A stretch of 64,000 bases of DNA from Thermoanaerobaculia bacterium (GTDB taxonomy: Bacteria > Acidobacteriota > Thermoanaerobaculia > Multivoradales > Multivoraceae). The position numbers were made by a program, and so were the translations under genes. The DNA is taken from assembly GCA_963666565.1 (NCBI GenBank), contig OY762911.1, positions 4,640,001 through 4,704,000 of the forward strand, given 5' to 3'. The notes under the pieces were generated by a model. That model was not told the origin of the DNA and made no database searches. It saw nothing but the letters and a program-made list of their open reading frames with translations. Positions 1-64,000 of this stretch are shown piece by piece; positions within the stretch are counted from its first letter, which is position 1, and every line of letters starts with the position of its first letter.

Positions 1-1119
1 ACCGACCCGCGGGTCCCGGAGCTGCTCGCGGGCCTCTACGACGAGCTGCTGCCGCAGTTCGGCAGCCGGCGCTTCAACGTCGGCCTGGACGAGACGTTCG
101 ACCTGGGCCGCGGCCGCTCCGCCGAGGCGTGCGAGGAACGAGGCAAGCCGGCCGTGTACCTCAACTTCCTGCGCCGGGTCCACGGCCTCGTCGCCGAACG
201 CGGCCGGCGGATGCTGTTCTGGGGCGACATCATCCTCGAGCACCCGGAACTGATCGACCGCGTCCCCGAAGACGCGGTCGCCCTGTGCTGGGGCTACGAG
301 GCGAACCATCCGTTCGAGGAGCAGTGCGCCCGGCTGGCGGCCTCCGGCCGTGAGTTCTGGGTCTGCCCCGGCACCAGCAGTTGGAACAGCTTCGGCGGCC
401 GCCTGCAGAACGCCGTCGGCAACCTGGCCCTTGCCGCAACGGCCGGTTCGGAGGCCGGCGCCCAGGGTCTTCTCATCACCGACTGGGGCGACCACGGACA
501 CCTGCAGCCGCCAGCGATCGCCGAGCTGCCGCTATCCGTCGGCGCCGGTTTCGCCTGGTCCGTCGAGGCGGCGCGCGAAGCGGTTAGCGGCCCCGAGCAA
601 AACGAGGAGGCCTGGCTCGACCACGCCGTCCGCCTGGTCTACGACGGAGACAAGACGCTGGCGCGCACCGTAGTCGACCTCGGCGCCATCGACCTGGACT
701 GCGGCGGCCCGGTGATCAACGGCACCGCTCTCTTCTACCTGCTCCGGTTCATCGACGACGACCTCGCTCACCGGCGCTTCCGACGGCTCACCATCGCCAC
801 GCTGCAACGGACGTACGCCCGGCTGGCCGCCACCAGGGACCGGTTGAACCAGGTCGAGAACGACCCGAGCCATGCCGCGCTGGACTGGACCTGCCGGATG
901 ATGACGTGGTGCTGCCAGTTGGGCGTCGCGCGCCTCGCGGCCGGCCGCGGCTTGCGAGCCGGCCAGCTCCCACCGAAGGTTCGCGCCACCCTCGGCGCCG
1001 ACCTCCGCGACATCGCCGGCGACCTCCCCGACATCTGGCTCGCCACCAGCCGCGAGGGCGGCCTGCGAGAGTCGCAGGACCTCCTGCTCCGCGCCGCCGC
1101 CGTTCTCGACGGTTCTTGA
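1..1119 (+). CDS. Glycoside hydrolase family 20 (beta-N-acetylhexosaminidase-like), 5'-partial
   Basis: Frame 1 is open from base 1. It contains the GH20-like catalytic segment FNVGLDE, then MLFWGDI, WGYE, VCPGTSSWNS and GLLITDWGD. Confidence 0.8.
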   Translation, partial: TDPRVPELLAGLYDELLPQFGSRRFNVGLDETFDLGRGRSAEACEERGKPAVYLNFLRRVHGLVAERGRRMLFWGDIILEHPELIDRVPEDAVALCWGYEANHPFEEQCARLAASGREFWVCPGTSSWNSFGGRLQNAVGNLALAATAGSEAGAQGLLITDWGDHGHLQPPAIAELPLSVGAGFAWSVEAAREAVSGPEQNEEAWLDHAVRLVYDGDKTLARTVVDLGAIDLDCGGPVINGTALFYLLRFIDDDLAHRRFRRLTIATLQRTYARLAATRDRLNQVENDPSHAALDWTCRMMTWCCQLGVARLAAGRGLRAGQLPPKVRATLGADLRDIAGDLPDIWLATSREGGLRESQDLLLRAAAVLDGS

Positions 1120-1144
1120 TTGCAATGCAATCGCCATGTACTCT
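1116..1144 (+). promoter_or_regulatory. Putative sigma70 promoter and palindromic operator of the fitAB-like TA operon
   Basis: TTGATT-17 nt-TACTCT overlaps the perfect inverted repeat GATTGCA-A-TGCAATC (1118-1132), directly upstream of the RHH antitoxin. Confidence 0.65.
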
Positions 1145-1172
1145 CCGGGGTCAAAGGGGAGGACATCGAATC

Positions 1173-1418
1173 GTGGCGAGCATCACCGTCAGGAAACTCG
1201 ACGAAGGAGTGAAGAGGCGCCTCCGCGTGCGCGCGGCCGACAACGGCCGGTCGATGGAAGAAGAGGTCCGGTTGATTCTGCGCGAGGCCGTTCAGCGAGA
1301 CGCCGAGCCCGAAACGGGACTGGGGACGGCGATCCACGAGCTCTTCAAGCCCCTTGGCGGCGTGGAGCTGGAGCTGCCGCCAAGGGAGCCCATGCGTGAA
1401 CCACCCCGCTTCGACTGA
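1173..1418 (+). CDS. FitA/StbC-like ribbon-helix-helix antitoxin
   Basis: GTG start after GGAGG. The sequence MASITVRKLDEGVKRRLRVRAADNGRSMEEEVRLIL is typical of FitA-like proteins. Confidence 0.88.
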   Translation: MASITVRKLDEGVKRRLRVRAADNGRSMEEEVRLILREAVQRDAEPETGLGTAIHELFKPLGGVELELPPREPMREPPRFD

Positions 1419-1863
1419 CTCCCCCACGACCGTCATCGTGGACACGAACGTCGTGTCGGAGTTCATGCGGCCCAAGCCGCAGCCGATCGTCCTCGCTTGG
1501 CTGGACAGCCAGTTAAGGCGCAGCCTGTTCGTGACCGCCGTGACCGAAGCCGAGATCCGCGCGGGAATAGCGTTCCTGCCTGAAGGCCGGCGACGCCGGC
1601 TACTCGCCCGAGCCGCCGATCAGGCGTTCGGCGACTTGTTCCCGGGCCGCATCCTTCCCTTCGACACGGAAGCCGCGAGGGCCTATGCAAAGATCGCCGC
1701 CCGCTGCCGAAGGGCAGGACGGCCGATCTCGCAGCCGGACGGCCAGATTGCGGCTATTGCCCACTCTCGCGACGCCATGTTGGCAACACGAAACGTCCAG
1801 GACTTCAAGCTGGCCGCCGTTCACCTCGTCAATCCCTGGCCGCCTGTCGAGGACAACCAATGA
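1396..1863 (+). CDS. vapC: VapC/FitB PIN-domain toxin (start codon uncertain)
   Basis: PIN motifs IVDTNVVSE, TEAEI, DGQIAAIA and LATRNVQDF; follows the antitoxin. Confidence 0.88.
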   Translation: MNHPASTDSPTTVIVDTNVVSEFMRPKPQPIVLAWLDSQLRRSLFVTAVTEAEIRAGIAFLPEGRRRRLLARAADQAFGDLFPGRILPFDTEAARAYAKIAARCRRAGRPISQPDGQIAAIAHSRDAMLATRNVQDFKLAAVHLVNPWPPVEDNQ

Positions 1864-2309
1864 CCGAAATCTCGATCGTCACCGTCGAGGAACAGACCCT
1901 GCTGGCGGTGCGCACCAGCGCCGCCTTCACTGAGATTCCCGCCAAGCTCCTGCCCTTGATGGAGCGGGTCGGCGCCTTCGTGCGGGAACACGGCGTCGAG
2001 GGCGCCGGCCAGAACGTCTGGTTCTACCGCGAGGTCAGCGGCGACCGGATGGAGGTCGACGTGGCCGTCCAGGTTCCCGCCTCGACCGGGGCCGCGGAAG
2101 GCCTCGTCCGCTCGGCGACGCCGGCGGGCCGGTGCGCCCACGCCGTGCTCCACGGCGACTACAGCGAGATTCCAGGCGTCCATCAGGCGATCCACCGGTG
2201 GTGCGCCGAGCAGAACCTCGTGCTCGCCGGTCCGTGCTGGGAGGTCTACGGCGACTGGCACGACGACCCCGCGAAGCGCCGCACCGACATGTACCACCTT
2301 CTCGCCTGA
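1860..2309 (+). CDS. GyrI-like small-molecule-binding domain protein
   Basis: PAGRCAHAVLHGDYSEI and GPCWEVY motifs; ATGA overlap with vapC. Confidence 0.8.
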   Translation: MTEISIVTVEEQTLLAVRTSAAFTEIPAKLLPLMERVGAFVREHGVEGAGQNVWFYREVSGDRMEVDVAVQVPASTGAAEGLVRSATPAGRCAHAVLHGDYSEIPGVHQAIHRWCAEQNLVLAGPCWEVYGDWHDDPAKRRTDMYHLLA

Positions 2310-2326
2310 CGGCAAAAGGCGCTCGA

Positions 2327-3504
2327 GTGAAGGTCGACGTCCTCGTCGACGCGTTCCGGAATCGCTTCGGGGCCGAGCCCGACGTTATCGCCCGCGCGCC
2401 CGGCAGGGCCAACCTGCTGGGGGCGCACGTCGACTACAGCGAGGGCTGGGTGCTGCCGGCGGCGATCGACCGCGCGGTGTGGGTCGCCGCCCGACCGGCA
2501 CGCGGCGCGGAGACCCGGCTTGCGGCACTCGATCTCGGCGAGGAGGAATCGTTCGACGTCGCCGCGCCCGACCCGCCCGTCTCGGAGCGCGGCGCGCCGT
2601 CCTCCTGGGTCGACTATCCGCGGGGGCTGGCCTGGGCGCTCGGCCAGCGCGGGATCGAGGTGCCGCCGATCGAAGGCGTGTTCGGCGGCGACCTGCCGAT
2701 CGGCGCCGGCGTCAGTTCCTCGGCGGCCGTCGAGATGGCGTTCCTCGTCGCCTGGGAGCAGCTCGCCGGCTTCGAACTGGACGGGATCGAGCGAGCGGGC
2801 ATCGGCCGGCAGGTCGAGAACGAGTACGTCGGCGTGCAGTCCGGCATCATGGACCAGTTTGCCTCGGTCCACGGCCGCGAAGGACACGCCCTGCTGCTCG
2901 ACTGCCGGTCGCTCGCGCACGAACTGATACCGACCCCGGAAGACCTCGTCTTCCTGGTCGCGGACACCGGCGTCCGCCGCGCCCTCGCCTCCGGCACCGG
3001 CTTCAACGACCGCAAGTCGGAGTGCTTCCGCGCCGCGGACCTGCTGCGACCCCATCTGCCGGAGCTCTCCACGCTCCGCGACCTGGAGCCGGCCGACCTC
3101 CACCGGCTGCGACACCTGCTCGAATCGCCGCTCGACCGCCGCGCCCGCCACGTCGTCACCGAGTGCCGCCGCGTCCTCGATGGCGCCGAAGCGCTGCGGC
3201 AGGCGACCTGCACGCGCTCGGCGACCTGATGGCCCAGTCGCACCGCAGCTCCCGCGACGACTACGACGTGAGCATCGAGGAACTCGACGTGCTCCAGGAG
3301 GCCGCGGCCGGCGCCGAAGGCTGCTACGGCGCCCGCCTCACCGGCGCCGGCTTCGGCGGTTGCGTGACCGCGATCACCAGCGAAGCCGCCGCCGGCCAGG
3401 TCCGCGAGCGCACCGCGGCGGCCTTCGAGCGCCGATTCGGCCGGCGGCCGGAGATTCACGCATGCCGGGTTGGCGAAGGCGCCGCGGCGGTCGGTCCGAC
3501 GTAA
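2327..3504 (+). pseudogene. galK: Galactokinase with a single frameshift near 3200 (pseudogene or sequencing error)
   Basis: APGRANLLGAHVDY, PIGAGVSSSAA and GIMDQ lie in one frame (stop at 3229). GDLMAQSH, YDVSIEELD and GARLTGAGFGG lie in another frame, ending at 3504. Confidence 0.85.
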
Positions 3505-4022
3505 CGGACGGCCTCCAGCAGGTGCTCTCCGGGCCGGCCCAGAAAGGCCGCCCGCCAACCCACCAGATCGGGCCGCGGGCCGAACAGCACGATCGTGTGG
3601 CCGGAACGCGCCTCGCCCGGCACGAACCCGCCGCCTTCGACCCTCAGGCCACGTGCCATGCCCGGCTTGAGCGCGGCCGACCGCGCCCGCAGGCCGGTGG
3701 CGCCGGCGGCACGCAGACGACGAGCCTCCCGGCGGCACGCCTCCCAGGTCTCTGGACCGCCGGTCAGCACGTCCAGCGGCAACCGCGGCGTCGCGAGTTC
3801 CTGGGCGCCGATGTCGACGGCCCACAGCGTACGCCGCATTGCATGCAGACCCGCAAGATCCCGGACATCGTAACGGCGAAGGTACTCGGCCCAGGCCCCA
3901 TCCGGCGTGTCGCTGAGGTACTGGACCGGCCCTTCTCCCCGTTCATGCCAGCGACTGCCTGGCTGCGAGGACCTTTCCCAGAGGAAAGGGCGCACCGGAG
4001 AGGCGTGGCGGTACGCGATCAC
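3456..4022 (-). CDS. RES-domain toxin
   Basis: RES motifs YRH, GSRWH, YLSDTPDGAWAEY and GLRARSAAL; lies downstream of an Xre/MbcA-type gene. Confidence 0.82.
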   Translation of the reverse strand: MIAYRHASPVRPFLWERSSQPGSRWHERGEGPVQYLSDTPDGAWAEYLRRYDVRDLAGLHAMRRTLWAVDIGAQELATPRLPLDVLTGGPETWEACRREARRLRAAGATGLRARSAALKPGMARGLRVEGGGFVPGEARSGHTIVLFGPRPDLVGWRAAFLGRPGEHLLEAVRYVGPTAAAPSPTRHA

Positions 4023-4041
4023 GCTGCCGGCCAGTGCGCCG

Positions 4042-4659
4042 CTACGAGTCGAGCCAGCGAGCGAGTTCCCGAACCCGGGCCGGGTCCGGCTCCTCGGGCT
4101 TCCAGTCGCCCACGAGGAGTTCCGCGGGCGAAGCGCCGTCCAGCAGGTAGTGCGGCCTGTCGAACCAGAGCCGAACGCCCTCGTCGGTGAAGCCGCCGGC
4201 AATGTGGAAGGTGACGAATGCCAGCAGGTGCAGCCGCGCGGCCACGCGGTCGGGCATCGTGCGCGAGCCCGACAGGTACCGGCGCAGGCTGACGACGGAG
4301 ATGCCGAGCAACCTGGCGAGCAGACCGCGCCCCAGGATGTCGTTGAGCTTCGGGCCCTCCGTCGCCGGAACCGGCGATTCCTCGAGCGCCGCGCTCAGTT
4401 GTTCGAGCCGGCGGATGAACCGATCGCGGTCGTGCTCTCCCTCCGGCGTTTCCCACCTTAGACGCCTCCCGACCCCAGCGCGGCGAATCCGCTGGAGCGC
4501 GTCGTTCCAGACCGCGCCGACCGCGCCGTCGAGGGCGGAAGCGGCGGTTCCACCCACGATCCCCATGGCCTCGGCCTTGGTCAGGACCTCGATGCCGAGC
4601 TCGCTGGACTCCCGATCACGGAACGGATCGCCGTCGGATCCTTTTCGGTTCCTGGTCAT
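4042..4659 (-). CDS. Xre/MbcA/ParS-type antitoxin
   Basis: HTH-like LARLLGISVVSLRRY and C-terminal VRLWFDRPHYLLDGASPAELL toxin-binding motif. Confidence 0.78.
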   Translation of the reverse strand: MTRNRKGSDGDPFRDRESSELGIEVLTKAEAMGIVGGTAASALDGAVGAVWNDALQRIRRAGVGRRLRWETPEGEHDRDRFIRRLEQLSAALEESPVPATEGPKLNDILGRGLLARLLGISVVSLRRYLSGSRTMPDRVAARLHLLAFVTFHIAGGFTDEGVRLWFDRPHYLLDGASPAELLVGDWKPEEPDPARVRELARWLDS

Positions 4660-4798
4660 GATCCAAAACGTATCCGCCGCGGGACCGGCATGTCAAGCCT
4701 GCAAGAAGACCGCGTCGCGGGCGGTACGCCTCCGAGCGCCGCACGCGGCGGCTACACTCCACGTCTCGCGGAACGGCGAAGGGCGAACCGGAGACCTG

Positions 4799-5632
4799 AT
4801 GATGACCGCGATCGACACCGGCACGAACGAACTCCTCTGCGACCTCGAGGCCGGCGTCGCCACGGTGACGCTGAACAAACCGGAGAAGCGGAACGCGCTG
4901 GGAGACATCCTGACGCCGGCGCTTCGGAGCATCCTGTTGACCCTCGAAGCGGACGACCGCTGCGGCGCCATCCTGCTGACCGGCGCGGGCCGGGCGTTCT
5001 GCGCCGGCGGCGACGTCTCGGGCATGGGGGCGAACCGCCGGAAAGACAACGACGCGCCCAAGGCGCCGCCGACGGTCGACGAAGCCGTCGCCACGCTGAT
5101 CGAGAAGCAGAAATCGCTGACGCTGCGGATGGCGGAGCTGGCCAAGCCGATCGTCGCCGCCCTGCCCGGGCCTGCGGCCGGCGCCGGCCTTTCCATCGCG
5201 CTCGCCGCCGACCTCCGCGTCATGGCGGACGACACCTTCGTCACCACCGCCTTCCGGCGCATCGGACTGTCCGGGGACTACGGGTCGAGCTGGTTCCTGA
5301 CGCGCCTCGTGGGTCCCGCCGTGGCGAAGGAACTCCTGATGACCGGCCGCCGCATCACGGCCGAGGAGTGCCTGAAGCTCGGAATCGTCAACCGGATCGT
5401 GCCCTTCGACGACCTGGCGACCGAGGCGCGAGGTCTCGCGCTCGAACTCGCCAACGGACCCCGGTCGGCGCTCCGCTACATGAAGCGGAACGTGAACCGG
5501 GCGGTACTCGGAAGCCTGCGGGAGTCGCTCGCCGTCGAGGCCGAGGGGATGGTCCGCTCGGTGCGAACGGCGGACCACAGGGAGGCCGTGCGGGCGTTCA
5601 TGGAGAAGCGGGAGCCCCGGTTCGGACGCTGA
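4799..5632 (+). CDS. Enoyl-CoA hydratase/isomerase family protein
   Basis: Motifs TLNKPEKRNAL, AFCAGGDV, GPAAGAGLSIALAADLR and AFMEKREPRF. Confidence 0.92.
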   Translation: MMTAIDTGTNELLCDLEAGVATVTLNKPEKRNALGDILTPALRSILLTLEADDRCGAILLTGAGRAFCAGGDVSGMGANRRKDNDAPKAPPTVDEAVATLIEKQKSLTLRMAELAKPIVAALPGPAAGAGLSIALAADLRVMADDTFVTTAFRRIGLSGDYGSSWFLTRLVGPAVAKELLMTGRRITAEECLKLGIVNRIVPFDDLATEARGLALELANGPRSALRYMKRNVNRAVLGSLRESLAVEAEGMVRSVRTADHREAVRAFMEKREPRFGR

Positions 5633-5716
5633 ACCGATCCGGGCACGCCCGACGTTTCGTCCCGCGGCGTGCGCTCCCTGCCGGACGCCGGCGCCCGGCG
5701 CGAGCCACGGTTCCCG

Positions 5717-8700
5717 TCAGGCGCCTTCGAGAGCGGGCTCGGCGTCGCCGGGAGGCGCCGCCGGGGGTTTCGCACCGTGGATCGCGATCTGCGAACGGAA
5801 GTCGTTCAGGATGGCGTAGAGCGACGGCACGAGCAACAGCGTGATCGCGGTCGCGAACAGGACCCCGAAGGCGAGCGACACCGCCATCGGGACCAGGAAC
5901 TGGGCCTGGAAACTCCGTTCCAGGAGCAGGGGCAGCAGGCCCACGAACGTCGTCAGCGAGGTCAGGACGATCGGCCGGAAGCGGGCTGCGCCGGCATCGT
6001 GGATCGCCTGGTGTACCGGCATGCCGATCTGGAGCCGCCGGTTGATGAAGTCGACCATGACCAGGGAGTCGTTGACGACGACTCCGGTCAGTGCGATCAG
6101 CCCGAGCAGCGACAGCATGGTCAGGTTGATGCCGATGACCCGGTGGCCGATCACGGCGCCGATCAGGCCGAACGGGATCGCGCTCATCACGATCAGCGGC
6201 TGCAGGTAGGACTTGAAGGGAATCGCGAGCAGAGCGTAGATCACGATCAGTGCCAGACCGAGGGCCCGGAACAGGCCCTCGAAGGTCTGACGCTGCTCCT
6301 CCTGCTCGCCCGCGAACGAGAAGTCGACGCCGGGGTAGCCCGCGAGGATCGCGGGCAGCACGTTGGCCTCGAGGTCGCCGACGACCTCGTTCGCGGTCAC
6401 GACCGCCGGATCCACGTCCGCCGTGATGTTCAGCACCCGCCTCCGGTCGATCCGCTGGATCGTCGCGAAGCCGCGGCCGAACTCGGCGCGGCCCGCGAAC
6501 GAGAACGGCACCTCGGCCCCGGCCGGCGTCCGGATCCGCATGTCCTCGAGCGACGCCAGCGTCTCTCGCTCGTCGGCCGGGTAGCGCACCATGACCCGGA
6601 CGTCGTCGCGACCGCGCTGTATGCGCTGCGCCTCGGCGCCGTAGAAACCCTGTCGCACCTGGCGGCCCAGATCCTCGAGACTCAGGCCCAGCGCTTCCGC
6701 CCGCTGGTCGAGCTCCAGCCGGATTTCCCGCTTGCCGGCCCGGAAGGAGTCCGAGATGTCGAACACGCCCGGGTAGTCGGCCAGCCGCGCCTTGATCTCC
6801 TCGCCAACGGCCCGCAGGTGGTCGAGGTTCCGGCCGGCGAGCTGGACATCCACGGCCGAGCCGAAGCTGACCAGGCTGGCCGTGTACTCGACTCTTACCG
6901 CGTCGGCCACCGGACCCACCTTGTCGCGCCAGCGCCGGGCCACCTCCGTAGCTCGAATCGTCCGCTCCTGGGAGGACGCGAGCTCGATGTTCACTTCGCC
7001 CTGGTGCGGCGCCGCGACCGCCACCTCGAAGCCGGCGGTCGGTCCGCTCGCCTGCTGGAGCGCCGCGTAGGGCTGCGACCCGACCGTCGCCATCACGTGG
7101 CGAAACAGGTCGGCGTGACCCTCGGCCTCCAGTTCGGCTTCCAGCTCGAACGCGGCCGCTTCGATGCGGCGTACGGCGGCCAGGGTGGTCGAGGCCGGTG
7201 TCCCCTGCGGCATCGTCAGCAGGACGACCGCGTTGTCGGCCTCGACGTCCGGGAAGAACTCGAACTTCATCCGGCCCGAGAACACGTAACCCGCGGTGAT
7301 GAAGAGGACCGCCAGACCGATCGCCACCGTGGAGTATCGCCACTCGATCGCCCGCTCGATCAGCGGCCGGTAGCCGCGCTCGATCGCCCACTTCATCCGG
7401 TTGGCGAAGAAGCCCTGGAAGAGCGCCCAGCCCCAGAGAGACCGTCCGCCCTTCCCTTCCTGGTGCCGGTGGGTCAGGTGGGAGAGATGGTTCGGCAGCA
7501 CCAGCATGGACTCGATCAGGGAGAAGGCGAGGCAACCGATGACGACGAGAGGGATCGTCCTCGCGATCGCTCCCGACGGGCCTTCGACGGAGTTGATGAG
7601 CGGCGAGAACGCGGCCAGCGTGGTGAGGATCGAGAAGGTGACGGGAGTCGCCACCTGGCGGGCTCCATCGATCGCGGCACGCGGGCCCGACTTGCCCATC
7701 TCGAAGTGGCGGTAGATGTTCTCGCCGACCACGATCGCGTCGTCGACGACGATGCCGAGCACGAGAATGAACGCGAACAGGGACATCACGTTGATCGAAA
7801 CGTCGACCAGCGGCAGCAGGCCGAGAGCGCCCATGAAGGACACCGCGATACCGACGGACACCCAGAGCGCCAGCCGGAACTTGAGGAACAGCGCCAGCAC
7901 CAGGAACACGAGCAGCAAGCCCAGGCGACCGCTCTCGATCAACACCCGCAACCGGTCCTGCAACGGCACCGTGTCGTCGAGCCAGGTCGTCATCGACAGG
8001 CCGGGCGGCAACGTCGCCTGGCGTTCCGCGACGAAGCCCTTGACCTGGCGCGCGAGCCGCAGCGCGCTCTGGTCGCCGACCCGGTAGACCTGCACCAGGG
8101 CGACCGGCTGGCCGTCGAACCGGGACGTCACGTCGGTCTCGGCGAAGCCGTCTCTCACTTCCGCTATGTCGCCGAGAACCAGGCGGCTGCCGTCGGGCCG
8201 GGCCCGCAGCACGATGTCGCTGAACTCGGCGCCGCGGTACGCCTGGCCCATCGTGCGCAGGAGGATCTCGCCGCCCCGCGCCCTCACGGCGCCCCCCGGC
8301 AGGTCGACCGACGAGCGGCGGACGGCCAGCACGACCTCGTCGAAGGTCAGGCCGTACTGCCGCAGGGTGTCCTCGGAGACCTCGATCGAGATCTCGTACG
8401 GCCGCACCGCGTCGAGTTCGACCTGGGTGATGTCCGGCAGGTCGGAGAGGCCTTCCCGGACCTCCTCCGCGACCGCCTTGAGCGCCCTCTCCTCGACGTC
8501 GCCGTAGATGGCAACCGTGATCACCCGGCGGCGGATGAGCGCCTCCTGGATGATCGGTTTCTCGGTCTCCACCGGAAACGTCGTGATCGCGTCGATCCGC
8601 GACTTGACCTCGTCCAGCACCTCGCGTGTGTCCGCGTCCGTCTCCAGTTCGATGACTACCGTGCCGGAACCTTCGGCGGCCGTGGACCGGATCGTGTCGA

Positions 8701-8932
8701 CTCCCTCCAGGTCCTGCACCGCCTCCTCGATCCGCAGGCACACGCCCTGTTCGACCTCCTCGGGCGCCGCGCCGAGGTAGGGAACGTTGACGGTGACGCT
8801 CTGGGTTTCCATGCTCGGAAAGACCTCGATCGGGATTCCGGTCAGGGCGAGCAGGCCCCAGGCCACGATCAGGACCATCAGCAGGTTCGCCGCCACGCCG
8901 TTGCGGGCGAACCAGGCGATCGTCCCGCTCAC
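5717..8932 (-). CDS. RND efflux transporter permease (AcrB/AcrD/AcrF family)
   Basis: 1071 aa; GIVVDDAIVVGEN, GVVVNDSLV and RFRPIVLTSLTT. Confidence 0.95.
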   Translation of the reverse strand: MSGTIAWFARNGVAANLLMVLIVAWGLLALTGIPIEVFPSMETQSVTVNVPYLGAAPEEVEQGVCLRIEEAVQDLEGVDTIRSTAAEGSGTVVIELETDADTREVLDEVKSRIDAITTFPVETEKPIIQEALIRRRVITVAIYGDVEERALKAVAEEVREGLSDLPDITQVELDAVRPYEISIEVSEDTLRQYGLTFDEVVLAVRRSSVDLPGGAVRARGGEILLRTMGQAYRGAEFSDIVLRARPDGSRLVLGDIAEVRDGFAETDVTSRFDGQPVALVQVYRVGDQSALRLARQVKGFVAERQATLPPGLSMTTWLDDTVPLQDRLRVLIESGRLGLLLVFLVLALFLKFRLALWVSVGIAVSFMGALGLLPLVDVSINVMSLFAFILVLGIVVDDAIVVGENIYRHFEMGKSGPRAAIDGARQVATPVTFSILTTLAAFSPLINSVEGPSGAIARTIPLVVIGCLAFSLIESMLVLPNHLSHLTHRHQEGKGGRSLWGWALFQGFFANRMKWAIERGYRPLIERAIEWRYSTVAIGLAVLFITAGYVFSGRMKFEFFPDVEADNAVVLLTMPQGTPASTTLAAVRRIEAAAFELEAELEAEGHADLFRHVMATVGSQPYAALQQASGPTAGFEVAVAAPHQGEVNIELASSQERTIRATEVARRWRDKVGPVADAVRVEYTASLVSFGSAVDVQLAGRNLDHLRAVGEEIKARLADYPGVFDISDSFRAGKREIRLELDQRAEALGLSLEDLGRQVRQGFYGAEAQRIQRGRDDVRVMVRYPADERETLASLEDMRIRTPAGAEVPFSFAGRAEFGRGFATIQRIDRRRVLNITADVDPAVVTANEVVGDLEANVLPAILAGYPGVDFSFAGEQEEQRQTFEGLFRALGLALIVIYALLAIPFKSYLQPLIVMSAIPFGLIGAVIGHRVIGINLTMLSLLGLIALTGVVVNDSLVMVDFINRRLQIGMPVHQAIHDAGAARFRPIVLTSLTTFVGLLPLLLERSFQAQFLVPMAVSLAFGVLFATAITLLLVPSLYAILNDFRSQIAIHGAKPPAAPPGDAEPALEGA

Positions 8933-10098
8933 TGCGCGCTCCCACCGACAGCAGCGCGCTCAGGTTCGGGCTGCGGCGTCACCCGCATCCCGTCCACCGC
9001 GCTCTCGAGAATCGTGAGGCTGATCCGGTCCCCTGCCGACAGGCCGTCGGAGACGATCACGACCTCCGGGTCCGCGCGCAGGATCCCGACCCGGCGCAGG
9101 ACCAGCCTGCCGTCCTCCACCAACCACACCCGGTCCGCTCCCACCAGCGCCCCGCGCGGCACCTGGAACACGGATTCCACCGATCGGCCGACCACCTCCG
9201 CGTCGACGAACAGGCCCACCGACAGCGGCGGCCGGTCCCCGGACGCCCGGTACGGGTCGTCCACCCGGGCGATCAGGTTCACCATCCGGGTCGCCGGGTC
9301 GATCTCGCCGCCGACGCGCACGATCCGGCCCTCCCACTCGTGCCTACCGCCGGCGAACTGCGCCCGCAGCCGCGCCCGGGGCCCGGAGTCACCCAGCTCG
9401 CCGCCGAGCGGCAGGTCGAGGAAGGCGAGTTCCGAATCGGGCACCGGCAGGACGACCTCGGCCGCGTCCACCGCGTAGATCGTGGCCAGCGGCACGCCCC
9501 GGTTGACGAACTCGCCGCGGTCGACCCGCTTGGCGCGCAACCTGCCGGCGAAGGGCGCCCGGATCGCCGTCCGTTCGAGATCCAGTTCGGCGCGCCTCTT
9601 GTTGGCGAGGGCGGCCTCCACCTGCGCCCTCGCCTCGGCCAACTGCGGCTGGCGGAGAACCAGCGGGCTGGGCTCCCCGCCGGCTCCGAGCTCCTCCCAC
9701 TCTTCACGGGCGACATCGGCCTCGGCCTGCTCGCGAGCCAGCGCCACTCCCGCCTGCGCGAGGGCGGCGCGGGCGCTAGCCAGTGCCAGCTCGTAGTCGC
9801 GCCGGTCAAGCCGCAGCAGCACCTCGCCGGCATCGAAGAAGCCGCCGACTTCGAAGCTCTCCGCCGTCCAGACGATCGTGCCCGCGACCTCCGAGACCAA
9901 GTCCGCCTCGGTCACCGGGATGACCGATCCCTGGGAACGAACGCCCAGCTCGACCGCGGTCGGCCTGGCGGTCAGGACGCGGACCGGCGGCGGCGCGATC
10001 TCCCGCGGCGCGGTCTCGACCACCGGCCTGGACCGAACCAGGCCGACGACCACCAGAGCGGCCACCGCCAGAATCGCGGCCGGCAGGGCCCACTTCAT
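8929..10098 (-). CDS. RND efflux periplasmic adaptor (membrane fusion protein)
   Basis: Starts MKWALPAAIL with a TM anchor; lipoyl-like SEVAGTI and IRAPFAG, plus IDPATR. Overlaps both neighbouring genes by a few bases. Confidence 0.92.
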   Translation of the reverse strand: MKWALPAAILAVAALVVVGLVRSRPVVETAPREIAPPPVRVLTARPTAVELGVRSQGSVIPVTEADLVSEVAGTIVWTAESFEVGGFFDAGEVLLRLDRRDYELALASARAALAQAGVALAREQAEADVAREEWEELGAGGEPSPLVLRQPQLAEARAQVEAALANKRRAELDLERTAIRAPFAGRLRAKRVDRGEFVNRGVPLATIYAVDAAEVVLPVPDSELAFLDLPLGGELGDSGPRARLRAQFAGGRHEWEGRIVRVGGEIDPATRMVNLIARVDDPYRASGDRPPLSVGLFVDAEVVGRSVESVFQVPRGALVGADRVWLVEDGRLVLRRVGILRADPEVVIVSDGLSAGDRISLTILESAVDGMRVTPQPEPERAAVGGSAQ

Positions 10099-11759
10099 CA
10101 CGATCGGGGTCCCCCGCCCGCAGCCGGCGCCACGCCTGCACGGCGCCGGCGTGCGGGGAACCGGCCGCCGGCTGGGTGCGCGGGTCTTCCGACCCGCCGC
10201 CGCCGAAGGCGGCCGGAGAATCGGGCCGGCCGCAAGGCCGGCGCCGTTTCCGCGGCCAGTTCCCCGCCCGGCGGCGCGCCCGGTTCCGCGTAGACGCCGC
10301 CGCCCAGCGCGAGGATCAGGTCCGTCCGCGAGTCGAGTTGCTGACGTCGAGCCGCCAGCAACTGGCTCTCCGACTGAAACGACGTCCGCTGGCTGTCGAG
10401 CACCTGCAGGTAGCCGACGAGTCCCTCCCGGTAGCGGCCCTCCGCCAGGCGTTCCGCTTCCCGGCTCTCCGCCGCGGCCCGCTCGAGCGCCGCCGTCCGT
10501 TCCCCGAGCAGCCGTTCGGCGGCGAGGCCCGACTCGACCTCGGCGAAGGCCTGGAGCGCCGTCCGCAGCCAGTCCGCCTCCGCGGCGTCCAGGCCCGCTT
10601 CCACCAGATCCCGCCCGGCGCGCAGGCGGCCTCCGGACAGCAGGGGCTGTAGCAGGCCGGCGGCAAGGCTCCAGACCGAGAAGTCGCCGTCCAGCAGGTC
10701 GCGGAGCTCGCCGCTCGACGTGCCCGCCGATCCGTTCAGCGTGAAGCTCGGGTAGAGCGCCCGGTGGGCGGCGCGCAGCCGCTCCGATGCCGCGACCGCC
10801 CGGTACTCGGCCGCCCGCAGGTCCGGGCGGCGCGCGAGCAGAGCGGCCGGCGCCCCGGCCCCGGGCAGGGGTGGAAGCTCGGGCAGCCCCGCGGCCGCCT
10901 CGATCTCGGCGGCGGGATAGCGGCCGAGCAGGATCTCCAGTTGACGGCGCAAGCCGTCCAGGGTCTGCCGCTGCGCCGCCAGCGAGGCCTCCACCGCCGC
11001 GACCTGGGTCCGCGCCTGGCGCACCTCGAGCGCCGCCGCGACGCCGCGTCGGTAGCGGGCCTCCACCCGGTCGCGGGTCCGTTCCCGGCTGGCCAGGGTG
11101 CGCTCGGCCAACTCCACCTGCTGCGCCGCCTCGACGACGCCGAAGTACACCTTGGCGAGCTGGCCGGCGATCGAGAGCCGGGCGCCGTCGAGGTCCGCGC
11201 CGGCCGCGGCCGCCTCCGCCAGCGAGGCGGCGGTCAGCGCGCCGAGCCGGTCCCAGAGATCGACCTCCCAGCGGACGTTCAACGCCAGGCCGTACGACGT
11301 GAAGGCGAAGCTCCTCACGCCGCCGGGCTCGAAGCCGGGAATGGGGATCGGGATCGCCTCCGTCAGCCCGCTCTGCGCCGTGTTCTGTTTGCGCCGACCC
11401 GGGTCGAGCGACGCCTCCAGTTCCGGGTTGCGCGCCGCGCCGTCGAGCCGGGCCTGGGCCAGCGCGGCGTCGACGTTCAGAGCGGCGGCGCGGAGGCTGG
11501 CGTTGCGCTCCAGGCCCTCGACGACCAGCCGGGAAAGCAGCGGGTCGCCGAACGCCGTCCACCACTCCGCGTCGAGCGGCGGCGCCGCGGCCGGCGTTTC
11601 GGCCTCCGGCGCGGGGGCGCCCGCCTCCTGGCCGTAGACCGCCGGCACCGGCGCCTCGAGCTCCGGCGTCCGGGCAGCGCTGCAGCCGAGCAGCAGAGCC
11701 GCGCACGCCGCGAGAATGCGCGCACGCCGGACGCGACCCTGGAGTTCGGGGATCTTCAT
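10098..11759 (-). CDS. TolC/NodT-family outer-membrane efflux lipoprotein
   Basis: Lipobox LLLGC; WWTAFGDPLL, WEVDLWDRL, LLARRPDLRAAE and LILALGGG. Confidence 0.92.
   Translation of the reverse strand: MKIPELQGRVRRARILAACAALLLGCSAARTPELEAPVPAVYGQEAGAPAPEAETPAAAPPLDAEWWTAFGDPLLSRLVVEGLERNASLRAAALNVDAALAQARLDGAARNPELEASLDPGRRKQNTAQSGLTEAIPIPIPGFEPGGVRSFAFTSYGLALNVRWEVDLWDRLGALTAASLAEAAAAGADLDGARLSIAGQLAKVYFGVVEAAQQVELAERTLASRERTRDRVEARYRRGVAAALEVRQARTQVAAVEASLAAQRQTLDGLRRQLEILLGRYPAAEIEAAAGLPELPPLPGAGAPAALLARRPDLRAAEYRAVAASERLRAAHRALYPSFTLNGSAGTSSGELRDLLDGDFSVWSLAAGLLQPLLSGGRLRAGRDLVEAGLDAAEADWLRTALQAFAEVESGLAAERLLGERTAALERAAAESREAERLAEGRYREGLVGYLQVLDSQRTSFQSESQLLAARRQQLDSRTDLILALGGGVYAEPGAPPGGELAAETAPALRPARFSGRLRRRRVGRPAHPAGGRFPARRRRAGVAPAAGGGPRS
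10174..10214 (+). repeat. REP-like double-hairpin element, lying inside the 3' end of the TolC-family ORF
   Basis: GGGTGCGCGGGTCTTCCGACCCGCCGCCGCCGAAGGCGGCC matches the window-wide consensus. Confidence 0.85.
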
Positions 11760-11852
11760 CGGACAACTCCGGCCGCGAGACTACCCGTCGTCGGGGTCCG
11801 GCGCGGCGATCCGCTAGCGTCCCGCCATGGCTGCCCGCATGGAGGGAGCGCC

Positions 11853-12914
11853 GTGAGCGCCGCCGCGCCGTCCGGGCCGCCGCGCCCCGATCGCGGCCGC
11901 CGGCGCGCCCTGATCGAAGCCGCGGTGCGGGAGAACGAGGCCGAACTGGGCCGGCGGCGCGAGAAGGCCGCGAGCGGCGCCGGCCCGCCGGATCGCCGGC
12001 GCCGCCGCGTGCGTCGCCGGGTCCTGATGCTTTCGATCCCGGCCGCCTTCGCGGCGGCGCTCGGCTTCCTCGCACTGAATCCGCCGGACGCGGACTCGCC
12101 TTCCGCCGAGCCGACCGGCCGTCCACCGCCGGAGACCGAGGTTCTCTTCACCGGACCGCCGGCCTCGCTCGACCCCGACGTCTTCCCCCTGCCCGTGCGG
12201 CGGATCGTCCTCGATCCGGGCCACGGCGGCGCCGCTTCGGGCACGAGCGCCGACGGGCTGACCGAGAAGGCCCTCGCCCTCGACATCGCCCGCCGACTCC
12301 GCGACCTGCTCGTGGACGCGTACGGCGTGGCGCTGACCCGGGAAGCGGACATCGACCTGGACCTCGACCGCCGCACGTCGATCGCCAACCGCGCGGGCGC
12401 CGACCTGTTCGTGTCGATTCACGTCAACTGGCTGACGAGGAACCGGTCCTGCGGCGTCGAGACCTACTACCTCGGCCCCACCGACGACCCGGAGCTGTCC
12501 GCGCTCGCGGAACGCGAGAACTCGGAGGCCCAGGGCTACTCCCTCGGCGACCTGCGCCGGTTGCTCGACGGGGTATACGCCCAGGCCCGGCAAGACGACA
12601 GCCGCGCCCTGGCGACCGCGGTCCAGGAGTCGCTCTTCGAGCGCCTGCGCGCAGCGAATCCCGACCTCACGAACCGCGGCGTCAAGTCGGCGCCGTTCGT
12701 CGTCCTGATCGGCGCGGAGATGCCGGCGATCCTGGCCGAAGTCTCCTGCCTGTCCGACGCGGACGAGATCGAGCGCCTGCGCGACGACAGCCATCTGCAG
12801 GCGATCGCCGAAGCCCTGGACGCGGGGATCCGGAGCTATGCCGCCTCTCTGCTGCCCGAAGCGGAGACCGCCGGCGGCGACGCTAAGCTCCCCGGCGACC
12901 CGGACCGAAGATGA
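11853..12914 (+). CDS. Membrane-anchored N-acetylmuramoyl-L-alanine amidase (Amidase_3, AmiA/B/C-like)
   Basis: GTG start after GGAGGG; Arg-rich N-terminus followed by a TM helix. Zn-binding and catalytic motifs LDPGHGG, TEK, FVSIHVN and AILAEVS are intact. Confidence 0.9.
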   Translation: MSAAAPSGPPRPDRGRRRALIEAAVRENEAELGRRREKAASGAGPPDRRRRRVRRRVLMLSIPAAFAAALGFLALNPPDADSPSAEPTGRPPPETEVLFTGPPASLDPDVFPLPVRRIVLDPGHGGAASGTSADGLTEKALALDIARRLRDLLVDAYGVALTREADIDLDLDRRTSIANRAGADLFVSIHVNWLTRNRSCGVETYYLGPTDDPELSALAERENSEAQGYSLGDLRRLLDGVYAQARQDDSRALATAVQESLFERLRAANPDLTNRGVKSAPFVVLIGAEMPAILAEVSCLSDADEIERLRDDSHLQAIAEALDAGIRSYAASLLPEAETAGGDAKLPGDPDRR

Positions 12915-13972
12915 CCGCGCAGACCGCCGCCAGCACCGCAGGCACGACCAGGGGAGGGGTGCTCAAGGTGGGCATCGACCTGGGGACCTCCCGCAGTTCG
13001 ATCTCGGCCGCGAACGGCGAGCGCCACATGGTCCGGAGCTACGTCGGCTGGCCGCGGGACATCGTGGCCCGCAAGGTGCTCGGCCGCGACGTGCTGGTCG
13101 GCATCGAGGCCCTGGAGAAACGGCCGATGCTGGAACTGCGCCGGCCGCTCGAACGGGGGCTGATCAAGGAGGGATCGGAGCGCGACGAGCAGGCCGTGCG
13201 CGAGATCGTCCGGCGGCTGCTCGACCTGGCGGCGCCCGAGGAGCGGAGTCCGAGGCCGGCGATCCACGCCGTGGTCGGCGTGCCGGCCGAGACGCTGCGG
13301 GCGAACCGCCGGAACCTGCGGCGCATCCTCGAAGGCCAAGTCGCCAGCACGATGATCGTCTCCGAACCGTTCGCCGTCGCCTACGGCCTCGACGCCCTGG
13401 TCCACACGATGGTCGTCGACGTCGGCGCCGGCACCACGGACTTCTGCGTTCTGATGGGCCGCTTCCCGACCGAGGGCGATCAGCGCTCCCTGACCGTCGC
13501 GGGCGACGCCGTCGACCAGCGCCTGCACGCCCGGATCGAGGAGCGCTTCCCCGACGCCTCGGTCTCCATCCACATGGCGCGCGCGTGGAAGGAGCGGTAC
13601 GCCTTCGTCGGCGGGGGCGGTCCGGTCGTCGTCGAGGCGCCGGTGCGCGGCAAGCCGACCCCGCTCGACATCACCGAGCCCATGCGGACCGCCTGCGAGA
13701 GTCTGCTCGACCCGCTGCGCGAAACCTTGCTCGACCTGATCGCAAAGGTCGAACCCGAGTACCAGAACCGGGTGCGCAACAACGTGATCCTGACCGGCGG
13801 CTCGGGCCTGATCCGGGGCCTCGGCGCCGCGCTCCAGAACGCGCTCGGCGAGCTCGGAGGAGGCCGGGTGCGCGTGGTCAAGGACCCGGTCTTCGTCGGC
13901 TCCGACGGCGGCTTGACCCTGGCGAGGGACGTTCGGGAAGAGGACTGGCTGCGCCTGACCGGCGGCGGCTGA
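12911..13972 (+). CDS. mamK: MamK-like actin-family ATPase
   Basis: Actin motifs GIDLGTS, VSEPF, VDVGAGTTD and LTGGSG. Segments YVGWPRD, AVVGVPA, YGLD, EPEYQ and VKDPVFVG resemble Magnetospirillum MamK as recalled, rather than MreB. Confidence 0.82.
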   Translation: MTAQTAASTAGTTRGGVLKVGIDLGTSRSSISAANGERHMVRSYVGWPRDIVARKVLGRDVLVGIEALEKRPMLELRRPLERGLIKEGSERDEQAVREIVRRLLDLAAPEERSPRPAIHAVVGVPAETLRANRRNLRRILEGQVASTMIVSEPFAVAYGLDALVHTMVVDVGAGTTDFCVLMGRFPTEGDQRSLTVAGDAVDQRLHARIEERFPDASVSIHMARAWKERYAFVGGGGPVVVEAPVRGKPTPLDITEPMRTACESLLDPLRETLLDLIAKVEPEYQNRVRNNVILTGGSGLIRGLGAALQNALGELGGGRVRVVKDPVFVGSDGGLTLARDVREEDWLRLTGGG

Positions 13973-13977
13973 GCGCC

Positions 13978-14018
13978 GGGGGCGCGGGTCTTCCGACCCG
14001 CTGCCGCCGAAGGCGGCC
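13978..14018 (+). repeat. REP-like element between convergent genes
   Basis: GCGCGGGTCTTCCGACCCGCTGCCGCCGAAGGCGGCC. Confidence 0.85.
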
Positions 14019-14036
14019 AGAGAAACCCGCCGTCCG

Positions 14037-14795
14037 CTAGACCGGCGCCGCCGTCCTCGCCGGCGGCCCCGGCAGCAGGGACGCTAACTCGTCCAGGTCG
14101 GCCACCTTCGGGCAATCCACCTCCGGCCAGTCGCCCCACGGATCGAGCAGCACCGCATGAACTCCGGCGGCCCGCGCGCCGGCGACGTCGGCGGCGTAGA
14201 GGTCGCCGACATGCACCGTCCGTTCCGGCCGCGCGCCGGCCAGTTCGAGCGCGACCTCGAAGATCCGCGGGTCCGGCTTCTCGAACCCGACCGCAGTGGA
14301 GTCGACGAGGCCGTCGAAGAGATCGGAGTAGCCGATGTTCGAGACGGTCGTTCGCATCGTGCCGTCCGAGTTGCTGACCACGACCATCCGGTAGCCCCGG
14401 GCCCGGATCCGCTCGAGTGCTTCGCGGCTGCCGGGCAAGCTGCGGTTCCAGAGCCGGTCGTTGCGGCCGGGCGAGAAGAGACGGTTCGCCAGCGCGGAGG
14501 CGGCGTCGCCGGGGTCGGCGCCAGCGCGGCATGAAGCCGGAAGCCGCTCCAGGATCGCCCCCAGGTAGAAACGGAAGGCGTTGTCCCCCTCGGTCGTCCG
14601 CCGTTCGGCCAGGGCCGCGGAGAGCGCCGGCCGCGCCGCCGCTTCCGCACGCTCGATCTGGGCGCCGGAACACTCGACGCCGAGAGCTGCCGCGGCCGTC
14701 GCGACGCGGTCGAAGTCCATCGACAGGAAGGTGTTTCCCGCATCGAAGAAGACCGTGTCGAGTTCCTCCCAGGGAACCGGTCGCGCCGTCGCCAT
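14037..14795 (-). CDS. HAD-superfamily hydrolase
   Basis: Motifs FFDAGNT, VVSNSD, EKPDPRIF and HVGDLYAADVAGA. Confidence 0.9.
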   Translation of the reverse strand: MATARPVPWEELDTVFFDAGNTFLSMDFDRVATAAAALGVECSGAQIERAEAAARPALSAALAERRTTEGDNAFRFYLGAILERLPASCRAGADPGDAASALANRLFSPGRNDRLWNRSLPGSREALERIRARGYRMVVVSNSDGTMRTTVSNIGYSDLFDGLVDSTAVGFEKPDPRIFEVALELAGARPERTVHVGDLYAADVAGARAAGVHAVLLDPWGDWPEVDCPKVADLDELASLLPGPPARTAAPV

Positions 14796-14981
14796 GGCGC
14801 CGTAGTGTGCCACCAGCCGCCGAATCCGCCGCCGCGCGGGACTGCCGTCCCAGCGCCCGACGACGGGCGTACGGGACCGGCGCGCCGTCGCCGGAGACGG
14901 CCCGAAGGACGTGCCGGCCTCCACGTCCGGCGCCGCCGGCGGACGATCGTCTATTCTCCACGGTCACGGAGGACGACGACG

Positions 14982-16112
14982 ATGCGAAGAAACGCGATGG
15001 GTCCGGCGACGCTCGCCATGGCAACCGCTCTCCTGTTCGGCGCCGCGGCCGCCGCCCAGGACGAGCCCGACGAGGCGCTGCAGCGCCTCGGCAACGACCT
15101 GTTCGCCGAACTCCTGTTCAACAACCAGGGCACGGGCTTCGCGATCGCCTGCTCGGTGTGCCACGCCATCGGCGAGTCGGTGCCCGGCAAGCCCGAGCGC
15201 TACTACGCCGACCACACGCCGACCAGCCTGACCGCGAACCGCGAGACGACGGAGCGAAACGCGCAGACCCTGGCCGACGCCTTCCGCGCCGACGTGTTCG
15301 GCTGGGATGGCGCCTACGACTCGATGGAGGCCATGATCCTCGACAAACTGGTCGGCAAGCAGTACGGCTGGAACGACGAGGACCGCGACGCGGCGATGGA
15401 CAACGCGGCCTACGTGCTGCTCAACGAGGGCCACAACGCGATCTCGGGCGTGCCCTACCTCGACCAGTTCCAGGAGGTCTACGGCCTGGACCTCGAGTCC
15501 CTGCCGCGGCCCGAAGTGGCGGAGGCGGCCGCCCGCGCCCTAGCCGACTACACCCGCACGCTGACCTACACGATGACCGCCCGCTGGGACGCCTTCGCCG
15601 AGCAGAACCGGTTCCGCAAGCAGCCGAACGAAGGCGAGGACATGCTGAACTACGCGGCGAGCATCGAGAGCCGGATCTTCAACCAGGAAGGCCGGAACCT
15701 GATCCGGCGGCCGGAGGGGTTCACCGAGACGGCCTACGAGGGCTTCAAGACCTTCTTCCGCGTCTTCGACGTGGAGTCGGTAGGTGCCTGCGTCCGTTGC
15801 CACGTGCCGCCGACCTTCACCGACTACGCGCTCCACGGCACCGGCGCCGGCGAGTTGAAGACGCCGCCGCTGCGGAACCTCTCCCGCACCGACCCGTACC
15901 TGCACGACGGCGGCGCCGCCACCCTGGAAGACGCGATCCGGGCGCACATGGCGCTGGCCGAAGCCGCCGACAACGAACGGGAAGGCGTCGACCCGCTCTT
16001 CGGCGAGATCGCCATCTCGGACGCGGACATCGAGCCCCTCGTTCTGTTCCTCCAGATGCTGGACGAGGTGGGGCCCGACAATTTCCGTCACTACCTGATC
16101 AACTTCGAGTGA
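14982..16112 (+). CDS. Secreted di-heme cytochrome c of the bCcP/MauG superfamily
   Basis: Signal peptide; two CxxCH motifs (CSVCH, CVRCH); WDG; KTPPLRNLSRTDPYLHDG. Confidence 0.82.
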   Translation: MRRNAMGPATLAMATALLFGAAAAAQDEPDEALQRLGNDLFAELLFNNQGTGFAIACSVCHAIGESVPGKPERYYADHTPTSLTANRETTERNAQTLADAFRADVFGWDGAYDSMEAMILDKLVGKQYGWNDEDRDAAMDNAAYVLLNEGHNAISGVPYLDQFQEVYGLDLESLPRPEVAEAAARALADYTRTLTYTMTARWDAFAEQNRFRKQPNEGEDMLNYAASIESRIFNQEGRNLIRRPEGFTETAYEGFKTFFRVFDVESVGACVRCHVPPTFTDYALHGTGAGELKTPPLRNLSRTDPYLHDGGAATLEDAIRAHMALAEAADNEREGVDPLFGEIAISDADIEPLVLFLQMLDEVGPDNFRHYLINFE

Positions 16113-16171
16113 GCGGTCGGGGACGGGCCGCGAGTGCCGGTCCGCCGGCCCTCTGGCCGGCATCGGAGCGT

Positions 16172-16852
16172 GTGCAACCGGCCGTGGCGCGACGCGCGGC
16201 ACGGCTGGCCCTCGCCGCGCCACTGCTCGCCGCGCTCGCGCTCGCGGCGCCGCTCGCCGCCGACCCGTCTCTCGAACGGACGGACGCCCTGCCGCCGGAT
16301 CTCCCGGACTGGCTTGGCGCCCTGCTCGATCCGGCCGGCTACCGGGTGATCCGCGACGAGGGCCAGCCGATCGAGTTCTGGTTCCCGCCCGCGCTGCCGA
16401 TGCAGGACCCCTCGGCCGAACTCGGCGTCGAGTACCCCACCCTGCCGCCCGGCAGCCTCGTCGGCCTGATGCGCACGACGGACGACTGGAGCACCTACAA
16501 GAAGCAGATCGTGCCCGCCGGCGCCTACACCCTCCGCTACGCCGTGCAACCGGCCGACGGCGACCACACCGGGCAGACCTGGTTCCGCGACTTCCTCATC
16601 CTCATCCCGGTCGCGCTCGACACCTTCGATCCCTACGGCTTCCCGGAGCAGGAGCCGCTCGTGGAGGCCAGCATCACGATCGTCGAAGGCGCCACCCATC
16701 CGATGACGATGGCCCTGTTCCAGAACTACGACGGCGCGGAGAGCGCCACGATGTTCTGGAACGACCTCGACCAGCCCACGCTCGCCGTGCCCCTCGGCGA
16801 CGTGACCCTGGGGCTCGTCGTCGAGGGCCAGGGCGAGGAAGTGCCGCTGTAG
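16172..16852 (+). CDS. Hypothetical secreted protein
   Basis: GGAG plus GTG start; Ala/Leu signal peptide ending PLA-A; coding-like codon usage; GAYTLRYAVQPADGDH segment. Confidence 0.7.
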   Translation: MQPAVARRAARLALAAPLLAALALAAPLAADPSLERTDALPPDLPDWLGALLDPAGYRVIRDEGQPIEFWFPPALPMQDPSAELGVEYPTLPPGSLVGLMRTTDDWSTYKKQIVPAGAYTLRYAVQPADGDHTGQTWFRDFLILIPVALDTFDPYGFPEQEPLVEASITIVEGATHPMTMALFQNYDGAESATMFWNDLDQPTLAVPLGDVTLGLVVEGQGEEVPL

Positions 16853-16922
16853 GGCAGTCGCGGCCGCCGGTTGGACATCTAGGTTCCACGAATACGACAC
16901 GGTTCGGCTACACTCATGCACT

Positions 16923-19900
16923 TTGTCGCGAACCGGCCCAGGGGGTGCACGAGTGTCGGAAGGAGGGCTGAAGCGGTGCGGGGCATCGCGTCCGGAACGG
17001 CGCCGGGTCCGGCTGCCCGGGCTTCTGCTCGCCGCCCTCGCGGCCGCAAGCTCGTCCGCCGCCATGGCCACCGTACCGTCGAAACCGACGAAACCCACGG
17101 TGGCCGGCCAGGTCAGCGGCAGGGTCGCGCTTCAGTCCCAGGTCTTCTCGGAAGGCAGCTCGGCAATCACGAAGTGGCAGTACCAGGTCAAGAAGGGCGA
17201 GGGCGACTACAGCGGCTGGAGCCACATCGAGGCCTCCAACAAGCTGCTCGTCTTCACCCTTGGCGGCTTCGAGAACGGCGCCACCTACCGTTTCAAGGTG
17301 CGGGCCGTGAACGCCTCGGGCGAGGGCCCGGCCTCGGACGAATCCGACCCCGTGACCATCCCCGCCACGACCCCTTCCAAACCCACGGCCATCGGGGTTT
17401 CGGGGGACAACGCCTCGGTCGAGTTGACCTGGACCGCGGGGAGCGACGGCGGCGGAACGATCACCAAGTGGCAGTACCGGCAGAAAGCCGGCGAAGGAAA
17501 CTACGGCGCCTGGCTGGAAATCTGCAGGACGCAAACCGACGAGAACTGCCCGAACAAGGCCAGCCACACCGTCGACAGCCTGACCAACGGCACCGCCTAC
17601 AGGTTCAAGGTCCGCGCCGTGAACGGAACCGGCAACGGCGCGGCCTCCGACGAGTCCGCCGCCGTCACGCCGTCCACCACCCCCGCGAAGCCGACCGACC
17701 TGACCGTGGCGGCTTCCTGGCAGGCGGTCGACCTGGGCTGGACGGCGGGCGGCGACGGCGGCTCGGCGATCACCGGCTGGAAGTACCAACAGAAAGAAGG
17801 CAACAACAACTGGGGCGCGTGGCTCACCGTTCCCAACAGCGGAGCGAGCACCACCAGTCACACGATCACGGGCCTGACGACCGGCGCCGCCTATCGGTTC
17901 AAGGTTCGGGCCGTCAATGAAAACGGCGACGGCGCGGAGTCCGCCGCGTCCGCTTCGGCGACTCCCCCCGCCGCCACGCTCGCCGCCGGCGGCATCGCGG
18001 CGACGACCGCGACGCTGACGATCGGCAACTACACGGAGAGCTGGTACCGCAAGTACACCTCGCCCGCCGGCGGCGCGTGTTCCTCCACCGCCGTATCGAC
18101 CGCATCGACGACGGTGAACGACCTGAAAGAGAACACCTCCTACACCTTCGCGGCGTACACCGACGCCGCCTGCTCGACGCTGCTGGCCACCGCGGCGCCC
18201 TTCCCGACGCTGCCGCCCCAGCCCTCGAAGCCGGCGGCCACGGCGGGAACCAACGACGGCGAACTGATCCTGGCCTCGTCCGTCACGGGCGACGCCGCGC
18301 TGACCCGGTGGGAGTACAAGAAGAAGAGCGAGAGCGGCGCCTACGAGCCGGACTGGACGACCATGTCCAGCACCTCGGCGACGCTGAACCACACGGTCGC
18401 CGGTCTGACCGTCGGCACGAGATACCAGTTCAAGGTACGCGCGGTGAACGCCTCGGGCGCGGGCGCGGAGTCCGACGCCTCGACACTGGAGCGGGCGCCG
18501 GGCGAGGTCATCGAACCGGAGATCGAGTTCTACGCCATCGAGATCGGCCGGACCGCCGCGACCCTGGTCGTCTCCGGTTACCCGGGTCCGTGGTGGTACC
18601 AGGGCAGCCAGAAAGGAGCCGCCTGCACCGCGGTCGAGGCGGGGACCACGACGGTCAGCCTCATCGGTCTCAAGCCGGCCACTTCCTACACCTTCAGGGC
18701 CTACGGCGAGGCCGGTTGCCTGACCGACAGCGAACTCGCCAGCACGGAGATCACCACGCAGGACCCGCCGGAAGCGACGGCGCCGCCGGCGCCGTCGAGG
18801 CCGACGGCGACTCCCGGCCACGCTTCGGTGACCCTGACCTGGACCTCCAACGGCGACGGCGGCGCGGCGATCGGCAAGTGGCAGTACGTCAAGAGAGTTG
18901 GCGACGGCAGCTTCGAGACCGAATGGACCGACGTTCCCGGCGGCGGCGACGCCAGGACCTGCACCGTCGACGGCCTCGTCGCCGGAACCGCGTACCGGTT
19001 CATGCTGCGGGCCGTCAACTCCGTCGGCGCCGGCGCCCCCTCCGCCCCGTCGGCCGCCGCGATCCCGACCGACCTGGGACCGACGGTGCGTTCGCCGCTG
19101 CAGGACGTCGCGCTGCCGCTCGGAGGCGCGCCCGTGTCGCTCGACCTGGCGATCTCGTTCGCGGGCGAGGACCTGACGTGGGAAGCGTCGGTCGAGGACG
19201 AAGCCGTAGTCGGCATCCGCCTCGCCGGGCCGTCCCTGACGCTGTCTCCGCTGGCGCTCGGACGCACCGCGGTCACGGTGACCGCCGCGAACGGCTACGG
19301 CTCGGTCAGCCTGGCGTTCGCGGTCGACGTGCGGGACGCCATGCCATTCGTCGGCCGGCGGCTGCCGAACGCCACGATCCGGGTGGACGAAGGTCCCTTG
19401 CGGATGGAACTCGCGGACGCCTTTGGCGGCACTTCGCTGCGCTACGCCGCGTCGTCCTCGAACCCGGATGTCGCGCGGCTCTCGCTGGAAGGCAGCCGGC
19501 TGGTCGTCCGCCCGACCGGCGCCGGCATGGCGGACATCTCGGTCGCCGCGTCCAACGGCGTCGGCGAGGCGAAGCAGACCTTCAGGCTGACCGTGCGCGA
19601 CGCGCCGCCCCGGGCTGTCGGCACGCTGCCGGACCTGGAATTGGCGCCCGGCGACGACCCGGTCCAGATCGACATCGGACCGGCGTTCACCGGCTCCTCG
19701 CTGGTCTTCTCGGCGTCATCGTCCAACTCCGCCGCGGTTGCGGTCAGCGTGTCCATGCCGGTCGACGGCGGCGGAACCCTGACCTTGCTGCCACTGGCCG
19801 TCGGGCGGGCAACGATCGCCGTCCGTGCCACGAACGTCTCCGGCGACGCCGTTCAGCGCTTCACGGCGACGGTCGCAGATCGCGCGCCGGAGGTCGTCGG

Positions 19901-21737
19901 CGGACTGCCCGCCGTGACCCTGACCGCCGGCGGCGCAGCAAGAACCGTCGACCTGGCGCCTGCCTTCGGCGGCACGAACCTGGTCTTCGAGGCGGCTTCG
20001 CTCGATCCGGGCGTGGCGCGAGTCTCCGTCGCCGGAGCGTCGCTCACGGCCTCGCCGGTGCGGGAGGGCCGGACCGAACTGGTCGTCGCGGCGTCGAACA
20101 GCGCGGGGCGCGCCGAGCAGCGCTTCGCGGTCGTCGTGGTCACCTCCGCGGCGGAAACGGAAGTGCTCGAGAACGCGCTGGCGGCGGTAGGCCGCGCGAC
20201 GCTGACGAGCGTCGCGGCGACGGTCCGGTCCCGCTTTGCGACGAACCGCGACAACGCCGGGATACGGATTCTCGGGCAGGAGATCCCGCTGGCGGGCGGC
20301 GACGCCGGGAATCGCCTCGGCGGCAGCGCCGGAACGACCCGCTTCGGCGGCGGCTACGGCGGCCTTGGCGGCCATGACCGGAACGATCCGAACGCCCGCT
20401 TCGCGGATCGGGCGCTGGCCAGCCTCTCCTTCGAGATCCCGTTCAGCGCCGCCGCGGCAGAGAGCGCCGAAGGCGAAGAGGCCCTCGGACGCTCCCGGTC
20501 CTGGGCGCTCTGGGGCAGCGGCGACCTGGTCTCCTTCGACGGCTCGGAGCTGGAAGACGCCTCCTTCAGCGGCGACGCCCGCACCTTCTACGTCGGCGTC
20601 GACGGTCCCGTCGGCGAGCGCTGGCTGGCCGGAGTCGCGGTCTCCAGCCTCGACGCCCGAATCGACTACGCCTTCGCCTCGTCCGGCGAGGGCGCGGGCG
20701 GCGAGGGCGAAATGCGTTCCGAGCTCGCGTCCATCCTCCCCTACGCGCGGTACGACGCCGGAGGCGGCCGCGAGTTCTGGGCAGCGCTCGGCGCCGGCAG
20801 CGGCGACGCCAGTCTGGACCGCCAGCTAGCGGACGCCGGCGACCTGGACCCGGAGAAGAGCGACCTGTCCCTGCTGATGGGCCTGGTCGGCGGACGCTGG
20901 CGCCTCGGCGGCAGCGAAATGGACCTGGCGCTCGTCGGCGACGCCGGCTTCGCGGAGCTGGAGACCGACGTCGGCGAACGGGCGGTAGACGGCCTCGCCG
21001 CCCGCGTGTCGAGACTGCGCCTGGGTCTGGAGTTCTCGCGCGCCCTCGCCGCCCGCCATGGTTCCGTGACGCCGTTCGGCGAAGTCTCCGCCCGCCACGA
21101 CGGCGGCGATGGCGCGAACGGCGCCGGGCTGGAGGTCGCCGGCGGCCTCCGCTACCGGAGCGCCTCCGGCCGGGTGCGGTTCGAGGTGCAGGCGCGGACA
21201 CTGGCGCTGCACGCCGAGAGCGGCTATCGCGAGACGGGCTACTCGCTGAGCGCGTCGGTCGAGCCGCGCGAGGGCGGCGCCGGCTTCTCCCTGTCCGTCA
21301 CGCCGACCTGGGGCCGGATCGGCGGCGCATCCCTCTTCGAGGGGACGTCCTCCGTGCGGTCGCTGGCCGGCGCCGCTCTGCCCGGCGCAAGCCACGGACA
21401 GACGATGTCGTTCCGCACCCGCGCCGCCTACGGCTTCCGGCTGGGCCTCCCGGCAGCGCTGCTCGCGCCGTTCGGCGAGTATGAAACCCACGGCGCAGGC
21501 CCCGCCAGAGTCCGAGGCGGGTTCTTCTTCGGCCTCGAGCGCCGCCGCCATACTCTGACGGTGGAGCTTTCGACCGGCGCGGGAGGCGGCTTCGGCGCAT
21601 TCTCCCTGTCTCCGGCGCCGGCAGCGCCGGCGAACCGCGCCGGCGTCGGCGATCTCCAGAGCGGCGCCCTGACCCACGCCCTGACCGCGACCGTCCGCTT
21701 CGCGCCGCCGAGAGGAGCCTCGCCGAGAAGGCCGTGA
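16923..21737 (+). CDS. Large fibronectin type III / Ig-like repeat surface protein with C-terminal autotransporter-like beta-barrel
   Basis: Signal peptide; five FN3 repeats ending in a YxFx(V/L)RAVN motif; two Cys-containing FN3-like units; four Ig-like repeats; C-terminal barrel-type sequence (WALWGSGD, LPYARY, TPFGEV, GLEVAGG). Confidence 0.85.
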   Translation: MSRTGPGGARVSEGGLKRCGASRPERRRVRLPGLLLAALAAASSSAAMATVPSKPTKPTVAGQVSGRVALQSQVFSEGSSAITKWQYQVKKGEGDYSGWSHIEASNKLLVFTLGGFENGATYRFKVRAVNASGEGPASDESDPVTIPATTPSKPTAIGVSGDNASVELTWTAGSDGGGTITKWQYRQKAGEGNYGAWLEICRTQTDENCPNKASHTVDSLTNGTAYRFKVRAVNGTGNGAASDESAAVTPSTTPAKPTDLTVAASWQAVDLGWTAGGDGGSAITGWKYQQKEGNNNWGAWLTVPNSGASTTSHTITGLTTGAAYRFKVRAVNENGDGAESAASASATPPAATLAAGGIAATTATLTIGNYTESWYRKYTSPAGGACSSTAVSTASTTVNDLKENTSYTFAAYTDAACSTLLATAAPFPTLPPQPSKPAATAGTNDGELILASSVTGDAALTRWEYKKKSESGAYEPDWTTMSSTSATLNHTVAGLTVGTRYQFKVRAVNASGAGAESDASTLERAPGEVIEPEIEFYAIEIGRTAATLVVSGYPGPWWYQGSQKGAACTAVEAGTTTVSLIGLKPATSYTFRAYGEAGCLTDSELASTEITTQDPPEATAPPAPSRPTATPGHASVTLTWTSNGDGGAAIGKWQYVKRVGDGSFETEWTDVPGGGDARTCTVDGLVAGTAYRFMLRAVNSVGAGAPSAPSAAAIPTDLGPTVRSPLQDVALPLGGAPVSLDLAISFAGEDLTWEASVEDEAVVGIRLAGPSLTLSPLALGRTAVTVTAANGYGSVSLAFAVDVRDAMPFVGRRLPNATIRVDEGPLRMELADAFGGTSLRYAASSSNPDVARLSLEGSRLVVRPTGAGMADISVAASNGVGEAKQTFRLTVRDAPPRAVGTLPDLELAPGDDPVQIDIGPAFTGSSLVFSASSSNSAAVAVSVSMPVDGGGTLTLLPLAVGRATIAVRATNVSGDAVQRFTATVADRAPEVVGGLPAVTLTAGGAARTVDLAPAFGGTNLVFEAASLDPGVARVSVAGASLTASPVREGRTELVVAASNSAGRAEQRFAVVVVTSAAETEVLENALAAVGRATLTSVAATVRSRFATNRDNAGIRILGQEIPLAGGDAGNRLGGSAGTTRFGGGYGGLGGHDRNDPNARFADRALASLSFEIPFSAAAAESAEGEEALGRSRSWALWGSGDLVSFDGSELEDASFSGDARTFYVGVDGPVGERWLAGVAVSSLDARIDYAFASSGEGAGGEGEMRSELASILPYARYDAGGGREFWAALGAGSGDASLDRQLADAGDLDPEKSDLSLLMGLVGGRWRLGGSEMDLALVGDAGFAELETDVGERAVDGLAARVSRLRLGLEFSRALAARHGSVTPFGEVSARHDGGDGANGAGLEVAGGLRYRSASGRVRFEVQARTLALHAESGYRETGYSLSASVEPREGGAGFSLSVTPTWGRIGGASLFEGTSSVRSLAGAALPGASHGQTMSFRTRAAYGFRLGLPAALLAPFGEYETHGAGPARVRGGFFFGLERRRHTLTVELSTGAGGGFGAFSLSPAPAAPANRAGVGDLQSGALTHALTATVRFAPPRGASPRRP

Positions 21738-21797
21738 TCAGCCCAATCAGGAGTGTTCACAGGGCTGCGCTGTCGCGCAGGGATCGAGCCGTCTGCC

Positions 21798-21838
21798 GGG
21801 TGCGCGGGTCTTCCGACCCGCTGCCGGCGTAGCCGGCC
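21798..21838 (+). repeat. REP-like element between convergent genes
   Basis: GGGTGCGCGGGTCTTCCGACCCGCTGCCGGCGTAGCCGGCC. Confidence 0.85.
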
Positions 21839-21896
21839 AGGAAGTCGCGCCGGCCGACGGGCCGGCTCCACTCGGCCTGGCCCGCCGGCGACGACG

Positions 21897-22697
21897 CTAG
21901 CGGTTCCGCGTCAACGGCACGAACCGCACCGGGATCACCCGGGTCCGCTCCACCGACCCGTCCGCCCGCTTCTCCAGCACCTGGAGTTCCTGGCGGCCGC
22001 CATCGGGCCCCACCGGCAGCACCAGCCGGCCGCCGACCGCCAACTGGTCGACCAGGGGCTGCGGCACATGGTCCGGCGCCGCGGTGACGACGATCGCGTC
22101 GAACGGCGCCTCCTCCGGCCAGCCCGCGTAGCCGTCGCCGATCCGGGTCGTCACGTTCCGGTAGCCGGCCGCGTCCAGGTCCGCCGCCGCCCGCAGGCCG
22201 AGCGGCTCCACGATCTCGATCGTGTAGACGTGATCGACGATCTCCGCCAGCACCGCCGCCTGGTAGCCCGAGCCGGTGCCGATCTCGAGCACCCTGTCCT
22301 CCGGGTCGGGCTCGGCGAGCTCGGTCATCAGCGCCACGATGTAGGGCTGCGAGATCGTCTGGCGCCAGCCGATCCCGAGCGGCGAGTCGCGGTAGGCCCA
22401 CTCGCGGATCTCCTCCGGCACGAACAGGTGGCGCTCCACCTTCTCCATCGCGTCGATCACCCGGACATCGAGCACCGGCGGCCTGCCGTCGCGGGGTTCG
22501 GAGATCGTGTCGCGCACCATCTGCCGCCGGAGCGCCGTCAAGTCGACCCGTTCCTGGGCGGGTGCGGCGGAACCCGCGAGGCCCATCACGGCGGCGGCAG
22601 CGACGCCGAACCGCAGGCCCCGCGCCGCGGGCCGCCGAAGGGCCGCGTGTAGCCTTCGCCATCCCGTCCGACCGCCGCCAACCGAGGTTGTCGTCAT
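21897..22697 (-). CDS. pcm: Protein-L-isoaspartate O-methyltransferase (start uncertain; signal-peptide-like N-terminus)
   Basis: Motifs RHLFVP, QTISQPYIVALM, VLEIGTGSGYQAA, APFDAIVVTAA and VRFVPL. Confidence 0.92.
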   Translation of the reverse strand: MTTTSVGGGRTGWRRLHAALRRPAARGLRFGVAAAAVMGLAGSAAPAQERVDLTALRRQMVRDTISEPRDGRPPVLDVRVIDAMEKVERHLFVPEEIREWAYRDSPLGIGWRQTISQPYIVALMTELAEPDPEDRVLEIGTGSGYQAAVLAEIVDHVYTIEIVEPLGLRAAADLDAAGYRNVTTRIGDGYAGWPEEAPFDAIVVTAAPDHVPQPLVDQLAVGGRLVLPVGPDGGRQELQVLEKRADGSVERTRVIPVRFVPLTRNR

Positions 22698-22755
22698 CGC
22701 TCGCCCCCCAACTCCGCCCAAACGTCTGTGGAACCGACCGGGCCTGCAAGCGTAC

Positions 22756-23919
22756 ATGGGGACACTGGCCTGTTCGAGTTCCGGCCTGGGCATGTACCAG
22801 CTCCTCCTGCCCTGGCTGCTGATCAGCGCGCTTTCCCTGCCGGCCAGCCAGGTCGGCCCGCTGCAGGCGGCCGTCGGCCTTCCCGGCGTGATCATCATGC
22901 TCTGGGGCGGCGCCAGCGCCGACCGCGCGGACGCCCGGGCAACGCTGACCCGGGTGTTCGGTTCAGCGGCCCTCGTACCCCTCGCGCTGATTCTGGTACT
23001 CGAACTCGGAGAGCTCAGCGTCTGGACCGTTACCGCGTGGGGCCTCGGAATCAGCGCCGCCCTGTCCTTCTCCGGACCGGCCCAGCAGTCCGTGCTGAGC
23101 CGCATCGCGGGCCGGGATCTGCAGCGGGCGGTGACCGCGTCCACCGCCATCACGATGTTCACCACGATGATCGGGATCGGCGCCGCCGGTCAACTCGACC
23201 GAATCGGCCTGCGGCAGGTTCTGCTGGTTCAGTGCCTCTGCCTGGTCGTGGCGGCACTGTGGATCCGGCGAATCGGCTCGCACGAGTCCGCCAACGACGG
23301 GCCCACCGAGCCCACCTGGCGCCGGATCCGCGAGGGCTTCCGCGCCTCCTACCTCCAGCGTCCGGTCTTCGACGCGATGACGGTCAACTTCGTCTCCAGC
23401 ATCTTCAACGCCGGCGGCTTCCTGACCGCCTTTCCCTTCATCGTCCGGGAGGTCTACGACGGCGACGCGGAACTGCTCTCGTTGCTCATGATCGTCTTCT
23501 TCGCCGGCGCGGTCGTCTCGAACCTGATCATGCTCCGGTTCATGCCGTTCCGGAAGCCCGGCCGCTGGTTCGTCCTGTTCCAGCTCTCCCGCGTCGTCGT
23601 CCTCTTCCTGATCTGGATCGAACCCGCCTGGTGGCTGGTCGTCACCGCGGTCGTCGCCTGGGGCCTCAACATGGGCGTCACGACCACCCTGGCCCGAGCC
23701 ATCGTCCAGGAGGCCGCCGAACCGCTTTCCCGCGGCCGCGTCATGGCCGTCTTCGGCATCGGTCTGCTGGGCGCCCCGCTGATCGGCGCCGTCATCCTCG
23801 GCTGGATCGTGGAACAGTACGGTGCTCTCGCCGGCCTCGTCCCCGGCATGGCGGCTTCGGTGCTGTTGTTCCTCTACAGCATGGCGGCCACGGGGCTGTG
23901 GCGGTATCGGTCAGCCTGA
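22756..23919 (+). CDS. MFS transporter (start uncertain)
   Basis: Multiple hydrophobic helices; motif-A-like GASADRADAR; IVQEAAEPLSRGRVMA. Confidence 0.85.
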   Translation: MGTLACSSSGLGMYQLLLPWLLISALSLPASQVGPLQAAVGLPGVIIMLWGGASADRADARATLTRVFGSAALVPLALILVLELGELSVWTVTAWGLGISAALSFSGPAQQSVLSRIAGRDLQRAVTASTAITMFTTMIGIGAAGQLDRIGLRQVLLVQCLCLVVAALWIRRIGSHESANDGPTEPTWRRIREGFRASYLQRPVFDAMTVNFVSSIFNAGGFLTAFPFIVREVYDGDAELLSLLMIVFFAGAVVSNLIMLRFMPFRKPGRWFVLFQLSRVVVLFLIWIEPAWWLVVTAVVAWGLNMGVTTTLARAIVQEAAEPLSRGRVMAVFGIGLLGAPLIGAVILGWIVEQYGALAGLVPGMAASVLLFLYSMAATGLWRYRSA

Positions 23920-23959
23920 CGCTCTGAGCGGCGCCTTCGGGAGGACGGCCAGCCCGCGC

Positions 23960-24250
23960 GGACGCTACGGCGACCGCGTGATTGCCCGCGCTCATGGCCG
24001 TCACGCCGGCGCGCAGTCGTTCGGCGCTCAGCCGCGGGACGTTCGACAGCGCCCCTCACGCCTTGAACGTACCGGAGCGCCGAAAAAGCTCCAGCTTGGC
24101 GTGGACACGGCCGTTCCCCGGCAGGATCGCCCGCATCTCGGGGCCCGACCACTCGACGACCGGCGTTTCAACGATGTGAGGAGAGATCGGCGCAAGCGTC
24201 TCTTCGACCGACTCCAGCGTGATGCAACTGTCGTCGTCGCTCACCACCTT
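23960..24250 (-). pseudogene. Truncated PLP-dependent threonine/serine dehydratase-family pseudogene
   Basis: Reads ETPVV...AKLELFRRSGTFKA*GALSN...GVTAMSAGNHAVAVA in one frame. There is a TGA in place of the R of FKxRG, and similarity is lost after GNHA. Confidence 0.8.
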
Positions 24251-24313
24251 TAGTCTACCAACCGAAACAGGCGAGCCGGACGACCTCCGCGTCGACGCCA
24301 CCGACGACGCCGA

Positions 24314-25291
24314 TCAGTCGTCGCTGGTCAGCGGCGGGAAGCGCACCTCGAGCACCGACCTCCTTTCGACCGAGCCGTCAGGCAGCTTCTCCAACACCTG
24401 GAGTACCTGGGGGCCCTCCGGCGGTCCCACGGGCACCACGAGCTTCCCGCCCGCGGCAAGCTGGTCGATCAGCGTCTGTGGCACGGGGTCGACCGGCCCC
24501 TTGACCATGATCGAGTCGAACGGCGCGAACTCAGGCCAACCCTCGAAGGGTTCGCCAACCCCCACCGTCACGTTGCCGTAGCCGAGGTCGCCGAGGGTGG
24601 CGGCGGCCCGCTGAGCGAGCGCTTCATCGGGCTCGATCGTGTAGACGCGGTCCACCATCTCGGACAGCAAAGCAGCCAGGTAGCCGGAGCCGGTACCGAC
24701 CTCCAGCACCTTGTGGCCCGAAACAGGGAGCGTCGGTGTGGTGAACACTCTCGCCTCGCTTCCGGCACCGATCTCTACTTCGTGGGTGCGGAGGGGCACA
24801 GCGAGTTCGGCCATCAACGCCACGATGTAGGCATCCGGAGTCGTCCGGCCCCGGCCAATCGACAGCTCGGGACCGCGATAGGCGCGAACTTGCTCCGCCG
24901 CCGGAACGAAGCGATGCCGCGGCACTCCGGGCACACCACCCATCACCTGGACCACCCGGTGAACGTCCAGGTCCGGGCGGTCCATGGACCGCCCGAGAAC
25001 GTACCCCATCATCTCTCCACGCTCTTTGTTCCGCTCCCAGCGGGCGGCTCCAGCCACCCCCCTTGCTGCCATGACCGTGAAGTAGCAGACGGAGAAGAGC
25101 GTGAACACGCCGGCAGCCAACACGACGACCCGAGCGAACGCCAGGGGACGCGCCGCCGAGCGGTCCGCCAGGCGCCGTCTCAGCACGGCCCCCAACGGGC
25201 GGTCCAGTTGAATCCGGCCACCGACGGGTCCATGCCCGCGCCCCTGGTCGTCGATGCTCTTCCGAGTAACCAGGGATCGCCGGATCTTCAC
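24314..25291 (-). CDS. Divergent protein-L-isoaspartate O-methyltransferase paralog with N-terminal TM segment
   Basis: VPRHRFVP, YIVALMAEL, VLEVGTGSGYLAA, APFDSI and VRFPPL are present; TISQP is replaced by TTPDA. Confidence 0.78.
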   Translation of the reverse strand: MKIRRSLVTRKSIDDQGRGHGPVGGRIQLDRPLGAVLRRRLADRSAARPLAFARVVVLAAGVFTLFSVCYFTVMAARGVAGAARWERNKERGEMMGYVLGRSMDRPDLDVHRVVQVMGGVPGVPRHRFVPAAEQVRAYRGPELSIGRGRTTPDAYIVALMAELAVPLRTHEVEIGAGSEARVFTTPTLPVSGHKVLEVGTGSGYLAALLSEMVDRVYTIEPDEALAQRAAATLGDLGYGNVTVGVGEPFEGWPEFAPFDSIMVKGPVDPVPQTLIDQLAAGGKLVVPVGPPEGPQVLQVLEKLPDGSVERRSVLEVRFPPLTSDD

Positions 25292-25292
25292 G

Positions 25293-26141
25293 TCAACCGG
25301 CCCTCTGTCCCCCAGCCGCGCCCCGCCGCCGCAGCCACTCCACCGTGCTCAACGCCAGCAGCGCGAAGACGATCAGGAAGGTGGCGACGGCGAGGATCGT
25401 CGGGCTGATCTCCTCGCGGATGCCGGACCACATCTGGCGCGGCAGGGTGCGCTGTTCCAGGCCGCCCATGAACAGGACGACGACGAGTTCGTCGAAGGAC
25501 GCGGCGAAGGCGAACAGGGCGCCCGAGACGACGCCGGGCAGGATCAGCGGCAGTTGCACCCGGCGGAAGGCGACGAGGGGGTTCGCGCCCAGGTTGGCGG
25601 CCGCGCGCATGACCGTCCAGTCGAAGCCGGCCAGGGTCGCGCTCACCGTGATGACGACGAAGGGCGCGCCGAACACGGCGTGCGCGAGGACGATCCCGAG
25701 GTGGGTCTGCGCCAGGCCGAGGTTCGAGTAGAAGAAGAACATGCCGACGCCGGCGATGATGACCGGCGTGATCATCGGCGAGACGAGCAGCGCGGTGACG
25801 ATCTTGCGGCCCGGCATCGCCGGATGGGCCAGGCCCAGCGCCGCCGCCGCGCCGAGCACGGTGGCGACGACGGTCGCCGAGACGCCGATGATCAGGCTGT
25901 TCAGAAGCGGGCGCGTCCACTCGTCGCCGTCGAAGACGTTGCGGTACCAGCGCAGCGAGTACGCCTCCGGGTCGAGCCGCAGCATGCCCTCGGTGAAGGT
26001 GAAGTAGGGCTCGGCGTTGAAGCTGAGCGGCACCAGCACCAGGATCGGCGCGATCAGGAAGACGAAGGCGGCGACGCAGAAAGCCAGGTAGCCCCAGCGG
26101 GCGACCCGGTAGCCGGGGCTGACCGCCGTGACCGCCATCAT
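25293..26141 (-). CDS. potC: Polyamine/opine-type ABC transporter permease (PotC-like)
   Basis: EAA-like RAAANLGA, SFDELVV and TLPRQMW. Confidence 0.88.
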   Translation of the reverse strand: MMAVTAVSPGYRVARWGYLAFCVAAFVFLIAPILVLVPLSFNAEPYFTFTEGMLRLDPEAYSLRWYRNVFDGDEWTRPLLNSLIIGVSATVVATVLGAAAALGLAHPAMPGRKIVTALLVSPMITPVIIAGVGMFFFYSNLGLAQTHLGIVLAHAVFGAPFVVITVSATLAGFDWTVMRAAANLGANPLVAFRRVQLPLILPGVVSGALFAFAASFDELVVVLFMGGLEQRTLPRQMWSGIREEISPTILAVATFLIVFALLALSTVEWLRRRGAAGGQRAG

Positions 26142-26214
26142 CCGAGCCCTGTCCGGCCGATGCCGGCAAGGGCGCCGAAGGCCACGCGGCGGCCGCCGCG
26201 GGAAGCCCGCACGC

Positions 26215-27495
26215 TCACGCCCCCAGCCCGATCCGGTCGATGCCGACCAGCCGGTCGTACACCGCGTAGAGCAGGGTCACGCCGCCCAGCAGCAGCGCCG
26301 CCAGCGCCGCCGCCAGACCCCAGTTCAGCGAGGTCTGGACGTGGTACGCGATCATGTTCGAGATCAACTGGCCGCTCTGGCCGCCGACCAGGGCCGGAGT
26401 GATGTAGTAGCCGATCGCCAGGATGAAGGTGAGCAGGCAGCCGGCGCCGACGCCCGGCAGCGTCTGCGGCCAGTAGACCCGGCGCAGCGCCTGGAACGGC
26501 GTCGCTCCCAGCGAAACGGCCGCGTTCATGTAGGCGGGCGGGATGGCCCGCATGACCGAGTAGAGCGGCAGCACGAGGAACGGCAGCAGCACGTGGGTCA
26601 TCGCCACGAAGGTGCCCGTCATGTTGTAGATCATCGCGATCCGGCCATCGTCGCCGACCAGTCCGATGGCGACCAGGAAGTCGTTCACGATGCCCTGGTT
26701 CTGGAGCAGCACGATCCACGAGGTGGTCCGCACCAGCAGCGAGGTCCAGAACGGCAGCAGGACCAGCAGCAGCAGGACGTTCGCCCGCTTCGGCGGCGAG
26801 TTGGCGATCATGTGCGCCACCGGATAGCCGATCGCCAAGCACAGCAGGGTGACGCCCAGGCTGACCAGGAACGTGCGCCAGAACAGCGGCACGTAGATGC
26901 GCCACGCCTCCGGCGCGCGCTGGTAACCGCCATCGGGGCCGCGCTCGAAGTCGAGCGCCTTGAGGTAGTGGCGGGCGGTGAACCGCTGGCCGGCGGCCTG
27001 CAGAGCGCGCCACGGTTCCGGTCCGCCCCAGCGGGCGTCGATGGCCACCATCGTCTCGCGCCAGAAGGCGCCGTCCGTCGCCGCGCCGGCCGCCTCGGCG
27101 GCGGCCCGGGCCTCGACCATCTCCCGCGAACCGCCCATGATCGTGCTGCGCATGCCGCTCGCGACCCGGTTCACGCGGTTCGCCGTGCGCCCGAGGGTCC
27201 GCTCCTCGCGTGCCGCCACGAACTCGCGGGCCGTGGCCGCGAACGCCTCGTCGGGCGGCGTCCCCCGGCCGTCCCAGTCGCGCAGGGCCGCCATGGTCTC
27301 GGGGAGCGCGTTCGCGACATCGGGATCGTGGAAGCTCTTCGTCAACAGGCTGAGCATGGGGCCGAGGAACGTCACGGCGACGAACGCGACGAGCGGCAGG
27401 ACGAGACCGGCCGCCCGCAGCCGAGGCCCGAGCGCCCGGCGCCGCGGCGGCCGCGCAGGCGTCGGGCTGACGATTGGAGATTCCCGGGACGTCAC
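26215..27495 (-). CDS. potB: Polyamine/opine-type ABC transporter permease (PotB-like)
   Basis: LPFWTSLLVRT, NAAVSLGA and GYYITPALVGG. Confidence 0.88.
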   Translation of the reverse strand: MTSRESPIVSPTPARPPRRRALGPRLRAAGLVLPLVAFVAVTFLGPMLSLLTKSFHDPDVANALPETMAALRDWDGRGTPPDEAFAATAREFVAAREERTLGRTANRVNRVASGMRSTIMGGSREMVEARAAAEAAGAATDGAFWRETMVAIDARWGGPEPWRALQAAGQRFTARHYLKALDFERGPDGGYQRAPEAWRIYVPLFWRTFLVSLGVTLLCLAIGYPVAHMIANSPPKRANVLLLLVLLPFWTSLLVRTTSWIVLLQNQGIVNDFLVAIGLVGDDGRIAMIYNMTGTFVAMTHVLLPFLVLPLYSVMRAIPPAYMNAAVSLGATPFQALRRVYWPQTLPGVGAGCLLTFILAIGYYITPALVGGQSGQLISNMIAYHVQTSLNWGLAAALAALLLGGVTLLYAVYDRLVGIDRIGLGA

Positions 27496-27511
27496 GGCTC
27501 GCCCCCGGCCT

Positions 27512-28719
27512 TCACCGCGCCAGCCAGGCGGCGAAGCGCTCCTGCATCTCGTCGCTGTGGTCGGCCCACCACTCCCAGTCCGCCATCAGGTGGTTCTTCA
27601 TGTTCTCGGGGTTCGTCGGCATGTGCGGCCACATCTCGTCGCCCGTCTCGGCCTGCCGGCCGATCAGGGACTGCCCGGAGTAGCGTGCCGGGCTGTACGA
27701 GATGTAGCGCCCCACTCCCGCCATCGACTCGGACCGGGCCGCGAAGCGCATGAACTCCAGCGCCTCGGCGAGCTTCGGCGTGCCGGCCACGACGGCGAGC
27801 TGGCCGCGGTCCAGGATCTGGCCGTCCCAGACGATGACGAAGGGCTGATCCTCCAGCACCTGGGCGTTGAAGATCCGGCCGTTCCAGCCCGTGCTCATCA
27901 CCACCTCGCCGTCCGCCAGGAGCTGGGGCGGCTGCGCGCCGGCCTCCCACCACACGACCTCGTCCTTGATCGTGTCCAGCTTGCGAAGCGCCCGGTCGAG
28001 GCCCTCGGGGGTCGACAGCGTCTCGTAGACGCGCTCTCTCGGCACGCCGTCGGCCAGCAGCGCGAACTCCAGGTTGGCGTCGGGCTTGCGGTTCATGCCG
28101 CGGCGGCCGGGGAAGCGCTCCAGGTCGAAGAAGTCGGCGATCGTCGTCGGCGCCGGACCGGTCAGGGTCTCCGGGTTGTAGGCGTAGATCGTCGAGAACA
28201 CGAGAGTCCCCACGCCGCACTCCGTGTTCGTCTCGGGCAGGAAGTCCTCCGCCGCCGGTTCGCCGTTCGGGCCCGGCGGCAGGATCGAGGGATCGATCAG
28301 TTCCAGGATGCCCTCGTCGCAGCCGGTCACGGACTCGGAGACGTTCATGTCGACCACGTCCCAGTGAACCGATCCGGCCTCGACCTGGGCGCGGATCTGG
28401 GCCAGGCCGCCGTTGTAGTCCGCCAGGTTGACCTCGATGCCCGTCTCCGCCGTGAACGCCTCGTGGTAGCCCTTGACGCAGGCCCGGGCATAGGAACCGC
28501 CCCAGGAGACGACGGTGAGGGACCGCTCCCCGGGATCCGGCGCGCCGCCCGGCGCCTCGCCGGCCGCCAGGTCTCCGGGCGGGCCGCAGCCAGCCAGCAG
28601 GACGCCGGCCGCGATCAGGCAGGCCGCGGCGGCGCGACGGGCGCCTGCCGGCGACCGCGTTCGCCCTGCCGCCGCCCCGGCGGCGCGGGGCGGCGCCGCG
28701 GCGCGGAGCGGGAGCGCCG

Positions 28720-28726
<7 letters not shown>
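27512..28726 (-). CDS. potD: ABC substrate-binding lipoprotein (PotD/PotF-like)
   Basis: Lipobox LLAGC; VVSWGGSY, WDVVD and GWNGRI. Confidence 0.85.
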
Positions 28727-29862
<1,136 letters not shown>

Positions 29863-29907
29863 GGGCCATCACTATACTTGCCGCTGGCTGTCCTGGGTCC
29901 GTAGCAG

Positions 29908-31623
29908 ATGACCACGCAGACAAACGCGGACGAGTCCTCCGCCGGCAGCGCCGGGGGCGAGCCCTCCGCGGACGAGGTCACGGGCTTTCGCACCGCTCCC
30001 GACCGGTACCGGCACTGGAAGCTCGAGATCGAGCCGCCGCTCGCCTTCCTGACCCTCGAAGTCGACGAGCAGGCGGGGCTGCGTCCCGGCTACCGGCTCA
30101 AGCAGAACTCCTACGACCTGGGCGTCGACTTCGAGCTCCACGACGCCACGCAGCGGCTGCGGTTCGAGCACCCGGAGGTCCACGCCGTGGTGCTCCGCTC
30201 GGACCGCGACCGCATCTTCTGCGCCGGCGCGAACATCGGCATGCTCGGCGCCTCCTCGCACCAGTTGAAGGTGAACTTCTGCAAGTTCACGAACGAGACT
30301 CGCCTGGCGATCGAGGACGCGTGCCGGCACTCCGGCCAGCGCTACCTGTGCGCGGTCCGCGGCACGGCGGCCGGCGGCGGCTACGAGCTGGCGCTCGCCT
30401 GCGACCGCATCCTGCTCGCCGACGACGGGAGTTCGGCCGTCTCGCTGCCGGAGGTGCCGCTGCTGGGCGTGCTGCCCGGCACCGGTGGGCTGACCCGGCT
30501 GCTCGACAAGCGTCGGGTCCGCCGCGACCGGGCCGACCTGTTCTGCACCCTGGAGGAGGGCGTCAAGGGCCGGCGGGCCGCGGACTGGAACCTGGTGGAC
30601 GAGCTGCTGCCGCGGTCCTCCTTCGACGAAGGCGCGAAGGCGCGGGCGCTGGAACTCGCGGCTTCGAGCGACCGTCCCGCGGCGCCCGGCGGCGCTGACT
30701 GGCCCGAAGTCGAGCCGCGGCCCGAAGCGGACTCGATTCGCTACTCCACGCTCCGCATCGAGTTCGACCGAGCGCTCGGCGCAGCCCGCCTGACCGTGCT
30801 CGGCCCAACCGACCCGCCGCCGGGCGATGCGCCGGAAGCACTGGCCGGGAGCGCCGGATTCTGGCCTCTCGTCCTCGCGCGCGAACTCGACGACGCCCTG
30901 CTCCACCTGCGCCTGAACGAGACCCGGATCGGACAGCTCGTCATCGAATCGGAAGGCGATCCGGACGCGGTGGCCGCCTTCGACGCGTTCCTTCATCGGG
31001 AGCGCGAGCACTGGTTCGTGCGCGAGGCGCTGCTCTACTGGAAGCGAGTGCTCAAGCGCCTCGACCTGACCGCGCGCAGCGCGTTCACGCTGATCGCGCC
31101 GGGGAGCTGCTTCGCGGGGTTGCTGCTCGAACTCGCGCTGGCCTCGGACCGCGCCTACATGTTCGAGGGCGAGAGCGATGACGGCGAGGCCGCGCCTTGC
31201 ATCCGGCTCGGCGAACTGAACTTCGGCACGTTTCCCACGCCGAACGGGCTCAGCCGTCTCGAAACCCGGTTCCTCGGCCGGGAGGACGCGATCGACTCCC
31301 TCCGCGCGCTCATCGGCAGGCCTCTGGAAGCCGCCGACGCCGCGGAGGCCGGGCTCGTCACCGAGGTGCTCGACGACCTGGACTGGGAGGACGAGGTCCG
31401 CATCGCCCTGGAGGAGCGGGCCAGCTTCTCGCCCGACGCGCTGACCGCGCTGGAGGCCAACCTCCGCTTCCCCGGTCCCGAAACGCTCGAGAGCAAGATC
31501 TTCGGACGACTCAGCGCCTGGCAGAACTGGATCTTCCAGCGCCCGAACGCGGTCGGCGAAGAGGGCGCGCTCCGCCTTTACGGCACCGGCCGCAGACCAC
31601 GCTTCGACAGCGAACGCATCTAG
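29908..31623 (+). CDS. boxC: 2,3-epoxybenzoyl-CoA dihydrolase
   Basis: YRHWKL, NSYDLGVDFEL, RLRFEHPEV, KVNFCKFTNETR and IFGRLSAWQNWIFQRPNAVG. Confidence 0.95.
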   Translation: MTTQTNADESSAGSAGGEPSADEVTGFRTAPDRYRHWKLEIEPPLAFLTLEVDEQAGLRPGYRLKQNSYDLGVDFELHDATQRLRFEHPEVHAVVLRSDRDRIFCAGANIGMLGASSHQLKVNFCKFTNETRLAIEDACRHSGQRYLCAVRGTAAGGGYELALACDRILLADDGSSAVSLPEVPLLGVLPGTGGLTRLLDKRRVRRDRADLFCTLEEGVKGRRAADWNLVDELLPRSSFDEGAKARALELAASSDRPAAPGGADWPEVEPRPEADSIRYSTLRIEFDRALGAARLTVLGPTDPPPGDAPEALAGSAGFWPLVLARELDDALLHLRLNETRIGQLVIESEGDPDAVAAFDAFLHREREHWFVREALLYWKRVLKRLDLTARSAFTLIAPGSCFAGLLLELALASDRAYMFEGESDDGEAAPCIRLGELNFGTFPTPNGLSRLETRFLGREDAIDSLRALIGRPLEAADAAEAGLVTEVLDDLDWEDEVRIALEERASFSPDALTALEANLRFPGPETLESKIFGRLSAWQNWIFQRPNAVGEEGALRLYGTGRRPRFDSERI

Positions 31624-31677
31624 GGGCGTCCGCACCGGTTTCGGCTGCGCTGGCGCGCAGGGAACCGGCTGTCTGCC

Positions 31678-31718
31678 GGGTGCGCGGGTCTTCCGACCCG
31701 CTGCCGCCGAAGGCGGCC
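31678..31718 (+). repeat. REP-like element between boxC and boxB
   Basis: Full consensus GGGTGCGCGGGTCTTCCGACCCGCTGCCGCCGAAGGCGGCC. Confidence 0.88.
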
Positions 31719-31747
31719 AGCTCCGCGCAAGCGAGTACTCTCAACCG

Positions 31748-33226
<1,479 letters not shown>

Positions 33227-33348
33227 GGCTGCCTGACGCCGCAAGCAGACGACCGGCAATCTCGCGGGCTCCTTCGCGCCCTGGCTCGCTTCGGCGGCGG
33301 GAGCCGGGCGCATCGTGCCGCGGGTTTACGGATAGCGGCGCCAACTCC

Positions 33349-33933
33349 TCAGGGGTACAGCAGGCCCCTTCGCCAGGAGTCGCCGTCCCGTTCGTAGAAC
33401 GTCCGGTCGTGGAGCCGGTGCTCCCGGGCCACCCAGAACTCGAAGCGCCGGGGCACGACCCGCAGTCCCGTCCAGTGGGGCGGGCGCGGCACCTCGCGGC
33501 CGGCGAATCGCTCGTTCACCCGCTCGAAGTCGGCGAGAAGCTGTTCCCGGCTTGCCAACGGCCGGCTCTGCCGAGACGCCCAGGCGCCGAGCTGGCTGTT
33601 CCGAACGCGGGTCGCGAAGTAGGCGTCGGCCTCGGCCTCGCCGACCCGCTCGGCGCGGCCGAAGACGCACACCTGCTCCTTCGGCTCCCGCCAGAAGAAG
33701 TTCAGGCTGACGTCGGGCCGCGCCAGGATCTCCCGGCCCTTGCGGCTCTCGAGATTCGTGTAGAAGACGAAGCCGTCCCGGTCGAAGTGCTTGAGCAGCA
33801 CCACGCGGGACGACGGGCGACCCCGCTCGTCGGCGCTGGAGACCACCATCGCGTTCGGCTCGGCGAGGCCGGTGGCCGAGGCGCGCTCGAAGAGATCGCG
33901 GAAGCGATCGAAGGGGTCGGCGGCGGGTGCCAT
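33349..33933 (-). CDS. pdxH: Pyridoxamine 5'-phosphate oxidase
   Basis: EPNAM, RVVLLK, FYTNLESRKG, GAWASRQS and RLHDR. Confidence 0.95.
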   Translation of the reverse strand: MAPAADPFDRFRDLFERASATGLAEPNAMVVSSADERGRPSSRVVLLKHFDRDGFVFYTNLESRKGREILARPDVSLNFFWREPKEQVCVFGRAERVGEAEADAYFATRVRNSQLGAWASRQSRPLASREQLLADFERVNERFAGREVPRPPHWTGLRVVPRRFEFWVAREHRLHDRTFYERDGDSWRRGLLYP

Positions 33934-34012
33934 GGGCGAACTCTTACCGATCCCGCGTCCCGGGCCAACCCCGCCGGCCCGCTTCGCCGCCGTGTGAAAC
34001 GATTGCCGGCCC

Positions 34013-35050
34013 ATGAAGGTCGGCGTCCTCCAGTTCTTCTCCTGGCCGGACCGGCGGATTCCGCTCGATCAGGTCTACCACCGCGCCTTCCAGCGCATCG
34101 ACATCATGGAGCGGAACGGCTACGACGCCGTCTGGCTCGCCGAGCACCACTTCAGCTCGTTCAGCATCTGCCCGTCGATCCACATCATGGGCACCCACGT
34201 GGCCGCGAGGACGGAGAACCTCCGCATCGGCACCGGCGTCTCACTGGCCCCGTTCTACAACCCGCTGCGGTTGGCGGAGGAGGTGGCGCTGCTCGACGTG
34301 CTGTCGGGCGGCCGGGTGAACTGGGGCGTCGGCCGCGGCTACCAGGAGGGCGAGTTCAAGGCCTTCGGCGTCGACCCGCAGCACAGCTACGAGGTGTTCC
34401 GCGAGCACGTCCAGACCGTGATCGGCGCGTGGACGGAGGAGCGCCTGACGTTCGAGGGCGAGCACTTCCGGTGCGAGGACGTCGAGGTGCTGCCGAAGCC
34501 GGCGCAGCGGCCGCACCCGCCGGTGTGGTTGGCGGCCTCCTCGCCGGAGGCGATGAACTGGGCCGCCGAGAACGGATTCTCGATCATGCTCGACCCGCAC
34601 TCGGCGCACACCCGGATCGCCCGGAAGCGGGAGCTGTACCGGGGCATCCTGGAGGACCACGGACACTCGATCGAGGGCCGGGAAATCCCGATGGCCCGCC
34701 TGATCGCCTGCGCTCCGACCCGTGCGGAGGCGGAGCGGATCGCGCGCCAGGGCGCCGAGTGGACGGTCGGCTCGCACAAGAAGAAGGGCGTGCGGGCGGC
34801 CAGGGTCGAGAGCAGGCTCAACCGCGACCTGAGCGATCTGGCCCAGGACCACATCTTCAAGGACTCGGCGACCCGGTCCGCCATCGACCGTTACCTCGAC
34901 GGCGTCATCGTCTACGGCACGCCGGACGAGTTGATCGACGAGATCGCGCGGCTGAAGGAGGAGATGTTCCTCGACTACCTGCTGCTAGCGCCCCTCAGCC
35001 ACAGTTCCTTCGTGCTGTTCACGGACGAAGTGCTGCCCCGCGTCGTCTGA
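34013..35050 (+). CDS. LLM-class flavin-dependent oxidoreductase
   Basis: WLAEHHF, PLRLAEEVALLDVLSGGR, GRGY and PKPAQRPHPPVW. Confidence 0.92.
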   Translation: MKVGVLQFFSWPDRRIPLDQVYHRAFQRIDIMERNGYDAVWLAEHHFSSFSICPSIHIMGTHVAARTENLRIGTGVSLAPFYNPLRLAEEVALLDVLSGGRVNWGVGRGYQEGEFKAFGVDPQHSYEVFREHVQTVIGAWTEERLTFEGEHFRCEDVEVLPKPAQRPHPPVWLAASSPEAMNWAAENGFSIMLDPHSAHTRIARKRELYRGILEDHGHSIEGREIPMARLIACAPTRAEAERIARQGAEWTVGSHKKKGVRAARVESRLNRDLSDLAQDHIFKDSATRSAIDRYLDGVIVYGTPDELIDEIARLKEEMFLDYLLLAPLSHSSFVLFTDEVLPRVV

Positions 35051-35054
35051 AAAC

Positions 35055-35200
35055 CCGCTGGGTGCGCGGGTCTTCCGACCCGCCCACGTGCGGTGCCGCG
35101 GAGCCGCCCGGCCGGACGACAGGGCGGCCGGCCGGAGGCCGGCGCGACTCACTTGGCCGCCTCCGGCGGCAGCGGGTCAGAGGACCCGCGCACCCAGCGG
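35055..35200. repeat. Inverted REP doublet (BIME/REPIN-like)
   Basis: CCGCTGGGTGCGCGGGTCTTCCGACCCGC on the plus strand faces a near reverse-complement copy, GCGGGTCAGAGGACCCGCGCACCCAGCGG. Confidence 0.85.
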
Positions 35201-35214
35201 CTACGTCTGCCGCT

Positions 35215-35526
35215 TCAGCGACGGCGGCCCTTGAACACGTACGACAGGCCCTCTTCGGCGAAGGCGCGGCACGCCTTGTCCTTGAACTCCACCGCCTTGT
35301 CCCATTCCTCGACGTCGTAGTAGTCGCGCTCGGCGACGACCCGGATCTCGCGCACCGTACGCTCGTCGAGATCGAGGCGCTCCGCGATCTCGCGGTCCGA
35401 CAGGCCGCGGCGCCGCTTCTCGCCCGGCAGGTGCTCGTGGATGTCGACCTGGATCGAGTTCGACAGCTCCAGGATCTCCTCGCGGTGGCGGCGGTAGGTC
35501 TCGGGATCGACAAAGAAGAAAGCCAC
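35215..35526 (-). CDS. Small hypothetical protein with HTH-like segment
   Basis: GTG start after AGGAG; GLSDREIAERLDLDERTVREIR; third gene of the operon. Confidence 0.75.
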   Translation of the reverse strand: MAFFFVDPETYRRHREEILELSNSIQVDIHEHLPGEKRRRGLSDREIAERLDLDERTVREIRVVAERDYYDVEEWDKAVEFKDKACRAFAEEGLSYVFKGRRR

Positions 35527-35547
35527 GTTCGACTCCTTTCTCGGCTC

Positions 35548-36450
35548 CTACGCCTTCTGCCGGAACTCGGCGCCCACGGGACAGACCCTCATGCACTCCC
35601 AGCACTGCCCCTGGCTCTGCGCCGCGTAGGTCATCGACCACAGCGTCTTCGTGAAGTGGCTGGAGTACAGCACCATCTTGCGCGCCTCCGGGTCGTCCTG
35701 GTCGAGGGCGAGTTCGAGCCCCTTCTGGAAGCCGGGAATCCAGTGCGTGTAGACCCGGGACGTGCAGCGGGCCGCGTCGTAGCGGCGCTCGACCAGCCGG
35801 CCGTTCTCGATCCGGCCGTCCAGGCAGCCGCCGTCGCCGAGCGGGCAGACCCTGGTGCAGGGCGTGGCGCCCTCGGCCTCCCACATCTCGACGCAGGCCG
35901 GCGCCGGGCAAGCCGGTTCGGCAAGCGGCGGCGTGACGGGGAACGGGTACGTGGTGACGATCGCCGAGTAGAACAGCAGGCCGTACTCGGGGTGCAGCAC
36001 CGGGCCGGCCAGGCTGCGCGAGCCGCAGCCGGCCAGCTCCGCCGCCAGGGCGACGCTCAGGAAGGGCCGGTTGCCGCGACGGACGCCCGGCGGCACGAAC
36101 AGCGCGTAGTAGCCGAACTCCGCCTCGATGAACTTCGCCGCCTTGAGGCCGAGGGAGTTGATCCGGTCGCTGGTGCCCATCGTCTCCAGGTGCTCGTGGA
36201 CCGGACTCGCCCAGTCCGCCGCCCGCGGCGGACTGCCGCCGAGGACCACGACGCGGCGCGCATCCGGCAGCAGGTCGCCCGGACGGAAGCCCTCCGGTGC
36301 GTCTCCGAAGGCGCCGGCGTCGGCGACGCCCAGGGCCAGGGCGCCGCCGCGCTCGGCCATCGCCGTCAGGCGATCCAGCGCGGCCGCCGCTTCGTCCGCC
36401 GTCGGCTCGGGAGCGATCCCCGAGTCGGGGGCGATCCGCCGGACCGTCAC
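35548..36450 (-). CDS. QueG/reductive-dehalogenase-fold cobalamin and Fe-S protein, paralog B
   Basis: LGVAD, GFRPGDLLPDARRVVV, AAELAGCG, LHPEYG, C-X4-C-X11-C-X3-CP and CWECMRVCPVG; GTGA overlap with paralog A. Confidence 0.78.
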   Translation of the reverse strand: MTVRRIAPDSGIAPEPTADEAAAALDRLTAMAERGGALALGVADAGAFGDAPEGFRPGDLLPDARRVVVLGGSPPRAADWASPVHEHLETMGTSDRINSLGLKAAKFIEAEFGYYALFVPPGVRRGNRPFLSVALAAELAGCGSRSLAGPVLHPEYGLLFYSAIVTTYPFPVTPPLAEPACPAPACVEMWEAEGATPCTRVCPLGDGGCLDGRIENGRLVERRYDAARCTSRVYTHWIPGFQKGLELALDQDDPEARKMVLYSSHFTKTLWSMTYAAQSQGQCWECMRVCPVGAEFRQKA

Positions 36451-37310
36451 CGGAGCCGCCTCTCGCCCATGCCGACCGGACACACCCGCATGCACTCGAA
36501 GCACTGCGCCACGCTCTCCTTGTAGTACGAGAGCGACGAAAGCGACTGGGTGAAGAAGTCGGAGTAGATCATCGACCTGCGCCGGTCCCGGTCCTCTTCC
36601 GTGGTGATCTGGACAAGGGACTTCTGGATCGAGCCGATGCCGAAGTTCATCGACCGCGAGGTGCAGCGCTCGCGGTCGTAGTACGAGTAGCCGATCCTGC
36701 CGTCCTCGTCGAGCGCGCCGTCGAGGCAACCGCCCTCGTCCTTCGGGCAGGAGGCGAGGCAAGGCGTCGTGCCCAGCTTCTCGTACATCTGGATGCAGGG
36801 CTTGGAAGGGCAGACATCCTCCTCGAGCGGGTGGTCCGGTTCGAGATCGAGGGTTGTGACCAGCGCGGCGTAGTACAGCAGGCCGTAGCGAGGATGGAGG
36901 ATGATGTTCGCGGCCAGCGACCGGGTGCCCAGACCGGCCAGCACCGCGGCCAGCATCATGCTCATCGGCGGATTGTGCCCGGCCGTGGGGAGAGACGGCG
37001 CCTGCAGGGCGCGGTGGCCGTGTTCCCGCTCGATGTAGTCGCACATCACGTGGACCGCCACGTTCTCGCGGAAGTCGTAGCCGGTGATCTCCATCACGCG
37101 GTGATCGGGACAGCGCCAGGCGCCCGCCGTCGGCCCCTGGTTGCCTGCGACGACGACGCTCTTCGCGCCCGGCAGAACGTCTTCCGGCCGGTGCCCCTCC
37201 GGCACGAACTCGTTGAACGCGCTGGCGGCGGCGACACCGACCACGAGGGCGCCGGCCCCGGCGCCGACGTCGCGCACCGCCGCCGTTCGCTGCTGTCGGG
37301 CGTCCGCCAT
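36447..37310 (-). CDS. QueG/reductive-dehalogenase-fold cobalamin and Fe-S protein, paralog A
   Basis: VGVA, GHRPEDVLPGAKSVVV, AAVLAGLG, LHPRYG, C-X4-C-X11-C-X3-CP and CFECMRVCPVG. Confidence 0.78.
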   Translation of the reverse strand: MADARQQRTAAVRDVGAGAGALVVGVAAASAFNEFVPEGHRPEDVLPGAKSVVVAGNQGPTAGAWRCPDHRVMEITGYDFRENVAVHVMCDYIEREHGHRALQAPSLPTAGHNPPMSMMLAAVLAGLGTRSLAANIILHPRYGLLYYAALVTTLDLEPDHPLEEDVCPSKPCIQMYEKLGTTPCLASCPKDEGGCLDGALDEDGRIGYSYYDRERCTSRSMNFGIGSIQKSLVQITTEEDRDRRRSMIYSDFFTQSLSSLSYYKESVAQCFECMRVCPVGMGERRLR

Positions 37311-37337
37311 CGGGCTCGCTCCGGTAAGGTGCTCCTC

Positions 37338-38057
37338 GTGAACTCCGGGGACGATAGCACCAGCGTCGACGCGGGCGTCGAGGTCGTCAATCCGTGGGAG
37401 GAGCGGAAGGACCGCGGCAGGTTCTCCGCCCTCGTCGCCTCTCTCGTCCTCCTGGCCACCGCCCCGAGGAAGTTCTTCGACGGTACCCGGCCCGACGCGG
37501 GCATCTGGAGTCCGCTCTTCTTCGTGGGCCTGATCACGGTCATCTATGTCGTCCTGGGAGGCGTCGTTCTCACGGTCCTTTCGCTGACCCTTTCGGAACA
37601 GGCACTGGAGTCCGTCTGGCAAACCTGGTTCTGGACCAATCCGTCTCAGTTCGGAACCTCGGAGGAACTGCCCTTCGGCCCCACCCTGACCGCCCTCATC
37701 GGCTTCCAGCTCCTCCTGCTCACTCTCCCCCTCATCTTCGCCATCACGCTGATCGTGATGTTGATCTGGGGCTCGCTGGTCCACCTTCTTCTGGTCGCAA
37801 CTCGCACCCCGAGGCCTCACGGGTTCCGCGGCACCTGGGCCGTGATGTGCTACGCCAACGGTGCAGCCCTCCTGGGCATCGTTCCCGTCGCGGGCGGAGT
37901 CCTGGGAAGCGTCTGCAGCGCGGTTCTGGTCGGGATCGGCCTTCACGTCGTGCAGCGGGTCGGCGTCATTCGAGCCACGGTCCTGGCCTCGATCCTGCTC
38001 CTCCTGTCCTTCCTGGGGTGGCTGATCCCTCGCGCCTTGCAAGGCAGCATCTTCTAA
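37338..38057 (+). CDS. YIP1-family membrane protein
   Basis: PWEER...LLATAPRKFF N-terminus, about five TM helices and GFRGTWAVMCYA. Confidence 0.7.
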   Translation: MNSGDDSTSVDAGVEVVNPWEERKDRGRFSALVASLVLLATAPRKFFDGTRPDAGIWSPLFFVGLITVIYVVLGGVVLTVLSLTLSEQALESVWQTWFWTNPSQFGTSEELPFGPTLTALIGFQLLLLTLPLIFAITLIVMLIWGSLVHLLLVATRTPRPHGFRGTWAVMCYANGAALLGIVPVAGGVLGSVCSAVLVGIGLHVVQRVGVIRATVLASILLLLSFLGWLIPRALQGSIF

Positions 38058-38122
38058 GGCCGACTTAGTAGAGTCGGGCGCCGCGCCCAGCCAGGGCGCC
38101 GAACGCCGACCCGCCTGACGCC

Positions 38123-39159
<1,037 letters not shown>

Positions 39160-39160
<1 letters not shown>

Positions 39161-39219
39161 TGCCCGTCTTCCGGTTCAACGACCTGCGCTTCCCGCGCCG
39201 GTTCGAGCGGTTCGCCTGA
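39160..39219 (+). CDS. 19-aa Phe-rich mini-ORF, a diverged duplicate of the pheS 3' end, coupled to pheS and pheT
   Basis: Encodes MPVFRFNDLRFPRRFERFA with TGATG overlaps at both ends. It is an imperfect direct repeat of the last ~50 nt of pheS. Translation is unproven. Confidence 0.5.
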
Positions 39220-41882
39220 TGCGGGTTCCGCTCAACTGGCTCGGCGACTTCGTCGACGTCGGCGACGACGCCGACGGTCTTGCCGAGCTGCTCACGAACG
39301 CCGGCCTGGAGGTCAAGGCGGTCGAGCGCTTCGGCGTGGAAGGCGCCGACCTGCCCTGGCCGGCCGACCTCGTCATGGCGGCGAAGGTCCTGCGCGTCGA
39401 CCCGGTGCCCGACGCCGACCGCCTGGTGCTGGCGACCGTGGACTACGGCGCCGAGGAGACGCGCCAGGTGATCACCGGGGCGCCCAACCTGTTCCCGTAT
39501 CTGGGCCAGGACCTCGGCGGCGCCGACATCTGGGGCGCCCTGCTGCTCGCCGGCGCCAGCTACCGCAATCCCTACCGCGACCTGAAGGTCACGCGCCTCA
39601 AGCCGAAGAAGCTGCGCGGCATCACGAGCGACGCGATGTTGTGCTCGGCGGCGGAGCTCGGACTCGGCGAGGACCACGAAGGGATCGTCCTGTTCGAGCC
39701 GGCCGACGAACTGCCGGCGCTTCGGCCCGGGCGGCCCCTGGCCGAGGTGCTCGGCGACGTCGTGCTCGACATCGACGTGATCCCCAACATCGCGCGCTGC
39801 GCTTCGGTCCTGGGCGTCGCGCGCGAGGTCGCGGCGCTCACGGAAGCGGAGTTCCGGCCGCCGGCGGTCCCGCTCACGATGGAAGGGCCGCCGGTCGCCG
39901 GCCGGGTCGAGATCGCGACCGAGAACCCGGAGCTGAACCCGCGCTTCGTCGCCCTGCTGATCGAGGGAATCGAGCAGGGGCCGTCGCCGTACTGGATGCA
40001 GCACCGGCTGCAACTCGCCGGGCAGCGGCCGATCGGCAACGCGGTCGACATCAGCAACTACACGATGCTCGAGGTCGGCCAGCCGAACCACGCCTTCGAC
40101 TACGACCTGCTGCGGCAGCGGGCCGACTCGTACGCGGAAGGCGGCCCGGTACGGATCGTCACGCGGCTGGCGCGCGAGGGCGAACGCCTCACCACGCTGG
40201 ACGGCGCCGAGCGGCAACTGCGACCCAACCAGATCATGGTCACCGACCCGGCCGGCTCGCTCAGCGTCGGCGGCGTGATGGGGGGCCGGGACAGCGAGAT
40301 CGGCCCGGAGACCCGCAACGTGCTGCTGGAGGCGGCGGCCTGGGAACCCCGGAGCATTCGGCGCACCCAGCGACAGCTCGGCGTCCACACCGAGGCCGGT
40401 TTCCGTTTCAGCCGCGGCGTCCATCCCAGCCAGGCCCTGCTCGGCGCCCGGCGGACCGCCGAACTGCTCCGGCTTCACGCCGGCGGCACGATCGCCGAAG
40501 GGATCGTCGATCGCTACCCGCAACCGGCGCCGACCGTCACGGTCGACTTCGATCTCGGCTACCTGCGCCGGCTGAGCGGACTCGATTTGGGTGCGGAGGA
40601 GACGTCGGAGCTGCTGCGCCGCCTGCAGTTCGAAGTCGACGCGGTTGAGGACGGCACGGTCGAGGGGAGCACCGTCGAGCGGGGCACCGTCGAGAACCGC
40701 GCCGATGCGGCCGGCTCCGCTCCCGGCGTGGAAACGCCCGCGTCCCGCCCCGATCCCCGCCCCGGAACGCCCTCGCTTCTGCGCGTGACGGCGCCCGACC
40801 ACCGCCTCGACATCGAGGGCCAGCACGACCTGGTCGAGGAGGTCTGCCGCATCTACGGCTACGACCGCATCCCTTCGACCGTGCTCAGCGACGTGCTGCC
40901 GCCCCAGCGCGGCAACCGCGAGCAGGCCTTCGAGGATCGGGTCAAGGACATCCTCGCCGACCTGGGGCTCCAGGAGATCGTCAGCTACCGGCTGACGACG
41001 CCGGAAGCGGAAGCGAAGCTGCAACTCGAAGACGCCGAGCCGCCGCCCTACGTACGGCTCGCCAATCCCTCGACCCAGGACCGGGTCGTCATGCGCCGCA
41101 GCCTGCTGGCGTCCGTTCTGGAAGCCGCAGCGTCGAACAGCCGCTTCACGGACCGGCTCGCCCTGTTCGAGGTCGGCCGCGTGTTCCCGGTCGACGAAGG
41201 CGATTCGCTGCCCGTGGAGCGGCAACGGGCCGCCCTCGCGCTGACCGGTCCGCGCCGGGCAGACCACTGGCAGGCGGCTAACGTGAGCGATGACTGCTTC
41301 GACTTCTTCGACATCAAGGGCGTCGTCGAGACGGTCCTGGATCGGCTCGGCCTGGCGGTCGAGTTCAGCGCGCCGGAGGCGGACGCGACGCCACCGTCCT
41401 TCCGCCCAGGACGTTCCGCGGCGATCGAGATCCGTGCGGACGCGAAGCCCATCGGCTGGCTGGGTGAAGCCCATCCGGCGGTGGCCGCGCGCTTCGATCT
41501 GGAGCCAGACGACGGTCACCCCGTCCTCGCCGCCGAACTCGACCTCGACCGCATCCTCGAGCTCGTCCCCGATTCCCTTCAGGTCGAGCCCGTCCCCGTC
41601 TATCCGGAAGTACGCGAGGACCTGGCCCTGATCGTGGAAGAGGCGACGCCTGCCGCGGCCGTCGAGGCAGCCCTCCTCGCCGCCGGCAAGCCCCTTCTAT
41701 GCGCCGTCGAGCTCTTCGACGTGTTCCGCGGCGACGCGATCGGCGAAGGCTCGAAGAGCCTCGCCTACCACCTCACGTTCCGGGCCCCGAACCGCACCCT
41801 CCGCGACCGGGACGTGAAGAAGCTCCGCCGGCGCATCCTGGGCCAGGTCGAGAGATCCGTCGGCGCCAGGATCCGGGAGTAG
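39219..41882 (+). CDS. pheT: Phenylalanine--tRNA ligase beta subunit
   Basis: MRVPLNWL, MLCSAAELGL, DISNYTMLEVGQPNHAFD, DLVEEVCRIYGYD and a C-terminal anticodon-binding domain. Confidence 0.97.
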   Translation: MRVPLNWLGDFVDVGDDADGLAELLTNAGLEVKAVERFGVEGADLPWPADLVMAAKVLRVDPVPDADRLVLATVDYGAEETRQVITGAPNLFPYLGQDLGGADIWGALLLAGASYRNPYRDLKVTRLKPKKLRGITSDAMLCSAAELGLGEDHEGIVLFEPADELPALRPGRPLAEVLGDVVLDIDVIPNIARCASVLGVAREVAALTEAEFRPPAVPLTMEGPPVAGRVEIATENPELNPRFVALLIEGIEQGPSPYWMQHRLQLAGQRPIGNAVDISNYTMLEVGQPNHAFDYDLLRQRADSYAEGGPVRIVTRLAREGERLTTLDGAERQLRPNQIMVTDPAGSLSVGGVMGGRDSEIGPETRNVLLEAAAWEPRSIRRTQRQLGVHTEAGFRFSRGVHPSQALLGARRTAELLRLHAGGTIAEGIVDRYPQPAPTVTVDFDLGYLRRLSGLDLGAEETSELLRRLQFEVDAVEDGTVEGSTVERGTVENRADAAGSAPGVETPASRPDPRPGTPSLLRVTAPDHRLDIEGQHDLVEEVCRIYGYDRIPSTVLSDVLPPQRGNREQAFEDRVKDILADLGLQEIVSYRLTTPEAEAKLQLEDAEPPPYVRLANPSTQDRVVMRRSLLASVLEAAASNSRFTDRLALFEVGRVFPVDEGDSLPVERQRAALALTGPRRADHWQAANVSDDCFDFFDIKGVVETVLDRLGLAVEFSAPEADATPPSFRPGRSAAIEIRADAKPIGWLGEAHPAVAARFDLEPDDGHPVLAAELDLDRILELVPDSLQVEPVPVYPEVREDLALIVEEATPAAAVEAALLAAGKPLLCAVELFDVFRGDAIGEGSKSLAYHLTFRAPNRTLRDRDVKKLRRRILGQVERSVGARIRE

Positions 41883-41955
41883 GCCCGCGGAACGAGGCCT
41901 CGGGGGCGACGCAGCCTTGCCTGGAACTGGCTGCGGCCGGAGACGGGCTTCCGCT

Positions 41956-41995
41956 GGGTGCGCGGGTCTTCTGACCCGCTGCCGCCGAAGACGGC
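41956..41995 (+). repeat. REP-like element between convergent pheT and rsmE
   Basis: GGGTGCGCGGGTCTTCTGACCCGCTGCCGCCGAAGACGGC. Confidence 0.83.
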
Positions 41996-42041
41996 GAGAA
42001 AGACGCGCCGGCCGTCGGACCGGCTCCGCTCCTCTCCCCCT

Positions 42042-42767
42042 TTACGCGCCAAGGCGCGACAGCAGGGCCACAACCGCATGCTCCACCCGCAGCGGCCGCG
42101 GACCGAGGCTTACCGCCCGCGCGCCAGCCGCCGCGAATCGACCGACTTCCTCGTCCAGGAAGCCCCCTTCGGGGCCGACCAGCAGCGCGGTCGGACCCTC
42201 GATGCCGAGCGGGCACGGCTCGGCGCCGGCGGCATCGGCGACCAAGACCTGCACGGGGTCCCGAACCAGGCCGGGCATCGAATCGGCCAGATCCCGCGGC
42301 CCTCTCAGGCACTCGATCTCCGGCAGCGCCGTGTCCCGCGCCTGGGCCAGACCCAGCATCAGGTGACGGCGGAGCGACTCCGGCCGCATCACGGAACTCT
42401 GCCAGTAGCTCTTCTCCACCCGCGCCGTTTGGACCAGCAGGATCCGCTTGACGCCCATTGCCGCCGCGGCCTGCAGGATGCGGCCCGTGAACTTGGGCCG
42501 CGGCAGCGCCAGCACGAGAGTCACCGGCAACGGCGCCGGCGGCCGGCGGTCGAGCGGCCCGAGTTCCAGCACGACCCGCTCCCGGCTCAGTTCGACGATC
42601 CGTCCGCGGCCGATGCCGCCGCCGAGCCGGCCAACTTCCAGCGTGTCGCCGACGGCCGCCCGCAGCACCTTGCGCACATGCCGGAGGCGCTCCCCGGCCA
42701 CGACCGCGCGCAGGTCGTCGCCGGCCGCCGCATCGAGGTCGCCATCCTCCAACAGAAGCAGGTTCAT
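42042..42767 (-). CDS. rsmE: 16S rRNA m3U1498 methyltransferase
   Basis: HVRKVLR, LALPRPK, VGPEGGF and SLGPRPLRVEHA. Confidence 0.92.
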   Translation of the reverse strand: MNLLLLEDGDLDAAAGDDLRAVVAGERLRHVRKVLRAAVGDTLEVGRLGGGIGRGRIVELSRERVVLELGPLDRRPPAPLPVTLVLALPRPKFTGRILQAAAAMGVKRILLVQTARVEKSYWQSSVMRPESLRRHLMLGLAQARDTALPEIECLRGPRDLADSMPGLVRDPVQVLVADAAGAEPCPLGIEGPTALLVGPEGGFLDEEVGRFAAAGARAVSLGPRPLRVEHAVVALLSRLGA

Positions 42768-42842
42768 GCTGCTACAGTCACGCGCTCAACCACGCACAGG
42801 ATTGCGCTTCAGAGACCACTCGCAGAGGAGGACGGAACCGGA

Positions 42843-43334
42843 ATGGCAGCAAAGAAGTTCCCGATCGAGGCCGGCCACATCATGATGTTCGCCCGCGCGG
42901 TCGGCGACCCGAACCCCATCTATCACGACGCCGAGGCGGCGGCGGACACGGAACCCGGCAAGACCATCGCGCCGCCCACCTTCTACCAGGCCTCGGCCCA
43001 GTTCGACCCGAACTACTTCCTGCGCCCCAAGATCGGCGAACCGTGGTTCGGCTCCGGCAAGGAGCCGACCGGCGTACCGCCCGAACGGACCGGCGGCGAC
43101 GGCGGCACCGGGCTCCACGCCGAACAGCGTTTCGAGTACTTCCGGCACGTGAGCCCGGGCGAGACCCTGACGCTGAAGACCCGGCCCGGAAAGAGCTGGG
43201 AACGGCAGGGCAAGCGCGGCGGCAAGCTCACGTTCAGCGAGAACATCACCGAGTACTACGACGAATCCGGCGAACTCGTCGTGCGCGCCACCGGCGTCGG
43301 CGTGCGCACCGAGAAGGTCGTCGAGAGCGACTGA
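42843..43334 (+). CDS. MaoC/FAS1-like hot-dog dehydratase, N-terminal-type subunit
   Basis: FARAVGDPNPIY, APPTF and LHAEQRFEY. Confidence 0.85.
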   Translation: MAAKKFPIEAGHIMMFARAVGDPNPIYHDAEAAADTEPGKTIAPPTFYQASAQFDPNYFLRPKIGEPWFGSGKEPTGVPPERTGGDGGTGLHAEQRFEYFRHVSPGETLTLKTRPGKSWERQGKRGGKLTFSENITEYYDESGELVVRATGVGVRTEKVVESD

Positions 43335-43345
43335 GGGAGAAGAAG

Positions 43346-43768
43346 ATGGCACTTCAGGCAAGCAAGGTCCAGGTCGGCGACACCTACACCCAGAAGCTCA
43401 CCGACGACCTCTCCCGCACCCAGATCGTCCAGTACGCGGGCGCCTCGGGCGATTACAACCCGCTCCACTCCGACGAGATCTTCACCACCAAGGTAGCGAA
43501 GTACCCGACCGTCTTCGCCCACGGCATGCTGACGATGGGCATGACCGGCCGGATGGTGACCGACTTCGTCGGCGACGGCCGGCTGACCGCCTACGGCGTC
43601 CGTTTCACGCGCCAGGTGTGGCCGGGCGACGCGCTCACCGCCACGGCGAAGGTCGACGCGGTGCGCGAGGAGGACGGCCAGGGCCTGGTCGACCTGTCGG
43701 TGACGACGGTGAACCAGGACGGGGACGTCGTCGTGATGGGCAAGGCGACGGCGAAGATCGACCCGTAG
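43346..43768 (+). CDS. MaoC-family dehydratase
   Basis: Hydratase motif YAGASGDYNPLH and AHGML. Confidence 0.9.
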   Translation: MALQASKVQVGDTYTQKLTDDLSRTQIVQYAGASGDYNPLHSDEIFTTKVAKYPTVFAHGMLTMGMTGRMVTDFVGDGRLTAYGVRFTRQVWPGDALTATAKVDAVREEDGQGLVDLSVTTVNQDGDVVVMGKATAKIDP

Positions 43769-43772
43769 CCTC

Positions 43773-43813
43773 TTGGCGAGGCTTCGCCCCCGAGTTATAC
43801 CGTGGTATAACTC
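43773..43813 (+). promoter_or_regulatory. Promoter and palindromic operator of the pemIK-like TA operon
   Basis: Perfect inverted repeat GAGTTATACC-GT-GGTATAACTC (43792-43813); TTGGCG-17 nt-TATACC. Confidence 0.75.
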
Positions 43814-43819
43814 AGGGCC

Positions 43820-44077
43820 ATGCACACCACCACCCTGCGAAAGGTCGGCGGCTCGATCATGCTCGCCGTGCCCCCGGTGCTCCTCGACCTGCTGACGCTC
43901 GGCGCCGGCGCCAAGGTGGACATCGGCGTCGAGGGCGACCGTCTGATCGTTGCGCCCAGAACCCGTCCAAGCTACTCGCTCGACGAACTGCTGGCGATGT
44001 GCGACGAAGCCGCGCCGGCGGACGACGAAGATCGTGCGTGGCTTGACGGCCCGGCTGTCGGCAACGAGTTGCTGTAA
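43820..44077 (+). CDS. pemI: PemI/MazE (AbrB-fold) antitoxin
   Basis: MHTTTLRKVGGSIMLAVPP and YSLDELLAMCD. Confidence 0.92.
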   Translation: MHTTTLRKVGGSIMLAVPPVLLDLLTLGAGAKVDIGVEGDRLIVAPRTRPSYSLDELLAMCDEAAPADDEDRAWLDGPAVGNELL

Positions 44078-44409
44078 TGCGCCGCGGCGAGATCTGGCTC
44101 GTCAGCCTCGATCCCGCCACCGGCCATGAACAACGGGGAACACGGCCGATTCTGATCGCGTCCCCCGCGCGTTTCAACGAACTGACCCGGACGCCGGTCG
44201 TACTTCCGATCACTACCGGCGGCCGCTTCGCGCGCAGACGCGGTTTCGCGGTCTCGCTTGACGACGCGGGTACCCGAACGGTCGGCGTGATCCGGTGCGA
44301 CCAGCCGCGCACTATGGACCTTGCCGCACGGAACGCCAAACGTCTGGAATCCGTTCCCGAGGAGATCGTGCACGACGTGCTGGCGCGCTTGGCCACGATC
44401 CTGACCTAG
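44077..44409 (+). CDS. pemK: PemK/MazF endoribonuclease toxin
   Basis: RGEIWLVSLDPATGHEQRGTRP, PITTGG and CDQPR; TAATG coupling to the antitoxin. Confidence 0.93.
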   Translation: MRRGEIWLVSLDPATGHEQRGTRPILIASPARFNELTRTPVVLPITTGGRFARRRGFAVSLDDAGTRTVGVIRCDQPRTMDLAARNAKRLESVPEEIVHDVLARLATILT

Positions 44410-44445
44410 GTTGCACGGAACTGCCCGCCGAGCGGCCCGGGCCTT

Positions 44446-44642
44446 CCGCTGGGTTCGCGGTCTTCTGACCCGCCCGCGGGCGGCGCCGCAGAGCGGCGCA
44501 GCCCGAACGAAAGCGCCGCCGGCCAAAAGCCGGCGACCCCACTCCAAGCGAGACGCCAGCCCGAGAGGTGCCGGCCTCCGGCCGGCGCGTCTCTTCGGCC
44601 GCCTCCGGCGACAGCGGGTCGGAAGACCCGCGCACCCAGCGG
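44446..44642. repeat. Inverted REP doublet (BIME/REPIN-like)
   Basis: A degenerate plus-strand copy at ~44451 and a full minus-strand copy at ~44597-44640. Confidence 0.8.
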
Positions 44643-44699
44643 GCGACCCCGTTCCCTGCGCGACAGCGCAGCGGAGACCCCCTGTACCTGCTTCGTGGC

Positions 44700-45794
44700 T
44701 CAGGGATTGACGCCGTCCACGGCGATTTGGCGCAACGCATGGTCGCAAAGCACCAGCGCGATCATCGCCTCGCCCATCGGCACGAAGCGCGGCAGCAGGC
44801 AGGGGTCGTGCCGGCCCTTGGTGGCGATCGTCGTCGGCTCGCCGGCCCGCGTCACCGTGTCCTGGGGCTGCGGCAGGCTGCTGGTCGGCTTGACCGCGCA
44901 GCGCAGGACGATCGGCTGACCCGACGAGATGCCGCCCAGCATGCCGCCATGCCGGTTGCTCCGGGTGGCGACGCGACCGCTCCGCATCTCGAACGGATCG
45001 TTGTTCTCGCTGCCGCGCGCACGCGCGACGCCGAAGCCGGCGCCGTACTCGACGCCCAGCACCGCCGGCAGGCTGAAGAGCGCCTTGCCGAGGTCCGCCT
45101 TCAGCTTGTCGAACACCGGCTCGCCCCAGCCAGGCGGCACGCCCGTGGCCACGAGTTCCGAGACGCCGCCAACGGAATCGCGCTCCGAGCGCATCCGCTC
45201 GATCAGTTCCGCCATGCGCGCCGCGGCCTCCTGGTCCGGGCAGCGCACCGGGTTCGACTCGACCTGGTCGAGGGTGACCGCGGCCGGATCGTCGATCCGG
45301 CCGTCGATGTCGCCGATGCTCTTCACGTAGCCGACGATCCCGACCCCCCAGCGCTCCCGGAGCAGCTTCTTCGCCACCGCCGCCGCGGCCACACGCACCG
45401 AGGTCTCGCGCGCACTCGAGCGGCCGCCGCCCCGGTAATCGCGGAAGCCGTACTTCGCGTCGAAGGTGTAGTCGGCGTGGCCGGGCCGATACTTGTCCCT
45501 GATCTCGCTGTAGTCGCGCGGCCGCTGGTCCCGGTTCTCGATCAGGAAGCCGATCGGGGTCCCCGTCGTCGTGCCCTCGAAGATGCCGGACAGGATGCGG
45601 CAGCGGTCCGGTTCGTTCCGCTGCGTCGTCAGTCTCGACTGTCCCGGCCGGCGCCGGTCGAGGTCCGGCTGCAGGTCGGCCTCGGACAGCTCGAGCCCCG
45701 GCGGCACCCCGTCCAGGATGCCGACGTAGCCCGGCCCGTGGCTCTCGCCCGCGGTGGTCAGCCGCAGCGCGGTTCCGAACGTGTTCCCGGCCAT
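44700..45794 (-). CDS. aroC: Chorismate synthase
   Basis: GESHG, RPGHAD, RSSARET, KPTSS and GRHDPC. Confidence 0.97.
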
Positions 45795-45850
45795 GACACG
45801 GGCACTCTGCCATATGCCCGCAAACCGCGAACGGGCGTAGACTCCGGTCG

Positions 45851-46756
45851 ATGCAGATTTCGACTTCGGCCGCTTCGTTCGACTCGCCGCCCATCGACGC
45901 GGTCGGCGTCGAGGAGCGGGTGGCCCGGCTCTGCTCGCGCTCGATCAAGAAGGCCGCGAAGCTCCAGGCGCTTCATCTCACGCTGTCGATGATCGACCTG
46001 ACGACGCTGGAGGGCGCCGACTCCGAGGGCAAGGTGCGGCAGCTCTGCGCCAAGGCGCTACAGCTTCACGCGGCGTTGCCCGATCTGCCGCATGTGGCCG
46101 CCGTCTGCGTCTATCCGGCTCTGGTCGGGGTCGCCCGGCGGGCGCTTGCCGGCAGCGGCATCAACGTCGCTTCCGTCGCGACCAGCTTCCCCGCCGGCCA
46201 GGCGCCGCTGGAGATCAAGCTGCTGGAAGTGCGAAAGGCGGTCGAAGCAGGCGCCGACGAGGTCGACATGGTTATCTCGCGCGGCCGGTTCCTGGCCGGC
46301 GACTTCGCCTACACGGCGGACGAGATCGCCTCGGTCAAGGAGGCCTGTGGCGACGCCCACCTCAAGGTGATCCTCGAGACCGGCGAGCTCGGCACCCTCG
46401 ACGCTGTGCGCCGCGCCTCGGACTTGGCCATGCGCTCCGGCGCCGATTTCATCAAGACCTCGACGGGCAAGATCAAGCCGGCCGCAACGATGCCTGTGGT
46501 GCTCGTCATGCTGGAGGCGATCCGCGACCACTACCGCCGCACCGGCGAGAAGATCGGCATGAAGCCGGCGGGCGGCATCTCGACCGCAAAGGACGCGATC
46601 CGGCACCTGGTCATGGTGCGCGAAACGCTCGGTCAGGACTGGCTCGACCCGGACCTGTACCGTTTCGGGGCGAGTTCGCTCGCGAACGATGTCCTGCGCC
46701 AGATCGTCAAGCAGCGAAGCGGCGTTTACCAGTCGTTCGACGACTTCTCGATGTGA
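45851..46756 (+). CDS. deoC: Deoxyribose-phosphate aldolase
   Basis: [40 protein letters not shown] and RFGASSL. Confidence 0.95.
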
Positions 46757-46775
46757 GCATGTGGCGGCCAGAACC

Positions 46776-48293
46776 ATGACGGACTCCACCCCATCGACCG
46801 CACTCACGGCGCCGAAGCTCCGTCTCGGCCTCCGCGGCGACGGCGACGACGGCTGGGGCTACGCACCGGCGCCCGAGTCGACCGACCACGTCGAACTCCG
46901 CGACCGCTACGGCCTGTTCATCGACGGCGAGTTCGTGGACGCCGACGACGGCCGGACCTTCGAGACGGCGAACCCGGCCACGGAGGAGAAGATCGCCGAC
47001 GTCGCCCTGGCCGGCGACGCCGACGTCGACCGCGCCGTGGCGGCCGCCCGCCGCGCCTACGAGGAGGTCTGGTCGAAGCTGGCGCCCAGGGAGCGCGGCA
47101 AGTACGTCTACCGGATCGCTCGCGTGCTCCAGGAACGAAGCCGTGAACTCGCGATCACCGAGTCGCTCGACGGCGGCAAGCCCATCCGCGAGTCGCGGGA
47201 CGTCGACATCCCGCTGGCGGCCGCGCACTTCTTCTACTACGCCGGCTGGGCAGACAAGCTGGACTACGCCTTTCCCGGCCGCGGCGCCCGGTCGCTCGGC
47301 GTCGCCGGCCAGGTCATCCCGTGGAACTTCCCGCTGCTGATGGCGGCCTGGAAGATCGCGCCGGCCATCGCGGCCGGCAACACGGTGGTGCTCAAGCCGG
47401 CCGAGACGACGCCGCTCACCGCGCTCAAGCTGGCCGAGATCGTCCGCGAGGCCGGCGTGCCGCCGGGAGTCGTCAACATCGTCGCCGGCGCCGGCGAAAC
47501 GGGCGCCTCCGTCGTCCAGCACGACGGCGTCGACAAGGTCGCCTTCACCGGCTCCACCGAGGTCGGCAAGCTGATCCGGCGCGCGCTCGCCGGTAGCGGC
47601 AAGCACTACACGCTCGAGCTCGGAGGCAAGGCGGCCAACCTGGTGTTCGAGGACGCCGCCGTCGACCAGGCGGTCGAGGGGATCGTCAACGGCATCTTCT
47701 TCAACCAGGGCCACGTCTGCTGCGCCGGCTCGCGCCTGCTGGTGCAGGAATCCGTCGCCGACGAGGTGATCTCGAAGCTCCAGGACCGGATGGAGACCCT
47801 GATCGTCGGCGATCCGCTCGACAAGAACACGGACATCGGCGCGATCAACTCCCGCGCCCAGCTCGACAAAATCGAGGAGTACCTCACGATCGGCGAGGAG
47901 GAGGGGGCCGTGCCGTTCCAGACCTCGTGCCCGGTGCCCGAGCGCGGTTACTGGTGCCGGCCCACCCTGTTCCTGGGCGCCGCCCAGTCGCATCGCGTGG
48001 TCCAGGAGGAGATCTTCGGCCCGGTGCTCGCGGTGCAGACGTTCCGCACGGTGGACGAGGGCATCGCGATGGCGAACAACACGCCCTACGGCCTCTCGGG
48101 CGGCGTCTGGAGCGACAAGGGCGCGAAGGCGTTCCGGGTCACCAGCCGGATCCGCGCCGGCGTGCTGTGGGCGAACACCTACAACAAGTTCGACCCGACC
48201 GCGCCGTTCGGCGGCTACAAGGAGAGCGGCATCGGCCGCGAGGGCGGGCTCGCCGGGCTCCACGCCTACCTGCAGCCGGAGGCAGCGGCATGA
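46776..48293 (+). CDS. Aldehyde dehydrogenase
   Basis: PWNFP, FTGSTEVG, LELGGK, GHVCCAG and EEIFGP. Confidence 0.95.
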   Translation: MTDSTPSTALTAPKLRLGLRGDGDDGWGYAPAPESTDHVELRDRYGLFIDGEFVDADDGRTFETANPATEEKIADVALAGDADVDRAVAAARRAYEEVWSKLAPRERGKYVYRIARVLQERSRELAITESLDGGKPIRESRDVDIPLAAAHFFYYAGWADKLDYAFPGRGARSLGVAGQVIPWNFPLLMAAWKIAPAIAAGNTVVLKPAETTPLTALKLAEIVREAGVPPGVVNIVAGAGETGASVVQHDGVDKVAFTGSTEVGKLIRRALAGSGKHYTLELGGKAANLVFEDAAVDQAVEGIVNGIFFNQGHVCCAGSRLLVQESVADEVISKLQDRMETLIVGDPLDKNTDIGAINSRAQLDKIEEYLTIGEEEGAVPFQTSCPVPERGYWCRPTLFLGAAQSHRVVQEEIFGPVLAVQTFRTVDEGIAMANNTPYGLSGGVWSDKGAKAFRVTSRIRAGVLWANTYNKFDPTAPFGGYKESGIGREGGLAGLHAYLQPEAAA

Positions 48294-49168
48294 GCGAGCG
48301 ACGATCTGCGGCCGCCACCGACCGCCTGCCGGTGCTCAAGACCCACAAGGTCTACGTCGGCGGCAAGTTCCCGCGCTCCGAGTCCGGCCGCTTCGACCGC
48401 GCGCTGGCCCCGGACGGCACGCCGATCGCGAACATCTGCCGCTGCTCGCGCAAGGACGTGCGGGACGCCGTCACCGCGGCCCGCGCCGCGCAGGCCGGAT
48501 GGGCCGCCCGCACCGCCTACAACCGCGGCCAGATCCTCTACCGGATCGCCGAGATGCTGGAGGGCCGGAGCGGCCAGTTCGAGGCCCTGCTCGCTGCCGG
48601 CGGCACGACCCCGGATGAGGCCGCCGCCGAGGTCCAGGCCGCCGTCGACCGGCTCCTCCACTACGCCGGCTGGACCGACAAGTTCCAGCAGGTCTTCTCC
48701 GCCGTCAACCCGGTCGCCACGTCGCACTTCAACTTCTCGATCCTGGAGCCGATGGGCGTCGTCGGCGTGCTCGCCCCCGAGTCGCCGCTGCTCGGCCTCG
48801 TTTCCTCGATCGCCCCCGCGATCGCCGGCGGCAACACGACCGTGGTTCTGGTCTCCGGGAGCCAACCGCTTCCAGCCACCACGTTCGGCGAGGTCCTGAA
48901 CTCCTCCGACGTCCCCGGCGGCGTCGTCAACATCCTCACCGGTCGCCGGGACGAGATGCTCGCGCCGCTCGCCGCGCACCGCGACGTCGACGCCCTGGTC
49001 CTCTGCTCGCCCGACCCGAACGTCGCCAGGTCCGCCGAGGTCGAAGCGGTCCACAACCTCAAACGCGTCGCGGTCCGGCCCCACGAGGACTGGACCGACG
49101 TCCAGAGTCCCTACGAGATCACCGACCTGCAGGAAGTGAAGACGACATGGCATCCGATCGGGAGTTGA
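48290..49168 (+). CDS. Truncated aldehyde-dehydrogenase-like protein (nucleotide-binding domain only)
   Basis: ALDH-like N-terminal half, PGGVVNILTG and EVKTTW; lacks ELGGK and the catalytic Cys domain. Confidence 0.85.
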   Translation: MSERRSAAATDRLPVLKTHKVYVGGKFPRSESGRFDRALAPDGTPIANICRCSRKDVRDAVTAARAAQAGWAARTAYNRGQILYRIAEMLEGRSGQFEALLAAGGTTPDEAAAEVQAAVDRLLHYAGWTDKFQQVFSAVNPVATSHFNFSILEPMGVVGVLAPESPLLGLVSSIAPAIAGGNTTVVLVSGSQPLPATTFGEVLNSSDVPGGVVNILTGRRDEMLAPLAAHRDVDALVLCSPDPNVARSAEVEAVHNLKRVAVRPHEDWTDVQSPYEITDLQEVKTTWHPIGS

Positions 49169-49629
49169 CACGCGACACGGTCGAGGGAGCGTCCGGGCAG
49201 CCCCCCACACCACCCGAGACCGGCGAGATGGAGCTCCCGCTCCACGCGCGCAACCGCGCCGCCGAGATCGTCCGGTCGCCGGACAAGCTCCGGGCGATGG
49301 TCGCTGAAGCCAGGGAGAAGGCCGACTCCGCCGGCGGCGCCACGAGTCCGCTCAGCGGTGTGATCGAAGACCTGAAGACGATGTTTGACCTGCTCCGCGC
49401 GGTCGCACGCGGCAACTACCGGCTCCGAAAGGAGACCCTGATCCTCATCGCCGGCGCCGTCCTCTACTTCGTCATCCCCATTGACGTCATCCCCGACTTC
49501 ATCCCGGTCGCCGGCTTCATCGACGACGCCGCGGTCATCGCCTGGGTGGTCAAGACCTGCAAGACCGAGATCGATCTGTTTCGGGCAATCACCGCAGGCA
49601 CCGACACGCCCGAACCGCACGTTGCCTAG
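49147..49629 (+). CDS. YkvA/DUF1232 family membrane protein (start may be 49228)
   Basis: LYFVIPIDVIPDFIPVAGFIDD. Confidence 0.9.
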   Translation: MASDRELTRDTVEGASGQPPTPPETGEMELPLHARNRAAEIVRSPDKLRAMVAEAREKADSAGGATSPLSGVIEDLKTMFDLLRAVARGNYRLRKETLILIAGAVLYFVIPIDVIPDFIPVAGFIDDAAVIAWVVKTCKTEIDLFRAITAGTDTPEPHVA

Positions 49630-49833
49630 TCCGGCGTCCAAGCCCACAGGACGTCATCGGGATCGCCTCCTCTCACCGTCGGCTCAGCAGGCCCAGGAGG
49701 TACGCGAAGCCGGCCTCCCCGAAGCGAGTTCGTCGCCGAACGCTCGCGTATCGCGACCTACTTCGTCGCATGGAACCGCTACGGTCCTTGGCTGAGTTGG
49801 GTCGATGCTGACGAGCGAGGACGAGGCCACGCC

Positions 49834-52800
49834 ATGAGATCACCAGGACGACAGGAAGGCGACCGGCTCATCGAGGCGCAGGCCCAGCGGCAGGTGCAGA
49901 CATTCTTCGACGAACTGAAGAACGGCACCCGGAACTACCGGACGGTCGCCAGCCTGAGCGGGCAAATCACCCAAGAGTACCGGGGACGCTGCGTGCTGGA
50001 GCTCCTGCAGAACGCACACGACGCGCTCGCCGGCGCCGGACCGGACGATCCACGCCTCATCTCGTTCGTGCTCGTTGCCGAACCCGAACCCGAACTCCTG
50101 GTTGCGAACAGCGGCCGGCCCTTCCGCCGGAAGGACTTCGAGGGGATCTGTCAACTCGGCCAAAGTCCGAAGGACCCGAACGAGAGCGTGGGAAACAAGG
50201 GGCTCGGCTTCCAGAGCGTTCTCGAAGTGTCTACGCGGCCCGAAGTCTGGTCGACTGCCGCCGCAGAAGACTCCCTGGAGTTCGCGTTCGGTTTCGACCC
50301 TGCCGGAATGCGGCGTCTCGTCGAGCAGGCGGCCGCCGAGATCGAGCGTGGGTCATCGACTCCGCAAGCCAGCACCGGCCGCCGAATCATCAACTGGTCG
50401 CAAGAACAGTTGCTCGACTACCAGAGACATGACCGGTCCGGCGGAGCGGTCGACGCTACTCGCGAAGCCCGGAGGTACCTGTCCCCATACTCGATCCCGC
50501 TGCCGATCGCGGAGACGCCTCCAGAGGTCGCCGAGCTTCTAGGCGCGGGTCACGTGACGGTCATCCGACTGCGGATCGACGGTGGCAGAACCCGCGCGGT
50601 GGACGAGGCCATCGAGGACCCCGACCAGCCTGCAGGCGCAACTGCTGATCAGCGACTCGCAGTGAACGAGGCGATTGATGCGATCAAGGACCAGCTCGAC
50701 GAACTGGACGCCCGCTCGACCGTCTTCCTGCAGGACCTCGAGAAACTGACCATCGACATCGACGGAGAGCGCCGTGTTCTCGAGCGAATCGTCGATTCGA
50801 CCGCAGAGGTGCCGGCCTCGCGACCTGCGCGCGAGCAAGTGCTGCTGGTTGGGGGGCCAGCCCAAACCGCCCTGGCCGACACCACCCGGGAGTTCCGCGT
50901 ATGGACGCGCGGCCTGGGAGGCGATGGCGACCTCGCGGAAGCGCGACGAATCCGGGATGCCGTCAAGCACCTGCCGAACCGTTGGCCGGAGGTTCGGCAG
51001 GTCGAGGTCGGCGTAGCGGTCGAGGACACGGAATCGCCGGAACCGGGCGCGTTCGTCATCTTCCTGCCCACGGAAGTCGGAACCGGCGCCGGAGCGCTCG
51101 TCAACGCCCCGTTCTACGGTTCGCTCGACCGCCGCCAGATCAACTTCGAGGACGAGTACAACTCGCTGCTACTCGAGTACGTCATGGACTTGGCGCTCGA
51201 CGTGGCCACCGAACTCGCGGCGGGACCGACCGAAGTGTGGCGCGCACGGGCGGTCATCGACCTGCTTGCTTCCGCGGGCCCGACGCCCGCGGACGGTCGA
51301 CCGGCCCCCATGGACCGAGTCCGTCAGCGGGCGGACGACACACAACGGGATCTCGACAAGGCGGCCCTGCTCCTCTGCGACGCCGGTTGGCGAAGGGCCG
51401 AAACCGCGAGGTTCATGCCCGACGTTCCCGGCGATGGCCCCCTAGGCGCGGACCCATGGCGCGAAAGCGCCGCCTTCGACGTCGTCTCTTCCGGGCTCGA
51501 CGGTCGCCGCAAGGACGTCGAAGCGCTTCTCGACTGTTTCGGCGGATCGTCGAAGCCGGCGCCAGCCGAGTGGGTGAACACGGTCGAGCGTCTCGCGGAT
51601 CGGATTCACCGCGGCGGGATCGACGTTCCCTGGGACGCGTTTCTGACCAGTTTGGGAACGGTCCTGCCGCAAGAGATCCGCTCCGAACCCAGGACCGGCA
51701 CCGCCGACCCGCTCTCCAATGCAGAGTTCCTACCCACCCAGGACGGCCGTGTGCTCTCCGCCTCCGGCGGCGTCCAGATCTTCTTTCGGCCCCGTAGAGG
51801 ATTCGACGACGCAGCGGAGTTCGTCGATCGAGTTCCCGACGCGCTCGCGGATCGCATCGCGTTCCTTCACGATGGCGTGAGGACCCATGAAGGGCCGCAA
51901 CGGCGGAACACCGAAGTCCAGGGGTTCCTAAGCGGACGGAACGGACGCTTCGTCCAGAGCTTCCGGCGAGAAGACCTCCTCCGGGAGGTGATCCTCCCGG
52001 CACTCCCCGAGTTGCCCGCGGAACATGGGACACCGGAGGCCGACCGCTGCTCCGAGATCCTCGGATGGACGCTCCTGCTGCTCGGCGGCGAAGAGCTGGA
52101 AGCGGTCGACGACCTCCTGAGACGTCTGCCTGTTGCCTGCCACGGCGGTTGGCTGGCGGCGGGCAAGGCAGCCTTCGGTCCGGGTTGGCCAAGCCGGCAT
52201 GGCGAGTGCCTCCAGACACTGGCAGACGGCTTGCCCGAAGGTGGACGCCGCGTGCTCGACCTCGCGCTCCTGCCGCCGCGGGACCCGCGGTGGAGACTCG
52301 ACTCGGCGGCTCCGAACGAACTGCTCGAGAGAGCCGGGGTCATCGACGGACTCCCCCTGGAAACCGCGGAACCACTTCTCTTCGCGATGTCCGCGAAGTA
52401 CCGGGAGTTGCCGCGGAACGCGCCTCGGGGCATTCCCCAGGACGCGTGGGACGACTGGCTCGACGCCGTGGATGCGGAACTGAAGCCGGAGATCAAGAGT
52501 CGGACCGCCTACCGGCTCGCCGATGTCCATCTGGCGTCCGAGATCCACTCCCTGCCGAATCTCGACGCGCCGGCGGGAGAAGCCCTTTCCGACCTGATCC
52601 TCTCGTCCCTAGGGAAGTGGGACGGTGCGTGGGAATCGGCCATGGTCACGAGACCGCGCTATCCGAACTTCCCCACCGGCATCACCTCTCCTCTCAAGCA
52701 CTGGCTGACAACTCTCCCGTGGCTCCATGACAACCAGATCAAGCCGCGCCCGCTGTGCCGGCGATGGTTCGTGCCGGAGTCGCTCCTCCGGGGTCAAGGG

Positions 52801-55404
52801 GGCCGGTTCGCTCATCTGGCCCCCTTGTCGCTGAAGCTCGCCCGCCGCCTGGGTGAAAACCCCGATCTGCTCGCCACGCTCAAGCGGGTCGGTTTGAATG
52901 TCTATCCGACGGAAGACGACCAAGGCGGGCCCGAGTTGCTCGAAGCTCTGGCGGACGCCCACGACAAGAAAGAGATGCCCGCCGGCGGATTCGACGTCTT
53001 CCTCGGTCAGGTGCGTCACGCCTGGAGGCACCTTGACCCCAGCGGCGAAGTGCCGGAGCGTTTCCTCGTCCGGACCCGGGCGCGCAGGTTCGAGGTCAAG
53101 AGAGCGGCCGAACTGTCCGGCGTCTATCTGCCCGATCACAACACGCGTAGCCGCTCGCTTCGCGACCACGAGAAACCGATCGTCGAGATGCGCCTCGCGG
53201 AGGCGCAGGGCGCCGTCGGCGATCGGCTCGACACGATCGACTTGAGGCGCGCGTCGAATCTGCGCGAACGCTGCCTCGCAGACGGCATACCGCTGCTCGA
53301 CGACGCGACCGCCGGCGCCGTGCCGATCGAAGACACGGAACTGAACTGGCTGCCCCTTGTGCTGTTGACCCTGGCCGCGCACGGGGGCGCGAATCCCCGT
53401 GGACCGGCCACCGACGCCTGGCGGAACGCCATGGGGCGGCTCCGCAGTGCCCTCGTGCGTCGCTGCGGCTCGCTCGCGGTGGAACTGATGGACGCCGACA
53501 AGGTCGTTGCCCACGGCGAGCCCCGGGCCCACTGGCTCCCCCAGCACGGGGTGCTGCTGCTTGGCCACGAGGCGGAGTACGAGGACTTGGCATCCGCGAG
53601 CCAGGCGATTCTCGAACGTCAGGATCTTCTGAAGGACCTCCGCCTCGTCCTGGGGAATCTCGCGGCCGCTGCGCCGAAACCGACCGGCCAACAGATCGAG
53701 GCCGCACTCGACCGAGCCGAGATCGATGGCGGGGCGGTAGCCGACATTCGCCACAGGTGGTTCGGCGCCACCGCGCTTCTCGTCGACCGCATCCGGCCGG
53801 TTCTCAGGTTGCTCGGGGTAGCCGGCGCAGGCCTCGACGCAGCAGCCGGCGATACGCGGGCCCTCGAGGCATGGCTGAAAGCGCACCTGCCGGAACGTAG
53901 CGGCAGATGCTGGGCGCCGGAAGAACTCATCAGGGCCGCCAGACGAAGCCGCGACGACCAGGAAATGGGACGCGAGGCCTTTCGGCGCCTCGGCGAAGAC
54001 GCTCAGCTCCCAGCCTGGAACAACGCGCTGGCCGAGCTCGGCGACCGCTACGCGAAGGTGGCGAACGACGACGCAGCCGATCAGGCAAAGCGGCACGCCG
54101 AGGACGCCGCGCCGCTGCTTCGAGCGCTTGCCCACCACGTTGCCGACGAAACGGGCGACGCGGACCTGTTCCTCAGGATGGAAGAGGCGGGCCGGGAGTT
54201 CAAGGCGCCAGCCGACTGGGGCACTCGATGGTGGGAGGTACCTCTCGATGCGGTGCTGGGACAACTGCGTACGGCCTACCTGGGGGAACTGGCCGTTGAC
54301 TCGGGCCTAATCGACGCCCTCGACGGCCCGAGCACGCTCGCGGACCTTCGCGAAGCACTCAAGCAGAGACGAATCGCCCTCGACGTCGACCCGTATGAGA
54401 CCTTCCGCCAGAACGGGAACCGACTCAGCAAGGCGATCGGCCAAGTCCGCGATCTCCACCGGGCGTGGCTGGAGATCTCAGGAGCAGACCCGATCCCTCC
54501 CCGGGACGAAGCCCCCGGGTCGCCACGATTGGACTCCTCGGCGTACCTTCGGGACTGGTCCGAGGCCGAGATCTTCGGGCAAGCGCTTGAGATGGTGGAT
54601 GACGCGGCGTTGCGAAGGAAGTGCGCCGGTTGCAGCGCCGTCCACGCGGCGCGAGAGCGGCTTGGGGTCACTCCAGAGGCTGTTGAACACGCGACGCGGA
54701 AGCGCGAGGAGCGCCAGCGGGAAAAGGAACGAGAGAAGAGGACCTTCACGATTGCGGGAAAGTCGTTTGAAGTGGATGGTCCCGAGAGCTACGGCGATCT
54801 TCTGGCTCGTCTCGACGCATTGCCGGAACCGAAGGGGCCCAGCGTCAAGAGCGAAGAGTCGACGCGGCTGGTCCCACCGGGGCCCGGTCCAACCTCGAGC
54901 CAGAAGTCCATCCCAGGCTCGGGCGGCAAGACCTCCCACCTGTACTCGCGACCCCACCTTCCCGGCCTAGTCGGGATCGTCGGCGAGATGCACGCCTATC
55001 GCTACCTTCGGTCTGACTTCGGCAGCGGGGTCGTGACACCTGCCGCGTGGGTGTCCGAGAACGGCCTCAAGGTCCTGCCACCGGCAAGTAGCGAGAAGCG
55101 TGACGCGAGCGACAGCTACGGCTTCGACTTCCGATTCACAAGCAGCGGAATCACCTGGCACTTCGAGGTCAAAGCGACCAGGGAGGACGAGACGAGCTTC
55201 TCGCTACCGCCGAGCGAGATTCGCGCAGCCACGAGACTCGCAAACAGCGGCCACCACTGGCGGATACTCCGCATCAGGCATGCGTTCTCCGACACGCCGC
55301 GAATCGACTTGCTCCCCAACCCCTTCGAGACGGGGTTCTCGAACCTCTTTCGACTCAGCAGCGGCGGGCTGACTGTGCGCTACGCACTGGGCGCCGATAT
55401 GTAG
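49834..55404 (+). CDS. Sacsin/NO VEIN-like GHKL ATPase with C-terminal DUF3883-type PD-(D/E)XK nuclease
   Basis: N-terminal ELLQNAHDA, ANSGRPF and GNKGLGFQSV; central NAPF...DRR; C-terminal GIVGE, YGFDF and FEVKAT. Confidence 0.82.
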   Translation: MRSPGRQEGDRLIEAQAQRQVQTFFDELKNGTRNYRTVASLSGQITQEYRGRCVLELLQNAHDALAGAGPDDPRLISFVLVAEPEPELLVANSGRPFRRKDFEGICQLGQSPKDPNESVGNKGLGFQSVLEVSTRPEVWSTAAAEDSLEFAFGFDPAGMRRLVEQAAAEIERGSSTPQASTGRRIINWSQEQLLDYQRHDRSGGAVDATREARRYLSPYSIPLPIAETPPEVAELLGAGHVTVIRLRIDGGRTRAVDEAIEDPDQPAGATADQRLAVNEAIDAIKDQLDELDARSTVFLQDLEKLTIDIDGERRVLERIVDSTAEVPASRPAREQVLLVGGPAQTALADTTREFRVWTRGLGGDGDLAEARRIRDAVKHLPNRWPEVRQVEVGVAVEDTESPEPGAFVIFLPTEVGTGAGALVNAPFYGSLDRRQINFEDEYNSLLLEYVMDLALDVATELAAGPTEVWRARAVIDLLASAGPTPADGRPAPMDRVRQRADDTQRDLDKAALLLCDAGWRRAETARFMPDVPGDGPLGADPWRESAAFDVVSSGLDGRRKDVEALLDCFGGSSKPAPAEWVNTVERLADRIHRGGIDVPWDAFLTSLGTVLPQEIRSEPRTGTADPLSNAEFLPTQDGRVLSASGGVQIFFRPRRGFDDAAEFVDRVPDALADRIAFLHDGVRTHEGPQRRNTEVQGFLSGRNGRFVQSFRREDLLREVILPALPELPAEHGTPEADRCSEILGWTLLLLGGEELEAVDDLLRRLPVACHGGWLAAGKAAFGPGWPSRHGECLQTLADGLPEGGRRVLDLALLPPRDPRWRLDSAAPNELLERAGVIDGLPLETAEPLLFAMSAKYRELPRNAPRGIPQDAWDDWLDAVDAELKPEIKSRTAYRLADVHLASEIHSLPNLDAPAGEALSDLILSSLGKWDGAWESAMVTRPRYPNFPTGITSPLKHWLTTLPWLHDNQIKPRPLCRRWFVPESLLRGQGGRFAHLAPLSLKLARRLGENPDLLATLKRVGLNVYPTEDDQGGPELLEALADAHDKKEMPAGGFDVFLGQVRHAWRHLDPSGEVPERFLVRTRARRFEVKRAAELSGVYLPDHNTRSRSLRDHEKPIVEMRLAEAQGAVGDRLDTIDLRRASNLRERCLADGIPLLDDATAGAVPIEDTELNWLPLVLLTLAAHGGANPRGPATDAWRNAMGRLRSALVRRCGSLAVELMDADKVVAHGEPRAHWLPQHGVLLLGHEAEYEDLASASQAILERQDLLKDLRLVLGNLAAAAPKPTGQQIEAALDRAEIDGGAVADIRHRWFGATALLVDRIRPVLRLLGVAGAGLDAAAGDTRALEAWLKAHLPERSGRCWAPEELIRAARRSRDDQEMGREAFRRLGEDAQLPAWNNALAELGDRYAKVANDDAADQAKRHAEDAAPLLRALAHHVADETGDADLFLRMEEAGREFKAPADWGTRWWEVPLDAVLGQLRTAYLGELAVDSGLIDALDGPSTLADLREALKQRRIALDVDPYETFRQNGNRLSKAIGQVRDLHRAWLEISGADPIPPRDEAPGSPRLDSSAYLRDWSEAEIFGQALEMVDDAALRRKCAGCSAVHAARERLGVTPEAVEHATRKREERQREKEREKRTFTIAGKSFEVDGPESYGDLLARLDALPEPKGPSVKSEESTRLVPPGPGPTSSQKSIPGSGGKTSHLYSRPHLPGLVGIVGEMHAYRYLRSDFGSGVVTPAAWVSENGLKVLPPASSEKRDASDSYGFDFRFTSSGITWHFEVKATREDETSFSLPPSEIRAATRLANSGHHWRILRIRHAFSDTPRIDLLPNPFETGFSNLFRLSSGGLTVRYALGADM

Positions 55405-55425
55405 CTGCCGCGACCAAACGCGCGA

Positions 55426-56028
55426 TCACCTGTACGGAAACAGCCTCCGCACTTCGAGCTCAATCTCCACGCCCGGCACTCTCAGCCGATCGTCGCCGTC
55501 GTGGACCGATCGCTCGCTATAGCCGTCAGGCCCGGGCGCGCTGCACGCTTCGACGGTACGACTTCCCAAGTCGACCAGCCAGAACTCCCGGATGCCGTGG
55601 CGGGCGTAGAGCCGCGCCTTGACCCGGCGGTCGTAGTCTCGGGTCGTGTCCGAGACCTCGATGGCGAGGAGCACGTCCTCGGGCCGCGGGAGACTCTGGC
55701 TGTACGCGTCATCGCGCCTGACGAGCACGCAGACGTCGGGCTGCGGCTCCGTGGCGTCATCGAGACGAATCGGGCTCTGAACCCGGATGGAGGCGCGGCG
55801 GTCGACCGCGCCGAAGAGGAACTCGGCAAGGAGGTCGACACAGGCCGCGTGGCGACTTCCGACGGGGGACATCACGACGATTTCTCCTTCGATGAGCTCG
55901 ACCCGGTCGTCTTCGCTCAGGATTCCCGCCCGCGCCATCGCGTGGTAGTCGTCCACCGTGAACAACCGTCTGGCGGGTGTAGCAGGCGGTGTCCCCTCCG
56001 CCCTCGTCTTTCGCGCGGCCACCGTCAT
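55426..56028 (-). CDS. Uma2-family endonuclease (DUF820)
   Basis: ELIEGEI, PQPDV, LAIEVSDTT and KARLYARHGIREFWLVD. Confidence 0.92.
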   Translation of the reverse strand: MTVAARKTRAEGTPPATPARRLFTVDDYHAMARAGILSEDDRVELIEGEIVVMSPVGSRHAACVDLLAEFLFGAVDRRASIRVQSPIRLDDATEPQPDVCVLVRRDDAYSQSLPRPEDVLLAIEVSDTTRDYDRRVKARLYARHGIREFWLVDLGSRTVEACSAPGPDGYSERSVHDGDDRLRVPGVEIELEVRRLFPYR

Positions 56029-56106
56029 ACCGTGGATCTTACCCGCGGAGGCGAACCGCTCCAGCGTTGGTGATGCGGATCCGGCAACGTGGCCGCCCGC
56101 ACGGGG

Positions 56107-57318
56107 CTACAGCGACGCCGCGCCGTGGTACGCCCGCGCGACCCAGGCCATGAGCTGGGCGCATAGCAGCCCCAGCGGCGTGCCGACCAGGTTGCCGAGT
56201 ACGCCCATCAGCACCCCGACCGCGGCCAGGGCGGGCTGGAACACGCCAGCGACGACCGGAGTCGAGATGACGCCGCCGACGTTGCCCATGCTGCCGGTCG
56301 CAAACAGGAAGATCGGCGCGCGCAGAAGGCGCATCGCGAGGAACAGGCAGGCGACGTGGATGCCGATCCAGACGACGCCGACGCCCAGCACCAGAGGCGC
56401 CTCGGCAATGGCGGCGAGGTCGCCGCCCGCACCCATCGTCGCGACCATCAGGTAGAGGCCGCCGTAGGCCACCGGCGTAGCTCCCCGGTGTTCGAGACGC
56501 CGGATCGGCGTGAACGACAGTCCCAGGCCAAGCGCGACGACCAGCAGGATGCCCCAGGTGAAGTGCGACAGCACGGAGCCCACCTGCGGCAGCAGCTCGC
56601 CGCCGCGCATGCAGAGCCAGCTACCGACCAGGCCGACGCCGAGCATGGAGGCGAAGGCCGGCAGCGTGATCGGCCGCGCGTTCTCGGCCTGGACCTGCTG
56701 CAGCCGCCGGTTCAGTGCGTCGAGTTCTTCGCGGCGCGCCCGGTTCCAGCGGTCGATCCGGTTCTGGTGGCCACTCAGCAGGATGACGATCGACATCCAG
56801 CCGTAACCGACGACCGAGTCGACGATGATCATCGGAGCGAAGACGTCGTCGGGAGCGCCGACGCCCTCCTTGATCGCGATCATGTTCGACAAGCCGCCGA
56901 TCCAGGAGCCGGACAGCGCTCCCAGCCCCTTCCAGATCTGCGGGTCGTCGAGGAACGGCTGGAAGATGGCCAGCGCGATCGGTCCGCCGATCACGATGCC
57001 GACCGACCCCGACAGCAGCATCGCCGCGGCGAGCGGTCCCAGGCGCCTGATCGCCGGCACGTCGGTCGCGAGCACCAGGAGCAGCAGCGAGCACGGCATC
57101 AGGTAGTCGGTGCACCAGTCGTAGAAGGCCGACTCGGCCGGAGTGATGCCGGCCGTGGTCAGCACCACCGGCAGCAGGTAGATCCAGACGATCGGCGGCA
57201 GGTAGCTGAACAGCCGGTCGAGCGGCTTCGTCTGCGCCAGCACGAAGATCAGGGCCACGAAGCCGGCGAAGAAGACGAGCAGCGCGGTCGGGTCGTCGAT
57301 CAGGGCCGGCGCCGTCAT
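56107..57318 (-). CDS. DUF819-family membrane protein
   Basis: Multi-TM protein with GSWIGGLSNMIA and SMGNVGG motifs. Confidence 0.82.
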   Translation of the reverse strand: MTAPALIDDPTALLVFFAGFVALIFVLAQTKPLDRLFSYLPPIVWIYLLPVVLTTAGITPAESAFYDWCTDYLMPCSLLLLVLATDVPAIRRLGPLAAAMLLSGSVGIVIGGPIALAIFQPFLDDPQIWKGLGALSGSWIGGLSNMIAIKEGVGAPDDVFAPMIIVDSVVGYGWMSIVILLSGHQNRIDRWNRARREELDALNRRLQQVQAENARPITLPAFASMLGVGLVGSWLCMRGGELLPQVGSVLSHFTWGILLVVALGLGLSFTPIRRLEHRGATPVAYGGLYLMVATMGAGGDLAAIAEAPLVLGVGVVWIGIHVACLFLAMRLLRAPIFLFATGSMGNVGGVISTPVVAGVFQPALAAVGVLMGVLGNLVGTPLGLLCAQLMAWVARAYHGAASL

Positions 57319-57399
57319 CGCGGGCGATTGTAGTCGCGGGCTGGCTGCTATCTTCCGACGCCACCTTCCCGAGCCTGACCTGCCAGGAGAGCTTCGCCC

Positions 57400-58443
57400 A
57401 TGAGACATCGCACACCGGCCATCGTGTCCGCGCTGACGGCGACCTTCCTCCTGCTGGGTTCCGCCGCCGCTGCCCAGTTCGGAGCGCGGCCGCCCAACCG
57501 GTCGTCCCTGCTCGACGACGGCGCCCTCCACGTCGTCATCTGCGGCAGCGGTTCGCCGTTGCCGAGCATCGACCGTGCCGGACCCTGCACGGCGGTGATC
57601 GCCGGGGGCCGGATGTTCCTGATCGATGTCGGCCCCGGCTCGACGGAGAACCTCCGCCTCTGGGGATTGCCGGTCGGCAGTCTGGCCGGCGTCCTGCTGA
57701 CCCACTTCCACTCCGACCACATCGGCGAACTCGGCGAGGTCGTCTTCGCGAGTTGGACATCGGGCAGGGCCGTGCCCCTGGACGTGTACGGCCCGGCGGG
57801 CGTCGAACAGGTCGTCGCCGGCTTCCAGGCAGCCTACGAACTGGACGTCTCCTACCGTGTCGCCCACCACGGCGCCGACGTGCTGCCGCCGGAGGGCGGC
57901 AAGGCGAACGGGCACGCCATCGAACTCGCCGAGGACGCCCCCTCGCGCGTCTTCTACGACGAAGACGGGCTGAAGATCGCCGCGTTCCTGGTCGAGCATG
58001 AACCGATCTCGCCGGCGCTCGGCTACCGCGTCGACTACGGCGGCCGCTCGGTCGTGGTCAGCGGCGACACGATCCGTTCGGCGAACGTGGAGGCGGCGAG
58101 CCAGGGCGTCGACGTCCTGGTCCACGAGGTCCTGTCCGGCGCCCTGATCGGCGGGGCGGCGCAGGCGCTCGATAGCGCCGGCAACGAACGGACCGCGACG
58201 ATGCTCCGGGACACGCTCGACTACCACACCTTCCCCGCCGACGTGCACGCCCTCGCCGCCGACGCGAAGGTGAAGCTGCTGGTGCTGAGCCACCTCGTGC
58301 CGCCGCTGCCCGCGGCGCAGGCCGAGGGCGTGTTCATGCGCGGCCGGGCCGAGGACGCCCCGAACGATGCGGTTGTCGCCGCCGACGGCATGCATATCTC
58401 GCTGCCGGCGAACAGCGACGAACGGACGATCGAGAACTTCTAG
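57400..58443 (+). CDS. Secreted MBL-fold metallo-hydrolase (RNase Z/arylsulfatase-like)
   Basis: Signal peptide; CGSGSP, THFHSDH, SGDT, LVHE, YHT and LSHLVP. Confidence 0.88.
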   Translation: MRHRTPAIVSALTATFLLLGSAAAAQFGARPPNRSSLLDDGALHVVICGSGSPLPSIDRAGPCTAVIAGGRMFLIDVGPGSTENLRLWGLPVGSLAGVLLTHFHSDHIGELGEVVFASWTSGRAVPLDVYGPAGVEQVVAGFQAAYELDVSYRVAHHGADVLPPEGGKANGHAIELAEDAPSRVFYDEDGLKIAAFLVEHEPISPALGYRVDYGGRSVVVSGDTIRSANVEAASQGVDVLVHEVLSGALIGGAAQALDSAGNERTATMLRDTLDYHTFPADVHALAADAKVKLLVLSHLVPPLPAAQAEGVFMRGRAEDAPNDAVVAADGMHISLPANSDERTIENF

Positions 58444-58452
58444 CCTCGCACG

Positions 58453-59274
58453 ATGACGACCTGGGACGCCGAACTCGAGTTCGCGGTCGAAACCGCGTGG
58501 ATCGCCGGCCAGTTGACGCTCGAGTTCTTCCGCCACGGAGTCGAGGAGGAGCTCAAGAGCGACCGCTCGCCAGTCACCGAGGCCGACCGCGGCGCCGAGG
58601 AACTGATCCGCTCCCGCATCGCCGAGACCTTTCCCGGCGACTCGATCGTCGGCGAGGAGTTCGGCACGGGCGGCGGAATGGCGAGCGCGGACGGCGACGC
58701 CGGCGGAGCAGCGCAAGCGGCCAGCGACGGCGGTGCCGAGCGCCGCTGGTACATCGATCCGATCGACGGGACCCGCTCCTTCGTCCGCGGCGTACCCCTG
58801 TACGGCATCCTGATCGGCTTGGAGGTCGAGGGCAGGGTGGAGGTCGGCGTCGCCCACTTCCCCGGCATCGGCGAAACAGTGGCGGCCGCCTCCGGCCACG
58901 GCTGCACGCTGAACGGCGAGCCGGCCCAAATCCGCGAAACCGCCAGCCTCGCCGAGAGCTACGTCTCGTTCGGCGATCCGGGCCTCTTCGTCGACTCGCG
59001 CCACCGGAAGGCCTGGCAACGGATGATGAACCACACCGCCTACCGCGTCGGCTGGTCCGACGCCTACGGCCACGCCCTCGTCGCCACCGGAAGGCTCGAA
59101 CTGATGGTCGATCCGAGGATGAGCGCCTGGGACTGCGGGCCCTTTCCCGTCATCCTGCGAGAAGCCGGCGGCTACTTCGGCGACTGGGACGGCAACGAGA
59201 CGATCCACGGCGACCGGGTGTTCAGCACCACGCGACGGCTGCTGCCCGAAGTCCTGGAACTGCTCGCCGACTGA
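58453..59274 (+). CDS. Inositol monophosphatase family protein (HisN-like)
   Basis: VTEAD, GEE, IDPIDGTRSF and WDCG. Confidence 0.9.
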   Translation: MTTWDAELEFAVETAWIAGQLTLEFFRHGVEEELKSDRSPVTEADRGAEELIRSRIAETFPGDSIVGEEFGTGGGMASADGDAGGAAQAASDGGAERRWYIDPIDGTRSFVRGVPLYGILIGLEVEGRVEVGVAHFPGIGETVAAASGHGCTLNGEPAQIRETASLAESYVSFGDPGLFVDSRHRKAWQRMMNHTAYRVGWSDAYGHALVATGRLELMVDPRMSAWDCGPFPVILREAGGYFGDWDGNETIHGDRVFSTTRRLLPEVLELLAD

Positions 59275-59277
59275 GCC

Positions 59278-59532
59278 TCAGCCGCCGCCCGTCGGCTCCT
59301 CGCCGTCCTCCAAGGGACCGGCCACGCAGCTCAGCAGTTCCTTCACCTCGTCCAGCCGGTTGTCCGGTACGCAGAGCTTCACCGGCACCGGCGACTTCCC
59401 CATCATCCCCATGCCGAACATGCCGACCCCGGCGCTCTGCACCAGGAACGGAATGTCGTACTGGTCCAGGGCGTGGCCGATCGTCTCGGCCTCGAGCCGG
59501 GAGTCGAAGGTGGCGAGTTCGACGAACTTCAC
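59278..59532 (-). CDS. DUF2007-like putative signal-transducing protein
   Basis: ATFDSRLEAETIGHALDQYDIP and VKLCVP pattern. Confidence 0.7.
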   Translation of the reverse strand: MKFVELATFDSRLEAETIGHALDQYDIPFLVQSAGVGMFGMGMMGKSPVPVKLCVPDNRLDEVKELLSCVAGPLEDGEEPTGGG

Positions 59533-59659
59533 GGATGCGGCGCCTGCAACACGGTCGCCCTCCAGCTTAGCGAAGCCCGGGCTCCCCGGCGCACCGGGTC
59601 CAGCCGCGTCGGCGCGCGGGCAGTTGCCTCAAGACGTCCCGACGTCTATAGTCCCCGGC

Positions 59660-60811
59660 ATGGAACCGCCCCGCCGGCCGCCCGGTCAGGTCCGAGACGC
59701 GATCGTCGCGGTGCTGCGCACGTATCCCGACGGAGCCTCGCCCAGTCTCATCGAGCAGGGAGTGCGGCAGCGCATAGGACCTGTGGCCGGATCGAGCATC
59801 CGCTCCTACCTCCGGTTGAACACGCCGACTCTCTTCGAGAAGCCCGCGCGGGGTCTCTATCGACTGGGCAGCGGTGAACCTCGACGGGGGCCACCCAGCA
59901 GTGAACTCCGGGATGCACTGCCGGCGTTCGACCATGGCGGAGCGTCGATCGTCCATGCCGACTGCCTCGACTGGCTGAGGGCCTGCGAGCCCAGCACGAT
60001 CCACGCCGTGGTCACCGACCCCCCCTATGGCCTCGTCGAGTACTCGACCCGCGAACAGGAGAAGCTCCGTGCCCGGCGCGGCGGCGTGTGGCGCATCCCG
60101 CCTTCCTTCGACGGCGCGAAGCGGTCTCCTCTGCCGCGCTTCACGACTCTGTCCGAAACGGACAAGGAAGCTCTGGAGGCGTTCTTCGAGACCTGGGCAA
60201 GGCTGCTCCTGCCGGTCCTCGTTCCCGGCGCCAACGTCGTCGTCGCCACCAACCCCCTTCTCTCCTACCTGGTTTCGGGCGCGCTCGCGCGCGCCGGCCT
60301 GGAACGGCGCGGCGAACTCGTCCGGCTCGTCACCACGATGCGCGGTGGAGACCGTCCAAAGGGAGCTCACGTCGAGTTCAACGATGTGAGCGTGATGCCC
60401 AGGTCCATGTGGGAGCCGTGGCTGTTGTTCCGCAAGCCACCCGAGGGCAGAATCCAGGACAACCTGCGGAAGTGGGGCACCGGCGGATTCCGGCGCCCCG
60501 AGAGCGGTCGTCCCTTCGGCGACGTGATCCGCTCCGCACCCACTCGGGCCGCGGAGCGAAAGCTCGCGCCGCACCCGAGTCTGAAGCCTCAGCGCTTCCT
60601 CAGGCCAGTTGTGCGAGCCGTCCTGCCCTTGGGCGAAGGAGTCGTGCTCGACCCATTTTGCGGTGCCGCCTCGACTCTGGCCGCGGCAAACGCCATCGGC
60701 TATCGCAGCATCGGCATCGAGAAGGACGCGCACTACTACCGCATGGCGCGCGAGGCGCTGCCGCGGCTCGGCGCCCTGAGGGGCCAGCAGCAGCTCTTCG
60801 ACCGTGCCTAA
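59660..60811 (+). CDS. Beta-class N4/N6 DNA methyltransferase with N-terminal winged-HTH-like extension
   Basis: VVTDPPY precedes HPSLKP and VLDPFCG, which is the beta-class motif order. Confidence 0.9.
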   Translation: MEPPRRPPGQVRDAIVAVLRTYPDGASPSLIEQGVRQRIGPVAGSSIRSYLRLNTPTLFEKPARGLYRLGSGEPRRGPPSSELRDALPAFDHGGASIVHADCLDWLRACEPSTIHAVVTDPPYGLVEYSTREQEKLRARRGGVWRIPPSFDGAKRSPLPRFTTLSETDKEALEAFFETWARLLLPVLVPGANVVVATNPLLSYLVSGALARAGLERRGELVRLVTTMRGGDRPKGAHVEFNDVSVMPRSMWEPWLLFRKPPEGRIQDNLRKWGTGGFRRPESGRPFGDVIRSAPTRAAERKLAPHPSLKPQRFLRPVVRAVLPLGEGVVLDPFCGAASTLAAANAIGYRSIGIEKDAHYYRMAREALPRLGALRGQQQLFDRA

Positions 60812-61425
60812 CGGTCCGGGGCCCCAGGCAGATAGAGCCAGTTTCGCCGGAACCTCCGGATGCCGTCCCGGTCGAGCGTCGCCGTCCGCGTTCCCAATTC
60901 GCCCCGCTCGTTTCGACGGAAGTCGTCCACCGTCACGTAGCCCAAGTAGACCTCGGTGAAGACCATCGGCCTTCGAGCGCGAGCCGGCTCGGTCACGTGG
61001 TCCGTCTCGTAGACGAAGACGCAGAGCCACTGGTCGCGGGCGCCGTGGAAGTCCACGGCGCCGCCCTTCTTTCGGGTCGTCTTGATCTCGAGCCCCTCTT
61101 CTCCCGCCGCAACGCTGTTGTCGGGATAGACGCCCTCGACGAGGAGATCGGGATGACCGTTGTGGTAGCGGTTCTCGGTCAGACTGCGTGCGTGGTTCGC
61201 GAGGCTCGCCGTCAGCATGTCCGAGACGAAGCCGGACATCGCAGCCGGGCGCAACAGGTCGTCGAGCCGCTTCAACCCTCGCCCAAGCAGGTTGCCGTTG
61301 ACGTCGTGGAGGAAGTCGTAGACGTCCTGCATCGCCAGGTCGAAGTCCTTGACGCGCAGTTCGTAGGGAAGCGGCAGATCCGGGTTGAAGCCGGCAGGAT
61401 CGACCTGGCTCCGCCCGGTGGCCAC
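60808..61425 (-). CDS. Putative type II restriction endonuclease (PD-(D/E)XK)
   Basis: HPDLL...GLEIKTT motif; about 205 aa; convergent with the MTase and overlapping it by 4 nt. Confidence 0.7.
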   Translation of the reverse strand: MATGRSQVDPAGFNPDLPLPYELRVKDFDLAMQDVYDFLHDVNGNLLGRGLKRLDDLLRPAAMSGFVSDMLTASLANHARSLTENRYHNGHPDLLVEGVYPDNSVAAGEEGLEIKTTRKKGGAVDFHGARDQWLCVFVYETDHVTEPARARRPMVFTEVYLGYVTVDDFRRNERGELGTRTATLDRDGIRRFRRNWLYLPGAPDR

Positions 61426-61448
61426 GGCATCCTGGCGGCCGCCGGGCA

Positions 61449-61904
61449 CTACTCCTCCGGCAACTTCAGCATCAACCCGAGCCGGGTACACCGCGCCACC
61501 AGTTCGTCGCGCTGGTTGTAGGCGCGGTGCTCGAAGGTCACGATGCCGGCGTTGGGGCGCGAGCGGCTTTCCCGCTTGTCCTTGACCTCGGTCTCGATCC
61601 GCAGGGTGTCGCCGTGGAACACGGGCCGCGGGAAGACGACGTCGTTCCAGCCCAGGTTGGCGATCGTGGTGCCGAGGGTCGTGTCGCCGACCGAGATGCC
61701 GACCATCAGGCTGAGGGTGAAGCAACTGTTGACGATCCGCTCGCCGAACTCACTGTCTTTCATCGCCTCCGCGTCGAGGTGGAGGGCCGCCGGGTTGTGG
61801 GTCATCGCGGTGAAGAAGACGTTGTCCGCCTCGGTCACGGTGCGCCGGAGGGCGTGGTCGAAGACCTGGCCGACTTCGAACTGCTCGTAGTAGAGACCTG
61901 CCAT
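61449..61904 (-). CDS. MaoC-family dehydratase
   Basis: [20 protein letters not shown] and PVFHGDTL. Confidence 0.9.
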
Positions 61905-62008
61905 GCGGCAACCCTAGCGCGGTGGGGTCGTCGTTGCTTCGCGGCGACGTCTGCCGCCGCACCCGGCGCTGCCAGAGCGGCGCCGGCCTGCCGCCGGCGC
62001 GTCCTTCT

Positions 62009-62102
62009 GGCCGCCTCCGGCGGTAGCGGGTCGGAAGACCCGCGCACCCGGCGGAAGGGTTGTTCCATGCGCGGCAGCGGGTCGGAAGACCCGCGCACCC
62101 AG
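62009..62102 (-). repeat. Two tandem REP-like elements
   Basis: AGCGGGTCGGAAGACCCGCGCACCC occurs twice, at ~62026 and ~62076. Confidence 0.85.
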
Positions 62103-62116
62103 TGTCCGCGCGAGCG

Positions 62117-63424
62117 TCAGCCGATGCGCTCGATTTCGGCGCCGAGCGACCGCAGGCGCTCGTCGATCCGTTCGTAGCCGCGGTCGATCTGCTGCACGTT
62201 GTCGATCACGCTGCGGCCCTCGGCGCACAGGGCGGCGATCAGCATCGCCATGCCGGCGCGGATGTCCGGGCTCGTCATGTCCCGGCCGTACAGCTTTGAC
62301 GGCCCGCTGACCACGACGCGGTGCGGGTCGCAGAGCACGATCTGCGCCCCCATCGCCACCAGCCGGTCGACGAAGAACATGCGCGACTCGAACAGCTTCT
62401 CGTGGATCAGCACGGAGCCCCGGCTCTGGGTCGCGCCGACGACGGCGATGGAGGTCAGGTCGGCCGGGAACCCCGGCCACGGAGCGTCCTCGATCTTCGG
62501 GATCGCGCCTTGGAGGTCGGCGCGCACGCGCAGTTCCTGGCCGCCGGGGACGAACAGATCGCGGCCGTCGCCCCGGATCTCGAAGTCGATGCCCAGGCGG
62601 CCGAAGGCGATCCGGGTCGCCCGGTGGTCCAGCGGCCGCGCGTCGGGTATCCGCAGCTCGCCTCCCGTCACCGCCGCCAGCGTGACGAGCGATCCGACCT
62701 CGATGTAGTCGGGGCCGATCTCGAACTCGGCGCCGCCGAGCCGGTCGACTCCCTCGATCGTCAAGGCGTTCGTCCCGATGCCGTCGATCGGCACGCCCAT
62801 GGCCCGGAGCAACCGGCAGAGATCCTGCACGTGGGGCTCGCTCGCCGCGTTCAGAATCCTCGTCTCGCCTTCCGCCAGCGACGCCGCCATCACCGCGTTC
62901 TCGGTCCCGGTCACCGAGGCCTCGTCCAGGAAGATCTCGGCCCCGCGCAGACGCGCCCCGGCGCCCTCGACCCGGCACTCAAGCCCGCCGCGCGGACAGA
63001 GTTCGATGGCGGCGCCCAGGCGCTCCAGCGCCAGGACGTGCGTATCGATCCGCCGCCGGCCGATGACGTCGCCGCCCGGGGCCGGCATGTTCACGCGGCC
63101 GCGCCGCGCCAGCAGCGGCCCGGCCAGCAGGATGGAGGCGCGAATCGCCCTGCAGAGATCCGGGTCCGGATCGTCGTCGCCCAGGCCCGCGGCCCGGACC
63201 CGCACCGTGTCCTCGCCGGTGAACTCGGCCTCGGCGCCGAGCTGGCGAAGCAGGCCGACCTGCACCTCGACATCGCGGATCCGTGGCACGTTCCCGATCG
63301 TGACCTCCTCTTCCGTCAGAAGCGCCGCCGCCAGGACCGGCAGCGCCGCGTTCTTGTTGCCCCGCGCCCGCAGCGTGCCCGAGATCGGCCGGCCGCCTTC
63401 GATCACGAACTGGGAGCGCGGCAT
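62117..63424 (-). CDS. murA: UDP-N-acetylglucosamine 1-carboxyvinyltransferase
   Basis: [41 protein letters not shown] and IDRGYE. Confidence 0.95.
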
Positions 63425-63731
63425 GTGTCCGGCGGAGTCCATCGGGGCACTAGGAACTCGCGCCACAGGACGTAGCGAAGCGAGTGCTGCGGCGCGAGGT
63501 CATGGCGAGGTGGGGGCTGGGGCCGAACACGGAGTCTGCGACGGGTTCGGCGGCTCTAGTTGACCACAGGAACGCAATGCGGGCCGCGCCTGTTCCGGCA
63601 AGACCCGTCGGGCGCCCACTGCCGATGAAACTTCGACGGCGCGTTATCGTCGTATGAAGAAGCAGGACGAGGGCAAGCTGCCCCGAGCCTCGCCGAGCTG
63701 CAAGAGCAACAATCGACACGGGAGACCCGAC

Positions 63732-64000
63732 ATGAAGAACCGTCGCCGCCGATGGTCCGCTCCGGCGTTCGCCTTCCTGATCGCCCTCGCGCCCGCCGCC
63801 GTTCCGGCCCAGGAGGAGACCGGCGCCGTCCCGGCTCAGGAGGGCGCAGGCCAGAGCGAGGAAGAGAGATGGGAGGAGATCGGTCAACGCTGGCAGAAGT
63901 GGGGCGAGCAGTTCGCCCGGAGCTTCGAGAACGTCGACTGGGAATCCCATCGCGAGGGCTGGGAGAAGCACGGCCAGCAGTGGCAGGAATGGGGCGAACA
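63732..64000 (+). CDS. Hypothetical secreted Trp/Glu-rich protein, 3'-partial
   Basis: GGAG plus ATG; signal peptide MKNRRRRWSAPAFAFLIALAPAAVPA; frame stays open to the window end. Confidence 0.65.
   Translation, partial: MKNRRRRWSAPAFAFLIALAPAAVPAQEETGAVPAQEGAGQSEEERWEEIGQRWQKWGEQFARSFENVDWESHREGWEKHGQQWQEWGE

Follow-up and report, generated by a model that had tools for sequence, protein, structure and literature searches.

Why the gene of a MamK-family actin should be joined to that of a peptidoglycan amidase is the question raised by this locus, which lies in a 64,000-nucleotide window analysed here from the complete 4.79-Mb chromosome of a Thermoanaerobaculia bacterium (Acidobacteriota). 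How bacteria position their peptidoglycan hydrolases is among the main unsolved questions of morphogenesis, and the known answers are MreB, FtsZ/FtsA with FtsEX, and the bactofilins. Our results suggest that, through this unit, a bacterial cytoskeleton may direct wall cleavage in a new manner.

The amidase-actin unit and its conservation

The two open reading frames and their ATGA overlap were found exactly where the original prediction had placed them (Table 1). Judged by its sequence, the overlap probably couples the translation of the amidase and actin genes. Upstream of the unit, an RND-type efflux operon on the divergent strand, which had also been foreseen, encodes an OEP outer-membrane factor and an HlyD-type fusion protein, and a convergent HAD hydrolase gene lies downstream. 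The REP hairpin predicted behind the actin gene proved real: the 35-nt element has 310 copies in the genome at no more than four mismatches, eight of them within the window, and the surrounding 68 nt (13973–14040) have a folding energy of −37.2 kcal/mol. The repeat marks the edge of the two-gene unit without being peculiar to it. Five M23/LytM genes and two other Amidase_3 genes are present elsewhere in the genome, and no FtsEX or LytM gene adjoins the amidase-actin pair.

Table 1. Features of the amidase-actin unit (positions within the window)
Feature	Position	Strand	Basis or remark
Shine-Dalgarno-like GGAGGGA	11841..11847	+	Read directly; 5 nt 5' of the amidase GTG start
Gene 1, bitopic N-acetylmuramoyl-L-alanine amidase, 353 aa (P0001)	11853..12914	+	ORF (GTG start 11853, stop 12912-12914), Pfam Amidase_3
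N-terminal cytoplasmic helix, residues 14-33	11892..11951	+	AlphaFold2 model; predicted actin-binding peptide
Tail motif L20-I21-E22-A23-A24-V25-R26-E27-N28	11910-11936	+	Conserved in homologs
Transmembrane span, residues ~57-76	12021..12080	+	Translation; AlphaFold2 helix 48-75
Amidase_3 catalytic domain, residues 118-327	12204..12833	+	Zn/catalytic residues H124, E138, H190, E296
Regulatory insert (blocking and activator-interaction helices)	12489..12575	+	Alignment to AmiA 8c2o; model helices
ATGA start/stop overlap of the amidase and actin genes	12911..12914	+	Read directly
Gene 2, MamK-family actin-like ATPase, 353 aa (P0002)	12911..13972	+	ORF (ATG start 12911, stop 13970-13972), family models, tree
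REP-like 35-nt repeat, hairpin-forming	13984..14018		Just 3' of the actin stop

Species-representative genomes yielded at least 577 matches to the actin. Among the best 80 of these, whose actins were 57–89% identical to P0002, the next gene upstream, in the same orientation, encoded the amidase in 79 loci, and one genome locus (L015) carried the actin without the amidase. Thus, the pairing is far beyond chance. The amidase was also upstream in all four further Acidobacteriota loci, two of them at ~50% identity, and in both members from another phylum at ~50% identity. For the sister clade, 73 of 80 metagenome loci had the amidase directly upstream, and the other seven were cut by contig ends, with at most 333 nt left upstream. 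When a strict 0–300 nt rule was applied to the 67 sister-clade loci having at least 700 nt upstream, 63 passed, and at least one of the four failures (L101) was due only to overlapping HSPs. No amidase was found at L172 and L173 in the next sister group (P0128, P0129, and P0183), where one locus was cut by a contig end. Conservation of the adjacency in relatives, which the original prediction had set beforehand as the test of its claim, was therefore seen in both sister clades and in several phyla. There was no third conserved gene: once the pair itself and the shadow ORFs antisense to it were set aside, the next real neighbour family was present in no more than 18 loci in one set of 80 and no more than 13 in another.

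The junction between the two genes is tight in most loci: of 68 complete junctions, 59 fall in the range from −17 to +9 nt, and ten have the same 4-nt overlap, although these distances are biased low because the start nearest the stop was chosen. The motif AAAGGA was often found inside the 3' end of the amidase gene at the junction. Distances between amidase catalytic domains correlated with those between actins across 144 loci (r = 0.94), a value that none of 500 label permutations reached. This co-divergence shows that the two genes are inherited as a unit; it is no evidence of physical contact.

The pair was seen in Acidobacteriota, Binatota, Methylomirabilota/Rokubacteria and other phyla over the two clades. 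All carriers seen were uncultured MAGs or metagenome contigs from soil and marine sources, including all 80 of the best genome loci, which were MAGs. The 'Udaeobacter' label of one locus (L068) comes from a 5.4-kb MAG contig and may be a binning error. In a search of main texts of PMC articles and bioRxiv preprints, we found no paper linking MamK-type actins to an amidase or describing this clade. The two-gene amidase-actin unit is thus apparently undescribed, and it is widespread among non-magnetic bacteria.

Family placement of the actin

The best NCBIfam model for P0002 was that of MamK (NF040964), whose 400-bit cut-off it missed with a score of 350.5 bits. Relatives in the same clade also scored below 400 (P0122, 392.7 bits; the genomes of L028, L037, L061, and L068, 372–384 bits), whereas P0123, L177, and L179 of the sister clade exceeded the cut-off with 424–442 bits. 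The closest solved relatives were MamK structures (5ljw, 5jyg, and 5ljv; E 6e-79 to 1.5e-78), followed by BeeR (8r2n; 3.5e-41) and then MreB (about 1e-10), and MamK was also the closest by fold. The ATPase motifs had been predicted to be intact, and the nucleotide-binding residues were indeed invariant in 28 actin homologs: D23 of phosphate-1, E152, D170/G172/G174/T175 of phosphate-2, and G296/G297 of the adenosine motif. One of five AlphaFold2 models was confident (81.9; the others 52.7–71.6); the actin core begins at residue 17–18, and the preceding ~17 residues were modelled at low confidence. Going by sequence and model, the protein appears to have the actin fold with its nucleotide-binding motifs, and it presumably polymerises in an ATP-driven manner.

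Two other identities were considered and rejected. P0002 scored far under both MreB cut-offs (TIGR00904, 43.5 against 365.75 bits; PRK13927, 54.8 against 293 bits), and the genome's own MreB (468.9 bits, Pfam MreB_Mbl) adjoins MreC at 0.87 Mb, in line with the earlier view that the actin is not MreB. A BeeR identity was rejected since P0002 reached 194.5 bits against a cut-off of 530, has no disordered extension of 30–50 residues, and belongs to a separate clade. In public records the amidase-linked actins appear as 'rod shape-determining protein MreB' or as 'MamK family'. Such names would mislead metagenome searches for magnetotaxis genes, and the identification of the clade corrects the annotation.

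In the phylogenetic tree, which came from a quick search, had SH-aLRT as its sole support measure, and was rooted on one long MreB branch, all 22 amidase-linked rows fell in one 35-row clade (SH-aLRT 100), and all eight rows without the amidase fell outside it. The amidase-linked actins share one origin. A MamK-like sequence of Paramagnetospirillum magneticum (P0194), a Magnetococcales protein (P0202), and P0140 were in a separate 17-row clade (SH-aLRT 98), and the BeeR-type rows formed a clade of their own, apart from the amidase-linked one. The other non-magnetosome clades of the MamK family in this MreB-rooted tree have different gene neighbours. Most of the MamK family lies outside magnetosome systems, and its genes occur in several distinct contexts. 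The suggestion that the locus preserves an ancestral, pre-magnetosome role of MamK gained no support: the amidase-linked clade is nested among several non-magnetosome clades, and the deep forks are unsupported.

Considering that MamK is the best solved relative of P0002, the host could in principle be a cryptic magnetotactic bacterium using this actin as its magnetosome MamK. A profile search that covered MamI, MamO, MamP, and MamQ found none of the four families over its cut-off in the genome. There was no match to the MamI model, and MamP (31.5 against 300 bits), MamQ (76.7 against 250), and MamO (78.5 against 800) gave matches at the level of generic domains, scattered over the genome as in control genomes. 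P0002 is moreover under NCBI's own MamK cut-off, and its clade is separate from the Paramagnetospirillum and Magnetococcales sequences. As far as these four families and the tree reach, we consider this magnetosome reading extremely improbable and rejected it; the description of a MamK-family actin outside a magnetosome context agrees with the best model and with the scores for these four families.

The amidase and its cytoplasmic tail

The Pfam Amidase_3 match (PF01520; E 2.7e-41, 141.9 bits) was the sole Pfam domain in P0001. As had been claimed, the protein reads as a membrane-anchored Amidase_3 with an intact H/E/H/E set, the four residues being invariant in 30 aligned homologs. In the alignment to 8c2o, H124, E138, and H190 map onto His65, Glu80, and His133 of AmiA, as these are given in PMC10268282. 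The closest solved relatives by sequence were AmiA (8c2o), AmiC (4bin), and AmiB (3ne8), all aligned end to end with the regulatory insert included, and the best fold match was autoinhibited AmiA 8c2o (target-normalised TM 0.83 over all 228 target residues).

In the AlphaFold2 model, the insert consists of a blocking helix (residues 213–227) and an activator-interaction helix (231–241). By alignment to AmiA 8c2o, E222 matches the Glu167 latch, and L237, L238, V241, Y242, and A245 match L184, L185, V188, L189, and L192, the first four of them falling on the EnvC-binding face; the roles of these AmiA residues are taken from PMC10268282. E222, N223, and L238 were invariant in the 30 homologs. By insert, Glu latch, and fold match, the enzyme appears to belong to the autoinhibited, activator-dependent AmiA/B/C class, which the original prediction had not recognised. 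Its scores against the NCBIfam equivalog models are under their cut-offs (AmiA, 84.1 against 400 bits; AmiC, 76.9 against 700; AmiB, 52.1 against 532). Asp135, the fifth zinc ligand of AmiA in its resting state, is replaced here by N192, a residue shared by all 30 homologs, and the details of autoinhibition may therefore not be the same.

The translated sequence shows an Arg-rich N-terminal tail and a single hydrophobic span. The basic stretch RRRRRVRRR precedes the transmembrane span, and this order of basic stretch and hydrophobic span was kept in all 30 aligned homologs. The transmembrane helix and a conserved cytoplasmic helix stand where AmiA/B/C have an export signal or a septal targeting domain. 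Thus, the Arg-rich tail of the original prediction is present, but the key feature of the region is instead the conserved helix with an invariant Asn. The tail consensus is h-h-x-x-[AV]-[VY]-x-[ED]-N, in which V25 was at least 90% conserved and N28 was the sole invariant residue outside the catalytic domain in the 30 homologs. This motif was found in 73 of 74 amidase N-terminal regions of the clade of P0002 (1.2 expected from shuffles) and in 53 of 56 of the sister clade (1.7 expected).

A contact between the actin and the amidase tail, proposed from the start, passed a controlled complex prediction, in which the pair gave an ipSAE of 0.82 (0.82, 0.83, and 0.80 over the runs) against 0.01 for the best control. 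In calibration, 58 of 80 solved complexes scored at least this high, as did 2 of 110 mismatched pairs; these counts are only rough here because custom alignments were used. The runs shared at least 75% of contacts, with a partner pLDDT of 61–62. The predicted interface joins tail residues 16–32 with actin residues 133–137, 147–164, 183–185, and 337–351, indicating that the tail helix is predicted to dock into the IA/IIA cleft of the actin. Conservation at the interface was neutral, both within the clade (0.70 at the interface and 0.68 elsewhere) and as retention outside it (0.37 and 0.42). The next subunit along the strand of actin-family filaments also docks in the IA/IIA cleft, so the tail may bind only filament ends or compete with polymerisation instead of coating the filament along its sides.

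Proposed mechanism, rival explanations and known systems

On balance, we think that the actin filament probably recruits or moves a latent amidase, in a self-contained, co-translated, two-gene morphogenetic module. The cytoplasmic MamK-family actin would polymerise with ATP, and the amidase would be a single-pass inner-membrane protein in which a 20-residue cytoplasmic helix is linked across the membrane to a flexible periplasmic linker of ~40 residues and then to the periplasmic amidase domain. The helix would seat in the IA/IIA cleft of the actin, and through this docking the actin polymer would decide where the amidase sits, clusters, or moves. Since the blocking helix and the activator-binding helix are kept, the amidase would stay latent until a periplasmic LytM-type activator opened it. 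In such an arrangement, the actin would give position and the activator timing; polymerisation, recruitment, and the activator requirement are the steps that we infer.

Because the tail helix occupies the IA/IIA cleft in the prediction, it may instead bind only free monomers or the terminal subunit, in which case the amidase would nucleate or cap the filament or be pushed by it as it grows. The unit would then be no static scaffold but a pushing or treadmilling machine of the ParMRC type, moving the amidase towards the cell poles, for instance, or round the cell. The ParR-ParM contact likewise lies in the IA/IIA cleft, the predicted interface here includes both that cleft and the C-terminal helix, and the closest solved relatives, MamK and BeeR, are filaments of the cytomotive type. 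However, occlusion of the cleft within a filament of the amidase-linked clade is an analogy drawn from other actins, and we regard end binding as rather unlikely. The amidase might also serve mainly as the membrane anchor of a filament whose true cargo is elsewhere (DNA, a storage granule, or an envelope machine), with hydrolysis secondary. The tail-transmembrane architecture would tether the actin, whose own sequence contains no membrane-targeting region apart from the 17 low-confidence N-terminal residues. Against this, both clades keep the catalytic residues, the Glu of the blocking helix, and the activator-binding face with little or no variation, which argues for selection on regulated hydrolysis, and there is no third conserved gene as a candidate cargo adaptor; we hold such an anchor role to be improbable.

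Slightly less probable again is co-expression without contact, in which the two proteins would work in the same process, division or stress response for instance, and never touch. Operon conservation and co-divergence alone need no binding, and the interface conservation test was neutral. Yet a periplasmic enzyme that conserves a cytoplasmic helix, with one Asn invariant, requires a partner on the cytoplasmic side, the actin is the sole co-conserved cytoplasmic protein, and the complex prediction separated the pair clearly from its controls. A bolder extension of the recruitment model, doubtful though not far-fetched, is that the unit represents a third bacterial actin-based wall-remodelling system beside MreB and FtsA. 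A dynamic filament would grip the helix of the latent amidase in a barbed-end-type cleft and carry or push the enzyme within the plane of the membrane as in ParMRC, nucleotide-driven filament dynamics in the cytoplasm would write the pattern of periplasmic peptidoglycan cleavage, and magnetosome MamK would be a specialised offshoot of a family that mostly serves the envelope or other non-magnetic cargo.

With recruitment by the filament as the preferred reading, the compact and genetically isolated unit offers a minimal two-protein system for the positioning of a periplasmic enzyme by a cytoplasmic filament, and the predicted tail-actin interface is short, precise, and easily mutated. Precedents exist for both halves of the scheme. 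MreBH-LytE of Bacillus subtilis is a case of an actin homologue governing a wall hydrolase, and in MreB-RodZ an actin homologue binds a bitopic membrane protein. LytE, an NlpC/P60 endopeptidase, is secreted, and its gene is not coupled to mreBH; RodZ is a non-enzyme, and the actins of both systems are of the MreB family, whereas that of the present unit is of the MamK family. Magnetospirillum MamK (5ljv, 5ljw, and 5jyg) aligns with P0002 over residues 18–349 and has the same ATPase motifs. Its partners are MamJ and MamY; P0002 instead belongs to a separate, well-supported clade below the MamK cut-off, in a genome with no over-cut-off match to MamI, MamO, MamP, or MamQ, and its genomic partner is a wall amidase and not a magnetosome protein.

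BeeR, described in PMC11929497 as a tubular three-stranded actin of Verrucomicrobiota (PDB 8r2n), is likewise a MamK relative in non-magnetotactic bacteria and the second-best solved relative of P0002. Its hallmark is the disordered N-terminal extension, against which P0002 has only ~17 residues before the core, and the accessible part of that paper names neither a partner nor a function for it. The FtsEX-EnvC-AmiA/AmiB and NlpD-AmiC systems (PMC10268282) have the same amidase class, with the Glu latch and the hydrophobic interaction helix in common, and under FtsEX-EnvC control, too, a cytoplasmic ATPase activity ultimately governs the action of a periplasmic amidase. AmiA/B/C are soluble periplasmic proteins, some having an AMIN domain and some lacking it, whereas P0001, with Amidase_3 as its only detected domain, has its own transmembrane anchor and cytoplasmic helix.

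The closest analogue in logic is the bactofilin system BacA/LmdC, as presented in PMC10945521. The polymer there is a nucleotide-independent bactofilin and the enzyme a DD-endopeptidase, against an actin ATPase and an amidase here; the binding element of LmdC is a β-hairpin where ours is a helix, and the proteins are unrelated in sequence. According to the same paper, a bacA-type polymer gene adjoins the gene of the bitopic M23 endopeptidase LmdC in many species, and the short cytoplasmic N-terminal region of LmdC binds the bactofilin and is required for LmdC localisation. The amidase-actin pair has the same conserved adjacency and the same design of a bitopic hydrolase with a cytoplasmic tail, and binding of that tail to the polymer is predicted here from the modelled complex.

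The coupled genes and their genomic setting

The original prediction described a coupled Amidase_3 gene and MamK-type actin gene with an ATGA overlap, together with their flanks and a hairpin, and this description was borne out by ORFs, family models and a repeat count.

Features of the amidase-actin pair and its surroundings (window positions, or residues where stated)
Feature	Position	Strand	Remarks
Gene 1, amidase P0001, 353 aa	GTG 11853, stop 12912-12914	+	ORF reading; GGAGGGA before start
Amidase_3 domain of gene 1	residues 118-327	+	sole Pfam domain, E 2.7e-41
N-terminal order of P0001 (model)	helix 14-33; membrane helix 48-75 (residues)		disordered basic stretch between the helices; low-confidence linker of ~40 residues after them
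Gene 2, MamK-family actin P0002, 353 aa	ATG 12911 to 13972	+	overlaps gene 1 by ATGA
Upstream neighbours			divergent; OEP outer-membrane factor and HlyD-type fusion protein
Downstream neighbour			convergent; HAD hydrolase
REP-like GC-rich repeat, 35 nt	13984-14018		after gene 2; forms hairpin
Other copies of the repeat	10180, 21804, 31684, 41962; reverse strand 35155, 44597, 62009		

Gene 2 encodes an actin-fold ATPase. Its top family model was NCBIfam MamK (350.5 bits, under the curated cut-off of 400), and it scored 194.5 bits on the BeeR model and 54.8 bits on the MreB model. Among solved relatives, three MamK entries (E 6e-79 to 1.5e-78, residues 18-349) ranked ahead of BeeR and then MreB, and Foldseek with the AlphaFold2 model gave the same ranking. 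The 35-nt repeat belongs to a REP-like intergenic element family, with 310 copies at no more than 4 mismatches (161 forward, 149 reverse) in the 4.79-Mb genome. The ORF list also contains a 1604-aa ORF (16923-21737, +) with many repeated modules of ~100 residues; its N-terminus is signal-like and its C-terminal region Gly-rich.

The window sits within one 4,786,144-bp contig of a genome that is 97% complete. A separate, canonical MreB (468.9 bits) adjoins MreC at 0.87 Mb; the actin of the pair is not of the MreB type. Of four magnetosome family models run on the genome, none scored above its cut-off: the MamI model had zero matches, and MamP, MamQ and MamO reached 31.5, 76.7 and 78.5 bits at scattered sites, against cut-offs of 300, 250 and 800. 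These low scores reflect generic PDZ, LemA and protease signal, and control genomes gave likewise. Two more Amidase_3 genes and five M23/LytM genes are encoded, none close to the pair.

Conservation and inheritance of the pair

A pattern scan in which each species was represented by a single genome turned up at least 577 actin relatives, of which the best 80 (57-89% identity) were retrieved. By public record names, these 80 comprise 68 Acidobacteriota, 4 Binatota, 4 'delta proteobacterium' and 1 each of Methylomirabilota, Rokubacteria, Myxococcota and Verrucomicrobiota; some of the loci lie on megabase contigs. By tblastn, 79 of the best 80 loci carry the amidase immediately 5' of the actin and in the same orientation. 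In the sole exception (L015, 114-3000), the actin is preceded by an unrelated ORF of 433 aa that matched no family; a rearrangement in this MAG, or a join made during assembly, may be the reason. All-against-all clustering of ORFs from the best 80 loci recovered the actin in 80 and the amidase, as an ORF, in 78, and nothing else in common; the other big clusters were antisense shadows of these two genes, and the top real neighbour family occurred in 18 of 80. Junction distances, biased toward short values by use of the start nearest to the stop, were between -17 and +9 nt in 59 of 68 complete junctions, 10 of the 68 having a 4-nt overlap. AAAGGA often stood directly ahead of the amidase stop.

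The actin was present in 30 of 401 sampled Acidobacteriota genomes, including the window's own. Because the counts by rank in this sample were 9/9 others in the genus, 7/8 in the order, 8/21 in the class and 5/362 in the remaining phylum, its distribution is patchy and concentrated in Thermoanaerobaculia. All four additional loci from this sample had the amidase upstream, two of them at just 50-51% identity. One actin gene (L087, G220:C61:77488-78492) carries one in-frame TAA, with the amidase still upstream; it may be a pseudogene, or the TAA may stem from a sequencing error.

Searching 1.84 billion cluster representatives without a profile yielded 981 relatives at E <=0.001 and 159 at E <=1e-30. 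P0123, the nearest representative outside the window's clade, was used as the query for metagenome contigs. The amidase was upstream in 73 of the 80 loci returned, and the other seven have no more than 333 nt of upstream sequence; again only actin and amidase were conserved. Amidase adjacency, whose absence in relatives the original prediction named among its refutations, is thus conserved in relatives from both genomes and metagenomes. In the phylum of the genome holding locus L068, a MamK-family gene was found in 15 of 301 genomes. Two members at ~50% identity to the window actin both have the amidase upstream; 11 other loci (33-41% identity), most of them exceeding the NCBI MamK cut-off, have no amidase and no Mam family among their neighbours; a coiled-coil protein of 663 aa and a YgiQ radical-SAM protein are among these.

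Several other relatives were observed. A separate MamK-family clade without the amidase (L175:5745-9088, also L176, L180, L181, L182 and L183; ~37% identity, 421-435 bits on the MamK model) may be another non-magnetosome MamK module. In L175, the genes upstream code for a protein of 117 aa and for a coiled-coil protein of 663 aa that has weak SMC-like matches, with Mam genes absent nearby. L171 (5708-8373) holds a tandem pair of MamK-family genes (494 and 492 bits). Next to them are a YgiQ radical-SAM gene and small family-less ORFs, with no Mam family in the five neighbours scanned. P0136, P0138, P0141, P0152 and their relatives are fused proteins of 700-1232 aa with a C-terminal MamK-like domain, whose N-terminal 400-900 residues matched no Pfam family. 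Members of the amidase-linked clade (P0013-P0119) are publicly annotated 'rod shape-determining protein MreB', and one member of the P0123 cluster carries the NCBI name 'MamK family actin-like protein [Nitrospira sp.]'. Such annotations would lead surveys of genes for rod shape or magnetotaxis astray.

A 101-row tree of representatives and labelled loci, with the MreB of this genome among the rows as outgroup, was built with IQ-TREE by a short search under LG+C20 PMSF, with SH-aLRT as the only support measure. All 22 amidase-linked rows belonged to a single 35-row clade (support 100), which split into the window's subclade (100) and a P0123-type subclade (95); all eight rows seen without the amidase lay outside this clade. 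The magnetotactic sequences, namely a Paramagnetospirillum magneticum MamK-like protein, a protein from Magnetococcales and P0140, which scores 508 bits with the MamK model, fell in another clade (98). Rows of the BeeR type, at 506-562 bits with the BeeR model, formed their own clade apart from both. As for the suggestion of an ancestral, pre-magnetosome role, the deep forks are without support, and therefore the tree cannot tell the ancestral context. Distances among the amidase catalytic domains correlated with those among the actins at r = 0.94 (144 loci), with 0 of 500 permutations as high. The two genes have been passed on as a unit by descent, and probably by transfer as well.

The amidase and its predicted contact with the actin

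P0001 aligned end to end, regulatory insert included, with E. coli AmiA and AmiC and Bartonella AmiB. A study of AmiA gives the zinc ligands as His65, Glu80, His133 and Asp135, the blocking-helix latch as Glu167 and the EnvC-binding helix as residues 180-192 (PMC10268282). With the chain offset counted, the first five correspond in the alignment to H124, E138, H190, N192 and E222, and EnvC-binding helix residues to L237, L238, V241, Y242 and A245. Among 30 homologs, H124, E138, H190, N192, E222, L237, L238 and V241 are invariant, and conservation of Y242 is 90% or more. In the AlphaFold2 model (mean pLDDT 81), residues 213-227 and 231-241 are helical, and the closest fold match of the model was autoinhibited AmiA (TM 0.83, all 228 target residues). 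The amidase therefore looks latent and activator-dependent. Unlike AmiA, it has an asparagine, N192 (window 12426-12428), in place of Asp135, a zinc ligand described as departing upon activation; this hints at a modified resting-state zinc site.

The N-terminal elements of P0001 replace an export signal or septal targeting domain. Outside the catalytic domain, the sole invariant residue in the 30 homologs is N28 in the tail helix. It closes the tail motif h-h-x-x-[AV]-[VY]-x-[ED]-N, which takes the form LIEAAVREN in the window and usually ILRGVYEEN in the sister clade. The motif occurs in 73 of 74 own-clade and 53 of 56 sister-clade N-terminal regions, where shuffled sequences lead one to expect 1.2 and 1.7, and at least three of the four regions missing it are near-misses or truncations.

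When the actin alignment was combined with tail residues 1-56 in a complex prediction, the ipSAE was 0.82 (runs 0.82, 0.83 and 0.80); the highest of the three controls had 0.01. By the tool's own calibration, 58 of 80 solved complexes reach its mark, as do 2 of 110 mismatched pairs, a rough guide here since our own alignments were supplied. The runs had at least 75% of contacts in common, with partner pLDDT of 61-62. On the tail side, the predicted interface is the conserved helix (residues 16-32), where N28, V25 and A24 make some of the closest contacts. The actin contributes residues 133-137, 147-164 and 183-185 together with its C-terminal helix 337-351; by the secondary structure of the model, this region is the IA/IIA subdomain cleft. 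A simple comparison of interface and non-interface conservation was neutral. This cleft is the usual dock for actin-binding helices, as well as for ParR on ParM, and is also the site of longitudinal contacts within filaments. The predicted binding may therefore be to a filament side, a filament end or a monomer.

Comparison with known cytoskeletal systems

The original prediction envisaged an undescribed module in which a MamK-like filament positions a cell-wall hydrolase. Conservation, monophyly, the tail motif and the controlled interface prediction together support the pair as a putative cytoskeletal module of this composition, and a mechanism past the predicted contact is one that we infer. 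A full-text search of PMC and bioRxiv papers found no paper tying a MamK-type actin to an amidase or describing this clade. BeeR exemplifies MamK relatives in bacteria that are not magnetotactic; with an identity of 25-30%, it stands far more distant from MamK, and the accessible portion of its description gives no partner (PMC11929497). The nearest functional analogue found is bactofilin-LmdC, in which a bitopic M23 endopeptidase encoded beside the bactofilin grips the polymer via its N-terminal cytoplasmic region (PMC10945521). Cytoskeleton-guided peptidoglycan hydrolases are already a known kind of system; the putative variant here is built on an actin family hitherto tied to magnetosomes.

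Follow-up and report, generated by a model that had tools for sequence, protein, structure and literature searches.

Which reaction could be carried out by proteins that have the fold of the tRNA epoxide reductase QueG and of reductive dehalogenases (RdhA), but are encoded as two short paralogs together with a small third protein? This question is raised by an operon of three genes, here named A, B, and S, in the genome of an uncultivated sponge-associated bacterium. To our knowledge, only two activities are known for the corrinoid/Fe-S fold, namely, the reduction of an epoxide on tRNA by QueG and the reductive dehalogenation by RdhA. As judged from sequence, the three gene products appear to be an undescribed three-part enzyme, which probably acts on small acids bound to coenzyme A.

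Organization of the Locus and Conservation of the Paralogs

In the window, i.e., the whole stretch of 64,000 nucleotides that was analyzed, all three genes are located on the minus strand. Gene A (36447-37310, minus strand) has an ATG start that is preceded by GGAG, and its translation is a short protein of 287 amino acids with the QueG/RdhA fold, the alpha subunit of the proposed enzyme. Gene B (35548-36450, minus strand) has a GTG start and encodes the proposed beta subunit, a paralog of A of 300 amino acids with its own conserved loops. Direct reading of the sequence confirmed that the two paralogs are coupled, as had been stated in a preliminary description of this DNA, because the stop codon TGA of A (36449-36447) and the start codon GTG of B (36450-36448) form a GTGA overlap at 36447-36450. 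The 103-amino-acid gene that had been noticed behind them is gene S (35215-35526, minus strand), which has a GTG start and a ribosome-binding site, AAGGAG (35533..35538, minus strand), 6 nt upstream of it. Its product, gamma, is an all-helical protein with an HTH-like core and a probable subunit. Apart from A, B, and S, which is soluble and helical, no further protein is encoded by the operon. No promoter-like site was found in a scan of positions 35000-37600, and the one terminator-like site in this region is on the opposite strand and at chance level.

The proteins A and B align over 266 residues with 45% identity (E 1e-73). They share a cysteine pattern that is composed of C-x4-C-x11-C-x3-CP, the Cys of a GGC motif, a lone Cys, 53 residues, and C-x2-C-x3-CP. 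Regular expressions applied to the ortholog alignments retrieved the form C-x4-C-x11-C-x3-C-x6-C-x20-C-x53-C-x2-C-x3-C from 26 of 28 A sequences, the remaining two having x19 instead of x20, and the x19 form from 35 of 36 B orthologs, the last one being a non-match. The unusual spacing with its exact gap of 53 residues, first noticed in the window, recurs in 63 of 64 orthologs, and the gap is identical in all 63 matching sequences. Nine Cys are invariant in the A family and nine in the B family, and this pattern is far beyond chance.

At 58 positions both paralogs are conserved to at least 90%, and nine positions are switched between them. The ortholog alignment of A contains invariant G-Y-D-F and G-H loops. 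The N-terminal domain is conserved as strongly as the cluster motifs and contains invariant polar residues that are specific for one or the other paralog and look like a substrate site. The phylogenetic tree places A and B as sister clades (support 100/99 for each, 96/93 for the two together). The paralogs are ancient and have been kept as a pair.

Five B genes look broken, with frameshift-like split matches in three loci (L003, L033, and L058) and in-frame stops in two (L046 and L072); they may be assembly errors. Selenocysteine was considered for the in-frame stops (TGA in L046, TAG in L072) and rejected, because they are not at a Cys; the sites are a conserved Trp and a variable position. 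An apparent A-B fusion of 600 amino acids (P0125) was also rejected. Its middle part is garbled as if frameshifted, and it was therefore treated as an artefact and not counted.

Distribution of the Gene Set

The conservation of the three-gene unit was followed across genomes, and the order A-B-S is kept in 75 of the 77 loci with enough sequence, which belong to many phyla. A and B are adjacent in 78 of 79 loci, and this, together with their position as sister clades, supports the earlier suggestion of a heteromeric enzyme. Of 80 loci, 78 contain B and 75 contain S. The misses are three contig ends and the two loci L038 and L055, which are without S despite enough sequence, and L055 holds A alone. 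The open reading frame after B of L038 was tested for a hidden S domain, and none was found.

A pattern-limited scan of 185,579 species genomes revealed at least 157 matching stretches, and the trio is so far known only from metagenome-assembled genomes (MAGs). The hosts include sponge symbionts, Rokubacteria from groundwater and soil, Entotheonella, and Woeseiaceae from sediment, and many of the host MAGs are labeled as sponge-derived bins. Literature searches found no paper on the A/B/S family.

Assignment to the QueG/RdhA Superfamily

None of the Pfam and NCBIfam models reaches its cutoff with any of the three proteins. A and B have no Pfam matches except weak ones to Fer4, none of the A homologs (at least 665 protein clusters) carries a Pfam domain, and the ESM Atlas contains only unnamed clusters of the same families for A and S. 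The AF2 model of A is moderate in quality, with a pLDDT of 74.7, and is poorest in the two putative active-site loops. All 46 Foldseek matches of this model at E<=1e-3 are QueG, PceA, an RDH complex, or NpRdhA. The best match is QueG (E 9e-8, TM 0.51), the TM values of the set are about 0.5, and the next protein in the list is MMACHC (E 4.8e-3). The QueG/RdhA fold that had been proposed from motifs was thus recovered, and the model has the cofactor domain plus ferredoxin-like domain of the QueG/RdhA/CblC superfamily. Both A and B have, at the N-terminus, an alpha/beta domain of the type that binds corrinoids, followed by a ferredoxin-like domain. No sequence motif in this family is diagnostic of base-off cobalamin.

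Homology to the superfamily can also be traced through intermediate relatives. The A profile reaches P0192 (E 3e-25) and P0206 (E 3e-22), and these two in turn hit the models for QueG and RDH, with E values of 1.5e-27 and 1.7e-16. The RDH model matches A and B directly at E 3e-6 and E 9e-5, respectively, and is the best NCBIfam match of both. The A profile found a single weak match in the PDB, QueG at E 0.18. An hhalign comparison of the A profile with Escherichia coli QueG aligned just 27 N-terminal columns at a probability of 26% and was therefore unusable for residue mapping; the same comparison for the B profile gave a probability of 71.6% (E 3.5e-5), and the Cys ligands could be mapped. 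In summary of these profile and structure searches against QueG, PceA, and NpRdhA, the fold matches all three, and the direct sequence similarity is weak.

Gene Neighborhood

The recurrent neighbor of the trio is a gene for an acyl-CoA (AMP-forming) ligase, which is found beside it in 23 of 52 distant loci, and in gammaproteobacterial MAGs ligase, A, B, and S form one operon. The neighboring ligases belong to at least three subfamilies, and those next to the trio in L044 and L055 are members of the benzoate-CoA ligase family (608 and 576 bits, cutoff 375). In addition, enoyl-CoA hydratases are encoded near the trio in 6-7 loci, and genes for PaaA-like di-iron proteins adjoin it in four (L045, L048, L050, and L066). 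No ligase accompanies the trio in 29 of the 52 distant loci or in any of the 28 loci that belong to the window's own clade, and there is no AMP-binding gene among the open reading frames of the window that were scanned. Other neighbors are few and mixed (P450, LLM, SDR, and LIV transporters). In L040, a ferredoxin gene follows S.

The preliminary description had derived a possible link to aromatic or halo-aromatic catabolism from the proximity of an LLM monooxygenase and boxCB. In the window's clade, BoxB and BoxC are indeed encoded 2-5 kb from the trio. However, BoxB, PNPOx, Yip1, and PheS were found in 0 of the 52 distant loci, and BoxC and LLM yielded weak matches (28-35%) in 2-3 of them. 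Because these neighbors are confined to the window's own clade, all six were rejected as functional partners and regarded as clade-only synteny. In its original form the aromatic link is not supported. Other neighbors, namely, the CoA ligases and the PaaA-like proteins, point independently to the catabolism of CoA thioesters, possibly aromatic ones.

The Proposed Enzyme

The reading that we favor, with a probability of about 60%, is that the trio represents a new subfamily of the QueG/RdhA superfamily (corrinoid plus two [4Fe-4S] clusters) and is a cytoplasmic heteromeric Fe-S reductase with a presumed corrinoid and a small CoA-thioester substrate. A and B would form a heterodimer, in which A has a QueG-like pair of loops (G-Y-D-F-R and G-H) and B a different one. 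S would dock as a helical lid or substrate-recognition module in place of the C-terminal helical domain of QueG. Electrons from an external donor would be transferred via the distal and the proximal cluster to the corrinoid, which would perform a two-electron reductive elimination, i.e., conversion of an epoxide to an alkene, dehalogenation, or dehydroxylation. The substrate would be a small carboxylic acid in the form of its CoA thioester, possibly an aromatic one, and not a tRNA. Against this reading stand the weak direct sequence similarity to QueG and RdhA, the lack of cob, btu, or B12-related genes in the window, and the many loci without a ligase gene.

A bolder version, which we regard as speculative and doubtful, is that the alpha-beta-gamma enzyme of aerobic or facultative bacteria founds a third functional branch of the superfamily. 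It would deoxygenate reactive aryl-CoA epoxides (2,3-epoxybenzoyl-CoA from BoxAB, 1,2-epoxyphenylacetyl-CoA from PaaA-type epoxidases) back to the aromatic thioester, or strip an aryl-CoA of a different substituent; S would be a lid for substrate recognition that can be detached. If this were true, the B12-dependent epoxide chemistry of QueG would have been carried from tRNA into the catabolism of small molecules. The trio is, in any case, a sharply conserved and widespread relative of the known enzymes, with a different quaternary design, an altered cluster motif, and a repeated link to CoA ligases. Its characterization might uncover a B12- or Fe-S-dependent reaction that is new and by which aromatic or other acids are broken down, which would concern sponge symbionts, Rokubacteria, Entotheonella, and marine sediment bacteria.

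Comparison With Reductive Dehalogenases

In a special case of the favored reading, the trio would be a reductive dehalogenase of the catabolic type, which corresponds to NpRdhA in the cytoplasm and takes halogens off halogenated aromatic acids or their CoA esters. NpRdhA is a cytoplasmic enzyme from organisms other than obligate anaerobes, and the trio is likewise cytoplasmic, with hosts that, judging from their taxa, are not obligate anaerobes. Structures of PceA/RdhA (4ur3, 8q4h) and NpRdhA (4ras, 6zxx) were used for comparison. PceA and NpRdhA are among the fold matches of A (E 1e-6 to 5e-5), and A and B resemble RdhA in having two Fe-S motifs after the putative cofactor domain. However, A and B comprise about 290 amino acids, RdhA about 450-700, and the trio is a heteromer of paralogs plus S. 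In contrast to respiratory RdhA, there is neither a Tat signal nor an RdhB-like membrane gene in the operon, in agreement with the preliminary description. The translation of A has no RR motif. The N-terminus of B, V-T-V-R-R-I-A-P, holds an RR pair, which is not a Tat signal because no hydrophobic stretch follows and orthologs do not share the segment. Unlike RdhB, a membrane protein of small size, S is without a hydrophobic helix.

Dehalogenation would fit the position of RDH as the best NCBIfam match, the genes of the benzoate-CoA ligase family beside the trio in L044 and L055, and the many sponge-derived host MAGs, as sponges are rich in brominated aromatics. Nevertheless, the scores of A and B with the RDH model TIGR02486 are only 27.3 and 22.5 bits at a cutoff of 160, and in the Woeseiaceae operons the cluster is preceded by another RDH-like gene that scores far better (98 bits). 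The family is also present in Rokubacteria from groundwater and soil and in Woeseiaceae from sediment. We consider this special case unlikely.

The Small Protein S

S has a mean column identity of 68% (39 sequences) and one nearly invariant Cys. Its model is all-helical with a pLDDT of 84. The preliminary description had left its role as either subunit or regulator. It seems quite unlikely that the enzyme consists of A and B only and that S merely regulates transcription of the operon as an ordinary HTH protein. HTH families were repeatedly hit, i.e., HTH_23 (E 1e-3, 19.2 bits) and Sigma70_r4_2 (E 0.01, 15.9 bits) in profile searches, sigma region 4 and LuxR-type domains with Foldseek (probability 0.5-0.7), and HTH families as the nearest named ESM Atlas clusters (0.78-0.79), but these matches are all sub-threshold: the cutoffs of the two profiles are 24.6 and 25.7 bits, and Foldseek found nothing at E<=1e-3, the best match having an E of 0.87. 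Furthermore, the conservation of S equals that of A and B, with an identity of 50-72% across phyla, which is unusual for a local regulator, and its gene is at the 3' end of the operon with a strong ribosome-binding site.

A search with a HMMER library recovered A/B-like proteins that carry an S-like domain as a covalent C-terminal fusion, in four protein clusters (P0147, P0275, P0276, and P0149), with hhalign probabilities of 98.1% and 97.1%. Full-length fusions are present in three clusters from three different sources. When longer proteins containing an S domain were sought by words, only one match, of 188 amino acids, was obtained. S is probably part of the enzyme and not a regulator, because it is conserved like the enzymes and fused to A/B-like proteins in relatives. 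The fusions and its presence in 75 of 77 loci support the small protein as a partner of A and B, and of the two roles left open before, that of a subunit is favored. A prediction of the A+B+S complex had a median score of 0.43, compared to 0.47 for a control in which chain 2 was replaced, and thus speaks neither for nor against binding.

A Corrinoid-Free Alternative

The fold that binds the corrinoid goes back to a nitroreductase-like fold that binds flavin. A/B/S might be free of corrinoid and act as a module for electron transfer or reduction, with Fe-S and possibly flavin, that serves di-iron oxygenases of CoA esters, such as BoxB or the PaaA-like proteins, replacing BoxA or PaaE. The window contains boxC and boxB, there is no boxA-type gene among the open reading frames scanned, and no cob, btu, or B12-related gene was found in the window, all of which, like the PaaA-like genes next to the trio in the four loci named above, would be in accord with such a module. 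However, family-model searches detected no NAD(P)H- or flavin-binding domain, and most loci are without a di-iron neighbor within 7 kb. The N-terminal domain, conserved like the cluster motifs and with its invariant polar residues resembling a substrate site, also argues against such a module, and we regard this alternative as rather improbable.

Comparison With QueG and Short QueG-Like Proteins

For the comparison with QueG (structures 5d08, 5d0a, 5d0b, 5t8y, and 5d6s), ligands and residues were assigned from PMC5175355, with numbering via a chain offset of 28. According to this paper, QueG is a monomer, in contrast to the two paralogs plus a small protein of the present locus, and the C-terminal HEAT-like RNA-binding domain of the Bacillus subtilis enzyme comprises Leu257-Leu385. 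A and B resemble QueG in the order of the N-terminal alpha/beta and the ferredoxin-like domain, in a central A-G-x-G ... P-x-Y-G segment, and in being cytoplasmic. Eight of their Cys, including the lone "RC" Cys, can be aligned one by one to the ligands of the two [4Fe-4S] clusters of QueG. Unlike QueG, A and B are without a HEAT-like domain and end 7-10 residues past the last CP motif. Instead of C-x2-C-x2-C-x3-C, which had been reported as absent from the locus, they have the first motif C-x4-C-x11-C-x3-CP, which is wider by 2 and 9 inserted residues. The last motif is preceded by a helical insert of 53 residues, compared to about 25 in QueG, and the GGC Cys is a ninth, extra invariant one. 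The TIGR00276 equivalog model gives 16.9 bits with A and 13.1 bits with B at a cutoff of 200. With 13-27 bits versus cutoffs of 160-200, and without HEAT domain, Tat signal, or RdhB, the proteins are neither canonical QueG nor canonical RdhA, as had been supposed.

The GxDYH segment of QueG had also been described as absent. This holds for B, from which the segment is missing, but not for A, whose invariant G-Y-D-F-R is opposite G-K-D-Y-H of B. subtilis QueG in a weak alignment (E 0.18). In the same HMM alignment, which is weak in the loops, the catalytic Asp134 of QueG is opposite Thr109 of A, and its partner His106 is opposite Arg81. That the trio is a non-orthologous tRNA epoxyqueuosine reductase, in which S provides the nucleic-acid role of the HEAT domain in trans, is very unlikely, since the top fold match of A, its G-Y-D-F-R, the HTH-like core of S, and the name "epoxyqueuosine reductase QueG" that JGI gives to many homologs are opposed by the equivalog scores, the apparent mismatch at these two residues in the weak alignment, the operons with CoA ligase and enoyl-CoA hydratase genes, and the rarity of the gene set in the pattern-limited scan. 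The automatic annotation as "QueG" is a mislabeling, and a characterization of the trio would also correct this systematic error.

The relatives P0206, P0229, P0202, P0192/P0194, and the L040/L042 pair are short QueG-like proteins with the same layout as A and B and 260-330 amino acids per unit. They share with them the C-terminal C-x2-C-x3-CP and the lone Cys, and they also tend to occur as pairs or tandem fusions (P0192/P0194; the adjacent L040/L042 pair). In contrast to A and B, no S partner was seen with these proteins, their first motif is canonical or near-canonical (C-x2 or x4-C-x2-C-x3-CP), and they form a separate clade (100/100).

Organization of the operon

The genes A (window 36447-37310, minus strand, 287 aa, ATG start), B (35548-36450, minus strand, 300 aa, GTG start), and S (35215-35526, minus strand, 103 aa, GTG start) form an operon, in which the TGA stop codon of A overlaps the GTG start codon of B (GTGA at 36447-36450) and an AAGGAG motif lies 6 nt 5' of the start codon of S. 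A and B are 45% identical across 266 residues (E 1e-73), and thus the preliminary description of two coupled paralogs followed by a small gene was borne out. Plus-strand genes lie on both sides of the operon, a divergent one for a Yip1-domain membrane protein (37341-38057) and a convergent one for a luciferase-like monooxygenase (LLM, 34013-35050). Immediately past the stop codon of S, the minus strand contains a GC-rich hairpin of 6 bp (AGCGGC, 7-nt loop, GCCGCT, 35196-35214); it is devoid of a T-run, and the terminator scan gave no flag there.

Fold and putative cluster ligands

The relationship of A and B to QueG and reductive dehalogenases (RDH) is weak in direct sequence matches. No Pfam family reached its cutoff for A or B, and weak Fer4 matches came from the C-terminal C-x2-C-x3-CP only. 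The best NCBIfam model was TIGR02486 (reductive dehalogenase; A: E 3e-6, 27 bits; B: E 9e-5, 22.5 bits; cutoff 160), while TIGR00276 (QueG) gave 17 bits for A and 13 bits for B (cutoff 200). A PDB search with a profile of 28 A orthologs matched QueG alone (E 0.18), and the B profile aligned with E. coli QueG over 187 columns with an hhalign probability of 71.6%. The fold evidence is clearer. The AlphaFold2 model of A (pLDDT 74.7, pTM 0.70) is moderately confident, and least so at the putative active-site loops (residues 61-80 and 101-120). All of its 46 Foldseek matches at E<=1e-3 were QueG, PceA, the RDH complex 8q4h or NpRdhA, with QueG 5t8y on top (E 9e-8, TM 0.51), and the next match was the B12-trafficking protein MMACHC (E 4.8e-3). 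In addition, the homology can be followed by sequence via intermediates: the A profile retrieved 696 representatives at E<=1e-3 from a library of 1.84 billion proteins, among them P0192 and P0206, which match QueG and RDH models with E 1e-16 to 1e-27. The proposed QueG/RdhA fold is thus supported.

As the preliminary description had stated, both proteins share the pattern C-x4-C-x11-C-x3-CP, a Cys in GGCL, a lone "RC" Cys, 53 residues, and C-x2-C-x3-CP. This spacing is held in 28 of 28 A orthologs, two of which have x19 for x20 ahead of the lone Cys, and in 35 of 36 B orthologs in the alignment, and the 53-residue gap is identical in all 63 matching A and B sequences. According to the account of the clusters in PMC5175355, the QueG ligands are arranged as Cys188-x2-Cys191-x2-Cys194-x3-Cys198, Cys214, and Cys240-x2-Cys243-x3-Cys247, of which 198, 214, 240, and 243 bind the cobalamin-proximal cluster and 188, 191, 194, and 247 the distal one. 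With hhalign, C181, C186, C198, and C202 of B pair with the first four Cys of E. coli QueG, with inserts of 2 and 9 residues, and Cys229 of the "RC" motif pairs with its lone Cys. The C-terminal C-x2-C-x3-CP, located outside the aligned stretch, is the obvious counterpart of residues 240, 243, and 247. Alignment to QueG therefore suggests that eight of the nine invariant Cys are the ligand sets of two [4Fe-4S] clusters. The ninth, in GGC (C195 in A, C209 in B), is extra and lies within an insertion relative to QueG.

Conservation and divergence of A and B

One scan of species-representative genomes yielded 198 pattern matches, 157 of which encode a relative, and the best 80 of these 157 loci were kept. 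These 80 are all MAGs, and all relatives of the trio come from MAGs or metagenomes. The 28 close loci (91-98% identical to the window, titled Candidatus Multivorans, Thermoanaerobaculia, Holophagales or Acidobacteria) were counted as a single lineage. The 52 distant loci are titled as Entotheonella/Tectomicrobia, other Acidobacteriota, Myxococcota, Planctomycetota, Rokubacteria/Methylomirabilota, Binatia, and Alpha-, Beta-, and Gammaproteobacteria (Woeseiaceae, Lysobacterales). Searches of the best 80 loci with tblastn and A, B, and S revealed that the three-gene unit is conserved. B follows A in 78 of 80, the misses being L060 (contig end) and L055 (A alone, unrelated genes next). S follows B in 75 of 80, or 75 of the 77 loci able to show it; it is missing at contig ends in L028, L060, and L064, and in spite of sufficient room in L038 and L055. 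Intergenic gaps are mostly below 80 nt or overlaps, with the exception of L028, in which 2.8 kb separate A from B. B is apparently split or truncated in L003, L033, and L058, and has one in-frame stop in L046 (7894-8733, TGA at a conserved Trp codon) and in L072 (7876-8691, TAG at a variable site), which may be assembly errors or gene decay. Damage of this kind was seen in no A of the set, the loci of which had been selected with A as query. In the Binatia MAG locus L055 (4480-7042), the lone A has an altered C-terminal tail, B and S are replaced by an unknown protein of 220 aa plus a small antitoxin-like/PIN-like pair, and there is a gene of the benzoate-CoA ligase family upstream, on the opposite strand.

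Phylogeny was computed by maximum likelihood from 51 rows, namely 10 of the 28 A, 9 of the 36 B, 30 relatives, and both halves of a fusion, with four long proteins trimmed to 300 residues. A and B each came out as monophyletic (100/99) and as sisters of one another (96/93). At 58 positions both are at least 90% conserved, including all nine Cys, and at nine positions each is fixed for a different residue. The pattern fits an obligate pair whose sites are not equivalent, rather than redundant copies. C-x4-C-x11-C-x3-CP marks a whole 36-row clade in which A, B, and the S-fused forms are included, and a sister clade of 15 rows has near-canonical Cys spacing.

Pairing also occurs elsewhere in the superfamily. 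In P0192 (670 aa) and P0194 (678 aa), two QueG-like units are fused in tandem, and in two loci the trio and a TetR gene are preceded by a second adjoining pair of distant QueG-like genes (334 and 317 aa; E 1e-11 to 1e-12 with QueG/RDH models; L040, 4379-6343, plus strand; L042, 10029-11965). The library proteins P0239, P0258, and P0272 (770-813 aa) combine several QueG-like N-terminal domains (4-5 stretches matched) with canonical C-x2-C-x2-C-x3-CP motifs, a further uncharacterised architecture of the superfamily.

Gene neighbourhood and proposed function

The adjacent boxC and boxB genes of the window (29908-33226, plus strand) are genuine (2,3-epoxybenzoyl-CoA dihydrolase, TIGR03222, 839 bits; benzoyl-CoA 2,3-epoxidase, TIGR03225, 828 bits; both above cutoff). 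In the 64-kb window, the scanned ORFs included neither a boxA-type reductase gene nor a CoA ligase/AMP-binding gene. The suggested link of the trio to LLM and boxCB is not a conserved one: among the best 80 of 157 loci, BoxB, PNPOx, Yip1, and PheS are confined to 23-27 close loci and occur in 0 of 52 distant loci, in which BoxC and LLM have weak matches (28-35%) in two and three cases, respectively.

Only one neighbour recurs in the 52 distant loci among the best 80 of 157, an AMP-forming acyl-CoA ligase, which is present in 23 of them. In MAGs of Woeseiaceae, Lysobacterales, and other Gammaproteobacteria, it lies directly upstream of A on the same strand and ends 2-50 nt ahead of it; in Rokubacteria and one Hyphomicrobiales MAG it directly follows S, and elsewhere it is close by. 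Between groups, the ligases share no more than 28-38% identity, and they belong to different NCBIfam families (benzoate-CoA ligase family in L044 and L055, 608 and 576 bits, cutoff 375; PRK06187 in Gammaproteobacteria, 542 bits, cutoff 476). That different ligases were recruited independently supports a functional link better than inherited synteny would. The absence of a ligase within the fetched flanks of 29 of 52 distant and all 28 close loci counts against a CoA link, as does the lack of an AMP-binding gene among the scanned ORFs of the window. Less frequent are enoyl-CoA hydratases (6-7 loci), SDRs (7-8), LIV-type ABC transporter parts (5-9), and, immediately beside the trio in L045, L048, L050, and L066, PaaA-like di-iron proteins (106 and 62 bits, cutoff 280). 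In the Woeseiaceae loci L051 (2900-4492, plus strand) and L056 (3533-4525), an RDH-like gene (TIGR02486 E 1e-27, 98 bits, below cutoff) heads a cluster with the order RDH-like, enoyl-CoA hydratase, CoA ligase, A, B, S. In L040, a 2x[4Fe-4S] ferredoxin of 101 aa is encoded directly 3' of S (9150-9455, plus strand).

The fold, ligand pattern, pairing, S fusion, and ligase linkage of the trio are established. Its three products most likely form a heteromer in the cytoplasm, in which electrons would flow from a ferredoxin-type donor via the distal and then the proximal [4Fe-4S] cluster to a putative corrinoid of the N-terminal domain. A small carboxylic acid, activated as its CoA thioester, would be the substrate on which this corrinoid carries out a two-electron reductive elimination. 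As candidate chemistries, aryl-CoA epoxide deoxygenation and aryl-CoA dehalogenation or dehydroxylation cannot be separated. Epoxide deoxygenation fits the reaction of QueG and the BoxB and PaaA-like neighbours. A rival explanation is that the trio is a corrinoid-free electron-transfer module for di-iron oxygenases.

The small protein S

S is all-helical (model pLDDT 84) and has an HTH-like core, the matches of which stay below threshold (19.2 bits for HTH_23, cutoff 24.6); a role as a plain regulator is the rival reading. Foldseek with the S model gave nothing at E<=1e-3, and the nearest named Atlas neighbours appear only at 0.78-0.79. S is 50-72% identical across phyla, and its mean column identity of 68% (39 sequences), versus 72% for A and 67% for B, indicates that it is as conserved as A and B. 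In the library proteins P0147 (391 aa) and P0149 (401 aa), an S-like domain is joined to the C-terminus of an A/B-like protein (hhalign probability 98.1% and 97.1%, E 9e-14 and 7e-11, respectively). The P0147-type fusion recurs in three full-length clusters, each of a different source, among them a Thermodesulfobacteriota MAG. Because of these fusions, we argue that S functions attached to the enzyme. In QueG, a helical domain of the same protein follows the ferredoxin-like domain on its C-terminal side, from which we infer by analogy that S may be a detachable lid or substrate-recognition module.

Differences from QueG and RdhA

The trio is neither QueG nor a standard RdhA. As expected from the preliminary description, A and B have no Tat signal (an N-terminal RR pair of B is not followed by a hydrophobic stretch and is not conserved), and the operon contains no membrane-anchor gene of the RdhB type. 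The domain description in PMC5175355 places the HEAT-like tRNA-binding domain of QueG at Leu257-Leu385; A and B end 7-10 residues past the last CP motif and therefore lack it. Residue numbers of QueG were derived from that source by applying an offset of 28 to the chain, and Asp134 and His106 both agree with it. In a weak HMM alignment of the A profile with QueG, the catalytic Asp134 is opposite Thr109 and His106 opposite Arg81 of A. The reported absence of the GxDYH motif was correct for B, which has another conserved segment there, and needs correction for A, in which an invariant G-Y-D-F-R is opposite G-K-D-Y-H of QueG in the same weak alignment. Homologs are publicly named "hypothetical protein", "4Fe-4S ferredoxin" or, by JGI, "epoxyqueuosine reductase QueG"; the latter label is not supported by the QueG membership tests. 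A tRNA oQ reductase is an unlikely rival reading of the trio. Searches of full texts available without subscription on QueG-like/RdhA relatives, CoA links, and Candidatus Multivorans yielded nothing on the A/B/S family. We rate the fold superfamily as known and the subunit architecture, the cluster-motif geometry, and the partner protein as new; the substrate class is probably new, too.

Other genes in the window

A plus-strand ORF of 1604 aa (16923-21737) encodes fibronectin type III repeats and an autotransporter beta-domain, and another of 1856 aa (49834-55404) has a weak sacsin-domain match only. PCMT (protein-L-isoaspartate O-methyltransferase) domains are present in two minus-strand ORFs about 1 kb apart (21897-23165 and 24314-25291), which as called have long N-terminal extensions, and their starts may be over-called. 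Scattered genes for a PIN domain protein (1354-1863, plus strand), a RES domain protein (3456-4202, minus strand), a Uma2-family putative endonuclease (55426-56028, minus strand), and an N6/N4 DNA methylase (59360-60811, plus strand) are toxin-antitoxin or restriction-type functions.
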